Of a stretch of DNA of 64,000 nt, positions 1 to 64,000 are shown piece after piece; position 1 is the first letter of the stretch, and the number at the start of each line of letters is the position of its first letter. The translations under genes were made by a program, and so were the position numbers. Source of the DNA: Marsupella aquatica (Eukaryota; Plantae; Marchantiophyta). The stretch lies in contig OZ316899.1 of NCBI GenBank assembly GCA_973895155.1, positions 1,821,573-1,885,572 on the forward strand, read 5' to 3'. The notes under the pieces were generated by a model. It was not told the origin of the DNA, ran no database searches, and worked only from the letters and a program-made list of their open reading frames with translations.

Positions 1-4
1 GCGC

Positions 5-910
5 ATGCTTGCTTCAACTACCCTTGCTGGTGGACCCTCCACGGCAGGACCCTCTGAACATTCACAATTTGTCGCTCAGGTACGAGCTGAAGAAGCTGAA
101 GCCTGCATTCCAATCCTGAGGAGGATTGCTGACCTCTTGGTGCAGGATTGGCCTTCCAAACTCCATACTACTATCTCTTGGTCCTTAGAAGAGGCTGCCG
201 ATACCGTGAAAGAGCTCTTCAACTGTTCTATGATGTGCTACTTTACAGACAGGACTCCGATGCTACCCACCTTTAAATTCTGGGTCACTAATACCTTTGA
301 GAAGGAATTGCAGTGGCCTGTTACCCAAGTGAAATTTGTGGGGAAAATTTCTATATGGTTGTCTTTCAGCATCCAGAACATCATGACCTGGCGCTGGCTG
401 CCAGCGCCCCCTGGTTCCTGGACCATAAATTACTGGATAGTTCCAAATAACTTAGTAATCCTTGTTTTCTCTTTTCCTTGGGATCCATCTTTCAATGTGC
501 GAAACGAATCTTATACGGTGCTCCCTGTGTGGATCGAAATACCATTTAGAGCCCTGGTGCTTGAACCTTGTCGAAGAAAGCTGGCTTCTTCCCTCGGTGA
601 CATTCTTCACTACATTCAGGGTGACATGCTGAGCTCCTACCCACATGATTGGGCGTGTATACTCTGGGATACCCAAAGAGAGGTGCCTTGGAGTGTTGAG
701 GTGCAGATCAAGGCAGGTCTTTCAATTTGGCAGCCGGTTGTTTTCAAGAACATTCCTTTTCACTGTTTCCGGTGCCATAAGAAGGGGCACCTTGCACGGG
801 ATTGCCGTCTACAAAAGACTCCTGCTGCTGATGCCGTGGAGGAGGCAGTGCTGGTCCCGTCCAATCCTAATGATACTGATCCTGCCTCTCAACATGAATT
901 GGTTTTCTGA
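5..910 (+). CDS. LINE ORF1 protein (DUF4283-like region plus CX2CX4HX4C zinc knuckle); low-complexity C-terminal part continues frameshifted to ~1680
   Basis: PVWIEIP motif typical of plant L1 ORF1; CFRCHKKGHLARDC knuckle; lies upstream of the endonuclease ORF. Confidence 0.8.
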   Translation: MLASTTLAGGPSTAGPSEHSQFVAQVRAEEAEACIPILRRIADLLVQDWPSKLHTTISWSLEEAADTVKELFNCSMMCYFTDRTPMLPTFKFWVTNTFEKELQWPVTQVKFVGKISIWLSFSIQNIMTWRWLPAPPGSWTINYWIVPNNLVILVFSFPWDPSFNVRNESYTVLPVWIEIPFRALVLEPCRRKLASSLGDILHYIQGDMLSSYPHDWACILWDTQREVPWSVEVQIKAGLSIWQPVVFKNIPFHCFRCHKKGHLARDCRLQKTPAADAVEEAVLVPSNPNDTDPASQHELVF

Positions 911-1741
911 GAAGATCTCCAAGGACAAGGGATTGGAAGCAGATACCTCTCATCTCCAGATCCTAATGACGCCTCTACCTCTGATCCACTTCCGGGCCCC
1001 AGTGATCCACCTGACAATGAGATAGTGCTTTTTGGGACTGCTCCTCTGCAAGCTGGACCTGCCCACCCAGTGGTGGTCACCCGCGCAATTGATGAATTAT
1101 CTGTCGCACTTAGGCTGGATGTGACTGCTACCCAATTTCTGTCAGATCCAGATGAAATACCTAGAGTCTACAACAGTGAATTACAACAACTTAGCAATGC
1201 TCCCTTGCGCTTCTGGAGGCTCTAGATGGGACTGATGTCAAACCTTTGGCGTTGGCCCTGGTGATACTACCAGAGACTCGCTTTGAACCTGATAAGGGAG
1301 TCTCAGATGACATGGAAGAAGGTGACGAGGAGCTCTCAGCTTCTGATATACCCTCTGACATGGAGTTATTAGAATACGAGGGATTCATTTCATGCACTGC
1401 GATAAAGAAGGACCGGGCCAGGAAGCTGGCTTGGCGCTCACCACCTCATGAAAAAAAGAAAGAGAATGGTAAGAAGAAAGCAAAAAATCAACGTTCCTTA
1501 CAGTTCTCATCCGGATGGGTGACGCCTGGGCGCAGGCTCTCCAGGGAGATGAAAAAGAAATCAATGGGGTCTCCTTTGGGTTTAGTGGATCCTCAACCGT
1601 CTACGGCGCTGCCCTACTCCCCCCATATTGTGCACATCCCTGTCGGTCCTTCGCAAGACTCTGTGGGTGGAGGACTCTAACAGCCTATGGTGATTTCTCC
1701 CCCTTGTTAGTGATCTCCTGTGGGGGAGGGAGGATAGGTTG

Positions 1742-4380
1742 ATGAAGGTTTTTTGTTTTGCCTCGTGGAATGTATGTGGTTTATGTGACCCCAATCGCAA
1801 ACTTGTGGTGGTCAAATGGATTTCTTCCCTGCGCACTCCTCTTGATGCCCTTGCGCTGCAAGAAGTTAAAGCTGATGGTTTTCGTCTGGATACTGCTCTC
1901 AGAACTATTTTGCCTTCCTATCATCACCTCTACTCTGCTCCTGAGGATGGTCGGGGAGGGGTGGCCCTCCTCCTTCATCCTTCTTTTACTATTACTTCTA
2001 CTGGCTTGCTTGATAAGGGCCGTGTTGTTTGGGCTCTGCTGGCGCATGGAGAAGGGAATTTTGGCTTTTTATCAGTGTATGCACCGAATAATACTGGGGA
2101 ATGGACCTTGTTGTGGAATGGACTCCCTTGCAACCGTTGGGTTGTTTGTGGGGATTTCAACATGACGGAATTTTGTTGTGACTCCACGGGCGTTTCACCT
2201 CTACTTGCTGGACGGGAATTAGAGTTTTGGAGGTTTTTGAAGACCTGCCTCGACTTACAAGATGCAATTACCATTCTGAACGAGGTGACAGGTTCTAGGT
2301 TCACTTGGCGCAAGGTGCGGAATGGTATACTTATTCAGTCCCGCCTTGATCGGTTTACTTCAGTGAGAAAGGCAGATGGACTGACGAGATTGTTGATCTC
2401 ACTCATGACGGGACTTCTGCGCTGTCTGACCATGATCCAATGATTATTTCTTTCCGAATGGGTTCCATTGCATTGGTTGAATCACAAAGGCGATGAGGCA
2501 CATACTTTAAGGCTAATCCGATTGTGCTCAGGGACTCCGCAAATCTGGAACGACTTAAATTGGCATGGACAGACAGAACTGAGGATGTTGTTGACCCCCA
2601 CCTGAAATTAGATCGGGCCTTCCATAGGTTTTGTTTCTACTTCATGGATCTTCAGTCCTTGAAACGACCTCAAGAGGTCAAATTGGCTGAACTTAAAGAG
2701 AGGCTACGACTTCTTAAGATTTCCATCATGGATGACTACTCTGTAGACAGCATCAGGGATTTCTCCTCTACCGAAGACTGTGTTTGGACATTGGATCTAG
2801 CGGAGGCACATCACAACCGCAGGCTCTCCCGGATTAAATGGCTTGGCCATGGGGACGAGCCCTCTAAGTTTTATTTTTCCTTAGTGAAAGCTAAACGTCA
2901 GAGGGAGAAAATGGAGGTGCTACTAGTAGAAGGCGGTGAGATGATTCTGGAGGAAACACTAATTGTAGAGGAAGTGCAGAGATATTGCAAGGAATTATAT
3001 TCACCGCCTGAGATGAGTGCTACACTTGTGAGCGAGAGGATAGCTGCCCGCAGGAGACTGAGCAGCCACACTCATTTTGCCCCTTCTGCGTTTGAGATCC
3101 GGAAACTTGCAGGTCTTCCATCCATACAGGAATTACATGAAACATTGATGCTGCTGCCCACTGATAAAGCCCCAAGAGTGGACGGGTTGACAGCAGAGGT
3201 TTTCAAGTGCTATTGGGAATTTATGAAGGTTGATATTCACAGTATGGTCCGTGAGTTTTGGCGGACTGGAGAACTGGCACACTACATCAAAGATGGGGTG
3301 ATTTGATTCATCCCCAAGAAAACTGACAAGAGGAAACTGAGCGATTGGCGTCCTTTAACTATGCTGACCACTATGTACAAAATCTTGGCTAAACTGCTGG
3401 CTGTGAGACTAAAGGTGCTTCTCCCTAAGATAATCAATCCTCGGCAGACAGGATTTATCCCAGGTCGACATATCTTAGAAAACATTTCCCTTACTTGGTT
3501 AATGATCGACTGGCTGAGCTACACTGGAACTCTTGCTCTCTTCCTTAAACTAGATTTTGAAAAGGCTTTTGATCGAGTGGACCACTCGTACATCTGGGAC
3601 ACGATGCACCTTTTGGGACTTGGCCCACATTTTATCTTCCTAGTTAAATCGCTCCTCAGTAATGCAAGCTCTAAGGTTCTTGTCAATGGGATCTGGACTG
3701 CTGATGTCCGGATGCTTTGGGGTGTGCGACAGGGCTGCCCCTTGTCCCCCCTTCTCTTTGCCATTTCGACACAGCCGTTGATGGATTTTTTCAGTGCAAA
3801 AATCAATGCTGGCAGGCTCCAAGGCATCCAAGTCTCTCAGTTTCTGAATATTTGCTTTCAACTTTTTGCGGATGATTTAGGACTTTTTATCCCTGCTACG
3901 GAAGTAGCTTTCAATCAAGCCCAGGATGCTATCCATTGCTATGAGATGGCTACGGGAGCTAAGCTCAATCTGAAGAAATCTATTGTTATTCCTTTTTCTG
4001 TTGATGTGATCCCAAACTGGTTGAAGGACATTGGGTGTTTTATCAGTGAACCCGGCGTGGTGCAAAAGTACCTGGGTGCACCCTTCAGGAATGGACTAGC
4101 TGAGAGCCAACTCCATTGCTTCTGTCTTGATCGTATTGGGGCTAGGCTCTCTTCATGGTCTACACGTTTCTTATCATTTATTGGCAGATTGCTCCTGGTG
4201 AAACATGTCCTCCAAGCCATTCCGGTATACCACATGATGTTCTTGCGGTCACCGAAGGTTTTGACCAAGAAACTGATTGCTCTGAGCAGAATCTTTCTAT
4301 GGGGCACTAATGTGCTGGGGGGCAGGCGTGTCCCGTTGGTGGCATGGGAGAAGCTTACTCGTCCCAAGCTGGATGGGGGC
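1742..4380 (+). pseudogene. LINE ORF2 (APE endonuclease plus reverse transcriptase), frameshifted and truncated
   Basis: Endonuclease motifs FASWNVCGL, LQEVK, VYAPN, CGDFN, SRLDRF. RT motifs KAPRVDG, KLDFEKAFDRV, GVRQGCPLSP, LFADD, KYLG. Frameshifts near 2357, ~2450-2520 and 3305. Confidence 0.92.
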
Positions 4381-5282
4381 TGTGGTGCGTCCCATGGCTC
4401 CCTAAACCCAAGAAACTCCTCTGCTCAAGCCGATTCCCGCAGGTTTTGCTCTTGGCGAGGCCAATTTTGCGGCTTAGTGGCATGGGACGCTGCTAACTTC
4501 CTTTTACTACTATTGCTATTAATATTTTACTCACATATACTGGACAGATCCTTCATCGGGTCATGAGATACGTAGCCGGCCTATTCTTGGCCTTCCCTTG
4601 TCCTCCTCTCTTGGTTTTCCTTTAGGTATGTTTGGATTTTGCCGTCGGAATGATCCCCAATTGGCTTGGGTAAGCCGCTAAGACCTCTCTCAGCTTGACA
4701 CATCCAACTCTTACTACCTTGCTTACTCCCTTCTTGGTTGATGTGGGCAATCTTCAAACAAGTTAATGCAACACAAAAATAACAAAATGACTCCTTCTGA
4801 CTGAGTTATACCATGCACTTGCCATACAAACAGTACTTCTCATATACAAGATCTGCAAACTAAGCCGTGAGGCCAACTCTATTCATTTCTTAGGTATGAG
4901 GAAACATGAATATACACAAGGGTCACAGTATAACTAACCAAGAGCTTCTTTAACTACTTGATCCCAGCCCTGCTGGTGCACTAAAAACTTGCTAAGAAGG
5001 CCCTCAACTCCCCGCTGCCCAGGTACTTATCCTGGTAGTGGATCTGCCTAATTCCTTGCAGCGTAAGCCTAATCTACCTAACTGTAATCTACCTATGTAC
5101 AGCGAGGCAGGAGCACAAGTGTTGCTCTTACCAGTGGATCCGCAATCCCACTAAGCTAAGTGTCAGGGCCGCCCCTTGGTCCTGATCCTAATTCTAAACT
5201 TGGAGATCTGAGCCCGCCCTGCCCACTCACGCCTCCTCCCTCCACGTCCGCCCTCCTCAAAAGGAGCGGCCCTCCACCACCG

Positions 5283-5651
5283 TCATGGCAGCGGTGTTTG
5301 GTCCTCAATGGACGCCCCCAACACTTCCTCCACAGCCACTACCGTAGGTCCGTCCTCTGACAGATTACCTGCTCCTGACCAAGTCAACTCTCCATCGGCC
5401 TGACTGGGTCCACCCTCGGCTTCGGCCTCAGCATCGGCTACGGCCTCCCCGACATGTTCTAGTGATGGATCCGGTACCCCGGCTTCATCACCGAGTATCC
5501 TGGCCCCGGCTTCATCATCCCCGCCTTCTAGGGCAGTTGGATCCTCTACCGTGACCCTGTCTGAGGTTGGTGTTGGGTTTACCTCCTTGGTCACGACGGC
5601 TTGAGGAGCCGTATTACTCCCTGACCCAGAAGGTTTCCGCTTCTTCTTCAC
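5283..5651 (-). pseudogene. C-terminal end of the family-B LTR-encoded accessory ORF
   Basis: Translation (KKKRKPSGSGSN...GASIEDQTPLP*) matches the end of ORF 57659-58273 in another family-B LTR. Confidence 0.8.
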
Positions 5652-6321
5652 CCTAGAAAGTACTCTACTTCTCCCTGACATGGTCTGACCTCAGCCACAT
5701 GCCGAACATGACTAGTATTAAGTTTAGGACATGCGTCTTTATGATGTCCGGTTTTATAACATAAGGCACACCATACAGAGCTATCCTCGAGTACTACCTT
5801 CTTCTTTGGTTTTACCTCTGCTATTATAGCTTTAAGCTGCTCGGTAAGAGCTACGATGTTATCTAGCATTTTAGCTTCTAACTTGACTTTCAACTTCCCC
5901 CTCCTTCTACCCTTCTTTTTCCAAGATTTTTCTTCTTCAGAACTAGAAGATGACTCACTCTTGCTACTTCCACTATCCGAGCTTGAGTTATCACTTCTTG
6001 ACTTCTTAGAATGTTTCTTTTTCTTATCTTTTTTCTTATGGGGTGATCCATCCTCCGATGAGGAACTCTCAGACTTGAGCTGTTTTTTCCAGCTTGTGAT
6101 GTCCACATTAATGTATAATTGAATATCTCTAATTGCCTCGGCTAAAGTCTTTGGGTTCTCCTTCCTAATTGCAAAACTCATCTTCTGTGGCAAAGCATTT
6201 ACCAACCATTGAAGTTGCATACCTTCAGATGCATTGGTCTTTGTACGTCTTACCAGCTTTTGGAAGCGTTGCAAGAACTTTCTGAAGGATTTGTTCTCCT
6301 TGAACCGAAGTCATCCCAATG

Positions 6322-8990
6322 TGTGACGCCGATGACATGGTCCTTATTCTATAATCTGAGTAACTAGGTTGCTGTATGCAAGGAGTAGCTATTGATACCG
6401 CATAACAATTAGCAAGCTGGCAATAATAAGGGCAATCATGGTGTTAAGAGTAGGGATAAAGGTATTTCAGCTTGAACACAACCAAGGCAGACACAGTTGA
6501 GGTAGTCACTGTCAAGGCCATAAAGGAGAAGTTGGGGAAGAGAGGAGGAAGCGAGTCTCCATAACTGAATATGAAGTTGTGTGGTATGGTGATTGGTCTC
6601 ATGATAAAATTTGAATGTCTTGGGTGTGTAGCTTCATTTTGTTAGTTAGGTTAGTGGTTCATAGTCTAGTCTTAGAATGTTAGGGAAATAAAAGGCTATG
6701 TCGCGCGTGGTTGGCAACCATATCTCGTTCAATATGTCACCAAATCCGGATCTGTAAAGAGCATTGGAAAGATCTGGTCAAGGCAAGTAAAATCGATATA
6801 AAACACTTGGGAAACGGAGGTGTATTAAGGAAGATACGGCCTGATTAGTGTGACGGGTTAACTTGTGGCCGGAATTAGCGGATTCGGCTTCAGTTTCGGG
6901 TTAACCCAAGCTCGGCCACGGCTTAGCTTAGGTAAGCACGGCTTCAGCTTAGCTTAGGTAAGCACGGCTTCAGCTTATCTCAGGTAAGCACGGCTTCAGC
7001 TTAGCTCAAGTAAGCACAGCTTCAGCTTAGGCTTAACCCGGGTTCGGATTAGATTGATCCCGAGTTAGCCTAAACTCGGGCTCAGGTTAGCATAGGTAAG
7101 CTCGGGTTCGGGCTCAGCTTAGGTTAGCGGTTAGCGGATAGCGCATAGCGGGTAGCGGCCTAACCCGAGACCACGGGTTAGCTCTACTCGGGTTAGATAG
7201 GATAGCTAGGTTAGCCGAACTCGGGTTAGCTATGTAACTCGGGTTAGCGCAGCAGTGAGTACCCCCTCTCGGTTGCGGGGGCATAACTCTCTGTGTATTT
7301 GACCAAATTGGCTATAATTGACCTCGTTGGAAAGAGGAGCTCAAGCCGCTTCCAACGCTGCTATCCATGCAGCAAATGGTTGAATAGAGAAATCAGGAGA
7401 GGAGGCGCAAGCTCGCAAAAACCATGGAGGAGGGCCAAATCCGAAGACATAGCCAATTCGAGATAGAAATAAAGTTGCGAGTTAGGGTTCAGTAGTTAGA
7501 GATAGTGGCGGCTCTGTTAGGGCTGGGATGGGGCTCCAGCAGCGTAGTATCCACCCATTTGGGCTCAGTATGAGAGTATATAGAGCAGCCCCCGATAGAG
7601 GCAGGGGGGGACTTCAGTTGTGTGATCTCACTTAGACTGAGTAGCAGGGAGGAGATCTGTGCAAGCAAGGCTGGACTTGGACGCTGTGTGTTGGGGAGAG
7701 CTTGGTTGTGCTATTACTCAGGGAGTAATCAGCCAAGCTTCACAGCTGCAACGGGTTGCTAGGTTTGCGAGTTGGATTGTGGCTCTTTCTAGTGGGCAGC
7801 ACAACTGGGTTCTTTTCCCCCGATACAGAGCCTTGGTGATAGGTGATGTATTGGTGATTGTAAACTGTGGGGAGGATGTCAATTTGATTTGTGGTGAGCA
7901 CGTTAGGGAGGCTGAGACACTGATTGAGGGGCAGCAGGAGGAGCATTTACAATTCAGTCTGGCAAGGCTACGTGATCCATGGGGAGTCCCGGCCTTTGTC
8001 TGGTGGAGAGCACTAAGGGATCTATGGCCAGAGCGGAGCTTGCAGGGCAAGCATGAGGCCGGGCCTCATTGCAGTCTGGGGTAGATCGCCGTTAGGCCTG
8101 GTACCAGCTTTGAAGTCGAGTCAACTGTGCATGCGTAACTTGACATTCGGAAATGGAGGTGTGAGATCTGTATGTGCCCCCAAGAATGAAGTGCAGTGAA
8201 GGAGGTTGAGTTCAGGATTGAGTTTGCAAGGCAAGTACGGGATTGGTTCGAGTCCAATCTGCCGTCGCAATCTGGAGTGAGCCGGGCTCAGGTTCAAGAT
8301 TGAGCTTGCATGACAAGCACGGGGCTTGCGGGGCAAGCACGTCGCAATCTGGAGGAGACAGCCTTTGGGCCTAGTGTTCGGATCAAGTGTTCTCAATGAA
8401 CTATTGTGCACATCTTTGAATCTAATTGAGTTTTCCTCTTCGGCCTCATTTCTCTCATGGATGTGTGTGTGTGTGAGGCAATCTGAGTGTATGATGGGAC
8501 TAGCAGCGCCACTGAGAGGTGTACAGGGTGCATTGAAGCCGGCTGGGTGAGGACTGTCATAGCTCTGATTGCTGAGAGTGGAATGGCAGAGTGGTGGGGC
8601 AATGGCTTAGAAGTCCCTAAGCCGGGAATCAGTCAGGAGTCACTGGTTTATGGGTACATTCCGGCAGCGGAATAGAAACATACCTATGACAGTAAGCATA
8701 CATATAGACCTATGCGCACCGTAGCGCTAGGCCCTGTGTGTACGGGCCCGATATGAAGACCCCTTCTCACCAGAACTATCATGAGCACAGATCTGATCCC
8801 AACCTTGGTTCCTTGGGATTGAGCGTGGGTGATGTGTGATAGAGTCTTGCTATGATAGTCTGGTGTTAAGGGCATAAATTGGTGTTTACCGGCCTTCACA
8901 ACATCCCTTCGTGATCCTCGGGTACAAGGAGATGGTTTTGGCACCCATAGTGACGTTTTTGGTGTTAAGACCCATGTCAATCGCGTGACA
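6322..8990 (-). mobile_element. Solo LTR (2669 bp) of an unrelated LTR-retrotransposon family
   Basis: Perfect 5-bp TSD CAATG (6317-6321 and 8991-8995). TG...CA termini with imperfect inverted ends (TGTGACGCCGATGACATGG / CCATGTCAATCGCGTGACA). TATA-like GCTCTATATAC on the minus strand near 7580. The host gag continues across it. Confidence 0.88.
6921..7034. repeat. Tandem repeat, 26-bp unit x4 plus a partial unit, followed by degenerate CTCGGGTTAG repeats to ~7250
   Basis: Unit GCTTAGCTTAGGTAAGCACGGCTTCA starts at 6921, 6947, 6973 and 6999, with 0-3 mismatches and no spacers. Confidence 0.9.
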
Positions 8991-9099
8991 CAATGTCAGC
9001 ACTGCTAGCTCTGAGGTTCCAATGGGTCAAAACTCTTTACAAATAGTGATTTGAAGGTATGCCAGATGGCTTGATCTTCCACATCCAATGCTCTGCATG

Positions 9100-11300
9100 T
9101 TTCTGCAAGCCGCCGGATGTCCTCTGGCCATTGTCCTCCTGGTAAATCCTTCTCCCTTGCCAGGGCTGCCTCCTCTTCCTCCCTGCGTCGTTCCTGAAAC
9201 TCCTGTGCCGTCTGTTTTATGTCGTCAAAACTTGGGGGAGCGACATCTGGTGGGGGAGACTTGGGGCTGCTTTGCTGGGTTGGGTCCCCTCAAACTACTC
9301 TTGGAAGAGTGGTGATGAACCTGCCACAGGTCCTTATTCCTGGAACATGGTGGTCCGACCCGTAGCCGGAGTCATCATTGTCGTAGCCTTCTATCGCCTC
9401 CTCCTCGGCTTGGACTACCGGCTCCCCCCGCTACTGTCCTGGTCCTGCCGTGAACACAACCCCACAGATCATGGGTCCTGGTTCCTCCAACTTCCACGTT
9501 GATCTCATCTTCTCCCTGTCGTGACCAGGGGCCTCGGGCTGCTTCTCCTCGGCTTCGGGACTTGAAGCTCCTACATACATTCGGACTCCCGGCTCGTGTT
9601 CCGGCCTCCTTCTCTCCTTGGCCCCGGTAAAGGGGTTTTCCATGGTAAGTTGGCTAAGGCTGACTTCGGAAGTAGTATTCTGTACTAGCCCCGTTGCCAC
9701 TGCCGTTCTCCTTTCCTTCTCCAACAATTTCAGCAGATTTTGCATGCCTGGTTGCTGCATCAGCAAGTCCTCCTTCCTCGGCCTAAACACCTGCTTGATT
9801 GTAGGATTGTCGGGCTGGGTCGGTTTCTCTATTGTCGGCCTTGGTTTCGGAACCTCCTCTGGTGCTCTTGCCTGCAGGGGTAGTACCGGGGCGCATATCT
9901 GGCTTCGGGCATACCGATACAATAGCAGTATGTGATAACCAAGTCGGGACAGGCTTCCCATGCCGATCACTAGCTGTTCCTCCTTCAAGATCTTCTTTAG
10001 TTGGGTGAGGAGGTACCCGTTGTAGTCTCGGCTTGGGTCTAGCCTCTCTGCCAGATAGACTTGTGCCTTGCCGATCTCTGCCCTCGGCAAGTTACAATGC
10101 ATGGTCACACGCAAGAAATCAATCATTTCTCCTATGTGCGGGTTGGTGCAGGTGTTTTGGAAGAAGCCATTCTTTGTTGATGGCCCTGGAAACAACCGAA
10201 ACTCCTTGTCTGGCAAGGTCTTCCTGGTATCTACTTTGGTCTTATTGCCCATCGGCAAGCCAAACTCTTCGGCAATCACCCGGGGAGTGAGATAGAAATC
10301 CTTCCCATACACCCTTGTGGAATTGGTCTCGGGCTCCCACGAATTCCAGTAAGTCTGAATCCGGTACCTCCGGCTTCAGCCATGGTAACTTTACGAATGC
10401 TTTCAAGCCGGATCTGGCCATGAAGCCCTGTTATTTCTGAGTCTGCATAGCCGTAAAGCATGCATCCTCTTCCCGCGCAAAGTGTAATTGCACCTCCTCG
10501 GGGAGGGTCGTCGCCCAACCTTTCCAGGTGTCATCTCTTGTTGGAACGGCATTGACGGGGTCAACCTCCTCCTCTTTGGCTTCCGCCTGCCTCCTGCTTC
10601 CCTGCTCTGCTGGTTTCCTGGGTGCCGCCAACCTCGTTCTTTTTGCAGGGGTGGCTTCTTTGTTGTTGTTCCCTTTTCTCTTCATAGCGGTTGCCGTGGA
10701 TGTTTCTCCTAGCATGGTTGCCTTTGTCCACCCGTCCGTGCTACCCTTCAACTCCTAGTGTATGTCATTGCAGTGGTTGATGGCCTCTCGGATGCCGACT
10801 ATCTTGTTCTCACAAAATAGAAGATCGTCGAGTTCATCGGCAGTAGGCGTCCACAAGAATTCAGCTATAATGATTTTTCCTCCTAAGAAAGCAGACTTTT
10901 GCAGCTCCCACAGTCGAGCAAGCTCCTACCGTTCTCAAGCCGCTCTCTCTGATTCTTCATCCTGGTAGGTCCCAATGTACTCAGTTGCCCGTTCTAACAT
11001 GCATCCCCAAAAATGAGTTGCTTGATTGACGTTGCTCGTACCCCTCTTGAGTTGATCGTCGGTATCTGCTTCCACCCCGAGTGCTTGCCTGAGCAGCGGA
11101 CAGCAATTGGCCTCCCGTAGTCGTCCGCTTGGCTTGTGTTTGCAAATGAGCCGCCAGTCCTTGCGCTGGGTCCTTACCCCCCCCTTGGCTGGTCTTCCTT
11201 CCCGTTAGTAGCCGCTGGTACTTAGCGCGCCCTAACCCTAATCGTGTTTCCCCCGGCGTCCTTACTTTCGGCCTCGGCTTGGGTTCCATAGTCACCCTTA
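9100..11300 (-). pseudogene. N-terminal and middle part of the family-B LTR-encoded accessory ORF
   Basis: ORFs 9431-10312 and 10431-10751 (minus) are near-identical in translation to ORFs 13697-15131 (+) and 39583-40449 (+). Confidence 0.85.
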
Positions 11301-11406
11301 ATTGTTTATATTTCCCTATTTTTGTTACTATACTAAGGTATTTCCTAGGGTACACTCCTGATTTTACTAATTAAACTGGCCTAATGATTCCTAGCTAGGC
11401 ATCACA

Positions 11407-13019
11407 AGAGTGACTTGGAGGAATGTGAAGCAGAAACCGAGGACTGCTTTGCCATAGAGTCCACCTTTTTAGCTTCAATTCCGGAGGAAGCACAAGAGGT
11501 GGACCAGTTGGATGAAATGGCTAAGTGGGAGCTGCACCCGAGACAATGGATTTTCCTCAGGCGTTGTGGCAGAGCCGGCAGGATCCACAACGCCGTATGA
11601 TGAACCCTAAGTATTCCCTGATGGTCAACAATCGACAAACTGAAATCGACAAACTAGTGGAAGTCGGATTCATCACTCCAGTCCTGCATTCAGACTGGGT
11701 GTCTCCAATTGTGATAGTTCCCAAGAAAGCTGGATCCGTTGGTAAACCCAAGATTTGGGTTTGTCAGGATTACAGGAAGTTGAATGAGGCTACGTTAAAG
11801 GACCATTTTCCTTTACCCTTTACTGATATGGAACTAGACATGGTAGCCAGTCATGAACTATACTCATTCATGGATGGGTACTCTGGTTATAACCAAATCA
11901 AGATTAGGCAGGAGGACCAAATCAAGACAGCCTTCATCACGGAATGGGGGATCTATGTCTTCAATCGTATGCCGTTTGGACTCTATAACGCATCAGCTAT
12001 GTTCCAACGATTAATGGTGAACATTTTCCATGACTACTTAAGAAAGTTCATGGAAATCTTCATTGATGACTTTGCAGTATTTGGGAAAGCATCAAAACAT
12101 GCTAAATACCTAAGGAAGACCTTCATGAGATGCAGAGAGGTAGGTCTCAAGTTACACCCAGATAAATGATTCTTTGGAGTAATAGAGGGTGTGCTGCTAG
12201 GGCACAAAGTATCGAAGAAGGGCATTGAGATTGACAAGGGTAAGCTAGCAGTATGGCTTGATATCATGCAACCTAAGAACATAAAGGATGTGAGATCCTT
12301 CTTGGGGTGCATTGGGTATTATCGCCAGTTCATCAAGGATTTTTCCAAGCTAGCTTTACCATTAACCAACATGCTCAAGGCAGGCGCAGAGTTTGAACCC
12401 ACACCAGAAAGAGTAACAGCTATGGTGGAATTAAAGCAAAAGTTAGTGGAGGCCCCAGTCATGATAGCACCAGACTGGAACAAGGATTTTCATGTCTTCG
12501 TAGATGTCTCAGGCTTCTGTATTGGCTCAGTACTAAGTCAACTAGATGAGAAAGGAAGGGACCATCCCATATACTTTGCAAGCCGCCAGCTTGCCGATGC
12601 CAAACGAAACTACTCGACCACAGAAAGAGAAGCATTAGGAGTCATTTATTCCTATAAAAAGTTTAGGCATTATTTGCTAGGGTACAAAGTAATCTTTCAT
12701 ATTGATCATGAAAGTTTGAAGTACCTAGTAAATAAGCCAGACCTTACAGGCAGGGTAGCAAGATGGATTTTGCTATTACAGGAATATGGATTCACACAGG
12801 AGATCTTGTATTACTTTATGACAGTAGGTATAGTAGGTTTCCAGGTAAACTTTACACTCGCTGGTTAGGACCCTTCAGGGTAACCATGAAGTTCTCCAAT
12901 GGCTCCGTGCAATTGGCCAACATTACTGGAGAGGTCTAACCCGTTCGCATTCATTACGACCACCTCAAGAAATACTATATGGACGAAGATGAACTTGTTC
13001 GCAAGGACGCTTCACAATT
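11407..13019 (+). pseudogene. pol: Family-B gypsy pol remnant: RT, RNase H and integrase C-terminal tail; most of integrase is deleted
   Basis: YSFMDGYSGYNQI and FIDDF (RT); VDVSGFCIG and DHESLKYL (RNase H). Near 12800 it jumps to TGDLVLLYD...WLGPFRV, the integrase GPY/F tail. Confidence 0.9.
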
Positions 13020-13032
13020 AAGTGGGGAGCTA
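13020..13032 (+). promoter_or_regulatory. Polypurine tract of the family-B element
   Basis: AAGTGGGGAGCTA immediately before LTR start TGTGATGCC (13033); identical to the family-A PPT at 20037-20049 (minus). Confidence 0.88.
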
Positions 13033-13139
13033 TGTGATGCCTAGCCAGGAATCACTAGGCCAGTTTAAATGATAAAATAAGGAGTAAACCCTGGAAACAC
13101 ATTAGTATAGTAGCAAAAAGATGGAGAATATAAACAATT

Positions 13140-15451
13140 AAGGGTGGCTATGGAACCCGAGCCGAGGCCGGAAGTAAAAACGCCAGGGGAGGGAACACAA
13201 TCAGGGTTAGGGCGCGCTAAGTGCCGGCGGCTATAGGTAATTAATGGGAAGAAAGACCAATCAAGGAGGGGTAAGGATCGATCGCAAGGAATGGTGGCTC
13301 ATTTGCAAGCACAAACTAAGTAGACGACTACGGGAGGCCAACTACTGTCCGCTGCTCAGGCAAGCACTCGGGGTGGAAGTAGATACCGACAATCAACTCA
13401 AGAAGGGTATGAGCAACGTCACTCAAGCTGCTCATTTTTGGGGATGCCTGTTAGAACGAGCAACTGAGTACATTGGGACCTACGAGGACGAAGAATCGGA
13501 GAGAGCCGCTCGAGAACGGCAGGAGCTCGCTCGACTCTAAGTTCTGCAAAAGTCTACCTTCTTAGGAGGAGAACTCATCACGACTGAATTCCTGTGGACG
13601 CCTACTGCCGACAAACTGGACGATCTTCTGTTTTGTGAAGACAGAATAGTTGGCATCCGGGAAGCCATCAACCGCTGCAACGACATACACTGGGAGTTGA
13701 AGGGTAGCACGGAGGGGTGGACGAAGGCAACCGTGCTAGGAGAAACATCCACGGCAGCCGCTATGAAGAGAAAAGGGAACATCAATGAAGAGACCACCCC
13801 TACAAAGAGAACGAGGTTGGCGGCACCAAGGAAGCCAGCCGAGCAAGGGATCAGGAGGCAAGAAGAAGCCAAAGAAGAGGAGGTCAACCCCATCAATGTC
13901 GTTCCGACAAGAGATGACACCTGGAAAGGCTGGGCGGTGACCCTCCCCGAGGAAGTGCAATTACACTTTGCACGTGAAGAGGATGCATGCTTTACGGCTA
14001 TGCAGACTCAGAAGTAGCAAGGCTTCATGGCCGGATCTGGCTTGGAAGCCTTTGTGAAGTTACCATGGCTGAAGCCAGAGGTGCCGGATTCAGACTTATT
14101 AGAATTTTTGGGATCCTGGGAGCCCGAGTCCAATTCCACAAGGGTGTATGGGAAGGATTTCTATCTCACTCCCCGAGTAATTGCCGAAGCATTTGGCTTG
14201 CCGATGGGCAATAAGACCAAAGTTGATACGAGGAAGACCTTGCCTGACAAGGAGTTCCGATCGTTCTCAGGGCCATCAACGAGGAATGGCTTCTTCCGGA
14301 AGACCTGCACCAACCCGCACATTGGGGAGATGATCAATTTTCTTGCGGGTAACCATGCATTGCAACTTGTTGAGGCCAAAGATCGGCAAGGCACAGGTTT
14401 ACCTGGTGGAGAGGCCAGACCCCAGCCGGGACTACAACGGATACCTCCTCACCCAATTGAAGAAAATCTTGAAGGAGGAACAGCAGGTGATTGGCAAGGG
14501 AAGCGTGTCCCAGCTTGGCTATCATATGCCGCTGTTGTGCCGGTATGCCCGAAGTCAGATATTTGCCTTGGTACTTCCCCTGCAGGCAAGAGCACCAGAG
14601 GAGGTTCCAGAACAGAGGCCGGCAATAGAGAAACTGACCCAGTCTGATAGTCCTACAATCGAGCAGGTGTTTAGGCCGAGGAAGGAAGACTTGCCGATGC
14701 AGCAACCAGGCATGCAAAATCTGCTGAAATTGCTGGAGAAGGAAAGGAGAACGGCAACGGCAACGGCAACGGGACCGGTACAGAATACTGCTCCCGAAGT
14801 TGGCCTAAGCCAACTTACCAGGGAAAACCCCTTTACCGGGGCCAAGGAGAGAGGGAAGCCGGAACACGAGCCGGGAGTCCGAATGTATGTAGGAGCCTCA
14901 AGTCCCAAAGCCGAGGAAAAGCAGCCCGTAGCTCCTGGTCGCGATAGAGAGAAGAAGAGATCAACCTGGAAGCCGGAGGAGGAACCACAACCCGTGATCT
15001 GTGAGGCCATGTTCACGGCAAAACCAGGAGAGCAGCGGAGGGAGCCGGTAGTCCAAGCCGCGGAGGAAGCGGTAGAAGGCTACGACAATGATGACTCCAG
15101 CTACGGGTCGGACCATCATGTCCAGGAGTAAGGACCTGTGGCAGGTTCATCCCCACTCTTCCAAGAGTAGTTCAAGGGGACCCCACCCAGCAGAGCAGCC
15201 CCAAGTCTCCCCCACCAAATGTTGCGCCCCCGAGCTTTGACGGCATAAAATAGATGGCACAAGAGTTTGAGGAGCGACTCAGGGAGGAAGAGAGGGCAGC
15301 CCTGGCTAGGGAGAAAGATTTACCAGGGGGAGAATGGCCAGAGCACATCAGGCGGCTTGCAAAAAAACGAAGCAGCCCTCCAGCCACGATAGAAGAAATC
15401 CGCAAGGCGGCTTGGGAACAAAGGCCGCAATGGTTGATGCCAATGACTTTT
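13140..15451 (+). pseudogene. Family-B LTR-encoded accessory ORF, N-terminal and middle part (continues at 30964-31279 and 36844-37953)
   Basis: Stop- and frameshift-broken ORFs 13244-13540, 13697-14017, 14027-14647, 14343-15131 and 15254-15451 form one reading path that resumes after each insertion and ends ...EDQPPLP* at 37951-37953. Confidence 0.82.
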
Positions 15452-18400
15452 TGTGGCGCGTATCCCAAGACCTCTAACCCCAAGAACTACCCTCAACCAA
15501 TCGTAAACCACTTGTTTATGTCCGTCCTCTTGCCATATGGCAGCTATTCGGCTTGGAAACGCGATACTCTTCTTCGATCTAGACTTACCGGACCGATTCT
15601 TTCACTGGGCTTGTGAATCGTGCACAACTGAGACACCTAATTCCTCTTTAACTTCTTCAGGTATATTTGTATTCCGCCCCCGGAATGTACCTCTACGGCT
15701 TAATTTCTTAAGCCGGCTGAAGGTCTTTTTCAGACTGACTCAACCCACACTTCATCGACTAACACTCTCAATCCTCACTTTTCTCTCAGAGTTTGATTGG
15801 GCAGTCTCCAATCAAGACAATGTGATTGTATTTTGCTCAACAGTTCACCCTATCTGACTTAAATCGATCAAGCAACAAATATCACAACACTCAACTCTTG
15901 GATGGCAAGAATCTGCAAACTAGGCAATGAGGCCAACTCAATTCAAACAATTGCTCAGAAATCCAAGGAAACTGGTGGTTTACTGATACCCTGCGGTCTA
16001 GATTTAGCCGAGAGCTTCCTGTGCTCACAACAATACAGATTTACACTAAAGCCTTGACTAAGAAAAAGCCCCCTGAGCCACGCTGCCCAGGTTTTTATCC
16101 TTGCAGCGTATTCAGGAGAAAAAAGGCGGAAATCCTAACCACCACTCACAGCCTTCCACCGCGATAATCTTATTATTAACCAAAAACAAGACTAATCTGC
16201 CTAAGTCGGAAACCCGATAGATCTGGACTTCTAACATTAATCGAACTATTCAAGCCGACAAGGCGCTACTTGCCCTGTCCACATCCTACAACGGCCGCGC
16301 CCTCCTGGTCCAAGCCCTTCTCCTTCTGTCACGTCCTCCTTCCAACTGACGACTGGCCCGCCTTAATTGTCAGATGACCGGTGGTAATCCTGAGCCGTCC
16401 GACTCTGCACCTTCCCCTGTACTTGGCTTTGGCTGACTTCGCTCGGCCACGTTAACTATGGCTTTGGGTTTGGCCTCGGCTTCCTCCTCCTCGGCAACGG
16501 CCCGAAGAGCTTTTGCCTTAACTTCCTCAATCCAAGCCTGCTCCCCGATGCGCTCGGTCTCGAGAACCCATGGCTTTACGTTCTGGGCGTCCATAGAAGC
16601 AGTACCATCGTCTGATCCTGTTACCGCAGCTCCAAGTTGATCCGCAGTACTTACTTCTACCACAGTTGCCTTCAGGGCCACAGTACCGCAAATGTGAGCG
16701 GCCATGCTCTCGACTTCTTCCGGAGTGGCTTTAAGGGGCTTAACTTTATTATCGCCCGACCCCATAAATGTTTTTGCCAAATCTGCCACCAACTGCATGG
16801 CTTTGCCCCCAGTCACGCTTGACAGCAGTGAGCTCGGCTTCGGCTTTGGTTTTACTGTAACTCTGCCTACCATACTCCTGACGGGAAGCCTTTCAGTTGG
16901 TGACCCATATCCTGCTTCGGCATACTTCTTCAATTTCTCCGTTTGATTGTCGGCACGCCTCTGCAACCCGATCATCTTATCCTTGGCCTCCTCCAATTCC
17001 TGAGATACGTCTTCAACTTCATCGTTAAGCCGTAGTATCTCGGCCCTGGCCGTCTTCAGCTCCTCATTTAAGATCTGCACGATCTCCAACTCTTGCTTAT
17101 CTACGGTTGCCTTCAAAGAGTCGTTGATACCTTCCAATTTCGTGACCTCGTCCGTCCATGCCTGCTTTGTCCTGGTTAGCTCCTCTTGAAGCTCCTTGCG
17201 TATCTGTTGAACCCGGTTTAGGTGATCATTGGCCGTTGTGCACATGGCGTCATCATGCTTCTCCCGCATGGTCTCCAACCGGTCGAGTAACTTGTCATAC
17301 TTCCTTTGGGCTTCAGCCAAGGCCTTCTCGCTCTGGGTGGCCTGCTCCTTAGCCATCTTTCTGAGCCTCTCAACTTGGCAATTTAAACCCTGTACTTCTG
17401 CTTTTGAATCGGCTAACTCCAGCTCTATCTTCATCAACTTTTCCTTGATCTGCTGGTCATCCAATTGGTAGTTTCCCAATTGGTTGTTCGCCACTTCCAA
17501 TTCCTGCTGCTTAGCCAAGAGATCCTGCTGTGCTTGTTGATTCACCCTTGAATTAGCCACCTCTGCTTTCATGCCACGAAGCCGAGCGATCACTTCCTCC
17601 TTCTTCAATTGCTCCAATGTCATTGCCTCCTCCAGTCTCGTCTGATCAGCCATTTCTTTTCTAAGAAATGGCCCGGATTCTAACTCGTTGCCGAAGATTT
17701 CTAAGGCTAAGAGTCCACACATGTCTCCATACTCCTTAGCCGGATTCCTTGCATAGTTTGACCTCCCAGGTGATACTGGCATCTGCCATCGAGATCGTCT
17801 CTCCCAAGCCTTTGCCTGTAATTGATCAAAGTGAGTGGGAGGTTCTTACTAAGCCGTCTTATTTCTTCCGGCCACTCTCCTCCTGGTAGCTGGTATTCCT
17901 ATTCTGCATTCTGGGCCCCCCACTCCTTAATCTTCTCATGTAGCCCGGCTTCAGCTTCCTTCATCTTGTCAAATTCCAATGGCGTCACATCTGGTGGAGG
18001 AGATTCTGGTGTTTTCTGGTCCTCCGGCTTGCCATAGAAGACCGCGGGAAGTCTTCTACAAAACCTTCCCATCGTTCTAACTCCTGGTACCGGCCTCTCC
18101 CCGTGATCGACATAGTCGTCGTCGTAATCATCCACATTAACCTGACTACCTAGCATGCCGGCCTCTCCTCCAAAGCCCCCGATCTCTTCCTCTGAATATT
18201 GTTGGGCTGCTGCTGGTTGACCTTCCTCCATGGGTCCCTCCACATGGGCTCTGCTAGAAGCTCTTACTACCGGCCTCTCCTGGCTTTAGCTTACCTCCTC
18301 ATCTATCTCTGAATCCATTCGCTCATCATATTTCTTTCTCTCTTTGGTAGTCATCTTCCTCTCGACCAACTGCATGCCTGCATATGGATTATTACGAGTA

Positions 18401-20036
18401 GGCCGGCGCAACGGATTTCTCACTACATCATATGTTACTACCTCTGGCTCCTTGATAGGGGAATGCTCCCATTCTTGTGTTGCCTGTGTTGCCGACCTCC
18501 TCCCGTGGCGTCGTATGTTTAGAGGCTCCTCATCCTCCTCCACCTCCTCAAGTGGTGCAGTGATCTGCATCCGTTCTTGTATAGGCAATACTGGTTCAAA
18601 AGACTGGCTTCTTGCATATCGGCAAAGTAATTGCAGATGGTACCCTAGTCTGGATATCGCTCCCTCCCCAATGCTCTGCTTCTCTTCGTTTAATGCCTTC
18701 TTCAACTACATTAAGAGATAGCCGTTGTAGTCCCGGCTTGCATCGATATTCTCCACCAAAAATACCTGGGCTTTGCCAATTTATGCTCTCGGCAAGGTAC
18801 AATGCAATGTGACTCTCAGGAAATCAATCAGTTGCCCTATATGTGGGTTGGTACATTGATTCCTAAAAAACCCATTCTTAGTGGAAGGCCCTAGAAATGA
18901 CCTGAACTGGTCATCCGGCAACGTCTTCCTTCCAATTGGTAGAGCAAACACGGCTTCGATAAGCGCAGGTGTTAGTTCGAACACCTTTCCATACAACAGC
19001 GTCGTGTTGGAAGAAGCCTCCCAGCATCCCACGAAGTCCAACAGATCCTCATCCGGTATGTCTACCATCCTCCAGGACAACCTGACAAAGCCCTCCAACC
19101 TAGTGTCATTCATATATCCTACATATTTATTATCCTGAACGGCACTGAAGACCTCATCCTCATCTCTTGCGAACTGTAATTGTAAATTGGCAGGTAACCT
19201 GTCCGCCCACCCTGTCATGGTTTTATCCTCTACAGCCCGATCTCTAACTGGCCCGGATTCCATCTTGATTGGTCTCTCTGACCTAGTTTGCTTTGCTGGA
19301 GTTGCGGATGCCGAACCTCCCTTGCACTTCATCTCTTCAGCGCCTGAATACTCCCCAAGAATAGCTGCCTTCGTCCACTTTGCAGTGTGACCCTTTAATT
19401 CCCAAAGTGGCTGTCGTGCGTTCTTGATTGCCTCCCTGATCCCCACGACCTTATTCTCCCGAATCAGCAATTTGTCAAGCTCCGCACTGGTGGGTGTCCA
19501 CGAGAAATTTTCCAACACCTCCTCCGTATCTACAAATGCCAATTTGTGAATTCCCCACAATCACGCAAGCTCCGCTCGTTCTCTGGCTACGCGCTCTGGC
19601 TCAACGACTTCATACGTAGGTATCAGCTGCCTTGCTTCTTCAAGCAAACAGTCCCAAAACTTCCCTGCCTGATTCACCGTGTTCATTCCACCGAATGCCA
19701 AGAACTTGCGCAATTTCCCAAACCACCTCCCCCGATCGATCGGCAGCTGATTCCACCTCCCTAGGTTGATCGAACAAGCAATTGCACAAGTGTACAGAGT
19801 GTCGGTCCCCTTCCTACGAAGCCGTCTCCTGATGGCTTACCTGATCAAGCCCCGATTAGGTCATAACCCTGATCCTACTTAATCGCGACCGTTGGATCCG
19901 CTCCTATCACAATCTCCCCCGAACACGTTGCAATCGGCTTCGATCCTTATTCCTCCCTTATTCTATCTACCTAATCTTTATTTAGCCATTATTTTAGGCT
20001 TAACTAAGTACTTCATGATCCTGGCAAGGCATCACA
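15452..20036 (-). repeat. Family-A 3' LTR (4585 bp)
   Basis: Begins directly after the PPT on the minus strand; collinear with 26526-30963. Confidence 0.92.
16370..19840 (-). pseudogene. Family-A LTR-encoded accessory protein (3' LTR copy): N-terminal FWGxLLE domain, plant-transposon/PMD-like domain, acidic linker, long coiled coil
   Basis: ORFs 18781-19560, 18286-18705, 17899-18243 and 16370-17782 (470 aa, heptad-rich) lie in series inside the LTR. The domain label is by motif resemblance only. Confidence 0.75.
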
Positions 20037-21353
20037 TAGCTCCCCACTTAATTGTGAAGCATCCTCGCAAACATCTTCAAATTCATACATGTAGTATTTT
20101 TTAAGCCTATCATAATGTACTCTTACAGGATAAATCTCACCCGTGATATTGGCTAGTTGGACTGACCCATTGGAGAACATCATTTCCACTTTGTATGGTC
20201 CTAACCAGCGAGGGTAAAGCTTCCCAGGGAATTTTACGGACCTGTTGTCATACAGTAACACTAGATCTCCAGTTTGAATACAGATTGGTCTTAACTTCTT
20301 ATCGTATCTCTGCTTCATTTGTTCCTGTCGATACTTCAATCTTTCTGATGCTATCAACCTAGCCTCCTCCAATGCTTCTAGTTGGTACAACCTTGCTCTC
20401 CTACTCTCGGCCTCCGAAAGACGTCGTATAGTAACTCGATAAGTGGGAACCTCCAACTCCATTGGTACCAAAGCCTCCTGCCCAAACGTTAGGAAATAAG
20501 GTGTATGTCCCGTAGTCGTTTTGTAGTTGTAAGCAAAAACAGCAGCGTACAGCTTGTCATCCCAGTCATCCTTGTGGTCAGATACCGTCTTGTTCAGTAT
20601 CTTACCAATGATTCCATTTGCACGCTCGGTAAGTCCATTGGCCTTAGGATGATAGGGAGTTGTAGGCCGATGCCGAACCAAGTATTGCTCATTAAGCCGA
20701 CCGACCATATCATTTAGGAAATGAGTCCCCCAATTGCTGACCAGGTCAAGAGGCGCCCCATACCTGGTGAAAATCTGCTTGTATAAAAATCGAGCAGTTG
20801 TAACAGCATCATCTTTCGTCATCGGCCTAGCCTCTACCCATTTGGTGGCATAATCAGTGGCCAGAATGATGTACTTATTCCTCCGAGGATAAGTTTTTGG
20901 TTTCAAAGGCCCAATGTAATCAATCCCCCACTTTTCAAATGCAACAAGGGGTAAAAGTGGATGCAATGGATGTCTACTGGCAGCGCTTGGTCCCCCCGCT
21001 CTTTGACAAGGATCACACTCCTTAATGAATTGATGAACATCCTTGTGTAAGGTTGGCCACCAGTAACCGACATCCAATATCTTACGTGTGGTAACTACTG
21101 GTGCAAAATGGCCTCCGGCCACCTCGCCGTGCATTGCTTCCATTACCTTCCGGGTTTCATCCCTCTCCAAACATCTCTGGAGATTACCATATGCTCCCAA
21201 TCTATGCAACACTCCCTTGATGACCTGATAACGTGCTACTTTTCGCAAAAACACAGCCTTCTGCTCTCTGGTCCATGCCGTATTCAGTCGTGCTGTACTA
21301 AAAAATCCCAATATCTCAGGGTACCAAGTATTCGAATTCTTGATCTGAAACAA
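20013..21353 (-). CDS. pol: Integrase domain of family-A pol (HHCC, DDE core, GPY/F tail)
   Basis: GGHF...CDPCQR, WGIDYIGP, NGLTERAN, WLGPYKV. The second catalytic Asp motif reads SNWGTHF (mutated). The ORF runs through the PPT and 24 nt into the LTR. Confidence 0.92.
   Translation of the reverse strand: MFQIKNSNTWYPEILGFFSTARLNTAWTREQKAVFLRKVARYQVIKGVLHRLGAYGNLQRCLERDETRKVMEAMHGEVAGGHFAPVVTTRKILDVGYWWPTLHKDVHQFIKECDPCQRAGGPSAASRHPLHPLLPLVAFEKWGIDYIGPLKPKTYPRRNKYIILATDYATKWVEARPMTKDDAVTTARFLYKQIFTRYGAPLDLVSNWGTHFLNDMVGRLNEQYLVRHRPTTPYHPKANGLTERANGIIGKILNKTVSDHKDDWDDKLYAAVFAYNYKTTTGHTPYFLTFGQEALVPMELEVPTYRVTIRRLSEAESRRARLYQLEALEEARLIASERLKYRQEQMKQRYDKKLRPICIQTGDLVLLYDNRSVKFPGKLYPRWLGPYKVEMMFSNGSVQLANITGEIYPVRVHYDRLKKYYMYEFEDVCEDASQLSGELCDALPGS
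20037..20049 (-). promoter_or_regulatory. Polypurine tract of the family-A element
   Basis: AAGTGGGGAGCTA on the minus strand, immediately followed by TGTGATGCC. Confidence 0.9.
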
Positions 21354-24300
21354 TTCCTCATCCGGAAAACAGTCGTCAATGCAATCTGTTGCTGGGTCAC
21401 CTGGTACTCTGGAAAAGAAATCAGCATTTGCGTGTAACTTTCCAGGTTTAATCCTTAATTCGTAATCAAATTCCTACAATAGAAGTATCCATCGGGCCAC
21501 TCGTCCTGTAAGATCCGGCTTATTTACTAAGTACTTCAAACTTTCATGATCTGTATGGAAGATCACACGGTACCCCAATAAGTAATGTCGAAACTTTTTA
21601 CATGAGTAAATGACCCCTAACGCCTCCCTCTCTGTAGTCGTGTAGTTCTGCTTGGCTACAGCTAAATGTCGGCTTGCAAAATAGATGGGGTGGTCCTTTC
21701 CCTTATTATCTAACTGACTTAGAATGGAGTCGATGCAGAACCCTGAAACATCTACAAACACATGAAAATCCTTATTCCAATCAGGTGCCATCATGACGGG
21801 TGCTTCAACCAACTTTTGCTTTAACTGTATCACAACCGTAACCCGTTCAGGTGTCGCTTCAAAATCTGAACCTGTTTTGAGCATGTTGGTTAACGGAAGT
21901 GCTAGCTTGGCAAAATCCTTGATAAACCTGCGATAGTAACCAATACAACCCAAGAAAGATCTGACATCTTTTATATTCTTGGGCTGCATGATATCGAGCC
22001 ACACGGCTAATTTTCCCTTATCAATTTTGATTCCCTTCTTGGATACCTTGTGTCCAAGCAGGACACCCTGAGTTACTCCAAAGAAACATTTATCTTGATG
22101 TAGCTTCAATCCCACCTGTCTGCATCTTTCAAAGGTTCTTCGTAAGTACTTGGCATGTTTGGACGCCTTCCCAAACACAGCAAAATCATCGATGAATATC
22201 TCCAGGAATTTCCTTAGGTAGTCGTGAAATATGTTAACCATCAACCTTTGGAACATAGCTGGCGCATTACACAATCCGAAAGGCATCCGGTTAAACACAT
22301 AAATTCCCCACTCCGTAATAAAAGCGGTTTTGATCTGGTCCTCTTGCCTGATTCTGATTTGATTATATCCAGAGTATCCATCCATGAAAGAATACAACTC
22401 ATGGCTAGCTATAGTGTCTAGCACCATATCAGTAAAAGGTAATGGAAAATGATCCTTCAAAGTGGCGTCATTTAACTTTCTGTAATCCTGGCACACCCTT
22501 ATCTTCGGCTTGCCATCCGGTCCTGCCTTCTTGGGTACAATGACAATAGGAGACACCTAGTCTGAATGGAGAACTGGTGTAATAAAGCCGACCTCCACCA
22601 ACTTGTCGATTTCTGCTTTTACCAACAAAGAATACTTTGGATTCATCCTCCTCATTGGTTGCCTAAATGATTTGACTCCCAACATAAGGTCAATCCGATG
22701 CTCCCCCAATTTTGGGTCCACTCCTTGTAAATCAAGGTGACTCCAAGCAAAAACATCCTGGTATTCCATAAGTAACTCACTGATTTCCTCTTCGATTTTG
22801 GGAGCAAGATCCCTACCCAGATTTACCTCCCGACCCTCTCCCAACTTGAGCTTCCTGTATTGCTTTGATTGAATCATGTTGATTTGCTTCTTTAGATTTG
22901 GATCTAGGTTTGCTTCCAACCTGTCCAACCTCATTCCTCCATATACTGGAATTTTGGGCTCCGTGGTTGCTTCTATCACCTCCGCTGTTGTCTCCCCACA
23001 GGAAGAAGTAGCTTCTTCAATGATGGTGTTGATTTCCACTAGAGTAGATCCGTTCGGTTTCGGCTTCCCTTCTAGCCTTAGCATTTTCAACCTCATTTTT
23101 TTAGTAGCCGGTCGATACCTTAGCTCACTCGGAACAATTGACTCCAAACATGCTTTATTTATTGTGACAGCAGGTACCTCTGATCGAATTGACTGCAACG
23201 CCTCCTGATTTGTCTGCGTAGCTGCCTGGTCTGCCGAGTGAGTCTTTGTAAGCGGAGTGACCTTTTCATCAACCAGCGCTGCCAACTCCGGCCACTGTGC
23301 CACAGCGCTTGATGAAAATCCACCATCTTGGCATTGGGATCCTTGGATAGAACAAGTTCCTCCACTTGGACCTGTGATTCGGCTTCTTTATCCATGATGA
23401 TGGATTCCAAAAAGGCGGCCTCAATTGCAAAGCAGTTGTCAGCCGAGACTTCCTGGCATTCTGAATCGCCTTCCTCTATGATAGGTTCCATGCGACTCTT
23501 CCTTGCTAACATTAGTGGGATTGAAATGGGCTCTTCCTCAATCTCCGGAATGATTGGCCGCATGGAATCTGTGTCTCCCTTCCAAAGTCCGCTGGGAGGT
23601 GTGTCAGGTCCAAACACACTCGCTTTTGATACCCCTGATAAGCATTCTAGCCAACGCACATCATTGGCAGATTCTAACCCAGTATCATAACCGTCTGCTT
23701 CACGAATCAACCTGGCTGCTTCATCCTCTACCTCCCATGACATGGTAATAGGTGGAGTTCTGAATGTAAACTATTTTGTGCCCCAGTTTTCCATAACTTT
23801 CGCAAGGTACAACCAGGGTCGTCCTATCAACACCCGAAATGAGGTAGGGTTCATCGGCTTCATCACAATGTAATTGATGCTGAATGCGATACCACCAATC
23901 TCCGTGCGTATTCCTTTAAGAATGCCAGTGGGAACTACCTGATAGCCATTGGCCATATTCAGCACCCTTCCTGTTAATTCTGGTTTGAATCCCCAAGCCG
24001 CCGCTGTTGAATCAATGAGTATGCATACCCCAGACCCTCCATCGATTGGTACATGCATAATCTTTTCTTTATTGATGATGACTGGTAAGCAAGGGGCTCC
24101 CCTATCCTCCTGAATCATCATGACATCCGTACGAGTGGCTACTCTAGGAAGCCTCGGCTTCCCAGCAATGACTTTTTTCAACTGCTTCCAAAAATATGGG
24201 CTATTTTTTAATAATTGACCCACAGTAGCCGTAACGCGTGATTCCAACACATCCTTTGCCAAGTTGTATGGCACCAGCTGTTTCTCTGTGTCATCCTCCT

Positions 24301-24421
24301 GGGGTAGTTTAATTGCTCTAAGAGGATTCTCCTGAGTTGGTAATGATTCTGGTTCCTTTGGTTCTAGAGGTGTGCTTGGTGAAGTCAGTGGTGACACACT
24401 CCTGTCCTCCACTATTCTCAT
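21354..24421 (-). pseudogene. pol: Family-A pol: aspartic protease, spacer, RT and RNase H, with premature stops
   Basis: PR HVPIDGGSGVCIL; RT VCQDYRKLN, YSFMDGYSGYNQI, FIDDF; RH VDVSGFCID. In-frame stops at 23771, 22557 and 21474, plus a frame break near 23300. Confidence 0.92.
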
Positions 24422-26465
24422 TGAAGCGGAAACAATTCCTCCTTTATTCGCTTGCCAGCTCTCTTAATGTCCTTCTGGAGTGCAACCTCATTCTCGTCCT
24501 TCTCCAGCTCTACCAACTGCTCCTTCACACTAGCCATGACTGCTGGAAAAAATAAACTGGGATGCGTACGATCAAAATCACTATCCTGGGAAGGACTGGG
24601 ATCACCAGGTACAACTTGCGGGTCCTCATTGACAGGGGCCTTGCCGTTAGAACCCGAAGACGTGGAATCAGACGCATCTTCCTTCCACGGCTTCTAGTTC
24701 TTGATAATTTCCTCCCACCTTTGCTTTCTTCTGGTGGATCTAGTGGACACACGGTAACAATCGGCATCAACCTCTTCTTCGGAATAAGTGGACAGGGCGT
24801 CTGCTTCATCGTCAGAAGGTGCAAATTCTCCTCGTGGTTCTTCACGCCATCCTAAGTCAATATGATTCACCTGGGCTCCTCCCGGCATAGTTCCTGCCGG
24901 TAATACCTTTGGTGCGGGTTTGACAGGTACAGCAGCCATCCCGGCTAACCAAATAGGGCATTGGGTAAGTATATGCCCTTCTCCTTTGCAACCCATACAA
25001 AGCTTGACTGGCTGACCATCCGCCTGCTTCCTTGCATTGGTGCACTCCCGAGAGAAGTGACCTGGTTGACCTGGTTGTAGCATGCTGCAAATCTCTGAAC
25101 ATTTGGTTGTGGAGGGGTAGTTGGATTTTGAATGATGCGGGGATACATCTCCCCTTCATTAGTTCTCAACGCTCCCCACAAAGAAGTGGGTCGGTTAGCC
25201 AAATCTCGGGCTCCGGCCTCACTGATACCGAACACACTATCCGCGGCATCTCCAAGTATGTACTCCACCTCAAACTCCCCTATCGTTCCGTCGGTTATCA
25301 ATCGAACATGCTTTGTACCACGCTTTGGACAGACATCCTTATGATGTCCGGTGGTATAACAGTGAGCGCACCATACTAAAGTGTCATCGGTTGGCTCCTT
25401 CTTCACCGGCTTTGCGTTGGCTAATAATGCCTTCAGTTGCTCCGTGATAGCTGTCAACTGATCCGGAGATGCCTTCTTGGGATCCAACTTGGTTTTCACC
25501 TTTTCCGCAACCCTCTCTTTCTTTGTGATTTTCTTCTTCTTACTCCTGTCACCATCCTCCGAGCTGGAAGATGTTTCACTCTTACCGGTATCACTCTCAG
25601 AGCTACTACTCTCCTCCTTGGTTTTCTTGGATCGCTTCTTCTTGGCCTTTTTCTTGCCGGATTCCTCCTCTGAAGATGAATCCTCAGACTTATAGTGTTT
25701 TTTCTGGCTCGTGATATCAGCATTGATGTATAACTGAATATCACGAATCACCTCTGCTAAAGACTCCGGATTCCCCTTCCTAATTGCGAAACTCATCTTC
25801 TGAGGTAGAGCATTAACCAACCACTGCAACTGCATCTCGTCTGATGCATTGGTCTTGGTTTGTCGCACCAATTTGTGGAATCGCTGCAAGAATTTCCGGA
25901 AAGACTTGTTCTCCTTGAATTGAAGCCGTCCTAGCTTCAACATTGCCAACTCAGACGTCCCAATGGGACGGAACTCCTTGACAAACAGTTGCTTGAAGGT
26001 GACCCATTCATTCTGCTCCCCTGGTTCCAAATTGGAGTACCATGGTCAAGCCTCACCCTTAAACAACCTGGGTAAGATCTGGATCTTGATAGCAGACTCT
26101 CCATTACCAGTTGCAGTCCCATCAAACTCCTCCAGCCAGTCATCCGGATCCTCCTCATGTTTACCATGAAATGCTTTGTAATGGATTTGTGATCTCTGAC
26201 TGAGCCGTGGTGCTGCTCGCCCACCAAATTGTGGATCCGGCTCACCCATCTCTTGCACTGGTGAACTGGGTTGGGTACTGGGCGCGTTACTACTCAACAG
26301 ATCCCCTTCCACGGTTTCCAATTCCACTCCAAAAGCACTTCGTGAACCGCCGTTGCCGATGGCAGTCTTCACCCTCTTCGACTCTTTCCACCTCGCAATT
26401 TTCTGCAACCGCGCTTCTTCCCTTAGTGTTGCTCGCTCTTCTCGTGGTGTGAATTTGTTCATCAC
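24422..26465 (-). pseudogene. gag: Family-A gag with three CCHC knuckles; premature stop at 26046 and frameshifts
   Basis: EDPDDWLEEF and LFKGEA*PWY capsid motifs; knuckles CAHCYTTGHHKDVC, CYN.GQPGHFSREC (frameshifted) and CMGCKGEGHILTQC. Confidence 0.88.
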
Positions 26466-26503
26466 CTAACACTGCGCAACAAACAATCCACAAGTAAGAA
26501 TGC

Positions 26504-26521
26504 CCCCTCCATCTAGCGCCA
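26504..26521 (-). promoter_or_regulatory. Primer-binding site, probably tRNA-Asn
   Basis: TGGCGCTAGATGGAGGGG, 4 nt after the 5' LTR end. It differs by one base from the complement of the plant tRNA-Asn(GUU) 3' end as I recall it (TGGCGCTAGAAGGAGGGG). Confidence 0.75.
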
Positions 26522-26525
26522 AAAA

Positions 26526-29500
26526 TGTGGCACGTATCCCAAGACCTCTAACCCCAAGAACTACCCTCAACCGATCGTAAACCACTTGTTTATGTCCGTC
26601 CTCTTGCCGTATGGCAGCTATTCGTCTTGGAAACGCGATACTCTCCTTCGATCCACACTTACCGGACCGATTCTTTCACTGGGCTTGTGAATTGTGCACA
26701 ACTGAGACACCTAATTCCTCTTTAACTTCTTCAGGTATATTTGTATTCCGCCCCCGGAATGTACCTCTACGGCTTAATTTCTTAAGCCGGCTGAAGGTCT
26801 TTTTTAGACTGACTCAACCCACACTTCACCAACTAACACTCTCAATCCACACTTTTCTCTCAGAGTTTGATTGGGCAGTCTCCAATCAAGACAATGCGAT
26901 TGTATTTTGCTCAACAGTTCTCCCTATCTAACTCAAATCGATCAAGCAACAAATATCACAACACTCAACTTCTTGGATGGCAAGAATCTGCGAACTAGGC
27001 AATGAGGCCAACTCAATTCAAACAATTGCTCAGAAATCCAAGGGAACTGGTGGTTTACTGATACCCTGCGGTCTAGATTTAGCCGAAAGCTTCCTGTGCT
27101 CACAACAATACAGATTTACACTAAAGCCTTGACTAAGAAAAATCCCCCTGAGCCACGCTGCCCAGGTTTTTATCCTTGCAGCGTATTCAGGGGAAAAAAG
27201 GCGGAAATCCTAACCACCACTCACAGCCTTCCACCACGATAATCTTATTATTAACCAAAAACAAGACTAATCTGCCTAAGCCGGAAACCCGATAGATTCG
27301 GACTTCTAACATTAATCAAACTATTCAAGCCGACAGGGCGCTACTTGCCCTGTCCACATCCTACAACGGCCGCGTCCTCCTGGCCCAAGCCCTTCTCCTT
27401 CCGCCACGTCCTCCTTCCAACTGACGACTGGCCCGCCTTAATTGTCAGATGACCGGTGGTAATCCTGAGCCGTCCGACTCTGCACCTTCCCCTGTACTTG
27501 GCTTCGGCTGACTTCCCTTGGCCACGTTAACTATGGCTTCGGGTTTGGCCTCGGCTTCCTCCTCCTCGACAATGGCCTGAAGAGCTTTTTGCCTTAACTT
27601 CCTCAATCCAAGCCTGCTCCTCGATGCGCTCGGTCTCGAGAACCCACGGCTTTACGATCTGGGCGTCCATAGAAGCAGTACCATCGTTTGATCCTGTTAC
27701 CGCAGCTCCAAGTTGATCCGCAGTACTTACTTCTACCACAGCTGCCTTCAGGGCCACAGTACCGCAAATGTGAGTGGCCATGCTCTTGACTTCTTCCGGA
27801 GTGGCTTTAAGGGGCTTAACTTTATTATCGCCCGACCCCATAAATGTTTTTGCCAAATCTGCCACCAACTGCATGGCTTTGCCCCCAGTCACGCTTGACA
27901 GTAGTGAGCTCGGCTTCGGCTTCGGTTTTATAGTAACTCCGACTACCATACTCCTGACGGGAAGCCTTTCAGTTGGTGACCCATATCCCGCTTCGGCATA
28001 CTTCTTCAATTTCTCCGTTTGATTGTCGGCACGCCTTTGCAACCCGATCATCTTATCCTTGGCCTCCTCCAATTCCTGAGATACGTCTTCAACTTCATCG
28101 TTAAGCCGTAGTATCTCGGCCCTGGCCGTCTTCAGCTCCTCATTTAAGATCTGCACGATCTCCAACTCTTGCTTATCTACGGCTGCCTTCAAGGAGTCGT
28201 TGATACCTTCCAGTTTCGTGACCTTGTCCGTCCATGCCTGCTTTGTCCTGGTTAGCTCCTCCTGAAGCTCCTTGCGTATTTGTTGAACCCGGTTTAGGTG
28301 ATCATTGGCCGCTGTGCACATGGCGTCATCATGCTTCTCCCGCATGGTCTCCAACCGGTCGAGTAACTTGTCATACTTCCTTTGGGCTTCAGCCAAGGCC
28401 TTCTCGCTCTGGGTGGCCTGCTCCTTAGCCGTCTTTCTGAGCCTCTCGACTTGGCAATTTAAACCCTGTACTTCTGCTCTTGAATCGGCTAACTCCAGCT
28501 CTACCTTTGTCAACTTTTCCTTGATCTGCTGGTTATCCAATTGGTAGTTTCCCAATTGGTTGTTCGCCACTTCCAATTCCTGTTGCTTAGCCAAGAGATC
28601 CTGCTGTGCTTGTTGATTCACCCTTGAATTAGCCACCTCTGCTTTCATGCCGCGAAGCCGAGTGATCACTTCCTCCTTCTTCAATCGCTCCAATGTCATT
28701 GCCTCCTCCAGTCTCGTCTGATCAGCCATTTCTTTTCTAAGAAATGGCCCGGATTCTAACTCGTTGCCGAAGATTTCTAAGGCTAAGAGTCCACACATGT
28801 CTCCATACTCCTTAGCCCAATTTCTTGCATAGTTTGACCTCCCAAGTGATACTGGCATCTGCCATCAAGGTCGTCTCTCCCAAGCCTCTGCCCGTAATTG
28901 ATCAAAGTGAGTGGGAGGTTCGGCTTGCCTCTTACTAAGCCGTCTTATTTCTTCCGGCCACTCTCCTCCTTGTAGCTGGTATTCCTGTTCTGCATTCCGG
29001 GCCCCCCACTCCTTAATCTTCTCATGTAGCCCGGCTTCAGCTTCCTTCATCTTGTCAAATTCCAATGGCGTCACATCTGGTGGAGGAGATTCTGGTGTTT
29101 TCTGGTCCTCCGGCTTGCCATAGAAGACCGCGGGAAGTCTTCTACAAAACCTTCCCATCGTTCTAACTCCTGGTACCGGCCTCTCCCCGTGATCGACATA
29201 GTCGTCGTCATAATCATCCACATTAACCTGACTACCTAGCATGTCGGCCTCTCCTCCAAAGCCCCCGATCTCTTCCTCTGAATATTGTTGGCTGCTGCTG
29301 GTTGACCTTCCTCCACGGGTCCCTCCACATGGGCTTTGCTAGAAGCTCTTACTACCGGCCTCTGCTGGCTTTGGCTTACCTCCTCATCTGTCTCTGAATC
29401 CATTTGCTCATCATATTTCTTTCTCTCTTTGGCAGTCATCTTCCTCCACCTCCTCAAGTGGTGCAGTGATCTGCATCCATTCTTGTATAGGCAATACTGG

Positions 29501-30963
29501 TGCAAAAGACTGGCTTCTTGCATATCGGCAAAGTAATTGCAGATGGTACCCTAGTCTGGATACTGCTCCCTCCCCAATGCTCTGCTTCTCTTTGTTTAAT
29601 GCCTTCTTCAACTACATTAAGAGATAGCCGTTGTAGTCCCGGCTTGCATCGATATTCTCCACCAAAAATACCTGGGCTTTGCCAATTTCTGCTCTCGGCA
29701 AGGTACAATGCAATGTGACTCTTAGGAAATCAATCAGCTGCCCTATATGTGGGTTGGTACATTGATTCCTAAAAAACCCATTCTTAGTGGAAGGCCCTAG
29801 AAATGACCTGAACTGGTCATCCGACAACGTCTTCCTCTGCTCCACCTTAGTCTTCCTTCCAATTGGTAGAGCGAACACGGCTTTGATAAGCGCAGGTGTT
29901 AGTTTGAACACCTTTCCATACAACAGCGTCGTGTTGGAAGAAGCCTCCCAGTATCCCACGAAGTCCAACAGATCCTCATCCGGTATGTCTACCATCCTCC
30001 AAGACAACCTGACAAAGCCCTCCAACCCAGTGTCATTTATATATCCTGCATATTTATTATCCTGAACGGCACTGAAGACCTCATCCTCATCTCTTGCGAA
30101 CTGTAATTGTAAATCGGCAGGTAACCTATCCGCCCACCCTGTCATGGTTTTATCCTCTACAGCCCGATCTCTAACTGGCCCGGATTCCATCTTGATTGGT
30201 CTCTCTGACCTAGTTCGCTTTGCTGGAGTTGCGGATGCCGAACTTCCCTTGCACTTCATCTCTTCAGCGCCTGAATACTCCCCAAGAATAGCTGCCTTCG
30301 TCCACTTTGCAGTGTGACCCTTTAATTCCCAAAGTGGCTCCCCTGCGTTCTTGATTGCCTCCCTGATCCCCACAACCTTATTCTCCCGAATCAGCAATTT
30401 GTCAAGCTCCGCACTGGTGGGTGTCCACGAGAACTTTTCCAATACCTCCTCCGTATCTACGAATGCCAATTTGTGAATTCCCCACAATCGCGCAAGCTCC
30501 GCTTGTTTTCTGGCTGCGCGCTCCGGCTCAACATCTTCATACGTAGGTATCAGCTGCCTTGCTTCTTCAAGAAAATAGCCCCAAAACTTCCCTGCCTGAT
30601 TCACCGTGTTCATTCCACCAAATGCCAAGAACTTGCGCAATTTCCCAAACCACCTCCCTCGATCGATCGGCAGCTGATTCCACCTCCCTAGGTTGATCAA
30701 ACAAGCAATTGCACAAGTGTACAGAGTGTCGGTCCCCTTCCTACAAAGCCGCCTCCTGATGGCTTACCTGATCAAGCCCCGATTAGGTCATAACCCTAAT
30801 CCTACTTAATCGCGACTGTTGGATCCGATCCTATCACAATCTCCCCCGGACACGTTGCAATCGGCTTCGATCCTTATTCCTCCCTTATTCTATCTACCTA
30901 ATCTTTATTTACCCATTATTTTAGGCTTAACTAAGTACTTCGTGATCCTGGCAAGGCATCACA
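26526..30963 (-). repeat. Family-A 5' LTR (4438 bp)
   Basis: Collinear with the 3' LTR apart from a ~180-bp deletion near 29443; ends CCACA before the PBS. Confidence 0.92.
27445..30790 (-). pseudogene. Family-A LTR-encoded accessory protein (5' LTR copy)
   Basis: ORFs 29612-30700, 28865-29242 and 27527-28858 duplicate those in the 3' LTR. Confidence 0.78.
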
Positions 30964-31279
30964 CTTCTACTCACTCCGCCTATGCTAAAGAAAGAGCCAT
31001 GGAGTACGGGGAGATGTGTGGGGAACTTGCGCTCAGCATCTTTGGGGAGGAGTTGGACGAGGGACCCTTTTCCAGAGGGAGATGTTGGAGAAGCGCCAAT
31101 TAGAAGAAGCGGTGGGTTTGGAGAGAAGCAAGAAGGACAAGGTCATCCGTCGGCTTAGGGCAAGGGAAGCCAAGGTAGAAGACTTGAAGGCGGCCAAGAA
31201 AGCCCAAGATGAGCTGCGGATTAAGCGGCATGAGCTAAACATCATGCAGGGGCAATTGGATACCGCGCAGTCTGATAAT

Positions 31280-31466
31280 TGTTAGAATATATTTAACCCT
31301 TAGTACATATGATACAAAGAGGTATGCAATACCTAGATATAAAGAGACACAAGACTAGGAGAGGGTAGTTACAACTACCCCAATGTACAACATATAATAA
31401 CCCACATTGGCTTAAGAGAAATTTCAATCATCTTTTATTGGTGTATATATATTTCACAATTTAACA
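31280..31466 (+). repeat. Copia 5' LTR
   Basis: TGTTAGAA...TTTAACA; direct repeat of 36652-36838. Confidence 0.95.
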
Positions 31467-31468
31467 CA

Positions 31469-31478
31469 TTATCAGCAC
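31469..31478 (+). promoter_or_regulatory. Copia primer-binding site of the non-TGG, Bianca-type class
   Basis: TTATCAGCAC, 2 nt after the LTR, with no TGG start. Confidence 0.65.
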
Positions 31479-31627
31479 ATGATTTTTCTCCTCCAACAAC
31501 TCTCGAGCTACTCATAGGCCTCTTGTGAATTTTTTCCTATTTTTCTTGTGAACGAAGCATCGAACGAAATTCCCCAAGACACATTTTCTTTTCTTTTGCC
31601 AAGTACACCACAAAATTTTCATCGACT

Positions 31628-34600
31628 ATGACAACATTGGAGAAGCTCCAATTCCCATTGCTCGCAACAGATGGCGACAATTATTTATCTTGGGCACAGA
31701 ATACAGAAATTGTTCTCAACATGAAAGGTCTCGGCGACATTATCTTAGCAGATATCAATGGCACATTACAACAAAAGGCTCAGGCACTATATATCATTCG
31801 CCATCACCTCGCTGCCGAACTACAACTTGAATACCTTACAGAGTTTAATCCCCGAGCCCTATGGGACGCTCTCAAATTGAGGTTTGACCATCTGCGTCTA
31901 ATTTCCCTACCAGCTGCACAAAATGAATGGATTCATTTACGAGTTCTAGACTACCCTACAATTGCCAAATTCAATAGCGCCTTATTTCGGATAACTGCTC
32001 AGCTAGCAGCCTGCGGCGAACCAATTGATGAAGCAGCAAAGATCGAAAAGACTCTTTCTACATTCTCAGCAGCAAACATGCAGTTACGCAGATTTATAGA
32101 CAACGCCATTTCACCCAATTCTCAGATTTGATTGCAGTCATGCTCCTGGCTGAAAAGAATGACCTCCTCCTTTTGAAGAACTCTCGCGAGCGACCACCAG
32201 GCACGCTTCCTAAACCGGAAATACAATTCATGAATACCAATAGAGGTAATCCCTCTTACAACCGACCTCGTGGCCAATTTAAAGGCAATCCAAGTTGTTT
32301 TAATAAATTCCACAAGAGACAACAATTTCGCACAGACAAAGGCAAAAACTTCAAGCCCCCCATGAATTCTTGGTATCGTAACCCCAATCAAATGCCAAAT
32401 AAACCTGCACAGAGTTATCCCACAAATAATCAGCCCAAGTGTTTCCGTTGCGGTGGGACAGGGCATATCCAAAAGAATTGCAGAGTTCAAGCTCACCTAG
32501 TCAAACTATACCAGGCCTCCCTCACAACATCCAACACCTTAATAGCCGCACATCACTTGGAGATCGATGACGATCTCTCCAAATCACGCTTACACCTCCC
32601 GCACCAGAGGTTCATATAATATCACATGAAGTAAATGACACATCTCTCGCTGGTGCTGATATTTGCATTCTTGACAGCGGCACTTCTCACTCAATCCTAA
32701 AAGACAAATGTTATTTCCAGCACATATACTCATCAAATAGACCTGTGACTACTATCACAGGTATAAACCAATTAGAGGAAGGCCATGGAACTGCCCAACT
32801 TACCCTTCCTCAAGGCACAACCATTAAAATTGCATCTGCCATATATGCCCCACTCGCGACACGGAACTTACTAAGTTTCCATGATGTCCGTCAAAACAAT
32901 CTCCATATACGCTCTGCACCCGACAACCACATAAACTCTCTACAGATTTTTCGAGAAACTGATAATGGCCCCATCACACTAGAGACATTACCACTCCATC
33001 CCCCCGGCGTTTATGCCACTAAGATCATGTCTTACAATTCCCAACGACAACAATTATCCCCAACAGAATTATGGCATCCGCCTCGGCCACCCAGGCCCAG
33101 GGATGTACCATAAAATTATGAAGAACACCATTGGCATACCAAAAGGAGTACACCCATACACAAAGTTAGACACTTGCATCCCCTGTGCACAAGGCAAATT
33201 TATCACTCATCCAGCTTCCACCAAGAACACCTATCAAATCCCTGACTTCCTCTCACAGATCAATGTGGACGTTTGCGGACCTATTGATCCACCGAGTGGA
33301 CCATTTAGGTTTTTCCTAGTAATGATATGCTCCTCCACCAAATGGTCCTCTGTTTCTTTAATTTCCACAAGAAACCTTGTCTTTGCCAGACTGCTAACAC
33401 AGCTTATACGTCTTCGCACTCAATTCCCTGACTCTCCTACCAAAATAATTCGAATTGATAATGCTGGCGAATTTACATCACCAGCATTCAATGACTTCTG
33501 TCAAGTCCTGGGCATCACAATCCAATACTCAGTACCATATGTACATTTCCAGAATGGTACTGCAGAGGCATTAATAAAACGTTTATAGATGATCTCAAGA
33601 CCTATGCTATTACAGACACAACTCCCACTTACAGCCTGGGGACATGCTATACTCCATGGCGCTGCACTACTGCGATATAGACCATCGGCTTTTAATATTT
33701 ACACACCACACCAACTAGCATATGGCTCTATACCAGATATTACACACCTGAAAGTGTTTGGCTGCCTTGTTCTAGTACCCATTCTTGGCCCCAAGCACAC
33801 CAAGATGGGACCACAGCGTCGACGTGGCATCTATGTTGGCTATGACTCTCCCTCGATAATAAGGTATCTCGAACCCACCACTGCTGATGTGTTTCGAGCT
33901 CGATACCAGGACTGTAAATTCTGTGAAGACATCTTCCCAACACTTCTAACTCCAGCACAACTCTCCAAACAGCCTGTCTCAACACACACATTAGAATGGA
34001 CAACAAAGGATCCATTCTTGAATGATCCTCGTACTCAATTGACAAACGATGAAGTGAAACGCATTCTGAATCTCCATCAAATTATGGAGAAAATACCTGA
34101 CGCATTTAATGATGCTACAAATGTAACGAAATCACATATAGATGCAGCCAATAGTCCTGCGAGAATTCATATACCAGATACACGAGCCACAGATCTCGCT
34201 CCCAAGGCTAAACGAGGCAGACCTTCAGGTTCCAAAGACTCTAGACCACGACAGAAGACACCTGTATCAACACATTTATCCTTACAATTACCACCAATTA
34301 TACAGGATGACAATGAAGAAATATCCATCCACTATATGCATACTGGACATTTATGGCATCGAAATTTAACTGAACCAGATGAGCATTTTGCTTTTCTTAT
34401 ATCCCAGGATATAACTAAAGATTTACCAGAACCTTGGACAATTAAAGAAGCACAACAACGACCAGACTGGCCCAAATGGAACTCTGCTATTAACTCTGAG
34501 CTTGATTCTCTGATATCTCGCCAAGTTTTTGGAGAACTCCGAATCGTCCCTGCTGCACAACACCTAACTAGGTATAGGATTATATTGATACGCAAACATA

Positions 34601-36297
34601 ATGCCGCAGGTGAAGTAATCCGCTACAAAGCCAGACTTGTGGCTAGAGGCTACACACAAATATATGGCAAAGATTACGACCTTACTCATTCACCGGTCAT
34701 GGACTCCATTACCTACCGATATCTGATTGCTTTTGCCCTCACACATCAAATTCGTATGCATCTTATGGACGTGGTAACTGCTTACCTTTACGGTATACTT
34801 GATATTGACATACAAATGCAAGCTCCACCTGAATTAATTCAGAGGGTAATTTTCCACATTAAGGGGGAGCATACAACCTCCCCAACCCCGGACCTAAAGT
34901 CGGGTATTGATAAGATTGTCCCTACACAGGACTTTCAAGACCATCTCATTCACTCAGGCCAAATGATACCTGCTGAAATACATGACTCATCAGCGGTCCA
35001 AAATAAAAAGGCCCAGCAAATTGCTAATGGTGAACAGTCAGCGGATTCACCATTGAATTATACTGAATTACTCGCTGAGGTAAATCCTGTTCACCACAGA
35101 ATCAATAAAGCCAAGAAACCAGAGAAAGCATTTGCTGTACAGGTTCTTAGGTCACTCTATGGTTTAAAGCAGAGTGGCTGCATCTGGTATAAACGTTTCC
35201 GTGCAGAGATGCTTGCACTTGGTTTCGTGAATGAGGACATTGCCCCTTGCCTTTTTATCAAAAGACATGGCACTGAATTTATAATCATAGCCATATATGT
35301 CGACGACATTAACCTAATGGGTACTAAACTCATTATGGATCAAACCATTACCACACTTAAGAGCATATTCGAAATGAAGGATATTGGTCAACCCCTATTT
35401 TGTATTGGCATTCAATTCAAACATTTATCCAACGGTATTCTTATTCATCAATCTACATATACCAGAAAACTATTAAAACAATTCAATATGGACAAAAGCT
35501 ATCCAGTCACGACACCTATGGAAATTCAATCTTCAAACACATCCAAAGATATGTATAAGCGCAGGACCGAACACGAACCAATCTTGGGCCCAGAGAAACC
35601 TTACCTCTCTGCTATAGGAGCCTTGATGTACCTGGCAAATCAAACCCGCCCAGACATCTCGTTCGCTGTCCACTTGCTTGCTCGCCACAACTCCCAACCG
35701 ACTATTAGACATTGGAATGGCATTAAGAGGATACTCCGCTACCTTCAAGGTACAATCGATACTGGCCTCTATTACCCTAAAGATGTACCTAACGAATTGA
35801 TTGGTTACGCAGATGCAGGTTACCTTACGGACCCCGATGATGCGAAATCCCAGACGGGATATGTATTTCTACAAGGACATACAGCCATATCCTGGAAAAG
35901 TACCAAGCAAACTTTGACGACCACATCCTCCAACCATGCGGAAATCATAGCACTATACGAAGCCAGCCGAGAATGCCTGTGGCTTCGACAACTTATCAAT
36001 CACATCCAGTCGTCTACAGGCCATGCAATTCTTACCAAGCCTACTATCATCTACGAGGATAACAAGCCTTGTGTTGACCAGATAGTTAAGGGCTTCATCA
36101 AGGGCGACCGAATCAAACATATTGCCCCCAAATTTTTCCACACGCATGAACAGCACGGGGACCAAATCAATGTTCAATGGATACCTTCTAAAGATAATCG
36201 CGCTGACCTTTTTACGAAGCCCTTACCTCGCATTCTCCACGAAGCGCATTCGACTGGAATAGGACTCCGTAGATTATCGGACTTCACTGCAATCTGA
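31628..36297 (+). pseudogene. pol: Copia gag-pol polyprotein with frameshifts (~32090, ~32600, ~33075) and one stop (33586)
   Basis: gag LEKLQFPLLATDGDNYLSWA; knuckle CFRCGGTGHIQKNC; PR ILDSGTSHS; INT NVDVCGP, IRIDNAGEF, NGTAEALIK; RT SLYGLKQSG, YVDDIN; RH GYADAGY, IYEDN, ADLFTKPL. Confidence 0.93.
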
Positions 36298-36642
36298 CTT
36301 CCCCACCTCTTCCATAAACTTCTTATTCCATTGCGACTCGACAACATTATGTTTCCCCACAATACTTCCTCTGTTCTATGCATATTCTACTGAACGTATG
36401 TTCTCCATACTCGAACATTTCGACACATCCTATCAAACACTCGTTTAAATTTAGCCATACATGATTACACTCCTTTCTTACTAGTTTTAACTCATTACAT
36501 GTAAGGTAGTGACACTCTTTTTACCCCAGAAGAAAGCAGGGGGTTTTTAATGAGGTCATACCCCAATGAGTTTTTCCATTATATTCAGAACTAGGCTTAA
36601 ATTTATTTCCAAAATGGCTACTTTAAGAAACATAAAGTAACC

Positions 36643-36651
36643 AAGGGGGAG
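36643..36651 (+). promoter_or_regulatory. Copia polypurine tract
   Basis: AAGGGGGAG directly before the 3' LTR. Confidence 0.9.
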
Positions 36652-36838
36652 TGTTAGAATATATTTAACCCTTAGTACATATGATACAAAGAGGTATGCA
36701 ATACCTAGATATAAAGAGACACAAGACTAGGAGAGGGTAGTTACAACTACCCCAATGTACAACATATAATAAGCCACATTGGCTTAAGAGAAATTTCAAT
36801 CATCTTTTGTTGGTGTATATATATTTCATAATTTAACA
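36652..36838 (+). repeat. Copia 3' LTR
   Basis: Direct repeat of 31280-31466, followed by TSD ATAAT. Confidence 0.95.
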
Positions 36839-38840
36839 ATAATCAGATTATCAAGGATAAACTGACTCGGACCCAGGAAGAGTTGGCCAATGCGATCAAG
36901 GAGAAGGAGAAGTGGAAGTGAGAGCTGAGAAACGCAGAGGAGGCCCACATAGCAGCCAGCAACCGGGCCATGGCGGAGACCCAAAGAAGGGAGAGGGCAT
37001 TGAAGGGGAAGCTCGAGGATATCCGCGGAGCCCTTGAGCAGAAGGAGACCGAGTTAGGGAAATTCTATCAGGCGATTGTGCTACGACAGGAGCTTGCATC
37101 CCTGACGGCCAGCTTCAAGGCCGACCTCCGTGAGAAAGACGACCAGCTCAACCAGACTTAGGCCAAGATGAATAAAATGGAGTTTGAGGTCATAACAGAG
37201 CTCGACAAGGAGCTAAGAGCAACCCGGGAGGAGAGGGCTACCTTAAAAAAGGAGCTAGAGGAAGCCCAGAGAGAGTTGGAGGAAGCCCAGAAGGAGCTGG
37301 AGGAGGCGCGTAAGGACCTGGACAAATTGCAGGAGGAGTTGAAGGAAAGCACATGGAAGATGGAGAACTTACAGCGGCGAGCCGACAACCAAATGGAGCG
37401 GCTGAAGAAACAGGCCGCAATATTTAAGTGCTTGGCTTCCTCAAGTCCCACTCCAATAGGGACAACCAAGTTGCCAGGAGTAGTACTGGCCAAAGGACAA
37501 GCCGAGACACTTGCACCGGTGCCGGAGGTAAGTGGCAAGGTGAAGGGGCCAAGCTGCCAAAATAGGGAAGAAGAAAAAGCAAAAACCTTTTGGGTCAGGG
37601 AGTAACACGGCTTCTCAAGCCATCGTGACCAAGGAGGTAAACCCGACACCAACCTCAAGCAGGGTCACGGTAGGGGATCCAACTGTCCTACAAGGCAGGG
37701 ATGGCAAGGGCAAAGCCTGAATGCTCAGTGATGAGGCCGGTGTACCGAATCCACCACTAGAGCAGGTCGGGGAAGCCGTAGCCATATCGGAGGCCGTGGC
37801 CGATGCTGAGGCCGAAGCCGAGGGGGGACCCAGTCAGGCTGATGGAGAGTTGACTCGGTCCATAGCAGGTAATCTGTCAGAGGACAGACCTACGGTAGTG
37901 GCTGCGGAGGAAGTGTTGGGGCGTCCATTGAGGATCAGCCACCACTACCATGACGGTGGTGGAGGGCCACTCCTTTTAAGGAGGGCAGACGTGGAGGGAG
38001 GAGGCGTGAGTGGGCAGGGCGGGCTCAGATCTCCAAGTTTAGAATTAGGATCAGGATCGGGAGGCGGCCCTGACACTTAGCTTAGTGGGATTGCGGATCC
38101 ACTGGTAAGAGCAACACTTGTGCTCCTGCCTCGCTGTACATAGGTAGATTATGGTCAGGTTAGATTAGGCTTACGCTGCAAGGAATTGGGTGGATCCACT
38201 GCCAGGATAAGTACCTGGGCAGCGGGGGGGTTCAGGGCCTTCTTCCTTAGCAAGTTTTTAGTGCACCAGTAGGGCTGGGATCAAGTAGTTAAAGAAGCTC
38301 TTGGTTAGTTATGATGTGTATATTCATGTTTCCTCATACCTAAGAGATGAATAGAGTTGGGCTCACGGCTTAGTTCGCAGATCTTGTGTATGAGAAGTAC
38401 TGTTTGTATGGCAAGTGCATGGTATAACTCAGTCAGAAGGAGTCATTTTGCTATTTGTGTGTCGCATTAACTTGTTTGAAGATTGCCCACATCAACCAAG
38501 AAGGGAGTAAGCAAGGTAGTAAGAGTTGGATGTGTCGAGCTGAGAGAGGTCTTAGCGGCTTACCCAAGCCAGTTGGGGATCATTCCGGCGGCGGAATCCA
38601 AACATACCTAAAGGAAGACCAGGAGAGGAGGACAAGGGAAGGCATAGAAGAGGCCGGCTACCTATCTCATGACCCTATGAAGGATCTGTCCAGTATATGT
38701 GTGTAAAATGTTAGTAGAAGGAAGTTAGCAGCGTTCCATGCCTCTAAGCCGCGAAACCGGCCTCGCCAAGAGCAAAACCTACGAGAATCGGCTTGTGCAG
38801 GGGGGTTTCTTGGGTTCAGGGAGCCAGGGGACGCACCACA

Positions 38841-39025
38841 ACTAGGCAGAGGTGAATGGCTGGTAAGAGCCCCTTGCTCTTGCTCCTCTCCAAACACTTC
38901 TTCTTCAGTCCATTGGCTCACCATGTTCAACATGTATACCTCATCCTCAGATTTGGTACTCAACTCATCGGAAAGCTCAGAATCATATTCATCCAACTCA
39001 TCAGTGGTCTCTCCTTGATGCTTGT
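38841..39025 (-). pseudogene. pol: Family-C gypsy pol fragment (post-protease spacer), continuing 59170-59697
   Basis: Reads in frame from ...SVLWGHDK across the CTTGT TSD into acidic spacer DEYDSELSDELS; bounded by family-B LTR termini on both sides. Confidence 0.75.
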
Positions 39026-40534
39026 TGTGATGCCTAGCTAGGAATCACTAGGCCAGTTTAAATGGTAAAATCAGGAGTATACCCTGGAAACACATTAGTA
39101 TAGTAACAAAAACAAGAAAAATATAAACAATTAAGGGTGACTATGGAACCCGAGCCAAGGCCGGAAGTAAGGACGTCGGGAGAGGGAACACAATTAGGGT
39201 TAGGGCGCGCTAAGTACCGGCGGCTATGGGTAACTAACGGGAAGAAAGACCAGGCAGGGGGGGTAAGGATCGATCGCAAGGAATGGTGGCTCATTTGCAA
39301 GCACGAACTAAGCAGACGACTACGTGAAGCAACTACTGTCAGCAGCTTAGGCAAGCACTTGGGGAGGGAGCAGATACCGACTATCAATTCAAGGAAGGGT
39401 ATGAGCAACGTCAATCAGGCTGCTCATTTTGGGGATGCCTGTTAGAATGGGCAACTAAGTACATTGGGACCTACGAGGACAAAGAATCGGAGAGAGCCGC
39501 TAGAGAATGGTAGGAGCTCGCTCAACTATGGGAGCTGCAAAAGTTTGCCTTCTTAGGAGGAGAACTCATCACGGCTGAATTCTTGTGGACACCTACTGGC
39601 AACGAACTCGACAATCTTCTATTTTGTGAGAACCGAATAGTCAGCATCCGGGAAGCCATCAACCGCTGCAACGACATACACTGGGAGTTGAAGGGTAGCA
39701 CGGAGGGGTGGACGAAGGCAACCGTGCTAGGAGAAACATCCACGGCAGCAGCTTTGAAGAGGAAAGGGAACGCCAATGAAGTGACCACCCCTGCAATGAG
39801 AACAAGGTCGGCGGCACCAAGGAAGCCAGCCAAGCAAGGGAGCAGGAGGCAGGACGAAGCCGAAGAAGAGGAGGTCGACCCCATCAATGTCGTTCCGACA
39901 AGAGATGACACCTAGAAAGGCTGGGCGGCGACCCTCCCCGAGGAAGTGCAATTACACTTTGCACGTGAAGAGGATGCATGCTTTACGACTATGCAGACTT
40001 GGAAGTACCAGGGCTTCATGGCCAGATCCGGCTTGGAAGCTTTTGTGAAATTACCATGGCTGAAGCCGGAGGTGCCGGATTCAGACTTATTAGAATTTGT
40101 GGGATCATGGAAACCTGAGACCAATTCCACAAGGGTGTATGGGAAGGATTTCTATCTCACTCCATGGGTGATTGCCGAAGTGTTTGGCTTGCCGATGGGC
40201 AATAAGACCAAAGTTGATACCCAGAAGACCTTGCCAGACAAGGAGTTCCGATCGTTCCCAGGGCCATCAACGAAGAATGGCTTCTTTCGGAACACCTGCA
40301 CCAACCCGCACATAAGAGAGATCATCGATTTCGTGCGGGTAACCATGCACTGCAACTTGCCAAGGCCAGAGATCGGCAAGGCACAGGTCTACCTAGCGGA
40401 AAGGCCAGACCCAAGCCGAGACTACACGGGTACCTCCTCACCCAACTGAAGAAGATCTTGAAGGAGGAACAGTAGGCGATCGGCATGGGAAGCGTGTCCC
40501 GGGGGCTATCACATGCCGCTGTTGTGCCAGTATG

Positions 40535-43500
40535 TGTGGCACGGTTCCCAAGACCTCTAACACCGAGAACTACCCTCAACCAATCATAAACCACTTGGTT
40601 ATGTCGGTCCTCTTTCCTTACGACAGCTATTCAGCTTGGAAATGCGATACTCTCCTTGGGTCCACACTTACCGGACCGATTCTTTCACTGGGCTTGTGAA
40701 TTGTGCACAACTGAGACACCTAATTCCTCTTTAACTTCTTCAGGTATATTTGTATTTCGCCCCCGAAATGTACCTCTACGGCTTAATTTCTTAAGCCGGC
40801 TGAAGGTCTTTTTCAGACTGACTCAACCCACACTTCACCGACTAACACTCTCAATCCTCACTGTTCTCTCAGAGTTTGATTTGGGCAGTCTCCAATCAAG
40901 GCAATGCGATTGTATTTTGCTCAACAGTTCACCCTATCTGACTTTAATCGATCAAGCAACAGATATCATAACACTCAACTTCTTGGATGGCAAGAATCTA
41001 CGAACTATGCAACGAAGCCAACTCAATTCAAACAATTGCTCAAAAATCCAAGGGAACTGGTGGTTTACTGATACCCTGCGGTCTAGATTTAGCCGAGAGC
41101 TTCCTGTGTTTACAACAATACAGATTAACACTAAAGCCTTGACTAAGAAAAAGCCCCTAAAACCACGCTGCCCAGGTTTTTATCCTTGCAGCGCTATAAA
41201 AAAAACAACAAAGATCCTAACCACCACACATGGCCTTCCACCGTCTTCAACTTCATCGTTAAGCCGTAGTATCTCGACCTTGGCCGTCTTCAACTCCTCA
41301 TTTAAGATCTGCACGATCTCCAACTCTTGCTTATCTACGGCTGCTTTCAAGGAGTCGTTGATACCTTCCAGTTTTGTGACCTTGTTCGTCCATGCCTGCT
41401 TTGTCCTGGTTAGCTCCTCCTAAAGCTCCTTGCGTATCTGTTGAACTCGGTTTAGGTGATCATTGGCCGCCGTGCACATGGCGTCATCATGCTTTTCACG
41501 CATGGTCTCCAACCGGTCGAGTAACTTATCATACTTCCTTTGGGCTTCTACCAAGGCCTTTTTGCTCTGGGTGGCCTGCTCCTTAGCCGTCTTTCTGAGC
41601 CTCTCAACTTGGCAATTTAAACCCTGTACCTCTACTTTTGAATCGGCTAACTCTAGCTCTATCTTCGTCAACTTTTCCTTGATCTGTTGGTTATCCAATT
41701 GGTAGTTTTCCAATTGGTTGTTTGCCACGTCCAATTCCTGCTGCCTAGCCAAGAGATCCTGCTGAGTTGGTTGAGCAGACTTTGTCTTAGCAACTTTGGC
41801 CTCCATGGAGCGAAGTCGAGCGATTACTTCCTCCTTCTTCAATCGCTCCAATGTCATTGCCTCCTCCAGTCTCGTCTGATCAGCCATTTCTTTTCTAAGA
41901 AATGGCCCGGATTCCAACTCGTTGCCGAAGATTTCTAAGGCTAAGAGTCCACACATGTCTCCATACTCCTTAGCCCGATTTCTTGCATAGTTTGACCTCC
42001 CAGGTGATACTGGCATCTACCATCAAGGTCGTCTCTCCCAAGCTTCAGCCCGTAATTGGTCAAAGTTAGTGAGAGGTTCGGCTTGCCTCTCACTAAGCCG
42101 TCTTATTCCTTCTGGCCACTCACCTCCTGGTAGCTGGCATTCGTGTTCTGCATTCCGGGCCCCCCACTCCTTAATCTTCTCATGTAGCCCGGCTTCAGCT
42201 TCCTTCATCTTGTCGAATTCCAATGGCGTCACATCTAGATACGGAGGAGATTCTGGCATTTTCTGGTCCTCCGGTTTGCCATAGAAGACCATAGGAAGTC
42301 TTCTACAAAGCCTTCCCATCGTTCTAACTCCTGGGACCGGCCTCTCCCCATGATCGACATAGTTGTCGTCGTAATCATCCACATTGACCTGACTACCTAA
42401 CATGCCGGCCTCTCCTCCAAAGCCCCCAATCTCCTCCTCTAAAAATTGTTGGGCTGCAACTAGTTGACCTTCCACCACGGATCCGTTCACTTGGGCTCTG
42501 TTAGAAGCTTTTACAACCGGCCTCTCCTGGCCTCGGCTTACCTCCTCGTCTGTCTCCGAATCCATTTGCTCGTCATATTTCTTTCTCTCTTCGGCAGTCA
42601 TCTTCCTCTCGACCAACTGGATGCCTGCATATGGATTATTGCGAGTAGCACTAGTAGAAACCGGGGGGTATTTAGACCCCATAAAACAACTATTCAGTAC
42701 CGTATAGGACTTGGAAACGACTGGGAAGGACTCCAGTCCTTTATAGGACTATGAGTCGTATGTTTTGTTACTATAATCAACTGAGTCCTTTATAGAACTG
42801 GTTTATAAGTCGTTTTATAGACTGGATTTTCAGTCTATTGTAGTCTTTGTGTGGGTAGGTTTGGTGAGTCTTTTTTAGTCTTTTATGGACTGCGATGGTG
42901 AGTCGTTGGGAACGACTCAAAAGGTTATGGAGGGTAGTCTTTAAGTATACTTTGTGGGTTTATAAAACGACTAAAGTAGACACTTTGTGGGGTATGTACA
43001 AGTCTTTCATGTCAACTGGAAATGAGTGATGAAGACCCCACTATACTACTTGGAATGAACTCACTCTTGTGCACAAATAACACATTCCATTCATGTTTTA
43101 TTGTGTACTTGGAATGAACTCACTCTATAAGGTCACCATTCACCATGTTAACATTAGAACCTCACACAAATTTTCAGAAAGCCATCTTCTATACCATGTA
43201 CACTAATATGAATTCACAGATTCAAACATCATAGACTACAAAGAAGGTCACAAAGCATTTGTCTATACCATACACACTAATACTTAAATGATACAAAACA
43301 GATTCAAGTATCATAGACAATCACCATAGAGCCATAGTTTGACATCAATCACTTGTTTCATATATACAGAATTCAGAAATATCAATGTCACACACAACGG
43401 CTCCTTCATCCTCTTTACCAAATGGAAAAATTGGTACAAATATTTCTTGGATCTTTCCAAGGCACTGTCAAAATGTAACACATGTCACATGATTCTATCT

Positions 43501-45389
43501 ACACTTGCATTCAGTCACTGCAGACTAACACACTCTGATGGCCAGAGCACAAGAGATCCTACTGCATGTGCAATTATTTCCTGAGGTGGATCATCGTCTC
43601 TATTCGGAAATGGCAAATTAGGCCGGTGTTCATGTGAACCGGTGCAATGGTTTTGAGTCATTTGAAGTTGCAAAAAAGGACTTAGTGGCCTTAGTCCTAT
43701 AAGGTTTGGTCTAAATTGCCCCGGTTTCTACTAGTGTAGGCCGGTGTAACGGATTTCTCACTACATCATATGTTACTACCTCTGGCTCCTTGATAGGGGA
43801 ATGCTCCCGTTCTCGTGTTGCCTGTGTTGCCGACCTCCTCCCGTGGCGTCGTATGTTTAGAGGCTCCTCGTCCTCCTCCACTGCCTCAAGTGGTGCAGTG
43901 ATCTGCATCCGCTCCTATATAGGCAACACTGGTGCAAAAGACTGGCTTCTTGCATAACGGCAAAGCAATTGCAGATGGTACCCTAGTCTGGATACCGCTC
44001 CTTCCCCAATGCTCTGCTTCTCTTCGTTTAATGCCTTCTTTAACTACATTAAGAGATAGCCGTTGTAGTCTCGGCTTGCATCGATATTCTCTACCAAAAA
44101 TACCTGGGCTTTGCCAATTTCTGCTCTCGGTAAGGTACAATGCAATGTGACTCTCAGGAAATCAATCAGCTGCCCTATATGTGGGTTGGTACATTGATTC
44201 CTAAAAAACCCATTCTTAGTGGAAGGCCTTGGAAATGACCTGAACTGGTCGTCCGGCAACATCTTTCTCTGCTCCACCTTTGTTTTCCTTCCTGTTGGTA
44301 AAGCGAACACGGCTTCGATAAGCGCAGGAGTTAATTCGAACACCTTTCCATACAGCAACGTTGTGTTGGAACAAGCCTCCCAGCATCCCACGAAGTCCAA
44401 CAGATCCTCATCCGGTATGTCTACCATTCTCCAGGGCAACCTGACAAAGCCCTCCAACCCAGTGTCATTCATATATCCTGCATATTTGTTATCCTGAATG
44501 GCACTGAAGACCTCATCCTCATCTCTTGCGAATTGTAATTGTAAATCGGCAGGTAACCTGTTCGCCCACCCTGTCATGTTTTTATCTTCTACAGCCCGAT
44601 CTCTAATTGGCCCGGATTCCATCTTGATTGGTCTCTCCAACCTAGTTCGCTTTGCTGGAGTTGCAGATGCCGAACCTCCCTTGCGCTTCATCTCTTCAGT
44701 GCCTGAATACTCCCCAAGAATAGCTGCCTTTGTCCACTTTGCAGTGTGACCCTTCAATTCCCAAAGTGGTTGCCCGGCGTTCTTGATTGCCTCCCTGATC
44801 CCCACGACCTTATTCTCCCGAATTAGCAATTCGTCAAGCTCCGCACTGGTGGGTGTCCACGAGAACTTTTCCAATACCTCCTCCGTATCTACAAATGCCG
44901 ATTTATGAATTTCCCACAATCGCGCAAGCTTTGCTCGTTCTCTGGCTGCGCGCTCCGGCTCAACGTCTTCATACGTAGGTATCAGCTGCCTTGCTTCTTC
45001 AAGCAAACAGCCCCAAAACTTCTCTGCCTGATTCACCGTGTTCATTCCACCGAATGCCAAGAACCTGCGCAATTTCTCAAACCACCTCCCTCGTTCGATC
45101 GGCAGCTGATTTTCTAGGTTGATCGAACAAGCAATTGCACTAGTGTACAGAGTGTCGGTCCCCTCCTTACAAAGCCGCCTCCTGATGGCTTGCGTGATCA
45201 AGCCCTGATTAGGTCATAACCCTAATCCCACTTAATCGCGACCGTTGGATCAGATCCTATCACAATTTCCCCCGAACATATTGAAATCGGCTTCGATCTT
45301 TATAACTCCCTAATTATATCTACCTAATCTTTATTTAGCCATTATTTTAGGCTTAACTAAGTACTTCGTGATCCTGGCACGGCATCACA
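40535..45389 (-). mobile_element. Family-A solo LTR with an internal deletion (~41240) and a CACTA insertion
   Basis: Same termini as the family-A LTRs; perfect TSD GTATG (40530-40534 and 45390-45394); contains ORF copies 41420-42016, 42023-42682 and 44044-45201. Confidence 0.92.
42649..43736. mobile_element. Non-autonomous CACTA (En/Spm) DNA transposon, 1088 bp
   Basis: TIRs CACTAGTAGAAACCGGGG / CCCCGGTTTCTACTAGTG (similarity extends to ~29 bp); 3-bp TSD TAG on both sides; GACT/AGTC-rich subterminal repeats. The empty site is seen at 18391-18410. Confidence 0.95.
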
Positions 45390-46829
45390 GTATGCTCAAA
45401 GTCAGATCTTTGCCCCGGTACTTCCACTGCAGGCAAGGACCCCAGAGGAGGTTTTGGAACAGAGGCCGGCAACAGAGAAACCAAACCAGCCCGAAAGTCC
45501 TACAATCAAGCAGGTGTTTAGGCCGAGGACGGAGGACTTGCTGATGCAGCAACCAGGCATGCAGAATCTGCTGAAATTGCTGGAGAAGGAAAAGAGAACG
45601 GCAATGGCACAGGTACAAGACACTCCTTCAGAGGTCGGCCTAAGCCGACTCATGAAGGAAAACCCCTTTATCTGAGCCAAGGAAAGAAGGAGGCCGGAAC
45701 ATGAGCCGGGGGTTCGAATGTATGTAGGAGCCTCAAGTCCTGTAGCCGAGGGAAGGCAACCTAAGGCTCCTGTTTAGGAGAAACAGAGGGAAGAAGATAG
45801 GCTAAAAGCCAGAGGAGGAACTAGGACCTGCTAGCTATGATCGGCAGGAGGCCGTGTTCACGGCAAGACCAGGGGAGCAGCGGGGGGAGCCGGTAGTCCA
45901 AGCAGTGGAGGAGGCGGTGGAGGACTACGGCAATGATGACTCCAGCTACGGGTCGGACCATCATGTCCCAGGAATAAGGACCTGTGGCCATTTCATCCCC
46001 ACGCTTCCAAGAGTAGTTTGAGGGGACCCCACCCAGCAGAACAGCCCCGAGTCCCCCCCGCCAGATGTTGCTCCCCCGAGCTTTGACGACATAAAATATA
46101 CGGCACAAGAGTTGTAGGAGCGACTCAGGGAGGAAGAGAGGGTAGCCCTGGCTAGGGAGAAAGATTTACCAGGGGGAGAATGGCCAAAGGACATCAGGCG
46201 GCTTGTAGAAAAACAAAGCAGCCCTCCAACCATGATAGAAGAAATCCGCAAGGCGGCTTGGGAACAAAGGCCACGATGGTTGATGCCGATGACTTCTACT
46301 CACTCCACATATGCTAAAGAAAGAGCCATGGAGTACGGGGAGATGTGTGGAGAACTTGCGCTCAGCATCTTTGGGGAGGAGTTGGACCAGGGACCTTTTT
46401 TCCAGAGGGAGATGTTGGAAAAATGCCAATTAGAAGAAGCGGTGGCTTTGGAGAGAAGAAAGAAAGACAAGGTCATCCGTTGACTTAGGGCAAGGGAAGC
46501 CAAGGTGGAAGACCTGAAGGCAGCTAAGAAAGCCCAAGATGAGTTGCGGATTAAGCGGCATGAGCTAAACATCATGCAAGGGCAACTGGATACCGCTTAG
46601 TCTGATAATCAGATTATCAAGGATAAACTGACTTGGACCCAGGGGGAGTTGGCCGTTGCGGTCAAGGAAAGGGAGAAGTGGAAGCGGGAGCTGAGGGACG
46701 CAAAGAAGGCCCACATAGCAGCCAACAATCGGGCCATGGCGGAGACTAGGAGAAGGGAAAGGGCGTTGAAGGGGGAACTCGAGGATATCCGCGGAGCCCT
46801 TGAGCAGAAGGAGGCCGAGTTAGGGAAAT

Positions 46830-46874
46830 GGGTAATTGTAACGTGCAAGCAAACAATAGAATTTTTGCTTGCAC
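46830..46874 (+). repeat. MULE left terminal inverted repeat
   Basis: GGGTAATTGTAACGTGCAAGCAAACAATAGAATTTTTGCTTGCAC versus the reverse complement of the right end, GAGGTATTCTATTGTGCAAGCAAATAGGAGTTTTGCTAGCA; 18 of the first 24 nt match, including an 11-nt exact core. Confidence 0.8.
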
Positions 46875-47050
46875 AGGCAAGATTTCACCTTGTATTGGGC
46901 CCCAAAAAAGATGTGGAATCTTCCTCGCTAGCATGAAGACCCTGTTCAATCATTAAATAATGACACAAGAAATGCGTAACGATGAGTATTTTCTAGTCCC
47001 TTGAATGCACTAGATCCATTTCCGATCAGTTGAAATAACATTTTCTTCAG

Positions 47051-50000
47051 GCCAGCAAAATTGCTAGTCTAATGACGCCAACACATTGAGCCACTCACAC
47101 AAGGTAGGGCTCCACGTACAGGCTTCCACATGTGAAAATTCCCACCCGAGGAAGAGTAATAACAAAAAAGTACTACGTAATTCCCGCGTGACAAGAATCA
47201 ACGTGTCATTACTGTCTAGGAAAGGAGGATTAAGGCCGTTTGGACACTAATTAAGTCACTTGCAAGTGAACGGGACAATTACCGTTCGAACCAGAGGCAA
47301 ACCCAAGGCGGCGAACCGTCCACTTAAACAAAGCCAATCACCCAAAAACCACCAGTCTTCCAAAGCATTCTCCCGATCACTTCCACCGCGTCCAACTCAA
47401 GCTCTTTCATTCAGAACTGCTATCAGTGTTCCAAGTTCTCAACGCTCACCAGATCCAATTTAGGTAAGCGCGGTTCTATGGTTCTGAGCTATTTTCAGGG
47501 AATAACTCTCCGACAAGGCATGACATTCATCGTATTTCATCGTGAAAAGTGTTTCCATTTGTTGAATGTTGTTCTTCTTAATCACTGTTTGGGTTTCGTA
47601 AGTGCAGAGAAATGTCAGGGGTTCCAAGCAATCCTCCTCAAGGGAAATGGCAACTTGAGATCCGTCGTTACAACCCGGCGACGGATGGCCCTCTAGAAGA
47701 TGACTCTCCGCCGAAGCAGAAACCCAATGCAGAGACTGTGAAGGTCTCCGCAGATAGCAGTGTCCCAACCGCACTTGGTCAATCTGTTGGATCGTCATCA
47801 TCAGTGAGGAGAACACCGACTCCTCCAAAGTCAGGTCCAGCAAAGTCTTCACCAAAGCCGAAGGTGGATACCACACAGCGCAAGGCCGTATCGAAGAGGA
47901 AGAGGCTTGCAGAAGAGGAGCAATATTGGATTGATAGGGAGATCCATGACTAATGGACCGAGGAACGTCGCCTCTTTGGATTACGATTCTGAGTCAGACA
48001 CTGACTCCAATGCATGGAAGGCGGCCAGCCCCTGAGCGGAGAGTCAGGTTGTGGGTTTACTGAAAATTTTGTAGTTTCAAGCGAATGACATGTCCTCATG
48101 TACTTTCAATATGTATGAGAAGTAAAGTTTGTGTGTTCCTTTCCTTTCTCTGTGTTGCCCTTGAATGACATTTTGTCCATAGTACGTTTATTTGAGCCCC
48201 ACTTTCCTTGAATATATCGTTTATTTGGGAGACACAGATGGACCCTTCCCAGACTAGCGATATCGCTAGTATAGGACTGACTCTACATTTCAGATTAATC
48301 TTCGATGGGTTCATCTTAGATAATCAATTTGGCAGAGTATTACCTCAACAACTTGAGGGAACAATTCCCTCCCAAGAACACATCCTGTCACTGTATAGTA
48401 AACTTTATTGCTCATATTGCATCCTAAACTCCGTTGATCAGACTAGCAATCTCGCTAGCAAAAAACTGGCGTCATTTTGATGATCAAACCCTGAACTACA
48501 TACATCCTTGTCCATAGGTGAACACGGCTGGAAGTCGGACATTTCTGTCCGGATGTTGCAGACTTCCTAAGACTAGAGAGATCGCTAGCCATAAACAACG
48601 AACACAAACACCATATAATATAACATTATGGACCTTGCTAACATTATGGTTCACTCGGTGAAAACAGATTAATGTTTGTGAAACCACAAACTCGAGTAAT
48701 CCATCCCACTACCCTATAATTAGCATCTCCAATAAATGACTAGTCCCCTATCTATAATGGAATTAAACACCTCACTTCCCCAACAGTCAGAATCAGCTGT
48801 TTGACAAGGTCGTCCTTCTCCAGGTTGAGTGAAAACTTGTTTAAATACACCCACAATAGATGTTTACAAGACATGTATGGTTTCCCTCGTGTATGCCTCT
48901 TATAAAAGTCTTCACAAGAACACGAAGGGAAACAACAGATTTGCACCCAATATGTGTGCGGAACTTGTGAATCAGTCTTGTGAGTGGCGATCAAGTATCT
49001 CCAACCCCATCCATTTCCGGTAGTTACCTTCTCATTTCCAACAACTCTCATGTATTCTTGTGTAGCGGAAACGATGCGCTTGAGCAACTCTGGAGTATTG
49101 CTGAAACGCTGACGTGCACCCTTACCATTTTGGGTTTTCAACCGACGGTCCACATTAGTTAGATTGATTTGTTCGGGGAATGAGTTAACATCAATTCATA
49201 GGTTGACCCAATTGGGGGACGGGAACTCCCCAACTTGATTTGCATCCACATAGGACAATCCACTGATCTGGAATCCTAATCCCAACAGAAAATCTATCTC
49301 GGGATGGGAGAGGCAAGTCCCACGCTGAACCTTGAGCGACTCGGGTGGGGGGGGGTAGTTGAGCTAGAGTTCTGCGTCCTCGGCTCTTGTGACACTTATT
49401 GTTAGGACAGAGGTACAACAATTGGCAATGTGGAGATGATAATCGCAACCCGTGAATGGCGACTCCAACAATTCCCCCTTGGGCGGACTTACATCCAGTC
49501 TCCTTCATGAGATTTCTACATTCATCTCTTCCAAAAACGCTTTGATCAACCAACCCATTGCAAACAGGTCCAGCACCTCTACCGCTCCGCCTGAGATGCC
49601 AGGTCCCATAAGGAACATCAACCTCTCGGATGGAAGGGATCCTTTGGGGGGCATCCCGATGGTCATCCCCGACATCACACGAAGGTTGAGTCCCCATCTT
49701 CTCGGTATCATTGACATTACGACTTGCATCATCACCATCGTCATCTGAAATATGGATAACTCCAGCAAAGCAACCTCCGACAAGGGTTGCCAAAGTTGTA
49801 TTCTTTGCTATTTCTGGGTCCGCAAAAGTCTTTGAAACATTGACGAAGCGGAATTCAGGATAGAGATTACGCCTTTTTAGTCCTGAAGGAGAAGCTATTG
49901 TGCGTGACACTTTGTCATGTCTGTGGGAGTCATTCTCATGGATTGTAGTTGAAGCTTTCCCTTTCCTCTTTGTGGATGTTGTTCGGATATTGCCATGTAA

Positions 50001-53000
50001 TGGTACTGTTCTATAGAATTCATACTTAGCTGAAGACTCAAGCAAAAGATTTGCTGCCTTTTCGTAAGCATCCATGGATCCCATAGCATCGGCGTTCCTA
50101 TATGCTAATTCAAAAATGTCGGCCCCTGGCCTCTGTGAACACCTTTACTGTAGGCAGTTAAAAACAGGAATTTTCCCCGCAGCACAATTCTGGTCCACCT
50201 CACATGCTTCAATCAATCCCACTAGTTTCTTCATTTGGTAGGATCTCATGGATGCATGGACTGATTCCGCTCCAGTACAATTTGGCATCAAGGCTGACTC
50301 CATTGCGGTTTGTGTCTGCAAAAAAGTCCCCAGTCAAAAACGGACCTGATATGCTAGCGAGGTCACTAGCAAAAAACAATGACGTCAAAGAGAAAGGAAA
50401 TAGGACACTTACAACGCGGATGAAGTTCCCCCACTGCCTCCACCTCACGACCCACCAAGATATCCATCCTTGGAGAGATTTCAATTTCCCAGCATAGCAA
50501 TTTCCTTCCTTCCACCAACGATGGATTTCGTCAGCAACTCGGTATGCCTGAACATATGTTGGTGCTGTTCTCAGCCTTTCCCATAGTTTATAGTGCTCTC
50601 GATGATGATCTTCCCGAATACCCTCCAATGTGTGACGACGAAGAGATTGAGCAAAGTGAAAGGCGTCACCGTGCTCCTTCTCTGGGTGACGGACACCTCA
50701 AAAAAAACATTCCAAATGGCGATCCATCCAACCTTGGCATTATCGGCAATAAATCCTCCAATGAGTGGGTCATCCACGTCATGATCAGAGGCAACTTCAA
50801 TCATATATCTCCATGCAGTTTCAAGAGACAAGGAGTCCTCCGCACGGAGCTCACAAGTGAAGATGGTACAAAGGGACCTATAATTATGGTCGTACACATG
50901 GGCGCTGAATGTCAGCCACCCAGTGCTTATTCTCCGCATTACATCAGAACTGACCCATGCTCCTTCCAGCTCACCTCCACTCCTCATCTGCCTGAGAATA
51001 TCAACACCAGAACTGGGCCATTGGTACTCATTTTGAAGACATGAGCCCTATCGGTCTTGCTCCCCTGGCTAGGGAAAAGGCACCTCTGAACGTAAGGAAA
51101 ATTATTCCGGGCTTGCATCTCACGAAGAGAATCCAACTCACCTTTTTTTGGGTTATCCATTTTCACGCTCCGGAATATGGCCTGGAATTTCTCAATAGTG
51201 GACACAACCTTCATCGATTCCCAAATCTCTCTCCCTTCTTCTTTCGATAGTTTTGAAGAAGACTCTGGATGCAAAAGAGAAACCAGGTTTCCTATAGACT
51301 TGTTAAGAACATGCCCTGGCGTACACACGGGATTCGCTTTATGAACACCAGAAACTATCTCCTTCGCCTGCTTTTTTGCCAATTGAGATTTCCCTTTCCA
51401 AACAACGTGGTCATGGAAACCCATGTGAACAGCCAATCAAGACATATGTTTTGCAACATTTGACTCAAGAGACGGCTTAGGATAGACGTACAAAAGTTTA
51501 GCCAGACATTCACGGATGCAGAGAGGCCTCTCCTCACAGAATCCGCACACCAACCCTCCTTCCTCCACAAGCTCACCAAGATGAAACGGCTCAGTAAATT
51601 GTCCCTTTCCTTGGAAGGAAGAATCGTTTTTTGAACCGGTGTGCTTCAACTTTCTACAGACCAGATTTTGACATTCAAGTACACTGGCACATCTGGCTTT
51701 TGACACAGACCAGTGGTTGCGAGGTTTGAGATTAGCTGAAGTTGTGAGAAGTCTCGTCCATGGGTAGCCGTCATTATCCCTATCCATGTCCTAAAGACCA
51801 TATCCTCGACAAAATTGACCTTCGACTGGAGGAAGCTCAAAAACGCAGTTCCTGTTGTATGAAGAGTCTGCACTTGAATCTCCTTCCAATTGTTTCCCCT
51901 CCGGAAATTTGCCAACTCGCTTGACCCAGTAATATTGAGGAAGGCATCATATGCACTAACTCAATAAAGAACTGGCTGAGATTGAAACTTGTTTTGACTC
52001 ACTGCTTCAAAAACGGCTTTCTCAAAAGACTTCGTCGACACAGAAGAGAGATCCCAACCCACACTCTCAAAGGAGATGTCGATAATTTTGGGTACTGCAG
52101 GTGACGGGCGAGTTGGCGATTCTGGATCTGAAACATTGATATGTGCAATGTCATCCTTACATGAGACTAGCTCTACAGCTGAACCACACTTCAGGTCCCA
52201 AGCTCTCTCTGGCAATATTCCTGAACCATTATCCGGCACCTCATGACTTCTGGATCCATTCTGAGAGTAAAGAAGGAACAATTTCCAGATGAAATCATCT
52301 TTCAAAAGCCCAAACCTCGATGAGAGGAAAGACTCCTTGATAGAGATAATATTATTCTTCAAAACATCCAGAACAACAACATCACCCGTCTTCTTTCTCT
52401 CGATCACAACCTTCGATCCCAAAGAAGGCATGCTGACAGTTTTGGACATTACAGTCTACAACAATCCTCAAATGTGAGATACTTCGCTCTCTTCTTTCTC
52501 CAAATACATATGAGGAAACGTGCTTGTGTAGGTGTTGGACTCAACGTATTTATTTAATAAATGCCTCTTATTCCCGTTATCTGACCATTATATTGTCTTA
52601 TATGAAACTATTTATGGAATGATAAAGCTAGCAAGATTGCTAGCTCAATCAACCATGTAAAATGGCTCAAAAACATACTAAACAACCTTCACAAGTTCAT
52701 GGATTTAGTGACCATTTTTGGCTAGCGATGTCGCTAGCAAAAATAGTTTCTCGTAAGTGACCATTATGACCGTTTATATCCATTGGAATTGGTCAACGGG
52801 TACCTATATTGTCAATGGTACGGTACCTTTGTCATTAGCTACTTTTATTTCAGTCGTGAGTTAGGTTGTTCGTATTTCAGGAAGTACATGTATACTTGAT
52901 GGTGTCTGCAAAATGATTGCAAGGAGAGTCGTATAGAATATCTGTATCTCTTTTCACGACCGGGCGCTGCATTCAGGTGAAAGCAACAGATGAGGGTACG

Positions 53001-56000
53001 ATTCTATCTTTGACTGGAAGATCGATTCTCGGGGTTCTTTACGTTTGCAAAGCGTGTCGCCCTCGACCTTGACCTGTTCATACCCTTATCACTTCACGGA
53101 CCCCCTGATGGAGCCATTGTCTTCACCCGAGAGCTTGTCATCAATAGGATCGTTCAAGTCAGTCGAGTCAAGCCGAAGGGAGACAAGGTCTACAGTGAAC
53201 AAGAAGGCGCTCCAGGCGGGATTGAAAACACCGAGGAGGCCCAAGATGGTGAACCAAGTAGATGTTGTGAATCCTACGTTTCAACCTGGAGCTTTAGAAC
53301 CCTATTCTGTTGTCATCAATCACCATCTTTTCCCTTTTGGAAATGACAAATTTGGATTCCCCCTCGCTCCTCCGAGGATTCCCCTTTGCAGAATGCAAAA
53401 CATGCAAATCGTTTGGTCCTTGCAAACAATCTTGACTGCGATCGAGACACTCAAGAATGAATTCTGGACGGAGGGATACATCGAGGATGCACCTCGATTT
53501 TACGTACAAATGACCGGCAAAGATGGCCATGTCCAGATGTGCGACGATGGAATTCGGGAGTGGTGGGATGACATGTGGATTCTTTAGAATGAAGAATTTG
53601 AGAGGGAATGTGATTCTCACAAAGCTTTCAAAATTTTGAAAGACAAAATGTTCTGTGTTTTTGATGGAAATAATCATCTCTACTCATGGATGCAGCTTGC
53701 GGACGAGAATCCACATGATGCCAAATATCATCCTCGAGTTGTTTGCCAAATTTTCAAGGGTGACAAGAACTCATTCGTGCAGATTGAGTCGGCGATGCAT
53801 GCGTTGAATAGGTTTGTTTCTTTTCCTTCAAGCAGTGAATTGTATATAAAATTCTATCAGTTCCTCTTGTTAGCAATCTCGCTGACCTGTTTCTTTGGTT
53901 CGGGTTGACTCAATGTCACGTTGAGAATTCTTGGGTCCTTGAAGCAGAGAGAGTCCAGAAGGTGCTCAGCAATGACCTTTCTGTATACAAAGATATCATC
54001 GATGCAGACAACTACAAACTTTTCCAGCAAAAGATGGCAAATATCAGGAAACCGGCTTGATATTCGAAGAACATGACACTCGACGCCTGCACATACATTC
54101 TGTCTGCTGCTAATATTGCAGCGCAGACGGAAGATTTGAAGAAGAAGTTCTAGTTGAAAGAAGCGCAAGGAGAACCTCTTTCAAAAGCTGCGCAAGACAT
54201 GGCTATGAAAGACATGATGAAGGAGCAACTAGCAGATTGGAATGTGAAGGTGCCAAAGATTGGACCTCTCCTGAATCCTGAGTTTGGTGACTTTTTCCAG
54301 AAGTGTGTTGAGATGCACAACTACTGCAAACATGAGAGGAAGGAGGCCCAACGAACAGATAATAAAGGAAGGGGTAATGTGTCACGTGGTCTCGATTGTG
54401 CGAGGCTATTTACGGGTGTCTCTTCGTTGACTCCGCAGCTCAGATGTGTACTACTCGAGGCACAATGCAGACCTGAGCTTTGCAAGAAGTACTTCCACCC
54501 TGGTCAATTCTCGGACAGCGAAACAAAACTTTGGCTTCACCGATGGGCTGTATGGGAGCAGGTCGAGTCAATTTGTTCTTTGCTCATGTCTGAGATTATT
54601 TCAGAGTTGATCCCAATTGTTCCAGATGCAAGGATCCTTACTTCGTCTGAGAAGACAAAGCCATCGCTGATCCTTGACATAGAGGAGGACTTTGAAGATT
54701 TCCAAACGAGAGTGAAATCTCATTTTTTCAAACAGATATGGCCACCAAAGTTGGGTGAGAAGATTGACATCTCACTTTTTTGGAGGAGGGCAAAGAGATA
54801 TACGTATCATTTTTTTGTGGATAGAGAAGTTGCTGACAAAACATATTGGTGGTCCTATCCTGCTTGCTTCTCGCCTTGGATAGCAGGAGTGAAAGAGGAT
54901 CTAACCTCCGTTAAATATGGAGAGTACTCGATGTACCCATGTGAGGGAGTGGAGGCTCCAAGGAAGATGAGTGAGTGGGAAGTCCTTCACTGTCCATGGT
55001 ATTTAGAATCAGACAAATGGGCAGTGACATTTGACACAGCAGAGAAGGCAGCCTTTCATATGATAAATCAAGGCTTGATACCAGAGTCGTACATTACAGA
55101 GTCCAAATTAGCTCCTACAGAAGCCGAGGCTGGCGGATGTGAGGCAATGGAGAAAGCTGTTCTTGGTGTAGCTGCCATTGTCGACCGGAGTAGATCGAGG
55201 AGACCTCGGAAGGTGCCGGTGAAGGACGCATCCAAAGATGGATCAGTCTTGTCTGGGAAGCAAAGTAAGTCTCTTTCTCCCCTTTTTTTCATACCTCAGT
55301 CGGAGTAATTTTGTCTCAGTCACCTGTCTGACATTAACATGTTTTTCAGAGAAGAGAAAGGTTGCAGCCTCTGGGAGTTTGAAGAGTGGGGCGGATGATG
55401 GAGAAGAACCCAAGTCTCCTGATGTTAAGGTCACAACAAAATCTGTTGTGGACCTGGGTTCAATCAAGCGTTTAAAGAGGAAGTGTCATGTCCAAATTCT
55501 CTCCGACTCGGATGAGGAGGAAGCATGCGTCGCTCAAGGAGTAGCACGAATGTGTGGTCTTAAGAAGGACGGTGAGAGGCATTTCTTGGCAAAGAGCAAT
55601 CTCATGGAAACTGCAAACTCAATTAGCCAGAGGAAAGTAAGATCTCCCTAGATGGGCAATGCGGATCAGTGGTTGTCTGGAATGAGCAAATCAAGCGAAC
55701 ATCCAAACCCAGTGATGATCAACGGAAAACATTATGCTGGAATTGGTGCTCACTTGGGTTTCATATTCCTTCCCACGGGTCATCGAACGAGTGTCACAGA
55801 CCGGGAGGTCCCGGAGTGGAATGTTTGGAGTGAGAAATTACCATATTATTTCTTTGGAGTCATGCGTCCGATGCTTGCCGACGATGGTTATGTCGTAGTT
55901 CTTCACAGCTCTGACTATAACCATATGAGGCAAAAAAATTCTGCTGTCGAGCAGAATAACAAATTTAAACATGTCCGACAATATTTGGTTTTGCTTTCAT

Positions 56001-56084
56001 CTCCTTTGTATCAGGCAAATATGGACATCGAGGTAAGATGTCCTCAATATTTTTCGTGCAATTTTTGCTAGCGAGCTCGCTAAC
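47051..56084. repeat. Dispersed 18-bp palindrome RCTAGCRA-NN-TYGCTAGY, 9 copies within the MULE
   Basis: Copies start at 47051, 48253, 48442, 48572, 50353, 52627, 52721, 53869 and 56067; all lie in subterminal, intergenic or intron sequence. Confidence 0.85.
48752..52449 (-). pseudogene. MULE-family transposase: GCM/WRKY-like Zn domain, DDE core, C-terminal SWIM finger; one intron at 50316-50412; several stops and frameshifts
   Basis: Cys/His pattern C..VLECQN..C...LVCGFC...C..EC...HMGFHDH. Core WVSSDVMRR..GWLTFSAHVYD, GFIADN. After splicing the GTAAGT...TGCAG intron, MPNCTGAESVHASM (catalytic Glu motif). SWIM CSCEDF...SCKHLLWVY. Confidence 0.82.
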
Positions 56085-56653
56085 CAAAAGTACCCATTTC
56101 TGACATATTCTCGTTTTCAATTCAGGTAGTTACTCTCATAATGGATGTCTTCTGCAAGGTGGAATTCTGGGCAAAAGTCCCAAAACATACAGGATATGTT
56201 CCAATGACTTCCTCGAAGGATGCCCGCCATAAATTGATGTTGAGTGTTTGCTACCCAAAAACTGATCTTAGCCCCAGGGCGGCTTTTGCAGGTTCCAATA
56301 GATTGTCAGTTAGGTTCATGCAAGCCGTAATGGAGATCCTTACTTTGCCAAAGGACATTGTCATTGATTGGACTGTTGGAGATGGAAGTGCTTTTGCCGC
56401 TGGGGAATACGCTGGGAGATTTGTTGTGGGTGTTGAAGATAGAGACATTCTTCATCTGTGTGCGCAAAACACTTTGGCAAATGTGTTGGATAGACACGCC
56501 CAAAAGTTGAAAGGGGCCGCAGACCCGAAGAACGATGATCCCAATGATGAAGGATCGGATGATGAGTTCACCATCCCAGGAGATGATCAGGGAGGACCTT
56601 CAGACGAGAAGGATGAATCCGACCTGGAGCAAAGCACTTGGCCTTTGATGTAG
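53108..56653 (+). pseudogene. MULE cargo gene (~1,100 codons, 4 exons): ParB-like N-terminal motif plus C-terminal beta-class N4/N6 DNA-methyltransferase-like domain
   Basis: Introns 53812-53903 (acceptor mutated to CGG), 55265-55349 and 56033-56125 join the ORFs in frame. VFDGNNHLYSW resembles the ParB/Srx DGxHR motif. EILTLPKDIVIDWTVGDGSAFAAGEYAGRFVVGVED resembles the MTase motif X-I-II block. In-frame stops at 53585, ~54050, 54151 and 55649. Confidence 0.65.
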
Positions 56654-57363
56654 AATTCCCTATTTGGTGTTTTTCTTTTATTTGTAGAATTTTTGGATGT
56701 GTAGTATTGATCCGATGCTGGTGATTTCTTCAATAATAGGCGTTCGGATTGGTTTTTGGAGGAGAGATTTCGTCTTCAGAAAGAAATCGAGGATCATTTT
56801 CTTGTGACCCCTGAGAAGGGATTTGCGCTTCCTTGCTATGCTGAAAAGACTGCAAAGGAGGTTGATGAAGTGCCCGTCATTTTGACTTGGGAGGGGAAAG
56901 GTCTGCGGTCAGTGAGGGGTGCTCGGAAAGCCCTTTACTGCCCTCAGTTCATAGATGATGAGGCTGGGACTGTAGCACAATATGTTGACAATTCGGCTGA
57001 GGAGACTGATAGGGAGTCGAGTAGCAATCCTAGTAATTCCTCAGATGATTTGGAATCAGAGGATTCTCAATGACTCATGGTCAATTTCAGATGCAATCTC
57101 ATTCCAGAAGATATTTGTCATACCAAAGCTTTATTAAAGATGGATTGTGAAAGGTTTTTTGACCTGGTTTTGTTGATAGTGATGATGCCTTTTCATTCAG
57201 TTCAGTGTAGTGAAGATCTTGATTTTTTTGTTTGTGAATATTTAAGTATCTGCATTTCCCTTTTTTGATACTGTTTCACAGTATATATCGACAATCTTAC
57301 TTGGGAATCTGCCTTAACTACCCTAAAGTTAGGCACAAACTTGCCTCGCTAGCCTGCTGTCCT

Positions 57364-57404
57364 TGCTAGCAAAACTCCTATTTGCTTGCACAATAGAATA
57401 CCTC
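57364..57404 (-). repeat. MULE right terminal inverted repeat
   Basis: Its reverse complement aligns with 46830-46874; abuts the TSD at 57405. Confidence 0.8.
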
Positions 57405-59169
57405 TAGGGAAATCCTATCAAGGGATTATTGTGCTGCAGCAGGAGCTTACATCCCTGACGGCCAACTTCAAGGCCGACCTGCGTAAGAAAGACGACCAGC
57501 TGGATCAGACTTATGCCAATATGAATAAAATGGAGTCTAAGGTTGCAGCGGAGCTCGACAAGGAGCGAAGAGCAACCCAGGAGGAGAGGGCTACCTTAAA
57601 GAAGGAATTGGAGGAAGCCTAGAAGGAGCTGGAGGAGGCGTGCAAGGACCTGGACAAAGTGCAGGAGGAGTTGGAGGAAAGCACGAGGAAGATGGAAAAC
57701 TTACAACGGCGAGCCGACAACCAAACGGAGCGGCTAAAGAAACAAGCCGCAATATTTAAGTGCTTGGCTTCATCAAGTCCAATTGGGGCAACCAAGTTGC
57801 CAGGAGTAGTACTGGCCGAAGGACAAGCCGCGACACTCACACCGGTGCCGGAGATAAGTGGCAAGGGGAAGGGACCAGCTGCCAAAATAGGGAAGAAGAA
57901 GAAGCAGAAACCTTCTGGGTCAGGGAGTAATGTGGCTTCTCAAGCCGTTGTGACAGAGGAGGTACAACTGGTGCCAACCTCAGGCAGGATCACGGTAGAT
58001 CCACCCCTAGAAGGCGGGGATGGTAAGGCCAAGGCCGGAACAATCAGTGATGAAGTTGGGGTATCGGATCCTCCACTAGAGCATGTCGGGGAGGCCGTAG
58101 CCGTATTAGAGGCCATGGCCGATGCTGAGACCGAAGCCGAGGGTGGACCCAATCAGGCCGATGGAGAGTTGACTCGGTCCGGGGCAGGTAATCTGTCAGA
58201 GGACGGACCTATGGCAGTGGCTGCTGAAGAAGCATTGGGGGCGTCCATTGAGGATCAGCCACCGCTACCATGATGGTGGTGGAGGGCCGCTCCTTTTAAG
58301 GAGGGCGGACGTGGAGGGAGGAGGCGTGAGTGGGCAGGGTGGGCTCAGATCTCCAAGTTTAGAATTAGGATCAAGACCAGGAGGCGGCCCTGACACTTAG
58401 ATTAGTGGGATTGCGGATCCACTGGTAAGAGCAACACTTATGCTCCTGCCTCGCTGTACATAGGTAGATTACAATTAGGTAGATTAGGCTTATGCTGCAA
58501 AGAATTAGGCGGGTCCACTGCTAGGATAAGTACCTGGGCTGCGGGGAGTTCAGGGCCTTCTTCTTTAGCAAGTTTTTAGTGCACCATCAGGGTTGGGATC
58601 AGGTAGTAAAAGAAGCTCTCGGTTAGTTATACTGTGACCCTTGTGTATATTCACGTTTCCTCATGCCTAAGAGATGAATAGAGTTGGCCTCACGGCTTAG
58701 TTCGCAGATCTTGTGTATGAGAAGTACTGTTTGTATGGCAAGTGCATGGTATAACTCAGTCAGAATGAGTCATTTTGCTATTTGTGTGTCGCATTAACTT
58801 GTTTGAAGATTGCCCACATCAACCAAGAGAAGGGAGTAAGCAAGGTAGTAAGAGTTGGATGTGTCGAGCTGAGAGAGGTCTTAGCAGCTTACCCAAGCCA
58901 GTTGGGGATCATTCCGGCGGCGGAATCCAAACATACCTAAAGGAAGACCAAGAGAGGAGACCAAGGGAAGACATAGAAGAGGCCGGCTACGTATCTCATG
59001 ACCCAATGAAGGATCTGTCCAGTATATGTGTGTAAAATGTTAGTAGAAGGAGGTTAGCAGCGTCCCATGCCGCTAAGCCGCAAAACCGACCTTGCCAAGG
59101 GCGAAACCTACGGGAATCGGCTTGTGCAAGGGGGTTTCTTGGGTTTAGGGAGCCATGGGACGCACCACA

Positions 59170-60388
59170 CTTGTCATGACCCCATAAAACTGAAGTGGCA
59201 GGTTTGCCAAATCTAAACTCCTTCTTGCCCCAATCAGTTACCACTTGGGCTCCATACAACCAAGGCCTTCCAATCAAGATTGGGTAAGTAGATGGCCTTG
59301 CTGGTCTCATCACCAAGTAATTCAACAAGAATTCCTGCCCCCCAATGAGAGCAGGTACTTGAGTAAGAGTCCCCGCCGGTACCACTCTTGCTCCATTTGC
59401 TAGCCTCATTGTCCTTGCTGTTGGCTGAAGTTTCTTGAAACCTAGTTGCTGGGCAGTAGCCTCAATCATGATATTCACACCTGAGCCTCCATCAACTGGT
59501 ACATACGAGAGTACACACCCATTCACTTGAACATCAATCTCAGGTGCTCCAAGGTCTTCACAAACCATCATCACATCAGCTGGGGTCCCAACCTTTGGAA
59601 GCTTCCTCCTTCTCCTTCTTACCAACATCTCCTTTAGTTGCCTCCTATACAAAGGGTTGTCTTTGATCAGCTGCCCCACTGTAGCGAAACCAAACAATCT
59701 TTTATATCCTTCTTGATGTCATAAGAGGGTACCTTGCTGGTCTCCTTCTTCTCTTCCACCTCAGCTTCTTCCTTCAAAGCTTTAGCAACCTTCAGGTCTT
59801 TGTTGATGGCCTCTTGATGCTCCTTAGCCTCCATCTCCTCTAGTTGCCTCTTGACTTCCTCATTCACCTTGGGATAGAAGAGCTTTGGATGGTCCCTCTT
59901 GTAGTCACTATCTTCAGCTGGTGGGACTTGAACTTCTGCTCCAACTTCAACTTCGGTTGGTGACTCTGCTGAGTGCTCCTTTCTTTCCTTCCTCTTCTTC
60001 CTCTCTTCTACTCTTTCCTTCTTTCTTGTGGACCTGGTAGACACCTTGTAACACACAGCTTCCTCCTCAGGTGTCTCCATTCCCGGTAGATCTGGCTGGT
60101 ACTTGTCATGCCAAAAACCTTGTCCTTGTGCGGATTTTGGCTTTGACGGGCATAATCTTCATTAGTTTTGAGGTTTTGGGCAAGGAGGGATGTGCACACT
60201 GGCGGTGGTACAGCAGGGACCGGAGCAGGACCTGTTGGACCGGACCCTGAAGGTCTTGGTGGTATGTTCATCCGTCAAGGCAATTGTGAGTCCTCTGAGC
60301 CTGAAGATTTGGAGCTTGTTGTGGTTGCACTCTCCCGTTCGCTTGTCAATCTCCTCAAGTACGCCGCTTGAGAACGAGTGACGGGCAT
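59170..60388 (-). pseudogene. Family-C gypsy gag start, large deletion, then protease
   Basis: MPVTRSQAAYLRRL start at 60388; YKVSTRSTRKK (family A has YRVSTRSTRRK); protease YVPVDGGSGVNIM...ILIGRPWL; most of gag is missing. Confidence 0.82.
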
Positions 60389-61338
60389 TTACCCTTACAA
60401 ATGCAATGATTAACAACTATCAAGACCCCGGGTCCCTTGATCAGGTACATACGCACATGTCTTAAGTCGATAGCTAAATCAACCCCGGCTTAAGGGCTTT
60501 TAAGCCTTTGTACTGTCCGCCTTCAATTTGGATCCGATGATACGGGTATCCAAACCGGGCTTGCAGCCACTATCCGCAGCCTACACCCCGTGCATGGCTC
60601 AGATGATGCGTTGGCCAAGCATTCTCTACCCATAGACAAGATTCATACAGGCAACTAAACTCACACACATACAATCTTGGTTTACACGAAGGAAATGGTG
60701 GGAAAAGACTTTACTTCAGAATCCGTCATACGCATATACACGGTTGACTCGACATCTCTTGAGTAAACAAGCCCGACGGTAGAGTGATGTACACTACAAC
60801 AGAGCCCGGCTCCGCACTCGCCCAACAAGCTTAGTCGTACCCTCCCTCCATGGTATCTCCTACTTACAAAGGCCAGGACTCCCCGCACATCCTACGGATA
60901 CCCGGTTTTGAAACTAAAATCCCTCCTGCCTCTACCGAGGGGTGCACTAAATACTAAGAGCCAGGGTCCGGTGTGACGTTGCAGGTATGGTGGCTAATAA
61001 ATGATTCGGCCTAAACACGCTTAGCACGCGCAGTAGAGGTATCTTAGGCCATAATTATTAGCATAACGACAGTATTTGGGTAGCCATTATGAGTAGGAAA
61101 TCATTAGTCAATAAGGGGCGTTCGTATTCGGGCTGGCGGCGGGTCGCCATTTGCACGCCTAAATTGCAAGCATGTAATGGGCCCTCCCCTTTCCCCCTTG
61201 GGTCTGTATAACAAACTTTGGGAGGCGGCCACTGTCACGCGCTGACCCGGACTAGCGGAGTGGCCGGTACACTGCAAGCATGAAAGGCTCGGCCTATAAG
61301 CGATGAGGAGGGGATGGGCGATCGACGAGCTCTCAGGG

Positions 61339-61346
61339 TATAAAAA
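61339..61346 (+). promoter_or_regulatory. Putative TATA box upstream of the accessory ORF
   Basis: GGGTATAAAAAGGGGG in an LTR-like context ~100 bp upstream of the ORF; no transcript evidence. Confidence 0.4.
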
Positions 61347-61444
61347 GGGGGCCGATCCTTTGCAGTGCACCAGTTCTTCAGTCCACGCGCCAACTTCGAC
61401 CCTAGTTCTCTTGCTTATCTTTAGTTGTCTTCCATCTCCTCTGA

Positions 61445-64000
61445 ATGTTGCACACAATCCTTTCCAGTTTGGCCATACGATTCTGGATGCAGTTCCGGTC
61501 TATCGGAGGGCACTTGGCTCACTTGTTGAAACATGCCAACCCACGACGATACAAGATCAAACGCGAGTACAAGAGAGCCATCCGCCTAGCAGGCCACCAT
61601 CACTATCTCCTTAACTTTGATTACCCGTCCCAGAGCAAGCTTTATCGACCCAAAGAAATATCAGGGTACTTCTTCAATGGAGGCAAATATATCGGCTTCT
61701 GGGAGGCATTGCTTTGGCTCCCAGATGAGGTCTTCAATATCCCGGGCACGATCAACTTATAGCGGCATCACTTTGACCACATCCCCGCTTGGGTCCGGGA
61801 CATCATCAACAGCGAGTCCAGCGCTACTCGATCTACAAGGGCGTCTACACTTGCATCAGAAAACCTCTACCAGCACCTACAGAATTTCATGGCAACTACA
61901 CCATCGACCACCGGTGCCAGCCCAGCCATGCCCGTACCCACACCAGTCCAGGCTCAGGCTCAGCCTTAGCCTCAACCTCAACCTCAACCTAGCGGATCCC
62001 CACCGCCGGTCGCCCCGCCAGTACAAGTACGCTCCGTCGTCAACGCTGTGGACCTCAGCGACGACAAAGACGATACCTTACCCCTGCTCAGGCGGCCTAG
62101 AGGAGCAAGCATCCAGGGAGCTGGCACTACATCACCCCTTCCCCAGGCCCGGACCCGAGTAGCGACTCCAGCGGATAACACGGTAACCGTAGCCTCCCCG
62201 GCCCCAATACTAACGGCAGTGGCACTACCCATACTCGATCGGGAGGATGGGGAGGTGTCACCCTCCGCAAGCCATCACGGGAGCCAGTCTTGGGGAAAGA
62301 AGAGGAAGGAACCCGCAGCTGTATCCGGGCTACCCATGGCCACGGTAGCCGTGACCAAGGTAACAATGCATCGCATGGGGGAAAATGTGCATAAGAACAT
62401 CCTCCACCCCAAACATGCGGTGTACTTGAAGACTCAGGGGTTTGAGCACCTCGCCTCTCTCCCCTGGAACACTTGTAGATACTACGGGGAGGATATGACG
62501 GAGTTTGTCAAGAATTATGATGACGTCCGTCAGCATATTCGGTTGTAGGGGAGGAATATGTCCCTCACAGAGGAGCAGCTTAGGATGATCTTTGGGCTAC
62601 CCGAGGGTGGTCACCGAGTCGAATCACGGGCTCCCGGGGGCAAGGGAGCCAAGTACCAATCCTCAAGTTTTCCCTCCGAGGGGTCAGTGGACAATGGGTT
62701 CATGATGAGGACCTGCCTCATCCCCAAGATAGCTGAGCGGTTGGAGTTCCAGAGGTATGCCCTCCACATGATGGAATCTCGGGCGAGATCTCTGCTGCCC
62801 AAGTTATCCAGGTCGAGAAGTATCAACCTAGGAAGTGGGCTTTGTACTTTGCTAAGAAGTTCCATGAAGAGATGGAGCGACAAAGGAAGTCGCTATACAT
62901 CGGCAGGAAGGCGTATTTTGCAAGCCACATCGAGATCATTCTTGAGTGGTACGCCCGGTTTGATCAATGAACCCTTCCCCGGGTCAACGTAACTAAGTTG
63001 GTCCCGACTAAGTGGATCTTCCCGGCCTTGGAGAGACGGCCTCAACCCGAGGCCCAAAGTTTGGCGGCAACACAGGCCTCACCCATCCAACCTCCACAGG
63101 TAGCGGTAGCCGTGGCCAAAGAAGTACCAAAAGAGGCAATGATCGCAACCTTAGACGCGATCAACCAGGCCAGGCCTGGTACAGACGTTGGGGCGGTGGA
63201 GGCCTTGCCCGAGCCCGAGGGTCCAAAAGACCCACCAGTGGCTATTCCAGAGGACAGCCCGATGGTGGAGGAGGACACTCCAGCCCCTTCCAACACTACA
63301 TCCACAGGGCTGGATGTCACTACCCCGGCTCCCACGCGAGTTAATGTCTGCCCGTGCCCAACTCCAGACGAGCATAACCTGGACCACCCGGAACTCTTTG
63401 TATAGGGTACATTTCTAAATGGGCTTCTGGGAGATTTCTCCCAACAGATAGCCTGTGTTACCGGGGAGTTCATGGCTTGGAAGGTAGCCTACTTCTTCAA
63501 TCAGGAGTTGGTTACCGCAGTAAAGGCAGGTCGGGCTCAGTCGGAGGCCCTTCAGTGGATAGAGCGGTACCGGGTTGAGTCCATGTACCTAAAGGATGAA
63601 GTTGCGGCTCAAGAGGCTAAGCTTCTACCACTACAACCCAAGGTTGCAGTCGCTGATGAATTGTTAGCAAATGCGCATGCCCTTACCGCCTTAGCCGAAT
63701 AGGCCAAAGCCGGGAAGGAGGCCAAGATTGCACGGCTCCGGACCCAGGTTGACAGTTTGAAGAATCAAATTGTCATCTGGCAGAAAGACCTAGAGGAGGC
63801 CGAAGAGCGGGCCCAACATGACACTACGGAGATTGCCACCCTGCAGGCCAAAGTGGCACGGCTTCAAGCCAAAGCCGAGAAACAGACCCAGGTGGTGGAC
63901 AAGCTGACGAGCAACGCCCAACAACTGGAAGAGGCATGCCAGGAGGCAGTTGAGGAGATGGACGCGGCAAAGTAAGAAAATGAATCTCTGCTGGACTAAG
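61445..64000 (+). pseudogene. Divergent homolog of the LTR-encoded accessory protein (PMD-like domain plus coiled coil); runs off the window
   Basis: GFEHLASLPW...EFVKNYD...LTEEQLRMIFGLPEG...GFMMRTC..P.IAERLEFQRYALH parallels GLEAFVKLPW...EFVGSW...LTPRVIAEVFGLPMG...GFFRNTC.NPHIGEMIDFLRVTMH. ORFs 61445, 62048 and 62558 share one frame; 62998, 63472 and 63757 share another. Confidence 0.75.

Follow-up and report, generated by a model that had tools for sequence, protein, structure and literature searches.

The LTR ORF of element A, a Ty3/gypsy retrotransposon, is a real, selected gene inside the LTR, because it has been kept under purifying selection and because solo LTRs flanked by TSDs carry it. 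The element lies in the 64,000-nucleotide stretch of Marsupella aquatica DNA analysed here (the window), alongside LTRs of a second family, B. Our explanation as a whole, in which an Athila-related element gained its coding LTR by a switch of PPT and its VANC21-like protein binds the word AAGCCG to act against silencing, would in our judgement have an even chance of being correct.

A selected gene inside the LTRs of element A

Self-BLAST of the window and reading of the junctions delimit element A at 15452-30963 on the minus strand, where it is bounded by two direct repeats, its LTRs (Table 1). Both LTRs start with TGTGATG and end with CACA, and they are 96.8% alike, with 140 differences in 4,405 aligned bases, of which 119 are transitions. 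Together they make up 58% of the element ((4585+4438)/15512). The LTR lengths, this share and the PPT, PBS and TSDs reported in the first-pass annotation were all borne out. Divergence between the two LTRs is 3.1% in the head, 3.1% in the ORF and 3.4% in the tail, as expected for one jointly copied unit.

Between the LTRs, Pfam matches give the order gag, RT-RH-INT, which together with the LTRs, PBS, PPT and TSD is that of a Ty3/gypsy element. The protease was seen as a motif only, with the Pfam match absent. Pfam detected no chromodomain after the integrase, as in the non-chromovirus OTA elements. The additional RNase H that defines Tat (TatI-III, Ogre, Retand) was not found when the internal ORFs were scanned with Pfam, and RH passes straight into INT. 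The integrase frame crosses the PPT and reaches its stop codon within the LTR, so element A has no 3' internal region. Its PBS, which we take to be of the tRNA-Asn type, differs from those of related loci L002, L009 and L010 (see below). Element A is inserted inside a family B LTR, and the homologous empty site, with a single copy of the TSD, is present in copy B3 (about 46292). The family B 3' LTR houses element A plus a copia, and the B pol and PPT lie just upstream of it.

Table 1. Features of element A, its LTR ORF and the family A and B LTRs in the window.
Feature	Position	Strand	Remarks
Family A 3' LTR	15452-20036	-	4,585 bp
Family A 5' LTR	26526-30963	-	4,438 bp
Left TSD	15447-15451	.	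right copy 30964-30968, one mismatch over 5 bases
Active PPT region	20037-20066	-	purine tract adjoining 3' LTR edge 20036
Primer binding site	26504-26521	-	TGG-type, 4 bases past 26526
gag + pol	20013-26250	-	Retrotrans_gag, zinc knuckle; RT, RNase H, integrase; decayed
LTR ORF in 3' LTR	16370-19686	-	ATG to stop 3,317 nt; 5 in-frame stops and a frameshift
LTR ORF in 5' LTR	27445-30613	-	3,169 nt; 2 stops, 179-bp deletion, single-base indels
N-terminal domain	30140-30613	-	about 50% identity A vs B
Core domain	29507-30151	-	about 215 aa, predicted VANC21-like fold; 3' LTR copy 18601-19224
C-terminal half	27587-28855	-	heptad-rich, likely coiled coil
Non-coding tail	26526-27444	-	0.9 kb, conserved A vs B; likely ancestral short LTR
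Family B 3' LTR	13033-38840	+	pieces 13033-15451, 30964-31279, 36847-38840; about 4.73 kb
Family B solo LTR	39026-59169	+	pieces 39026-40534, 45390-46829, 57405-59169; about 4.71 kb; perfect 5-bp TSD
Family A solo LTR	40535-45389	-	perfect 5-bp TSD; 1.09-kb insert; 849-bp deletion
PPT-like tract just past B ORF stop	58274-58312	+	also 37954-37992; likely vestige of old terminal PPT

The ORF occupies the same place in both families. It starts at an ATG common to A and B, at nucleotide 351 of the LTR in A and 376-377 in B, and from its stop to the LTR end there are 918-919 nt in A and 887-902 nt in B. A-B similarity runs from this ATG to the ORF stop. The first-pass annotation had described an ORF of about 1,100 codons in each LTR. 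Its sense orientation and the non-coding tail of about 0.9 kb were confirmed, but the ORF is unbroken in none of the six LTR copies of the window. The same annotation had given family B an identical layout at about 4.7 kb, which the two B LTRs match, and had argued from the TSD-flanked solo LTRs of both families that the ORF belongs to the LTR, which we likewise find. Both solo LTRs carry a broken ORF. In solo A the deletion takes the ORF end and the insert also interrupts the copy; stops, frameshifts and nested elements break up the B copies. A stop common to the three A copies of the window does not represent the family state, since another letter occupies that position in at least 99% of the family depth in 4/4 public runs. 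Summed depth in the four public runs is continuous across all 30 bins, at thousands to >100,000, and shows that the family is high-copy in two organisms.

The test for dN/dS below 1 suggested by the first-pass annotation was run, and it revealed purifying selection between families A and B. We used a transition weight (kappa) of 4, as NG86 with unweighted transitions is saturated between A and B. For the N-terminal half, dN/dS between A and B was 0.23-0.27 over six pairs, with upper 95% limits of 0.34-0.38; the C-terminal value, from one pair, was 0.53. At the same weight gag gave 0.30 and RT 0.06. Comparison of A with solo A gave 0.34-0.42 for the LTR ORF. Values between 5' and 3' LTRs were 0.48-0.65 and 0.43-0.60, with intervals that mostly take in 1, and are read as post-insertion decay.

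Relatives and the origin of the coding LTR

An RT alignment was used to scan metagenome contigs, the core alignment being too little conserved for scanning, and 16 loci were recovered. Eight of these extend beyond pol, five show an accessory ORF and three distant ones served as outgroup. Trees were built from 59 of 122 rows, after a coverage and label filter, and from a chosen subset of 34 rows. By RT, the closest named relatives belong to a leafy liverwort, Calypogeia fissa (67-68%), and 5/20 looked-up homologs of the LTR ORF are Calypogeia proteins. The window element, L001, L002, L003, L005, L010 and Calypogeia form one clade with 100% bootstrap. L006, L007 and L009 are its sister group (support 100), and angiosperm relatives branch outside both. 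The RT falls in a bryophyte-type clade apart from the angiosperm matches. The element appears to lie on the Athila/Tat side of Ty3/gypsy.

Two layouts are seen among these relatives. In L009, pol is followed by a PPT-like tract with no TG after it, an intact ORF of 742 codons, a second tract, about 990 bp, a PBS and gag. The ORF is homologous to the core (E 1.4e-9), and the second tract is nearly identical to the window PPT and is followed by the same TGTGATG. L009 therefore has its accessory gene between pol and the terminal PPT, as Athila does, whereas in the window the accessory ORF lies inside the LTR. The LTR of L009 is likely to be about 1 kb; the locus is a single collapsed circular contig with one LTR copy, whose ends match poorly and which has no similarity to the A and B tails. 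The five loci that group with the window have a terminal-type tract with TG directly after pol. The LTR start placed after pol matches the end before the PBS at 12/13 bases in L010 and at 9/13 in L002, where a 10/13 match also occurs elsewhere in another register. In L002 the homologous ORF starts about 470 nt inside the LTR. The coding LTR thus appears not to be confined to this genome.

The first-pass annotation had placed the ORF in U3, and this remains the best inference, because the L009 homolog lies between pol and the terminal PPT and because A-B conservation lies in the tail, not the head (z 67 for the 0.9-kb tail, 4.8 for the 0.35-kb head). A hairpin in the A tail has a z of -3.8, but the B segment tested gave 0.3, and the hairpin was set aside. 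A single switch to an upstream PPT is the likely origin of the coding LTR. The ancestor would have had the order pol, PPT, gene, PPT and a 1-kb LTR, as in L009, and plus-strand copying would have changed its start from the PPT after the gene to the one before it. With the upstream tract as the 5' end of the LTR, spacer and gene would become U3 and be duplicated in each round, and the old LTR would persist as the 0.9-kb tail; we consider this sequence of events quite probable. The PPT-like tract past the B ORF stop is the best LTR site for only 3/7 query tracts in B3, 2/7 in B2 and 1/7 in A. The direction of this change is read from a single complete outgroup locus together with angiosperm Athila.

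Three other accounts of the architecture were considered. The ORF might lie in R or U5, if an Ogre-like gene upstream of gag had been absorbed by a downstream shift of the primer site and the 350-nt head were the old LTR. A TATAAA stands about 275 nt upstream of the ATG in the heads of 3/3 B copies (A has no TATAAA at that position), which would suit this account. It is nevertheless improbable, as the homolog in the outgroup is found after pol, conservation is far stronger in the tail than in the head, and minus-strand strong-stop DNA would have to exceed 4 kb. Also improbable, and if anything harder to accept, is that the coding LTR is ancestral in bryophyte elements and that L009 shortened its LTR through use of a downstream PPT. 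The alternative layout is known in whole at one outgroup locus only, and L007, also an outgroup, has TG after its post-pol tract, but the angiosperm relatives branch outside both bryophyte groups, and Athila4 and Calypso carry, according to the excerpts of PMC2829016, an extra PPT with an internal gene. Finally, the true LTR could be the last 1 kb only, of ordinary LTR size like the tail, with the remainder a local duplication or an assembly artefact. This is very unlikely indeed: full-length solos with TSDs in two families refute it, the PPT adjoins the long start, head, ORF and tail have diverged alike, and depth is high and continuous in all four runs.

Under the favoured U3 placement, selection would act through the 3' LTR copy, because by the standard mechanism the 3' U3 alone is passed on. 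Daughter elements would inherit that copy only, and the 5' and solo copies could add protein solely in trans. A solo LTR is a leftover of recombination and has no autonomous movement. The suggestion in the first-pass annotation that solo LTRs spread the protein without gag-pol is thus not supported; they retain the gene yet cannot spread it. A solo LTR could act as a complete transcription unit if the 350-nt head holds a promoter; if the message were spliced from the 5' LTR, solo LTRs would be silent.

The encoded protein and its candidate target word

The protein comprises an N-terminal domain, a core, a linker of acidic, low-complexity sequence and a likely coiled coil. Pfam matched none of eight members of the LTR ORF and none of 34 homologs in the core, and the C-terminal half gave a sub-threshold Fez1 match only. 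Atlas leads for the LTR ORF were Transposase_32 (0.85) and ATHILA (0.84), both <0.9, and the N-terminal domain was below the recognition level of Atlas. A PDB sequence search returned nothing under E 0.19, a viral fold library nothing under E 0.07, and word-index protein searches with the LTR ORF either nothing or one query member only.

The structure of the core was predicted from 25 rows with pLDDT 85 and pTM 0.83; an earlier prediction from eight rows (pLDDT 32) was excluded from the fold search. Among 48,161 chains, VANC21 (9lnk) was the sole one with Z>=2, at Z 8.1, rmsd 4.0, 195 aligned residues and 7% identity. Foldseek ranked 9lnj first (E 0.57, TM 0.42). The VANC21 structure matched is the DNA-bound form. 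The core is thus predicted to share the VANC21 fold, at a Z that is middling by the tool's scale, and a common fold alone shows no function. In the excerpts of PMC13547354, VANC is linked to the MAIN fold. MAIN-type proteins act in silencing, which counts against an anti-silencing reading of the fold.

According to the excerpts of PMC5735166, VANC proteins bind short motifs that have accumulated in their own element. In family A, AAGCCG occurs 29 times vs 5.6 expected, about 5-fold, and is the top word among all hexamers. It exceeds 100/100 dinucleotide shuffles in 9/12 A and B segments; the other three are single pieces of gag (667 bp), pol (1.4 kb) and LTR (1.4 kb; 2/100). Under synonymous codon shuffling the count was 19 vs 5.2, reached in 0/1000 shuffles. 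The copies are dispersed on both strands, and the LINE has none and the copia one. Two unrelated inserts show enrichment of AAGCCG as well (8 vs 1.0 and 8 vs 2.4), and it is common in the distant L016. Another word, TTAGG, was frequent by eye and lost significance after correction.

Relatives have words of their own. A TCCGGA-type word is enriched in the five loci that group with the window, with 0/300 synonymous shuffles reaching the count in 4/4 pol genes tested; AGCGCT is enriched in L009 and AAACCG in L007. No enriched word was found in L006 or in three distant gypsy loci. CG retention within AAGCCG was mixed, at 0/12 vs 30/115 (p 0.07), 0/11 vs 42/130 (p 0.03), 1/17 vs 25/157 (p 0.47) and 5/15 vs 59/173 (p 1.0) in different copy pairs, so the CGs of the word are better kept in only some of them. 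We consider it likely that the LTR ORF protein binds AAGCCG.

In the mechanism that we propose, the core would bind DNA, the coiled coil would oligomerise, and bound elements would lose silencing marks as with VANC; we regard this as evenly poised between right and wrong. With the same architecture and origin, the protein could instead be a transactivator, an integration-targeting factor or a particle factor, and AAGCCG could serve a host protein or RNA packaging. This is a lesser possibility, to be taken seriously given the middling fold match, the presence of AAGCCG in unrelated inserts, and the function of Athila and Retand extra ORFs, which the excerpts of PMC7264820 and PMC11963269 present as a standing question. 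The sole fold match, however, is a DNA-bound anti-silencer, AAGCCG lies on both strands, and the word changes by family, always with a CG, which fits coevolution of protein and target better than one host factor. An anti-silencing protein would also allow a wider reading, which we offer tentatively as possible but doubtful: a bryophyte clade with VANC-like anti-silencing in which the PPT switch brought the gene into U3, each family has its own coevolving CG word, solo LTRs are self-contained units of promoter, gene and target that still supply the anti-silencer in trans once gag-pol has been lost through the host, and the 'env-like' ORFs of Athila are anti-silencers too.

Comparison with known systems

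In plants, LTRs are regarded as non-coding sequence, and what the 'env-like' extra ORFs do in Athila-type elements has long been a question. This clade offers a simple route, the choice of PPT, by which an LTR could grow four-fold into a gene, with both states found among relatives. Related proteins paired with different candidate words (AAGCCG, TCCGGA, AGCGCT) offer a direct test of function. If the proposed function is true, sequence-specific anti-silencing would reach beyond the VANDAL DNA transposons, and a counter-defence gene would stay in place after solo-LTR formation, which is the main means by which the host removes elements.

The coding LTR is apparently undescribed in plants. No plant LTR with a gene inside was found in the excerpts of the literature covered, which also included PMC12885004; such cases could be present, entered as ordinary extra ORFs, in the tables of PMC6317226 and PMC10508981. 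Ogre and Retrosat2/RIRE3 resemble the window elements in having an accessory ORF and long LTRs (3-6 kb), but in the excerpts of PMC6431247, PMC3485330 and PMC6317226 that ORF lies upstream of gag-pol in the internal region and the LTRs are described as non-coding. The liverwort Tat Z1/Z2 elements are similarly bryophyte elements of the Tat/Athila side without aRH, and their descriptions in the excerpts of PMC10508981 and PMC13468544 do not discuss an extra ORF or LTR length.

With VANC21 of VANDAL21 and the MAIN type, the LTR ORF protein appears to share a predicted core fold, a likely coiled coil and a candidate short word, enriched in the element and specific to the family. The identity is 7%, and the carrier is a retrotransposon here and a Mutator-like DNA transposon there. 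The word here is a dispersed hexamer with a CG, whereas that of VANC, in the excerpts of PMC5735166, is a 9-mer in non-coding tandem arrays.

Athila, a non-chromovirus OTA lineage in REXdb, carries an extra ORF in sense orientation, placed between pol and the 3' LTR, with the Pfam families ATHILA (PF03078) and Transposase_32 (PF20167). Element A agrees with it in domain order, in having neither a chromodomain nor a second RNase H, in the 5-bp TSD and in a sense accessory ORF after pol. It differs in that the gene lies downstream of the active PPT and hence in the LTR, in the missing internal spacer, in the lack of a Pfam match and apparently in the PBS, which in Athila is of the tRNA-Asp type. 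MMTV sag and lentiviral nef are coding frames that lie in U3 and are present in both LTRs, but they belong to animal retroviruses and encode unrelated proteins of about a third of the size. Among these systems, element A appears to be an Athila-type variant whose origin can plausibly be explained and whose function can be tested.

Inserts carrying the family A word

AAGCCG, the hexamer enriched along family A and the candidate target of the LTR-ORF protein, is also found in inserts within family B copies. The 10.6-kb insert that interrupts the solo LTR of family B contains 8 copies compared to 2.4 expected. Its target site duplication (TSD), its degenerate ends and a SWIM-like motif within a decayed minus-strand frame suggest that it is likely a Mutator-like element. 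The 2.7-kb insert also has 8 copies (1.0 expected), and in its tandem arrays the word is present in one 26-bp unit type. This insert could be a non-autonomous element that uses the family A word. What is left of the B element that hosts it is the initial 2.3 kb of its LTR, a portion of gag and the final 1.27 kb of an LTR.

Features in the window and at related metagenome-contig loci
Feature	Location	Strand	Details
LINE, decayed	window 1-4380	+	zinc knuckle, endonuclease, RT; interrupted by B element
B element, internally deleted	window 4381-11406	-	flanks not TSD
Insert, 2.7 kb	window 6317-8990		in gag of deleted B element; short tandem arrays
Stem-loop	window 27120-27200	-	A tail; z -3.8
Copia element	window 31280-36846	+	nested in B LTR; 196-bp LTRs, 97% alike
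Insert, 1.09 kb	window 42650-43736		in solo A LTR; CACTA-type inverted ends
Insert, 10.6 kb	window 46830-57404		in B solo LTR; 9-bp TSD, degenerate terminal inverted repeats
Third, more distant core homolog	window 62357-62958 (region 61300-64000)	+	E 6e-34
Athila-like element, near-complete	L009 1-10852		accessory ORF intact
LTR tails, TCCGGA clade	L010 1-1394; L005 4987-6092		duplications of 150-220 bp

Stem-loop and third core homolog

The stem-loop in the A tail, the non-coding LTR end, has an A-rich loop and surrounds a block conserved between families A and B; it is possibly a polyadenylation element. A coiled-coil tail accompanies the third homolog of the core, the predicted VANC21-like domain. 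The region around this homolog also has a clear TATA box (~61337) and a frequent CG word of its own, AGCCCG (9 copies).

CG words in related elements

The non-coding parts of L009 carry AGCGCT(ACA) in tandem clusters which, together with its intact accessory ORF, make a good natural test pair. In the LTR tails of the TCCGGA clade that clade's word occurs at very high density, and these word-dense, duplication-bearing tails recall VANC target arrays.

Follow-up and report, generated by a model that had tools for sequence, protein, structure and literature searches.

A decayed two-gene Mutator-like transposon from a liverwort, with its own palindromes and an accessory protein of predicted methyltransferase fold

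Why should a liverwort DNA transposon encode, back to back with its transposase, a second protein with a methyltransferase-like domain, and carry a palindrome of its own in its non-coding DNA? The question is raised by an element at 46830-57404 of the window (the whole 64-kb stretch of DNA analysed). It belongs to an autonomous, two-gene family of Mutator (MULE-like) DNA transposons, apparently an undescribed one in liverworts. The copy is inactive, and its layout suggests that the element carries its own DNA-recognition system.

The element is directly bordered on both sides by an exact 9-bp TSD, TAGGGAAAT (46821-46829 on the left and 57405-57413 on the right), a length that agrees with MULE-type TSDs (8-10 bp, typically 9). 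Its TIRs (left, 46830-46875, plus strand; right, 57360-57404, minus strand), found by repeat search and by alignment of the left end to the reverse-complemented right end, are imperfect and ~45 bp long (GGGTAATTGTAACGTGCAAGCAAAC... versus GAGGTATTCTATTGTGCAAGCAAAT...), and the left one holds an internal inverted pair, GTGCAAGCAAA...TTTGCTTGCAC. When the flanks are joined with one TSD copy they align unbroken to a host paralogue at ~36839-37781 of the same window (84-89% identity), where TAGGGAAAT occurs singly at ~37055-37063; this paralogue is an empty site. An exact TSD, imperfect TIRs and a paralogous empty site thus confirm the TSD- and TIR-bounded element described by an earlier note. Riccia elements likewise have TSDs of 9-10 bp (TTGATCCGG in L004; GTGAAATTT(A) in L003) and conserved TIRs, with a perfect core of 22 nt in L004.

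Gene calls and alignment to L004 place a MULE-like transposase pseudogene on the minus strand, from 48755 (approximate) to 52449. At its N-terminus is a Cys/His finger region; a putative DDE core follows at ~51859-50390, and a C-terminal exon (49153-48755) would encode a SWIM finger. The signatures FD(I/V)TW, GFMAD..AGWIA and NAAES.H follow one another in the expected order, as judged by eye, and a SWIM-like CxCx(n)CxH motif lies at 48752-49153 in the window and at 3987-4481 in L004. PF10551, the MULE DDE domain, had no match in pieces of the window, in ORFs from Riccia or in ten long homologues, and the sole Pfam trace on the transposase was a weak one to ZSWIM1-3_RNaseH-like (E 0.18). The Pfam SWIM match on P0133 is weak as well (E 0.11), and several family members are named 'SWIM-type domain-containing' in UniRef. 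By language-model features the transposase is nearest to MULE/ZSWIM1-3 clusters (scores 0.82-0.88, nine of the ten best in one clan). Judged against the uninterrupted 511-codon ORF of L004, the gene has suffered at least two frameshifts (~51015 and ~50660-50706) and several in-frame stops, for example at 51437-51439.

The accessory (cargo) gene, also a pseudogene, lies on the plus strand at ~53108-57073 and has five exon blocks (~53108-53811, 53874-55264, 55350-56032, 56126-~56650 and ~56740-57073). The two intron-containing genes are indeed divergent and share an intergenic region, earlier put at ~650 bp, which measures 658 bp (52450-53107) and is a probable promoter. Four in-frame stops interrupt the cargo (53585-53587, ~54058-54060, 54151-54153 and 55649-55651), three of them sense codons in other copies; together with the frameshifts and stops in the transposase they bear out the view that this copy is pseudogenised. 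Across the family the accessory protein has ~1,100-1,200 aa and comprises, in order, a DGNHR-motif domain, an all-helical domain of ~380 aa, a low-complexity linker and a beta-class MTase fold. In the window the corresponding DGN(H/N) motif is at 53666-53677, the helical middle domain in exon 2 and the MTase-like domain in exons 3-4. Foldseek and other fold searches gave no significant match to the helical domain, and profile and fold searches recognised no DNA-binding domain, HTH_ParB included, in the cargo.

The C-terminus of the accessory protein is predicted to adopt the fold of a beta-class N6A/N4C DNA methyltransferase (MTase), on a structure model of moderate quality (mean pLDDT 58, MTase core ~80). 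Foldseek against the PDB returned CcrM, M1.HpyAVI, RsrI, PvuII and N4CMT (structures 8s9m/n/o) at E 1e-11 to 1e-6, with probability 1.0 and TM by target up to 0.75, and the AFDB clusters matched by this fold are DNA methylases. At the sequence level, the family profile matched M1.HpyAVI (4.6e-7) and CcrM (2e-6) among PDB sequences; Pfam N6_N4_Mtase (PF01555) scored 23.7-26.2 bits, against a gathering cut-off of 26.7, on P0099, P0097, P0100 and exon 4 of L001; and P0107 has a precomputed PF01555 match. The domain has a permuted order, with motif IV first and motif I last. The AdoMet-binding motif I is conserved (GDIVIDFAGGWGAT...VAE in Riccia, GDIFLDCNIGVGNT...GME in L001 and KDIVIDWTVGDGSA...GVE in the window, where it reads DWTVGDGSA at ~56345), and the acidic residue after strand 2 is present. 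The position of motif IV, whose placement is backed by a conserved W ~15 residues downstream and by the alignment with CcrM, reads DLPT or DMPS in Riccia, SLPN in L001, FLPT in the window (~55760) and SVGT in Calypogeia; the canonical catalytic motif (D/N/S)PP(Y/F/W) is absent from all of these sequences. Because the catalytic (D/N/S)PP(Y/F) motif is replaced, methyl transfer by the accessory protein is doubtful, and the proposal that the MTase modifies the element's own motifs is disfavoured, motif IV being both non-canonical and poorly conserved.

Of the "ParB/DNA-methyltransferase-like" description first given to this gene, the MTase part holds on the evidence of Foldseek, AFDB and the profile, but the ParB part lacks significant sequence or fold support. 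The N-terminal domain bears a signature loop, DG(Q/H/N)(H/Q)R (Riccia, FSTWDGNHRLITW; L001, FSVLDGNHRLFSW; the decayed copy of the window, FCVFDGNNHLYSW), at which the model shows a strand followed by a helix, in a region that is poorly modelled (pLDDT 35-80). No ParB/Srx domain was matched in the cargo by Pfam, NCBIfam, PADLOC or PDB profiles, the best profile score on its N-terminus being DGQHR_dnd_1 (E 0.23, one member). Foldseek and VIA gave no significant match for this domain; in AFDB it met DUF262, ParB/Srx and DGQHR proteins at E~1, and its language-model features scored 0.92 with ParB_N and 0.96 with DUF3723. The assignment of the domain as ParB/sulfiredoxin-like is weakly supported, since it draws solely on the DGNHR motif, language-model similarity and fold matches at E~1.

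The divergent transposase/cargo pair is also found at L003, L004, L008 and L009 of Riccia sorocarpa and at L007 of Calypogeia fissa, that is, at six loci in at least three species when the window is included. The family forms 94 clusters at 50% identity, and its named members (from Riccia sorocarpa and Calypogeia fissa) are all from liverworts; Riccia has dozens of paralogous cargo copies, and the cargo homologues are all unannotated, TE-like, multi-copy proteins. A dN/dS comparison of relatives, as the earlier note had advised, gave 0.14-0.30 between subfamilies (L003 versus L010): the cargo gene is under purifying selection. Between L003 and L004 dN is 0.25-0.44, dS is saturated, and the coding blocks alone can still be aligned. 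At L006, L011 and L012 both a transposase and palindromes are present, but no cargo gene could be detected in as much flanking sequence as was available; of the three, at least L011 seems truncated. The earlier note had itself named three grounds for doubting its interpretation, namely that the cargo might be a one-off Pack-MULE capture of a host gene, be absent from other family members, or have no MTase/ParB fold, and the interpretation withstood all three. Nothing found supports such a capture; the recurring pair, the Riccia paralogues with their multi-copy homologues, and the purifying selection refute it and leave it a negligible probability. Far from being absent elsewhere, the cargo accompanies the transposase at every one of the six loci.

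The palindrome of the window element is GCTAGCGA-NN-TCGCTAGC, present in 7-9 copies and nowhere else in the 64 kb. A scan of the window for GCTAGCGANNTCGCTAGC at up to three mismatches found 7 sites, all within the element, against 0.12 expected; at up to four mismatches the element has 9 sites, at the positions first reported, and the 64 kb contain 8 exact half-sites, every one of them within it. On the left, an exact half-site TCGCTAGC (46925-46932) begins 95 nt from the end and is followed by a weak palindrome with four mismatches, GCCAGCAAAATTGCTAGT (47051-47068), in the subterminal region. Three palindromes lie 3' of the transposase (48253-48270, 48442-48459 and 48572-48589), and another, GCTAGCGAGGTCACTAGC (50353-50370), lies in a putative transposase intron just past the DDE-core exon, whose end was taken from the L004 alignment. 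Two are intergenic (52627-52644 and 52721-52738, the latter perfect), and one, GCTAGCGAGCTCGCTAAC (56067-56084), sits at the centre of the 93-nt intron 3 of the cargo (56033-56125). In the right subterminal region, 57346-57372 contains the half-sites TCGCTAGC (57346) and TTGCTAGCAA (57363). The count of nine 18-bp palindromes stands if four mismatches are allowed, but their confinement to non-coding DNA is not complete: the weakest site (53869-53886, four mismatches), a doubtful one, straddles the boundary of intron 1 and exon 2.

Each lineage examined has its own abundant palindrome variant, of 16-19 bp and in seven to about thirty copies per element, with a common core RCGR-N(2-3)-YCGY in which two CpGs keep fixed positions. 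The sites are found in subterminal DNA at either end, in introns and in the promoter between the divergent genes; no lineage's palindromes were found outside the elements, and they are rarer in coding DNA (binomial P 2e-7 in L007 and 1.4e-7 in L004). In L001, the intron homologous to cargo intron 3 of the window contains two palindromes of the L001 variant, L004 has a tandem array with a 95-bp period (8542-9113), and in Riccia the sites are arranged as inverted arrays in the subterminal DNA of either end. That the element has a dedicated palindrome set is therefore upheld, and on firmer ground than the earlier note had, each lineage carrying its own variant in like non-coding positions.

The palindromes are candidate sites to which a protein encoded by the element would bind as a dimer, and with which it would co-evolve. 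As their reader we prefer the accessory protein: bound to or loaded at these sites, it would influence the chromatin or the transcription of the element much as VANC or TnpA does, with anti-silencing, self-activation or the joining of ends as possible effects; its MTase-like domain would be used as a DNA- or AdoMet-binding module and not as an active enzyme. To this whole reading (a dead two-gene MULE copy, an accessory protein that reads the palindromes and a non-catalytic MTase-like domain) we give about an even chance. Less probable, if still a serious contender, is that a dimer of the transposase binds the palindromes through its N-terminal Cys/His finger (WRKY/FAR1-type) and that the cargo is not the reader; the sites would then serve end synapsis and auto-regulation of the divergent promoter, and the accessory protein would have its role elsewhere, for example in chromatin or DNA-end processing or in target choice. 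Transposases classically bind short repeats arrayed in subterminal DNA (Ac, En/Spm, Mutator), and the inverted arrays of Riccia lie in just such a place. In the window, TTTGCTAGC, which flanks the palindrome, is similar to the TIR core TTTGCTTGC; in general, however, TIR cores differ from the palindromes, and between L003 and L004 the cores stay 80-84% conserved while the palindromes change. The three loci with a transposase and palindromes but no cargo found also point to the transposase, although a cargo-less copy could be served in trans. The AtMu1c MULE transposase offers a precedent, since it alone is reported to bind its cognate motifs, relieve silencing and activate copies (bioRxiv 10.64898/2026.08.24.746577), but many of the liverwort sites are in introns and the promoter, far from the ends, which fits the VANC pattern better than end recognition.

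The accessory protein might instead be an active N4C or N6A MTase that marks the CG palindromes or the element against host 5mC silencing. Its beta-class fold and conserved motif I, the two fixed CpGs in every palindrome variant and the use in liverworts of MpDN4MT1, an N4C MTase of bacterial type that acts at CG sites (bioRxiv 10.1101/2021.02.12.428880), all accord with this; MpDN4MT1 keeps TSPPY, though, whereas motif IV of the cargo has neither the second proline nor the aromatic residue and is not conserved within the family, and a dyad of 18-19 bp far exceeds the typical MTase target, so that we hold an active enzyme to be quite improbable. More improbable still, to the point of being hard to credit, is that the palindromes have no protein partner and are by-products of tandem expansion, DNA or RNA hairpins, or small-RNA sources: some sites do stand in tandem arrays, as in L004, but introns that are homologous between the window and L001 contain isolated sites, lineages with protein identities of only 25-45% keep the dyad layout and the RCGR core even as the outer bases vary, and a hairpin with a stem of 8 bp and a loop of 2 nt would presumably be unstable. 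A bolder form of the preferred reading, with the accessory protein as reader, is that liverwort MULEs, and possibly other transposon superfamilies of the same genome, use a eukaryotic counterpart of ParB/parS-type loading, in which a ParB/Srx plus dead-MTase protein would dimerise on the element-specific, CpG-bearing palindromes, coat or mark the element and shield it from CG methylation and silencing by the host; this we think unlikely as it stands. Palindrome and protein would co-evolve in an arms race, and the N-terminal module may share ancestry with DUF3723. If true, transposon proteins for 'self-recognition' would form a class that is widespread but has gone unrecognised.

Several known systems invite comparison. 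Bacterial and phage fusions of ParB-N with N6_N4 methylase (PF02195 + PF01555) show a domain order that the cargo, with its putative ParB/Srx-like N-terminus ahead of a beta-class amino-MTase, would share; among solved structures the bacterial CcrM, M1.HpyAVI and RsrI come nearest in fold, and one AFDB match is a ParB/Srx-annotated MTase protein. The cargo differs in its inserted ~380-aa helical domain and long disordered linker, its spliceosomal introns, its degenerate motif IV and a ParB domain undetected by HMM. The helix-turn-helix of ParB reads a 16-bp palindromic parS, and the palindromes are parS-like in size and symmetry only, HTH_ParB not having been found in the cargo. The co-opted bacterial N4C MTases MpDN4MT1 (Marchantia) and N4CMT (bdelloid rotifers) have the same beta-class fold, and the former shares a liverwort host lineage with the cargo, but both are host genes that keep (T)SPPY, whereas the cargo is a multi-copy transposon gene without the motif. 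DUF3723, an auxiliary gene of fungal Starships (PMC9156397), is nearest to the cargo N-terminal domain by language-model features (183 of 256), and the model of the top-ranked DUF3723 cluster resembles ParB-N domains; it is likewise an unexplained accessory gene of cargo-carrying DNA transposons. With no HMM-level similarity between the two domains, a tyrosine recombinase in Starships as opposed to a DDE transposase, and no MTase domain in DUF3723, the relation is a lead only.

Closer in layout are elements that encode their own regulators. TnpA of En/Spm (CACTA) binds subterminal 12-bp motifs and regulates the element's own promoter and methylation state, and the AtMu1c transposase (bioRxiv 10.64898/2026.08.24.746577) is an auto-activator to which the candidate palindrome binder can be likened. 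TnpA derives from a transposase DNA-binding domain; in the liverwort family, by contrast, the candidate is either the transposase or the MTase-like protein, whose ancestry is different. In Arabidopsis, VANC21 binds family-specific motifs in the introns and the intergenic and terminal non-coding regions of VANDAL21, and these motifs evolve by tandem repetition (PMC5735166). Both VANDAL21 and the liverwort element are Mutator elements with an accessory protein encoded beside the transposase and a family-specific motif in introns, intergenic and terminal DNA that differs between related elements and spreads by tandem repetition. The VANDAL21 motif is a 9-mer in direct arrays, the liverwort motif a dyad-symmetric 16-19-mer with CpGs, and the liverwort accessory protein, with its DGNHR motif, helical domain and beta-class MTase fold, is set apart from VANC by description and matches no Pfam family, PF01555 staying below its cut-off on several members. 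By analogy, then, the liverwort element resembles the VANDAL/VANC anti-silencing layout, built around an apparently unrelated accessory protein.

The MULE-like element occupies positions 46830-57404 of the window, exactly as the earlier note had placed it: the 9-bp target site duplication (TSD) TAGGGAAAT directly adjoins both edges, at 46821-46829 and 57405-57413. The two ends form an imperfect inverted repeat of ~45 bp, each beginning G(G/A)G and both containing GTGCAAGCAAA. The insertion splits an ORF encoding a coiled coil, and when the flanks are joined with one copy of the TSD the reading frame is regained (by hand translation); the joined flanks align without gaps to a paralogous copy at ~36839-37781, which contains TAGGGAAAT only once. 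Given the flanking pair of TAGGGAAAT and the gapless paralogue with a single copy, the element is a genuine insertion flanked by a 9-bp TSD. The coiled-coil ORF (46200-46829 and 57414-58100) is part of a repeated unit whose copies are 81-93% identical, with paralogues at 36839-37781, 30963-31279, 15355-15449 and 5438-5649; the element has probably landed inside another transposable element, as a nested insertion.

Two divergent genes, both decayed, occupy the element, their start codons separated by 658 bp. On the plus strand, homology of the accessory gene (the cargo) to its relatives spans 53144-57070 in five blocks, which correspond to exons with GT-AG boundaries at ~53108-53811, 53874-55264, 55350-56032, 56126-~56650 and ~56740-57073; the gene is broken by four in-frame stops. 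On the minus strand, homology of the transposase runs from 52422 to 48755; measured against a Riccia copy whose 511-codon ORF is uninterrupted, the gene has suffered at least two frameshifts and several stops. The element family is highly repeated in the samples of four public runs, and at three of the four positions where the window cargo has a stop, contigs of other copies from these runs carry a sense codon (54060 A>G, 54151 T>C, 55650 A>G), so the lesions are private to the window copy. Across 52400-57404, transitions dominate the differences from these contigs (A>G and T>C at ~40-50 places each, C>T and G>A at ~21-30 each). A search of the same four runs for consistent GT-AG joints found none, the runs yielding thousands of short contigs in the manner of DNA assemblies; the intron positions are therefore those given by homology and the splice consensus only.

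Pfam does not recognize a MULE domain in the transposase. The elements nevertheless have terminal inverted repeats (TIRs) and TSDs of 9-10 bp, the catalytic core of the protein is followed by a CxCx(n)CxH SWIM finger, the signatures FD(I/V)TW, GFMAD..AGWIA and NAAES.H are present (recognized by eye), and the protein's language-model neighbours are MULE/ZSWIM1-3 proteins (nine of the ten best in one clan). Together these features identify a divergent lineage of the Mutator superfamily, whose named transposase homologues are confined to liverworts. A second transposase subfamily (Calypogeia fissa locus L012 and the related locus L006) is 55-66% identical to P0125 and is accompanied by the palindromes CTCGGAGAGnCTCTCCGAG / CTCGGCGAnnnTCGCCGAG.

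The 384-aa cargo exon matched 94 clusters among 1.84 billion representative proteins, the named members all being 'hypothetical' proteins from two liverworts, Riccia sorocarpa and Calypogeia fissa, and the pairing of cargo and transposase has been kept across two liverwort classes. In the Riccia loci L003 and L004, pieces of the window transposase match in collinear order upstream of the cargo gene, on the strand opposite to it; the same divergent arrangement is annotated in Riccia L008 and L009, and is present too in Calypogeia L007. The ends of L004 carry a perfect 22-nt TIR core flanked by the TSD TTGATCCGG, and those of L003 a related TIR flanked by the TSD GTGAAATTT(A); in L007 a TIR candidate, a 22-nt inverted match at 976 and 15832, was discarded as not terminus-like. 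L003 and L004 represent subfamilies whose DNA can be aligned in coding blocks only (dN 0.25-0.44, dS saturated), and between L003 and L008 identity is 97% whether the DNA codes or not, which makes that pair uninformative for dN/dS. For the large cargo exon of L003 and Riccia L010, three methods give dN/dS of 0.14-0.30 and, judging from these values, the cargo is under purifying selection. With this constraint, and with the gene pair recurring in L003, L004, L008, L009 and L007, we reject the alternative raised in the earlier note, namely a one-off Pack-MULE capture of a host gene.

In the Riccia elements, the space from the left TIR to the 3' end of the transposase holds a third annotated gene, a small one (149-207 aa), on the plus strand at 2755-3876 in L003, 1576-2626 in L004 and 1852-2696 in L008; the L003 and L004 versions share 41% identity over 121 codons (tblastx), and no counterpart was detected in the window at 46830-48750. 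At L010, an LTR retrotransposon (1-9513, with RVT_1, RNase H and integrase) lies directly upstream of the cargo, at the expected place of the transposase.

The earlier note had read the cargo as a ParB/DNA-methyltransferase-like protein, and it is the second half of this description that is better founded. Pfam matches were all sub-threshold among the ORF pieces of the window. In several family members the N6_N4_Mtase profile scores 23.7-26.2 bits (cut-off 26.7), over the final 50-60 residues of the domain, and querying the ESM Atlas with the 384-aa exon gave only noise (HEPN-like, 0.72). An AlphaFold2 model of the last 328 residues of the Riccia sorocarpa cargo protein P0099 (17-row family alignment; core pLDDT ~80, mean 58), however, matches beta-class N6-adenine/N4-cytosine DNA methyltransferases with E of 1e-11 to 1e-6, including CcrM, M1.HpyAVI, M.RsrI, M.BceJIV, M.PvuII and rotifer N4CMT, and the AFDB clusters that it matches are DNA methylases only. 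By sequence, the family profile finds M1.HpyAVI (4.6e-7) and CcrM (2e-6). All lineages conserve motif I and the acidic residue that comes after it; the position of motif IV, anchored by a conserved tryptophan ~15 residues downstream and by the CcrM alignment, reads DLPT/DMPS in Riccia, SLPN in the related locus L001, FLPT in the window and SVGT in Calypogeia. The model liverwort Marchantia has a related bacterial-type methyltransferase for 4mC, and its 4mC enzymes retain TSPPY (bioRxiv 10.1101/2021.02.12.428880). From the fold matches, the retained motif I and the degenerate motif IV, the cargo domain has a methyltransferase fold and probably binds AdoMet, and it is probably not a canonical methyltransferase. 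METTL14, a degenerate methyltransferase, provides an analogue for such a domain.

The N-terminal half is harder to place. In a model of P0099 residues 150-720 (38-row alignment), a helical domain of ~380 residues is predicted confidently (pLDDT 85-95) and the first 180 residues poorly, and the model had no credible match in Foldseek PDB, VIA wide (Z at most 6.1), AFDB clusters (E at least 0.46) or an Atlas shape search (TM at most 0.24). Likewise, no significant ParB-like domain was found in Pfam, NCBIfam, PADLOC or PDB-profile searches. The ParB call is founded on the loop FSTWDGNHRLITW, which L001 retains and which has become DGNNH in the decayed window copy; it resembles the DG(Q/H)(H/Q)R loop of ParB/Srx-superfamily domains (for example DGQHR/DndB and DUF262). 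Further support, none of it significant, comes from language-model features, whose nearest clusters are fungal DUF3723 (0.96) and ParB_N (0.92); a resemblance of the top-ranked DUF3723 cluster's model to ParB-N domains; three DUF262, ParB/Srx and DGQHR proteins among the 30 best AFDB matches, all at E~1; and a DGQHR_dnd_1 match in one member (E 0.23). A ParB/Srx assignment is thus probable but unproven. DUF3723, an auxiliary gene of the fungal Starship giant transposons, is nearest to P0099 residues 165-345 (window 53240-53809) by language-model features, without HMM-level support; the same residues also lie near a cnidarian cluster.

The palindrome GCTAGCGA-NN-TCGCTAGC occurs seven times in the window at up to 3 mismatches (0.12 expected), with no site outside the element in the 64 kb, and all eight exact half-sites in the 64 kb fall within it. 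Nine palindromes, the number previously reported as confined to non-coding DNA, are recovered at up to 4 mismatches, but the site at 53869 is a weak one that runs across an exon boundary. Other repeats of the window carry CATTCCGGCGGCGGAATC / TATTCCGCCCCCGGAATG palindromes (8657, 38581 and 58910; 15670 and 26744) unrelated to the element. Each relative has a version of its own: TTGTTAACGG-NN-CCGTTAGCAA in L001 (five: upstream, intron 2, two in intron 3, downstream), ACTAACGA-YR-TCGTTAGT in L005 (20 in 7.2 kb), G(C/T)TAGCGAGCTCGCTA(G/A)C in Calypogeia L007 (about 23-25), CTCGGCGA-NNN-TCGCCGAG in L006 (about 8), TCC(A/G)GCG(G/A)-N3-...GGA in L003 (at least 20) and CCGGCGGA-N-TCCGCCGG in L004 (at least 21, some of which form a 95-bp tandem array between the two genes). 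Common to all are dyad symmetry and a core RCGR-N(2-3)-YCGY with two CpGs, which are kept as the sequence changes from lineage to lineage. Elements carry 7-30 palindromes, located in both subterminal regions, the divergent promoter and introns, and 9-53 kb of flanking DNA contained none. Even with an over-generous coding mask, the sites are depleted in coding DNA: 1 of 23 in L007 (P = 2e-7), 0 of 21 in L004 (P = 1.4e-7) and 3 of 20 in L003 (P = 1e-4). Outside the L004 element, at 21863-22001 and 22277-22420, there are tandem arrays of TACTTAGGTACTAAGTA (4 copies) and TCGATAA...TTATCGA (4 copies).

A conserved dyad with lineage-varying outer bases is, we infer, the binding site of a co-evolving dimeric protein. 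In Arabidopsis, the anti-silencing protein VANC21 acts on VANDAL21 through motifs in introns, intergenic and terminal non-coding regions, which diverge by tandem repetition (PMC5735166). The liverwort palindromes match this layout, and the L004 array, with TCCGGCGGACCTCGCCGGC every ~95 bp between the two genes (8542-9113), resembles the tandem-repeat mode of motif gain. By this analogy we favour the accessory protein as the palindrome reader; it would keep the element active or organize its ends, with the methyltransferase-like domain serving to bind DNA or AdoMet.

In the main rival reading, the palindromes are recognized by the transposase: arrays in subterminal regions are where transposases typically bind, one MULE transposase reportedly binds cognate motifs and by itself relieves silencing (bioRxiv 10.64898/2026.08.24.746577), and L006, L011 and L012 have transposase and palindromes with no cargo within reach, on contigs that are short and with at least one locus that looks truncated (L011, which lacks a second end within 10 kb). 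Against it, the TIR cores differ from the palindromes and are conserved where the palindromes change. That the accessory protein truly methylates its own element is the least likely of the three readings, because of motif IV. Selection, gene pairing and changing palindromes together look like the footprint of a co-evolving protein-DNA recognition pair.

We found no description of this family in the literature searched (a 2026 preprint on plant-fungus transfers proved unrelated), and to our knowledge the combination of a MULE-like transposase, a conserved DGNHR/helical/pseudo-methyltransferase protein and co-evolving CpG palindromes is undescribed. The family exemplifies a DNA-methyltransferase fold that lacks the catalytic loop yet is under selection, and annotators of bryophyte genomes should mask its multi-copy 'genes'. 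Few systems are known in which a transposon encodes recognition of its own DNA and so evades or modulates silencing by its host; VANC and TnpA, recently joined by the AtMu1 transposase, are the main ones, all of them described in flowering plants, and the liverwort family offers a second, independent case for study. In concept the family is related to VANC and TnpA of En/Spm, bacterial ParB-methyltransferase fusions, the co-opted N4C methyltransferases of Marchantia and rotifers, retrotransposon-borne DNMTs and KDZ-linked TET/JBP genes.

Follow-up and report, generated by a model that had tools for sequence, protein, structure and literature searches.

We found that positions 53108-56653 of the DNA analyzed here, a 64-kb stretch hereafter called the window, probably represent a decayed accessory gene, distinct from the transposase, of a 10.6-kb Mutator-like cut-and-paste transposon. 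This is the best explanation of the data presented below, taken together, and it includes inferred steps. From models of homologues, the intact family protein comprises about 1,090 residues and consists of an N-terminal ParB/sulfiredoxin fold and a C-terminal beta-class methyltransferase fold, with some 450 residues between them. All named homologues come from liverworts.

The limits of the transposon were set by an empty paralogous site. In an element-free paralogue located at 36839-38840 of the window, the sequences that flank the insertion (46605-46829 and 57405-59169) are contiguous and overlap by 9 bp. The sequence TAGGGAAAT occurs once at this empty site (37055-37063) and is found as a perfect 9-bp target-site duplication on the left (46821-46829) and on the right (57405-57413) of the element, which is whole and spans 46830-57404 (10,575 bp). 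Alignment of the termini revealed imperfect terminal inverted repeats of approximately 45 bp at 46830-46874 (plus strand), with an internal hairpin formed by GTGCAAGCAAA..TTTGCTTGCAC, and at 57360-57404 (minus strand). Divergently from the accessory gene, the minus strand carries a transposase-like gene in pieces (48752-52449). This head-to-head layout of an accessory and a transposase-like gene is kept in Calypogeia, where the minus-strand gene shares 30 to 56% protein identity with the one in the window. Neither the transposase pieces nor the 716-amino-acid (aa) Calypogeia ORF matched PF10551 or any other Pfam family. A SWIM-like CxC...CxH motif was present at 48752-49153, and the ten best family-carrying Atlas language-model matches of this gene were all MULE (PF10551), with a score of 0.85 that serves as a lead only. 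The putative identification of the transposase as a MULE thus draws only on the 9-bp duplication, the SWIM-like motif and this feature score.

On the plus strand, 53108-56653 reads as a four-exon gene of about 1,091 codons with three predicted introns of 85 to 93 nt, all having GT..AG ends and compatible phases. Exon 1 (53108-53811) would encode the ParB/sulfiredoxin-fold domain, the fold being taken from the homologue L001:593-1156. It is followed by intron 1 (53812-53903, 92 nt), whose junction length agrees with the annotated Calypogeia protein P0091, and by exon 2 (53904-55264), which, by comparison with homologues, corresponds to the conserved middle region (about 450 residues) and has no recognizable family. 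Across intron 2 (55265-55349, 85 nt, phase 1), the frame is continuous between the ORFs 54154-55308 and 55238-55651. According to the alignments, exon 3 (55350-56032) contains a basic/acidic linker and the first half of the methyltransferase-like domain. Intron 3 (56033-56125, 93 nt, phase 0) interrupts this domain at a position common to all three homologous loci, which belong to three other lineages, and exon 4 (56126-56653) provides the second half of the domain and an acidic tail, as seen in Pfam, PDB and alignment comparisons. Further downstream on the same strand, a conserved ORF of about 105 codons (56726-57073), possibly the last exon, showed 38 to 46% identity with ORFs similarly placed in L001 and L002. 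A preliminary description of this DNA had proposed a gene with eukaryotic introns carried by a DNA transposon, and both features were recovered here, as GT..AG introns and a 10,575-bp element.

The reading frame of this gene has zero frameshifts and four in-frame stops, namely a TAG in exon 1 (53585-53587), a TGA and a TAG in exon 2 (54058-54060 and 54151-54153) and a TAG in exon 3 (55649-55651). At three of these four positions, most or all of the contigs compared have the base of a sense codon. In the acceptor of intron 1, the window has a G at position 53902 where all contigs compared have an A, and this splice site is probably spoiled. Furthermore, in exon 1 the motif VRxL is changed to VWxL, with a tryptophan replacing a nearly invariant arginine, and DGNNH (53663-53677) is a mutated form of the family-wide DGNHR. 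Because of the four nonsense codons, the probable loss of an acceptor and these two substitutions, the window copy is, as judged from its sequence, dead, a pseudogene. The domains were demonstrated on intact natural homologues, and structures were modeled on homologues 34 to 58% identical to the window's translation rather than on its own broken product. The four sequencing runs containing the sequence behave as DNA and hold no spliced joints.

The N-terminal domain was recognized by its structure. An AlphaFold model of L001:593-1156 had a pLDDT of 91, and its top Foldseek matches in the PDB were nearly all ParB (including ParB-CDP), Srx, Noc and KorB, along with PadC. Superposition on ParB, Noc and KorB gave Z scores of 8.3 to 8.8 and an rmsd of 2.2 to 2.9 Å over about 97 residues, and matches in AFDB were ParB/sulfiredoxin and DGQHR proteins. 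At the sequence level, the alignment and profile of this domain gave no match to Pfam (PF02195/ParBc) and no PDB sequence match, and matches to the DGQHR family TIGR03187 were weak (best E value, 0.008). The family has the GxxR-type motif (GERR, GCHR, DGxHR) in the form DGNHR, which is kept in nearly all of 24 aligned homologues and substituted in a few; the window copy lacks it because it is a mutated pseudogene (DGNNH). Based on the model, this domain belongs to the ParB/Srx fold. ParB proteins read parS through a helix-turn-helix domain. In this family, no parS-type helix-turn-helix domain was identified, and the middle region gave no Pfam, PDB or Atlas match; its profile returned nothing from the PDB, and Atlas proposed only unrelated helical proteins with low recognition.

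The C-terminal exon of the window matched PF01555 with an E value of 0.063 (13.7 bits), and its best PDB sequence match was the beta-class enzyme M1.HpyAVI. Homologues gave higher scores, with 23.8 bits for L001 (E = 4.9e-5), 24.5 for P0043, 25.7 for P0060 and 27.6 for P0071, the gathering threshold being 26.7. A profile built from two sequences reached genuine PF01555 proteins among the 1.84 billion sequences searched, and a seven-sequence profile found M1.HpyAVI and CcrM in the PDB with E values of about 9e-7. These comparisons indicate that the resemblance to methyltransferases is more than chance. The preliminary description had staked its view of this domain on a Rossmann fold being predicted for 55700-56500. 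Such a Rossmann-type fold, with the beta-class order of motifs (IV before I), was indeed predicted in the natural homologue P0011 (pLDDT 82), which matched CcrM with a Foldseek E value of 1.3e-11 and a Z score of 18.3 over 216 residues. Moreover, Z scores of this model were 15 to 18 to beta-class enzymes versus about 11 to MT-A70. By these models, the C-terminal domain is a beta-class N6/N4 DNA-methyltransferase fold. Hence, the architecture suggested previously, a ParB-like N terminus and a beta-class N6/N4-methyltransferase-like C terminus, is in good agreement with the fold models of the homologues, and the motifs quoted in its support (DGNNH, HLGFIFLPTG, MRPMLADDGYVVVLH, DWTVGDG and GRFVVGVE) were all found where they had been placed.

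In exon 3, the FLPT of HLGFIFLPTG (55766-55777) occupies the DPPY position and is followed by MRPMLADDGYVVVLH (around 55862-55906); in exon 4, motif I reads DWTVGDG (56366-56386) and is followed by GRFVVGVE (56414-56437). The family conserves the SAM-binding motifs DWxxGxG and GRxVIGxE, with the Phe of FxGxG replaced. In an alignment of seven sequences, the second glycine of GxG (G195) and the glutamate (E212) were invariant, and the GxG pair was present in most members. As both this pair and the acidic GRxVIGxE are conserved, SAM binding may survive. In contrast to the preliminary description, we therefore do not regard FxGxG as truly degenerate. Its statement on DPPY was correct, since this motif is replaced in the window and in the homologues (11 members). 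Indeed, motif IV, (D/N/S)PP(Y/F/W/H), is absent: the window has FLPT, and the homologues have FLPN, SLPN, ALPT, CLPN, QLGT, DLPS, DMPT or, in Riccia, DPPT. An aromatic residue at position 4 was found in none of the 11 members and an aspartate at position 1 in only three. Changes from DPPY, NPPY or SPPY abolish catalysis, as illustrated by the inactive partner METTL14 (EPPL). Going by these motifs, the methyltransferase-like domain is more probably a SAM- or DNA-binding module, or a partner subunit, than an enzyme in this clade.

The element contains a set of palindromes of the GCTAGCGAnnTCGCTAGC type, which within the 64-kb window are confined to its non-coding DNA, introns included. They follow the pattern GYTARCGR-N2-3-YCGYTARC (18 to 19 bp), and seven were observed in the window versus 0.12 expected, all within the element. 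The same was true for the 8-base half-site, all eight copies of which lie in the element. Some palindromes or half-sites lie between the divergent genes, where their promoters would be, others within introns and others close to each end of the element. Two of 18 bp (52627-52644 and 52721-52738) lie in the intergenic region between the divergent genes, and three (48253-48270, 48442-48459 and 48572-48589) are situated past the transposase-like gene on its 3' side. Another, GCTAGCGAGGTCACTAGC (50353-50370), is within that gene, outside its conserved coding blocks, and is probably intronic. Intron 3 of the accessory gene harbors GCTAGCGAGCTCGCTAAC (56067-56084), and the counterparts of this intron in L001 and L002 hold a palindrome too. 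In Riccia, a tandem array of palindromes occupies non-coding DNA inside the gene. Variant palindromes adjoin the homologues of three lineages, two of them Calypogeia and Riccia, and differ between lineages in sequence and spacer. A common degenerate pattern occurred 4, 4, 12 and 14 times in four loci, compared to an expectation of at most 0.02.

By analogy with ParB and parS, we propose that the accessory protein would recognize its own element through these palindromes and would then act on the DNA or chromatin of the element, so as to evade silencing or, alternatively, to build the transposition complex. The palindromes could, however, just as well be sites bound by the transposase. A more specific version, which we put forward tentatively, is a self-recognition module in which the ParB-like domain would load on diversifying palindromes and the catalytically dead methyltransferase domain would serve as a decoy or partner, which would give the transposon control over its epigenetic state. 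The partner could be a host amino-methyltransferase, such as the liverwort 4mC enzymes DN4MT1a/b, or the silencing machinery, and palindrome specificities would diversify between subfamilies as they do in plasmid partition systems.

Somewhat unlikely, in our judgment, is that the protein is an active N6-adenine or N4-cytosine methyltransferase, delivered by the ParB-like domain to mark the DNA of the element in or close to the palindromes. In its favor, the entire beta-class fold has been conserved over long times together with the SAM-binding motifs, DPPT is retained in one Riccia lineage, and each palindrome arm contains a hexamer palindrome, GCTAGC or GTTAAC, that resembles a restriction-modification site. 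Self-methylation is also the published view of the algal counterparts (PMC12477816; bioRxiv 10.1101/2025.02.11.637652). However, the composition of motif IV described above speaks against an enzyme, both at position 4 and at position 1. It is improbable, too, that the palindromes are sites of the MULE transposase, subterminal or internal and enhancer-like, with the ParB/methyltransferase-like protein acting elsewhere, e.g., as an NTPase or nuclease helper in transposition, or in countering a host defense. Half-sites do occur 58 to 96 bp from both termini of the element, the terminal repeats hold related GCAAGC/GCTAGC motifs, and binding to subterminal repeats is common among the transposases of DNA transposons. 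Nevertheless, the palindromes are spread over introns and the promoter region and are not concentrated at the ends, and in red-algal elements of another superfamily tandem inverted repeats lie beside a ParB-like gene (bioRxiv 10.1101/2025.02.11.637652). Finally, that the ParB and methyltransferase resemblances arose by chance in a lineage-specific transposon protein would fit the weak matches of the window itself (E values of 0.063 and 0.24) and the lack of a Pfam match for the N-terminal domain, but it is practically refuted by independent profile, fold and motif evidence from several homologues.

ParB-plus-methyltransferase accessory proteins have been published for transposons of green, red and brown algae. 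The closest description is that of the Ectocarpus transposon Sola1-1_Ec32, whose accessory protein of 1,104 aa combines a ParB-like and a DNA-methyltransferase domain (PMC12477816). Compared by description, the two proteins share the same bacterial-type domains and a similar length (about 1,090 versus 1,104 aa). In both cases the accessory gene lies within a DNA transposon on the strand opposite to the transposase, and the same idea of self-targeting was proposed there (PMC12477816). Unlike Sola1-1_Ec32, the element described here has its named relatives in liverworts, is Mutator-like with a 9-bp duplication instead of Sola1 with 4 bp, lacks the catalytic signature in motif IV and has a dedicated, lineage-variable set of palindromes. 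Similarly, red-algal Plavaka elements carry ParB-like and N6/N4-methylase domains in accessory genes, PAG2 (PF01555 plus SET) and PAG3 (ParB-like plus 2OG oxygenase), with tandem inverted repeats adjoining the ParB-like gene, and such genes move between transposon superfamilies, including Mutator elements of Chondrus (bioRxiv 10.1101/2025.02.11.637652). There, the domains are in separate proteins with SET or 2OG partners, whereas here the middle region, with its roughly 450 residues, joins them in one protein.

Prokaryotic fusions of a ParB N terminus with N6_N4_Mtase measure about 400 to 450 aa, have DPPY and are intronless. The family described here resembles such prokaryotic and phage fusions (PF02195 plus PF01555) in having the ParB-like domain first and the beta-class methylase last, with a DGxHR-type motif and the beta-class order of motifs, and differs from them by its large inserted middle region, its introns and its degenerate motif IV. 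The preliminary description had inferred an old horizontal acquisition. As worded, this goes beyond our data and extrapolates from the bacterial-type domains: we detected no near donor among prokaryotes or phages, and similarity to phage methylases was weak (best tblastn E value against phages, 2e-3). Likewise, "domesticated" is the wrong word, since the gene belongs to the transposon itself, as an accessory gene of a mobile family present in many copies, and is a pseudogene in the window. Calypogeia fissa has at least 12 dispersed copies of the family, and copy number was very high in the four sequencing runs.

Two groups of eukaryotic proteins are also comparable. VANC of the Arabidopsis Mutator-like VANDAL elements is an anti-silencing protein that has been proposed to recognize short motifs of its own element and to alter its epigenetic state, and protein and motif co-diversify rapidly. 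Here too the accessory protein is encoded by a putative MULE, but the two proteins have unrelated folds, and the likeness would lie in function alone; VANC is also cited in the Bostrychia preprint. Rotifer N4CMT (PDB 8s9m; Z score of 16.6 to the model) and liverwort DN4MT1a/b of Marchantia (bioRxiv 10.1101/2021.02.12.428880) are eukaryotic beta-class fold proteins of presumed bacterial origin. In contrast to the present family, they keep SPPY/TSPPY, are host genes and have no ParB-like domain. DN4MT1 was absent among the matches of the two-sequence profile in 1.84 billion sequences.

In the literature searched, there was no report of a ParB-plus-methyltransferase transposon system in land plants. 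Since the named relatives are liverworts, the class probably extends to land plants. A red-algal host, considered in view of the Bostrychia preprint, was set aside because the named homologues are liverwort proteins. Few transposon proteins recognize and act on the element that encodes them, VANC being the classic case, and the algal ParB-plus-methyltransferase accessory proteins have recently been flagged as a possible new class. The family offers two experimental handles, a protein with an intact predicted SAM pocket but without the catalytic tetrapeptide, and lineage-variable palindromes in cis, which make specificity-swap binding tests possible. Overall, it could be relevant to how 4mC and 6mA arose or are modulated in early-diverging plants.

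In a paralogous repeat at window 36839-38840, the flanks 46605-46829 and 57405-59169 directly adjoin each other and overlap by 9 bp, and the insertion is therefore the 10,575 bp at 46830-57404. A perfect 9-bp target duplication (TAGGGAAAT), which points to the Mutator superfamily, borders the element, and its terminal inverted repeats (~45 bp) are imperfect. The element is demonstrably mobile. The host repeat of the insertion encodes coiled-coil ORFs, and its uninterrupted paralogue, 10 kb upstream in the window, is ~89% identical. The left terminal repeat (46830-46874) holds an internal hairpin, GTGCAAGCAAA...TTTGCTTGCAC, whose core TGCAAGCA resembles the core TGCTAGCA of the internal palindromes.

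Opposite the accessory gene, the minus strand carries pieces of a second gene (48752-52449), which has a SWIM-like CxC...CxH motif and no Pfam match. The nearest proteins to its intact 716-aa Calypogeia counterpart by language-model features are MULE transposases (0.85), a score that we take as no more than a lead to its identity. Calypogeia fissa (locus L002) harbors an equivalent head-to-head gene pair at 30-56% identity, and at the Riccia sorocarpa locus L003 one strand carries the ParB-like, middle and methyltransferase-like parts in order and the opposite strand a fragment that bears the SWIM motif.

The accessory gene itself (plus strand, 53108-56653) is a single gene of ~1,091 codons in four exons, at 53108-53811, 53904-55264, 55350-56032 and 56126-56653. 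Its introns of 92, 85 and 93 nt have GT..AG ends and compatible phases. The preliminary description had reported this gene from its motifs, and each motif that it quoted was found in its place; translation revealed exactly four in-frame stops (TAG 53585-87, TGA 54058-60, TAG 54151-53 and TAG 55649-51) and no frameshift. Since overlapping annotated proteins join the N-terminal to the middle part (P0091) and the middle to the C-terminal part (P0048, P0071 and probably P0022), a single predicted polypeptide is well supported. Just 3' of the stop, tblastn with homologues gave a match at 56726-57070, within a conserved ORF of ~105 codons (56726-57073). This ORF may represent either an additional, fifth exon of the accessory gene or a third gene of small size. 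No family matched it; F.LP.YAEK.AK and a serine/acidic tail are among its motifs, and counterparts with 38-46% identity occupy the equivalent position in the homologous Logan contig L001 and in the Calypogeia locus.

Searches with homologues as tblastn queries found one copy of the accessory gene in the window. We also aligned contigs from four public sequencing runs to it over window 53045-57073. They gave thousands of short pieces with 90-99% identity, and the family is therefore very high-copy. No spliced joints were present in these contigs, so that the runs presumably represent DNA. At positions 54060, 54151 and 55650, most or all contigs have G, C and G; three of the four stops result from the A, T and A of the window copy. 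At 53902 the contigs have A and the window G, which would spoil the best candidate acceptor for intron 1. The differences over this span are strongly biased, being mostly window A for G and window T for C, as would fit a silenced repeat whose methylated cytosines were deaminated, and changes of this type gave rise to three of the four stops. In addition, the window reads DGNNH in place of the DGNHR shared by nearly all of the 24 aligned homologues, and VWSL in place of their VRxL. Decay affects the window copy and not the family as such.

We then considered the C-terminal domain. The last exon of the window copy alone matched PF01555 (N6_N4_Mtase) at E 0.063 over profile positions 166-211, and its best PDB sequence match was the beta-class enzyme M1.HpyAVI (E 0.24); the L001 homologue, 41% identical, reached PF01555 at E 4.9e-5. 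A two-exon profile built from both retrieved 69 proteins when run against 1.84 billion representatives, among them the genuine PF01555 enzymes P0055 (548 bits to PF01555) and P0065 together with family members scoring at the borderline (≤27.6 bits). When seven sequences covering the whole domain were combined into a profile, M1.HpyAVI and CcrM were recovered at E ~9e-7, with CcrM aligned over 180 positions. For the annotated Calypogeia fissa protein P0011, the AlphaFold model (pLDDT 82, 39 aligned sequences) matched CcrM with a Foldseek E of 1.3e-11 and a Z of 18.3 over 216 residues, and M.BceJIV, MboIIA, M1.HpyAVI, rotifer N4CMT, PvuII and RsrI with Z 15-17; MT-A70 enzymes were clearly below these (Z ~11). 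Because of these beta-class matches, the domain is predicted to have the Rossmann fold whose absence would have refuted the original proposal. One family member, P0071 (Riccia sorocarpa KAL3701808.1), carries the UniRef name "Trimethylguanosine synthase", which looks like an automatic misannotation, as its sole Pfam match is PF01555.

The original observation was confirmed, and its proposed reading as a ParB-methyltransferase fusion with altered catalytic motifs was partly supported: both folds and the degeneracy of motif IV stood, and motif I turned out to be kept. Motif I and the next strand read PGDIVxDWxxGxG....GRxVIGxE, with the Gly of PGD, the second Gly of GxG and the Glu invariant in the seven-sequence alignment. 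At the DPPY position the window has FLPT, and others have FLPN, SLPN, ALPT, CLPN, QLGT, DLPS, DMPT or DPPT. Among the 11 members examined, the aromatic residue is present in none and the Asp in 3. The established reference for motif IV is provided by DPPY/NPPY/SPPY enzymes and inactive partners such as METTL14, and by this comparison the loss of the motif argues against catalysis, while SAM binding remains possible. We therefore consider it unlikely that the accessory protein is an active self-methylase. Rather, it probably uses the palindromes to recognize the element that encodes it, and would then act on that element's DNA or on its chromatin. In this clade, the methyltransferase-like domain probably serves as a binding or partner module and not as an enzyme.

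The palindrome GCTAGCGAnnTCGCTAGC occurs seven times in the window at ≤3 mismatches, against 0.12 expected, always within 48253-56084, and all eight exact copies of its 8-base half-site in the 64-kb window fall inside the element, the copies near its ends lying 96 bp from the left and 58 bp from the right. The palindromes avoid coding sequence: the intergenic region of the divergent pair holds two, the stretch 3' of the transposase gene three, and what is probably a transposase intron one, and the last lies in the phase-0 intron within the methyltransferase-like domain. The Calypogeia locus has ~14 copies of GCTAGCGAGCTCGCTAGC or GTTAGCGAGCTCGCTAAC, in the intergenic region and, one apiece, in the two corresponding introns. 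In L001, GTTAACGGnnCCGTTARC is found on the upstream and downstream sides as well as in both corresponding introns, and the Riccia locus has GCTAACGAnnnTCGTTAGC with a spacer of 3, including a tandem array within the gene's non-coding DNA. Regular arrays were observed at L003 9046-9751 (six or seven palindromes ~113 bp apart) and, between both genes, at L002 8821-9048 (three perfect palindromes 105 bp apart). A degenerate pattern shared by all four loci has 4, 4, 12 and 14 occurrences in them, compared to ≤0.02 in shuffles. Architecture and placement are kept between lineages and the sequence differs, as a coevolving protein-site pair would show; the putative reader could be the product of either gene. 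That the palindromes belong to the transposase seems to us distinctly improbable, and we favor recognition by the accessory protein.

The N-terminal domain had no Pfam ParBc or PDB match in sequence searches and weak matches to TIGR03187 (DGQHR). Its model, built from a 24-sequence alignment (pLDDT 91, pTM 0.83), matched in the PDB almost exclusively ParB-CDP/CTP, sulfiredoxin, Noc, KorB, PadC and SbnI (Foldseek probability ≤0.99), and aligned to the ParB nucleotide-binding N-domain with Z 8.3-8.8 and an rmsd of 2.2-2.9 Å over ~97 residues. The fold evidence for a ParB/sulfiredoxin domain is clear in this model. By motif type alone, DGNHR is like GERR (ParB), GCHR (Srx) and DGQHR. Matching AFDB clusters were ParB/sulfiredoxin and DGQHR proteins, and a 1,005-aa entry named "DNA methylase N-4/N-6 domain-containing protein" matched via an internal ParB-like part. 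With both folds recovered, a chance resemblance to ParB and methyltransferases is hardly credible. The middle region (exon 2, ~450 residues) is well conserved, with 41-45% identity to the homologues P0001 and P0002, and has no Pfam family, solved structure or credible Atlas match; if the protein reads DNA sequence, this would be the place for an undetected DNA-reading domain.

In Ectocarpus, Sola1-1_Ec32 encodes a 1,104-aa ParB-like and DNA-methyltransferase protein opposite the transposase (PMC12477816). In Bostrychia, PAG2 combines PF01555 with SET and PAG3 a ParB-like domain with a 2OG oxygenase; tandem inverted repeats lie beside the ParB-like gene, and homologues are described from Mutator elements of Chondrus (preprint, 10.1101/2025.02.11.637652). 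ParB/methylase accessory genes of transposons are therefore of a kind already known. In the searchable literature we found no liverwort or land-plant case of such a protein, and no account of the loss of the catalytic tetrapeptide or of palindromes in introns that vary from lineage to lineage. Every named homologue comes from a liverwort (Calypogeia fissa CAM6082147.1 and CAM6096077.1, Riccia sorocarpa KAL3696265.1 and KAL3701808.1). Overall, the accessory gene adds useful new detail to this known kind.
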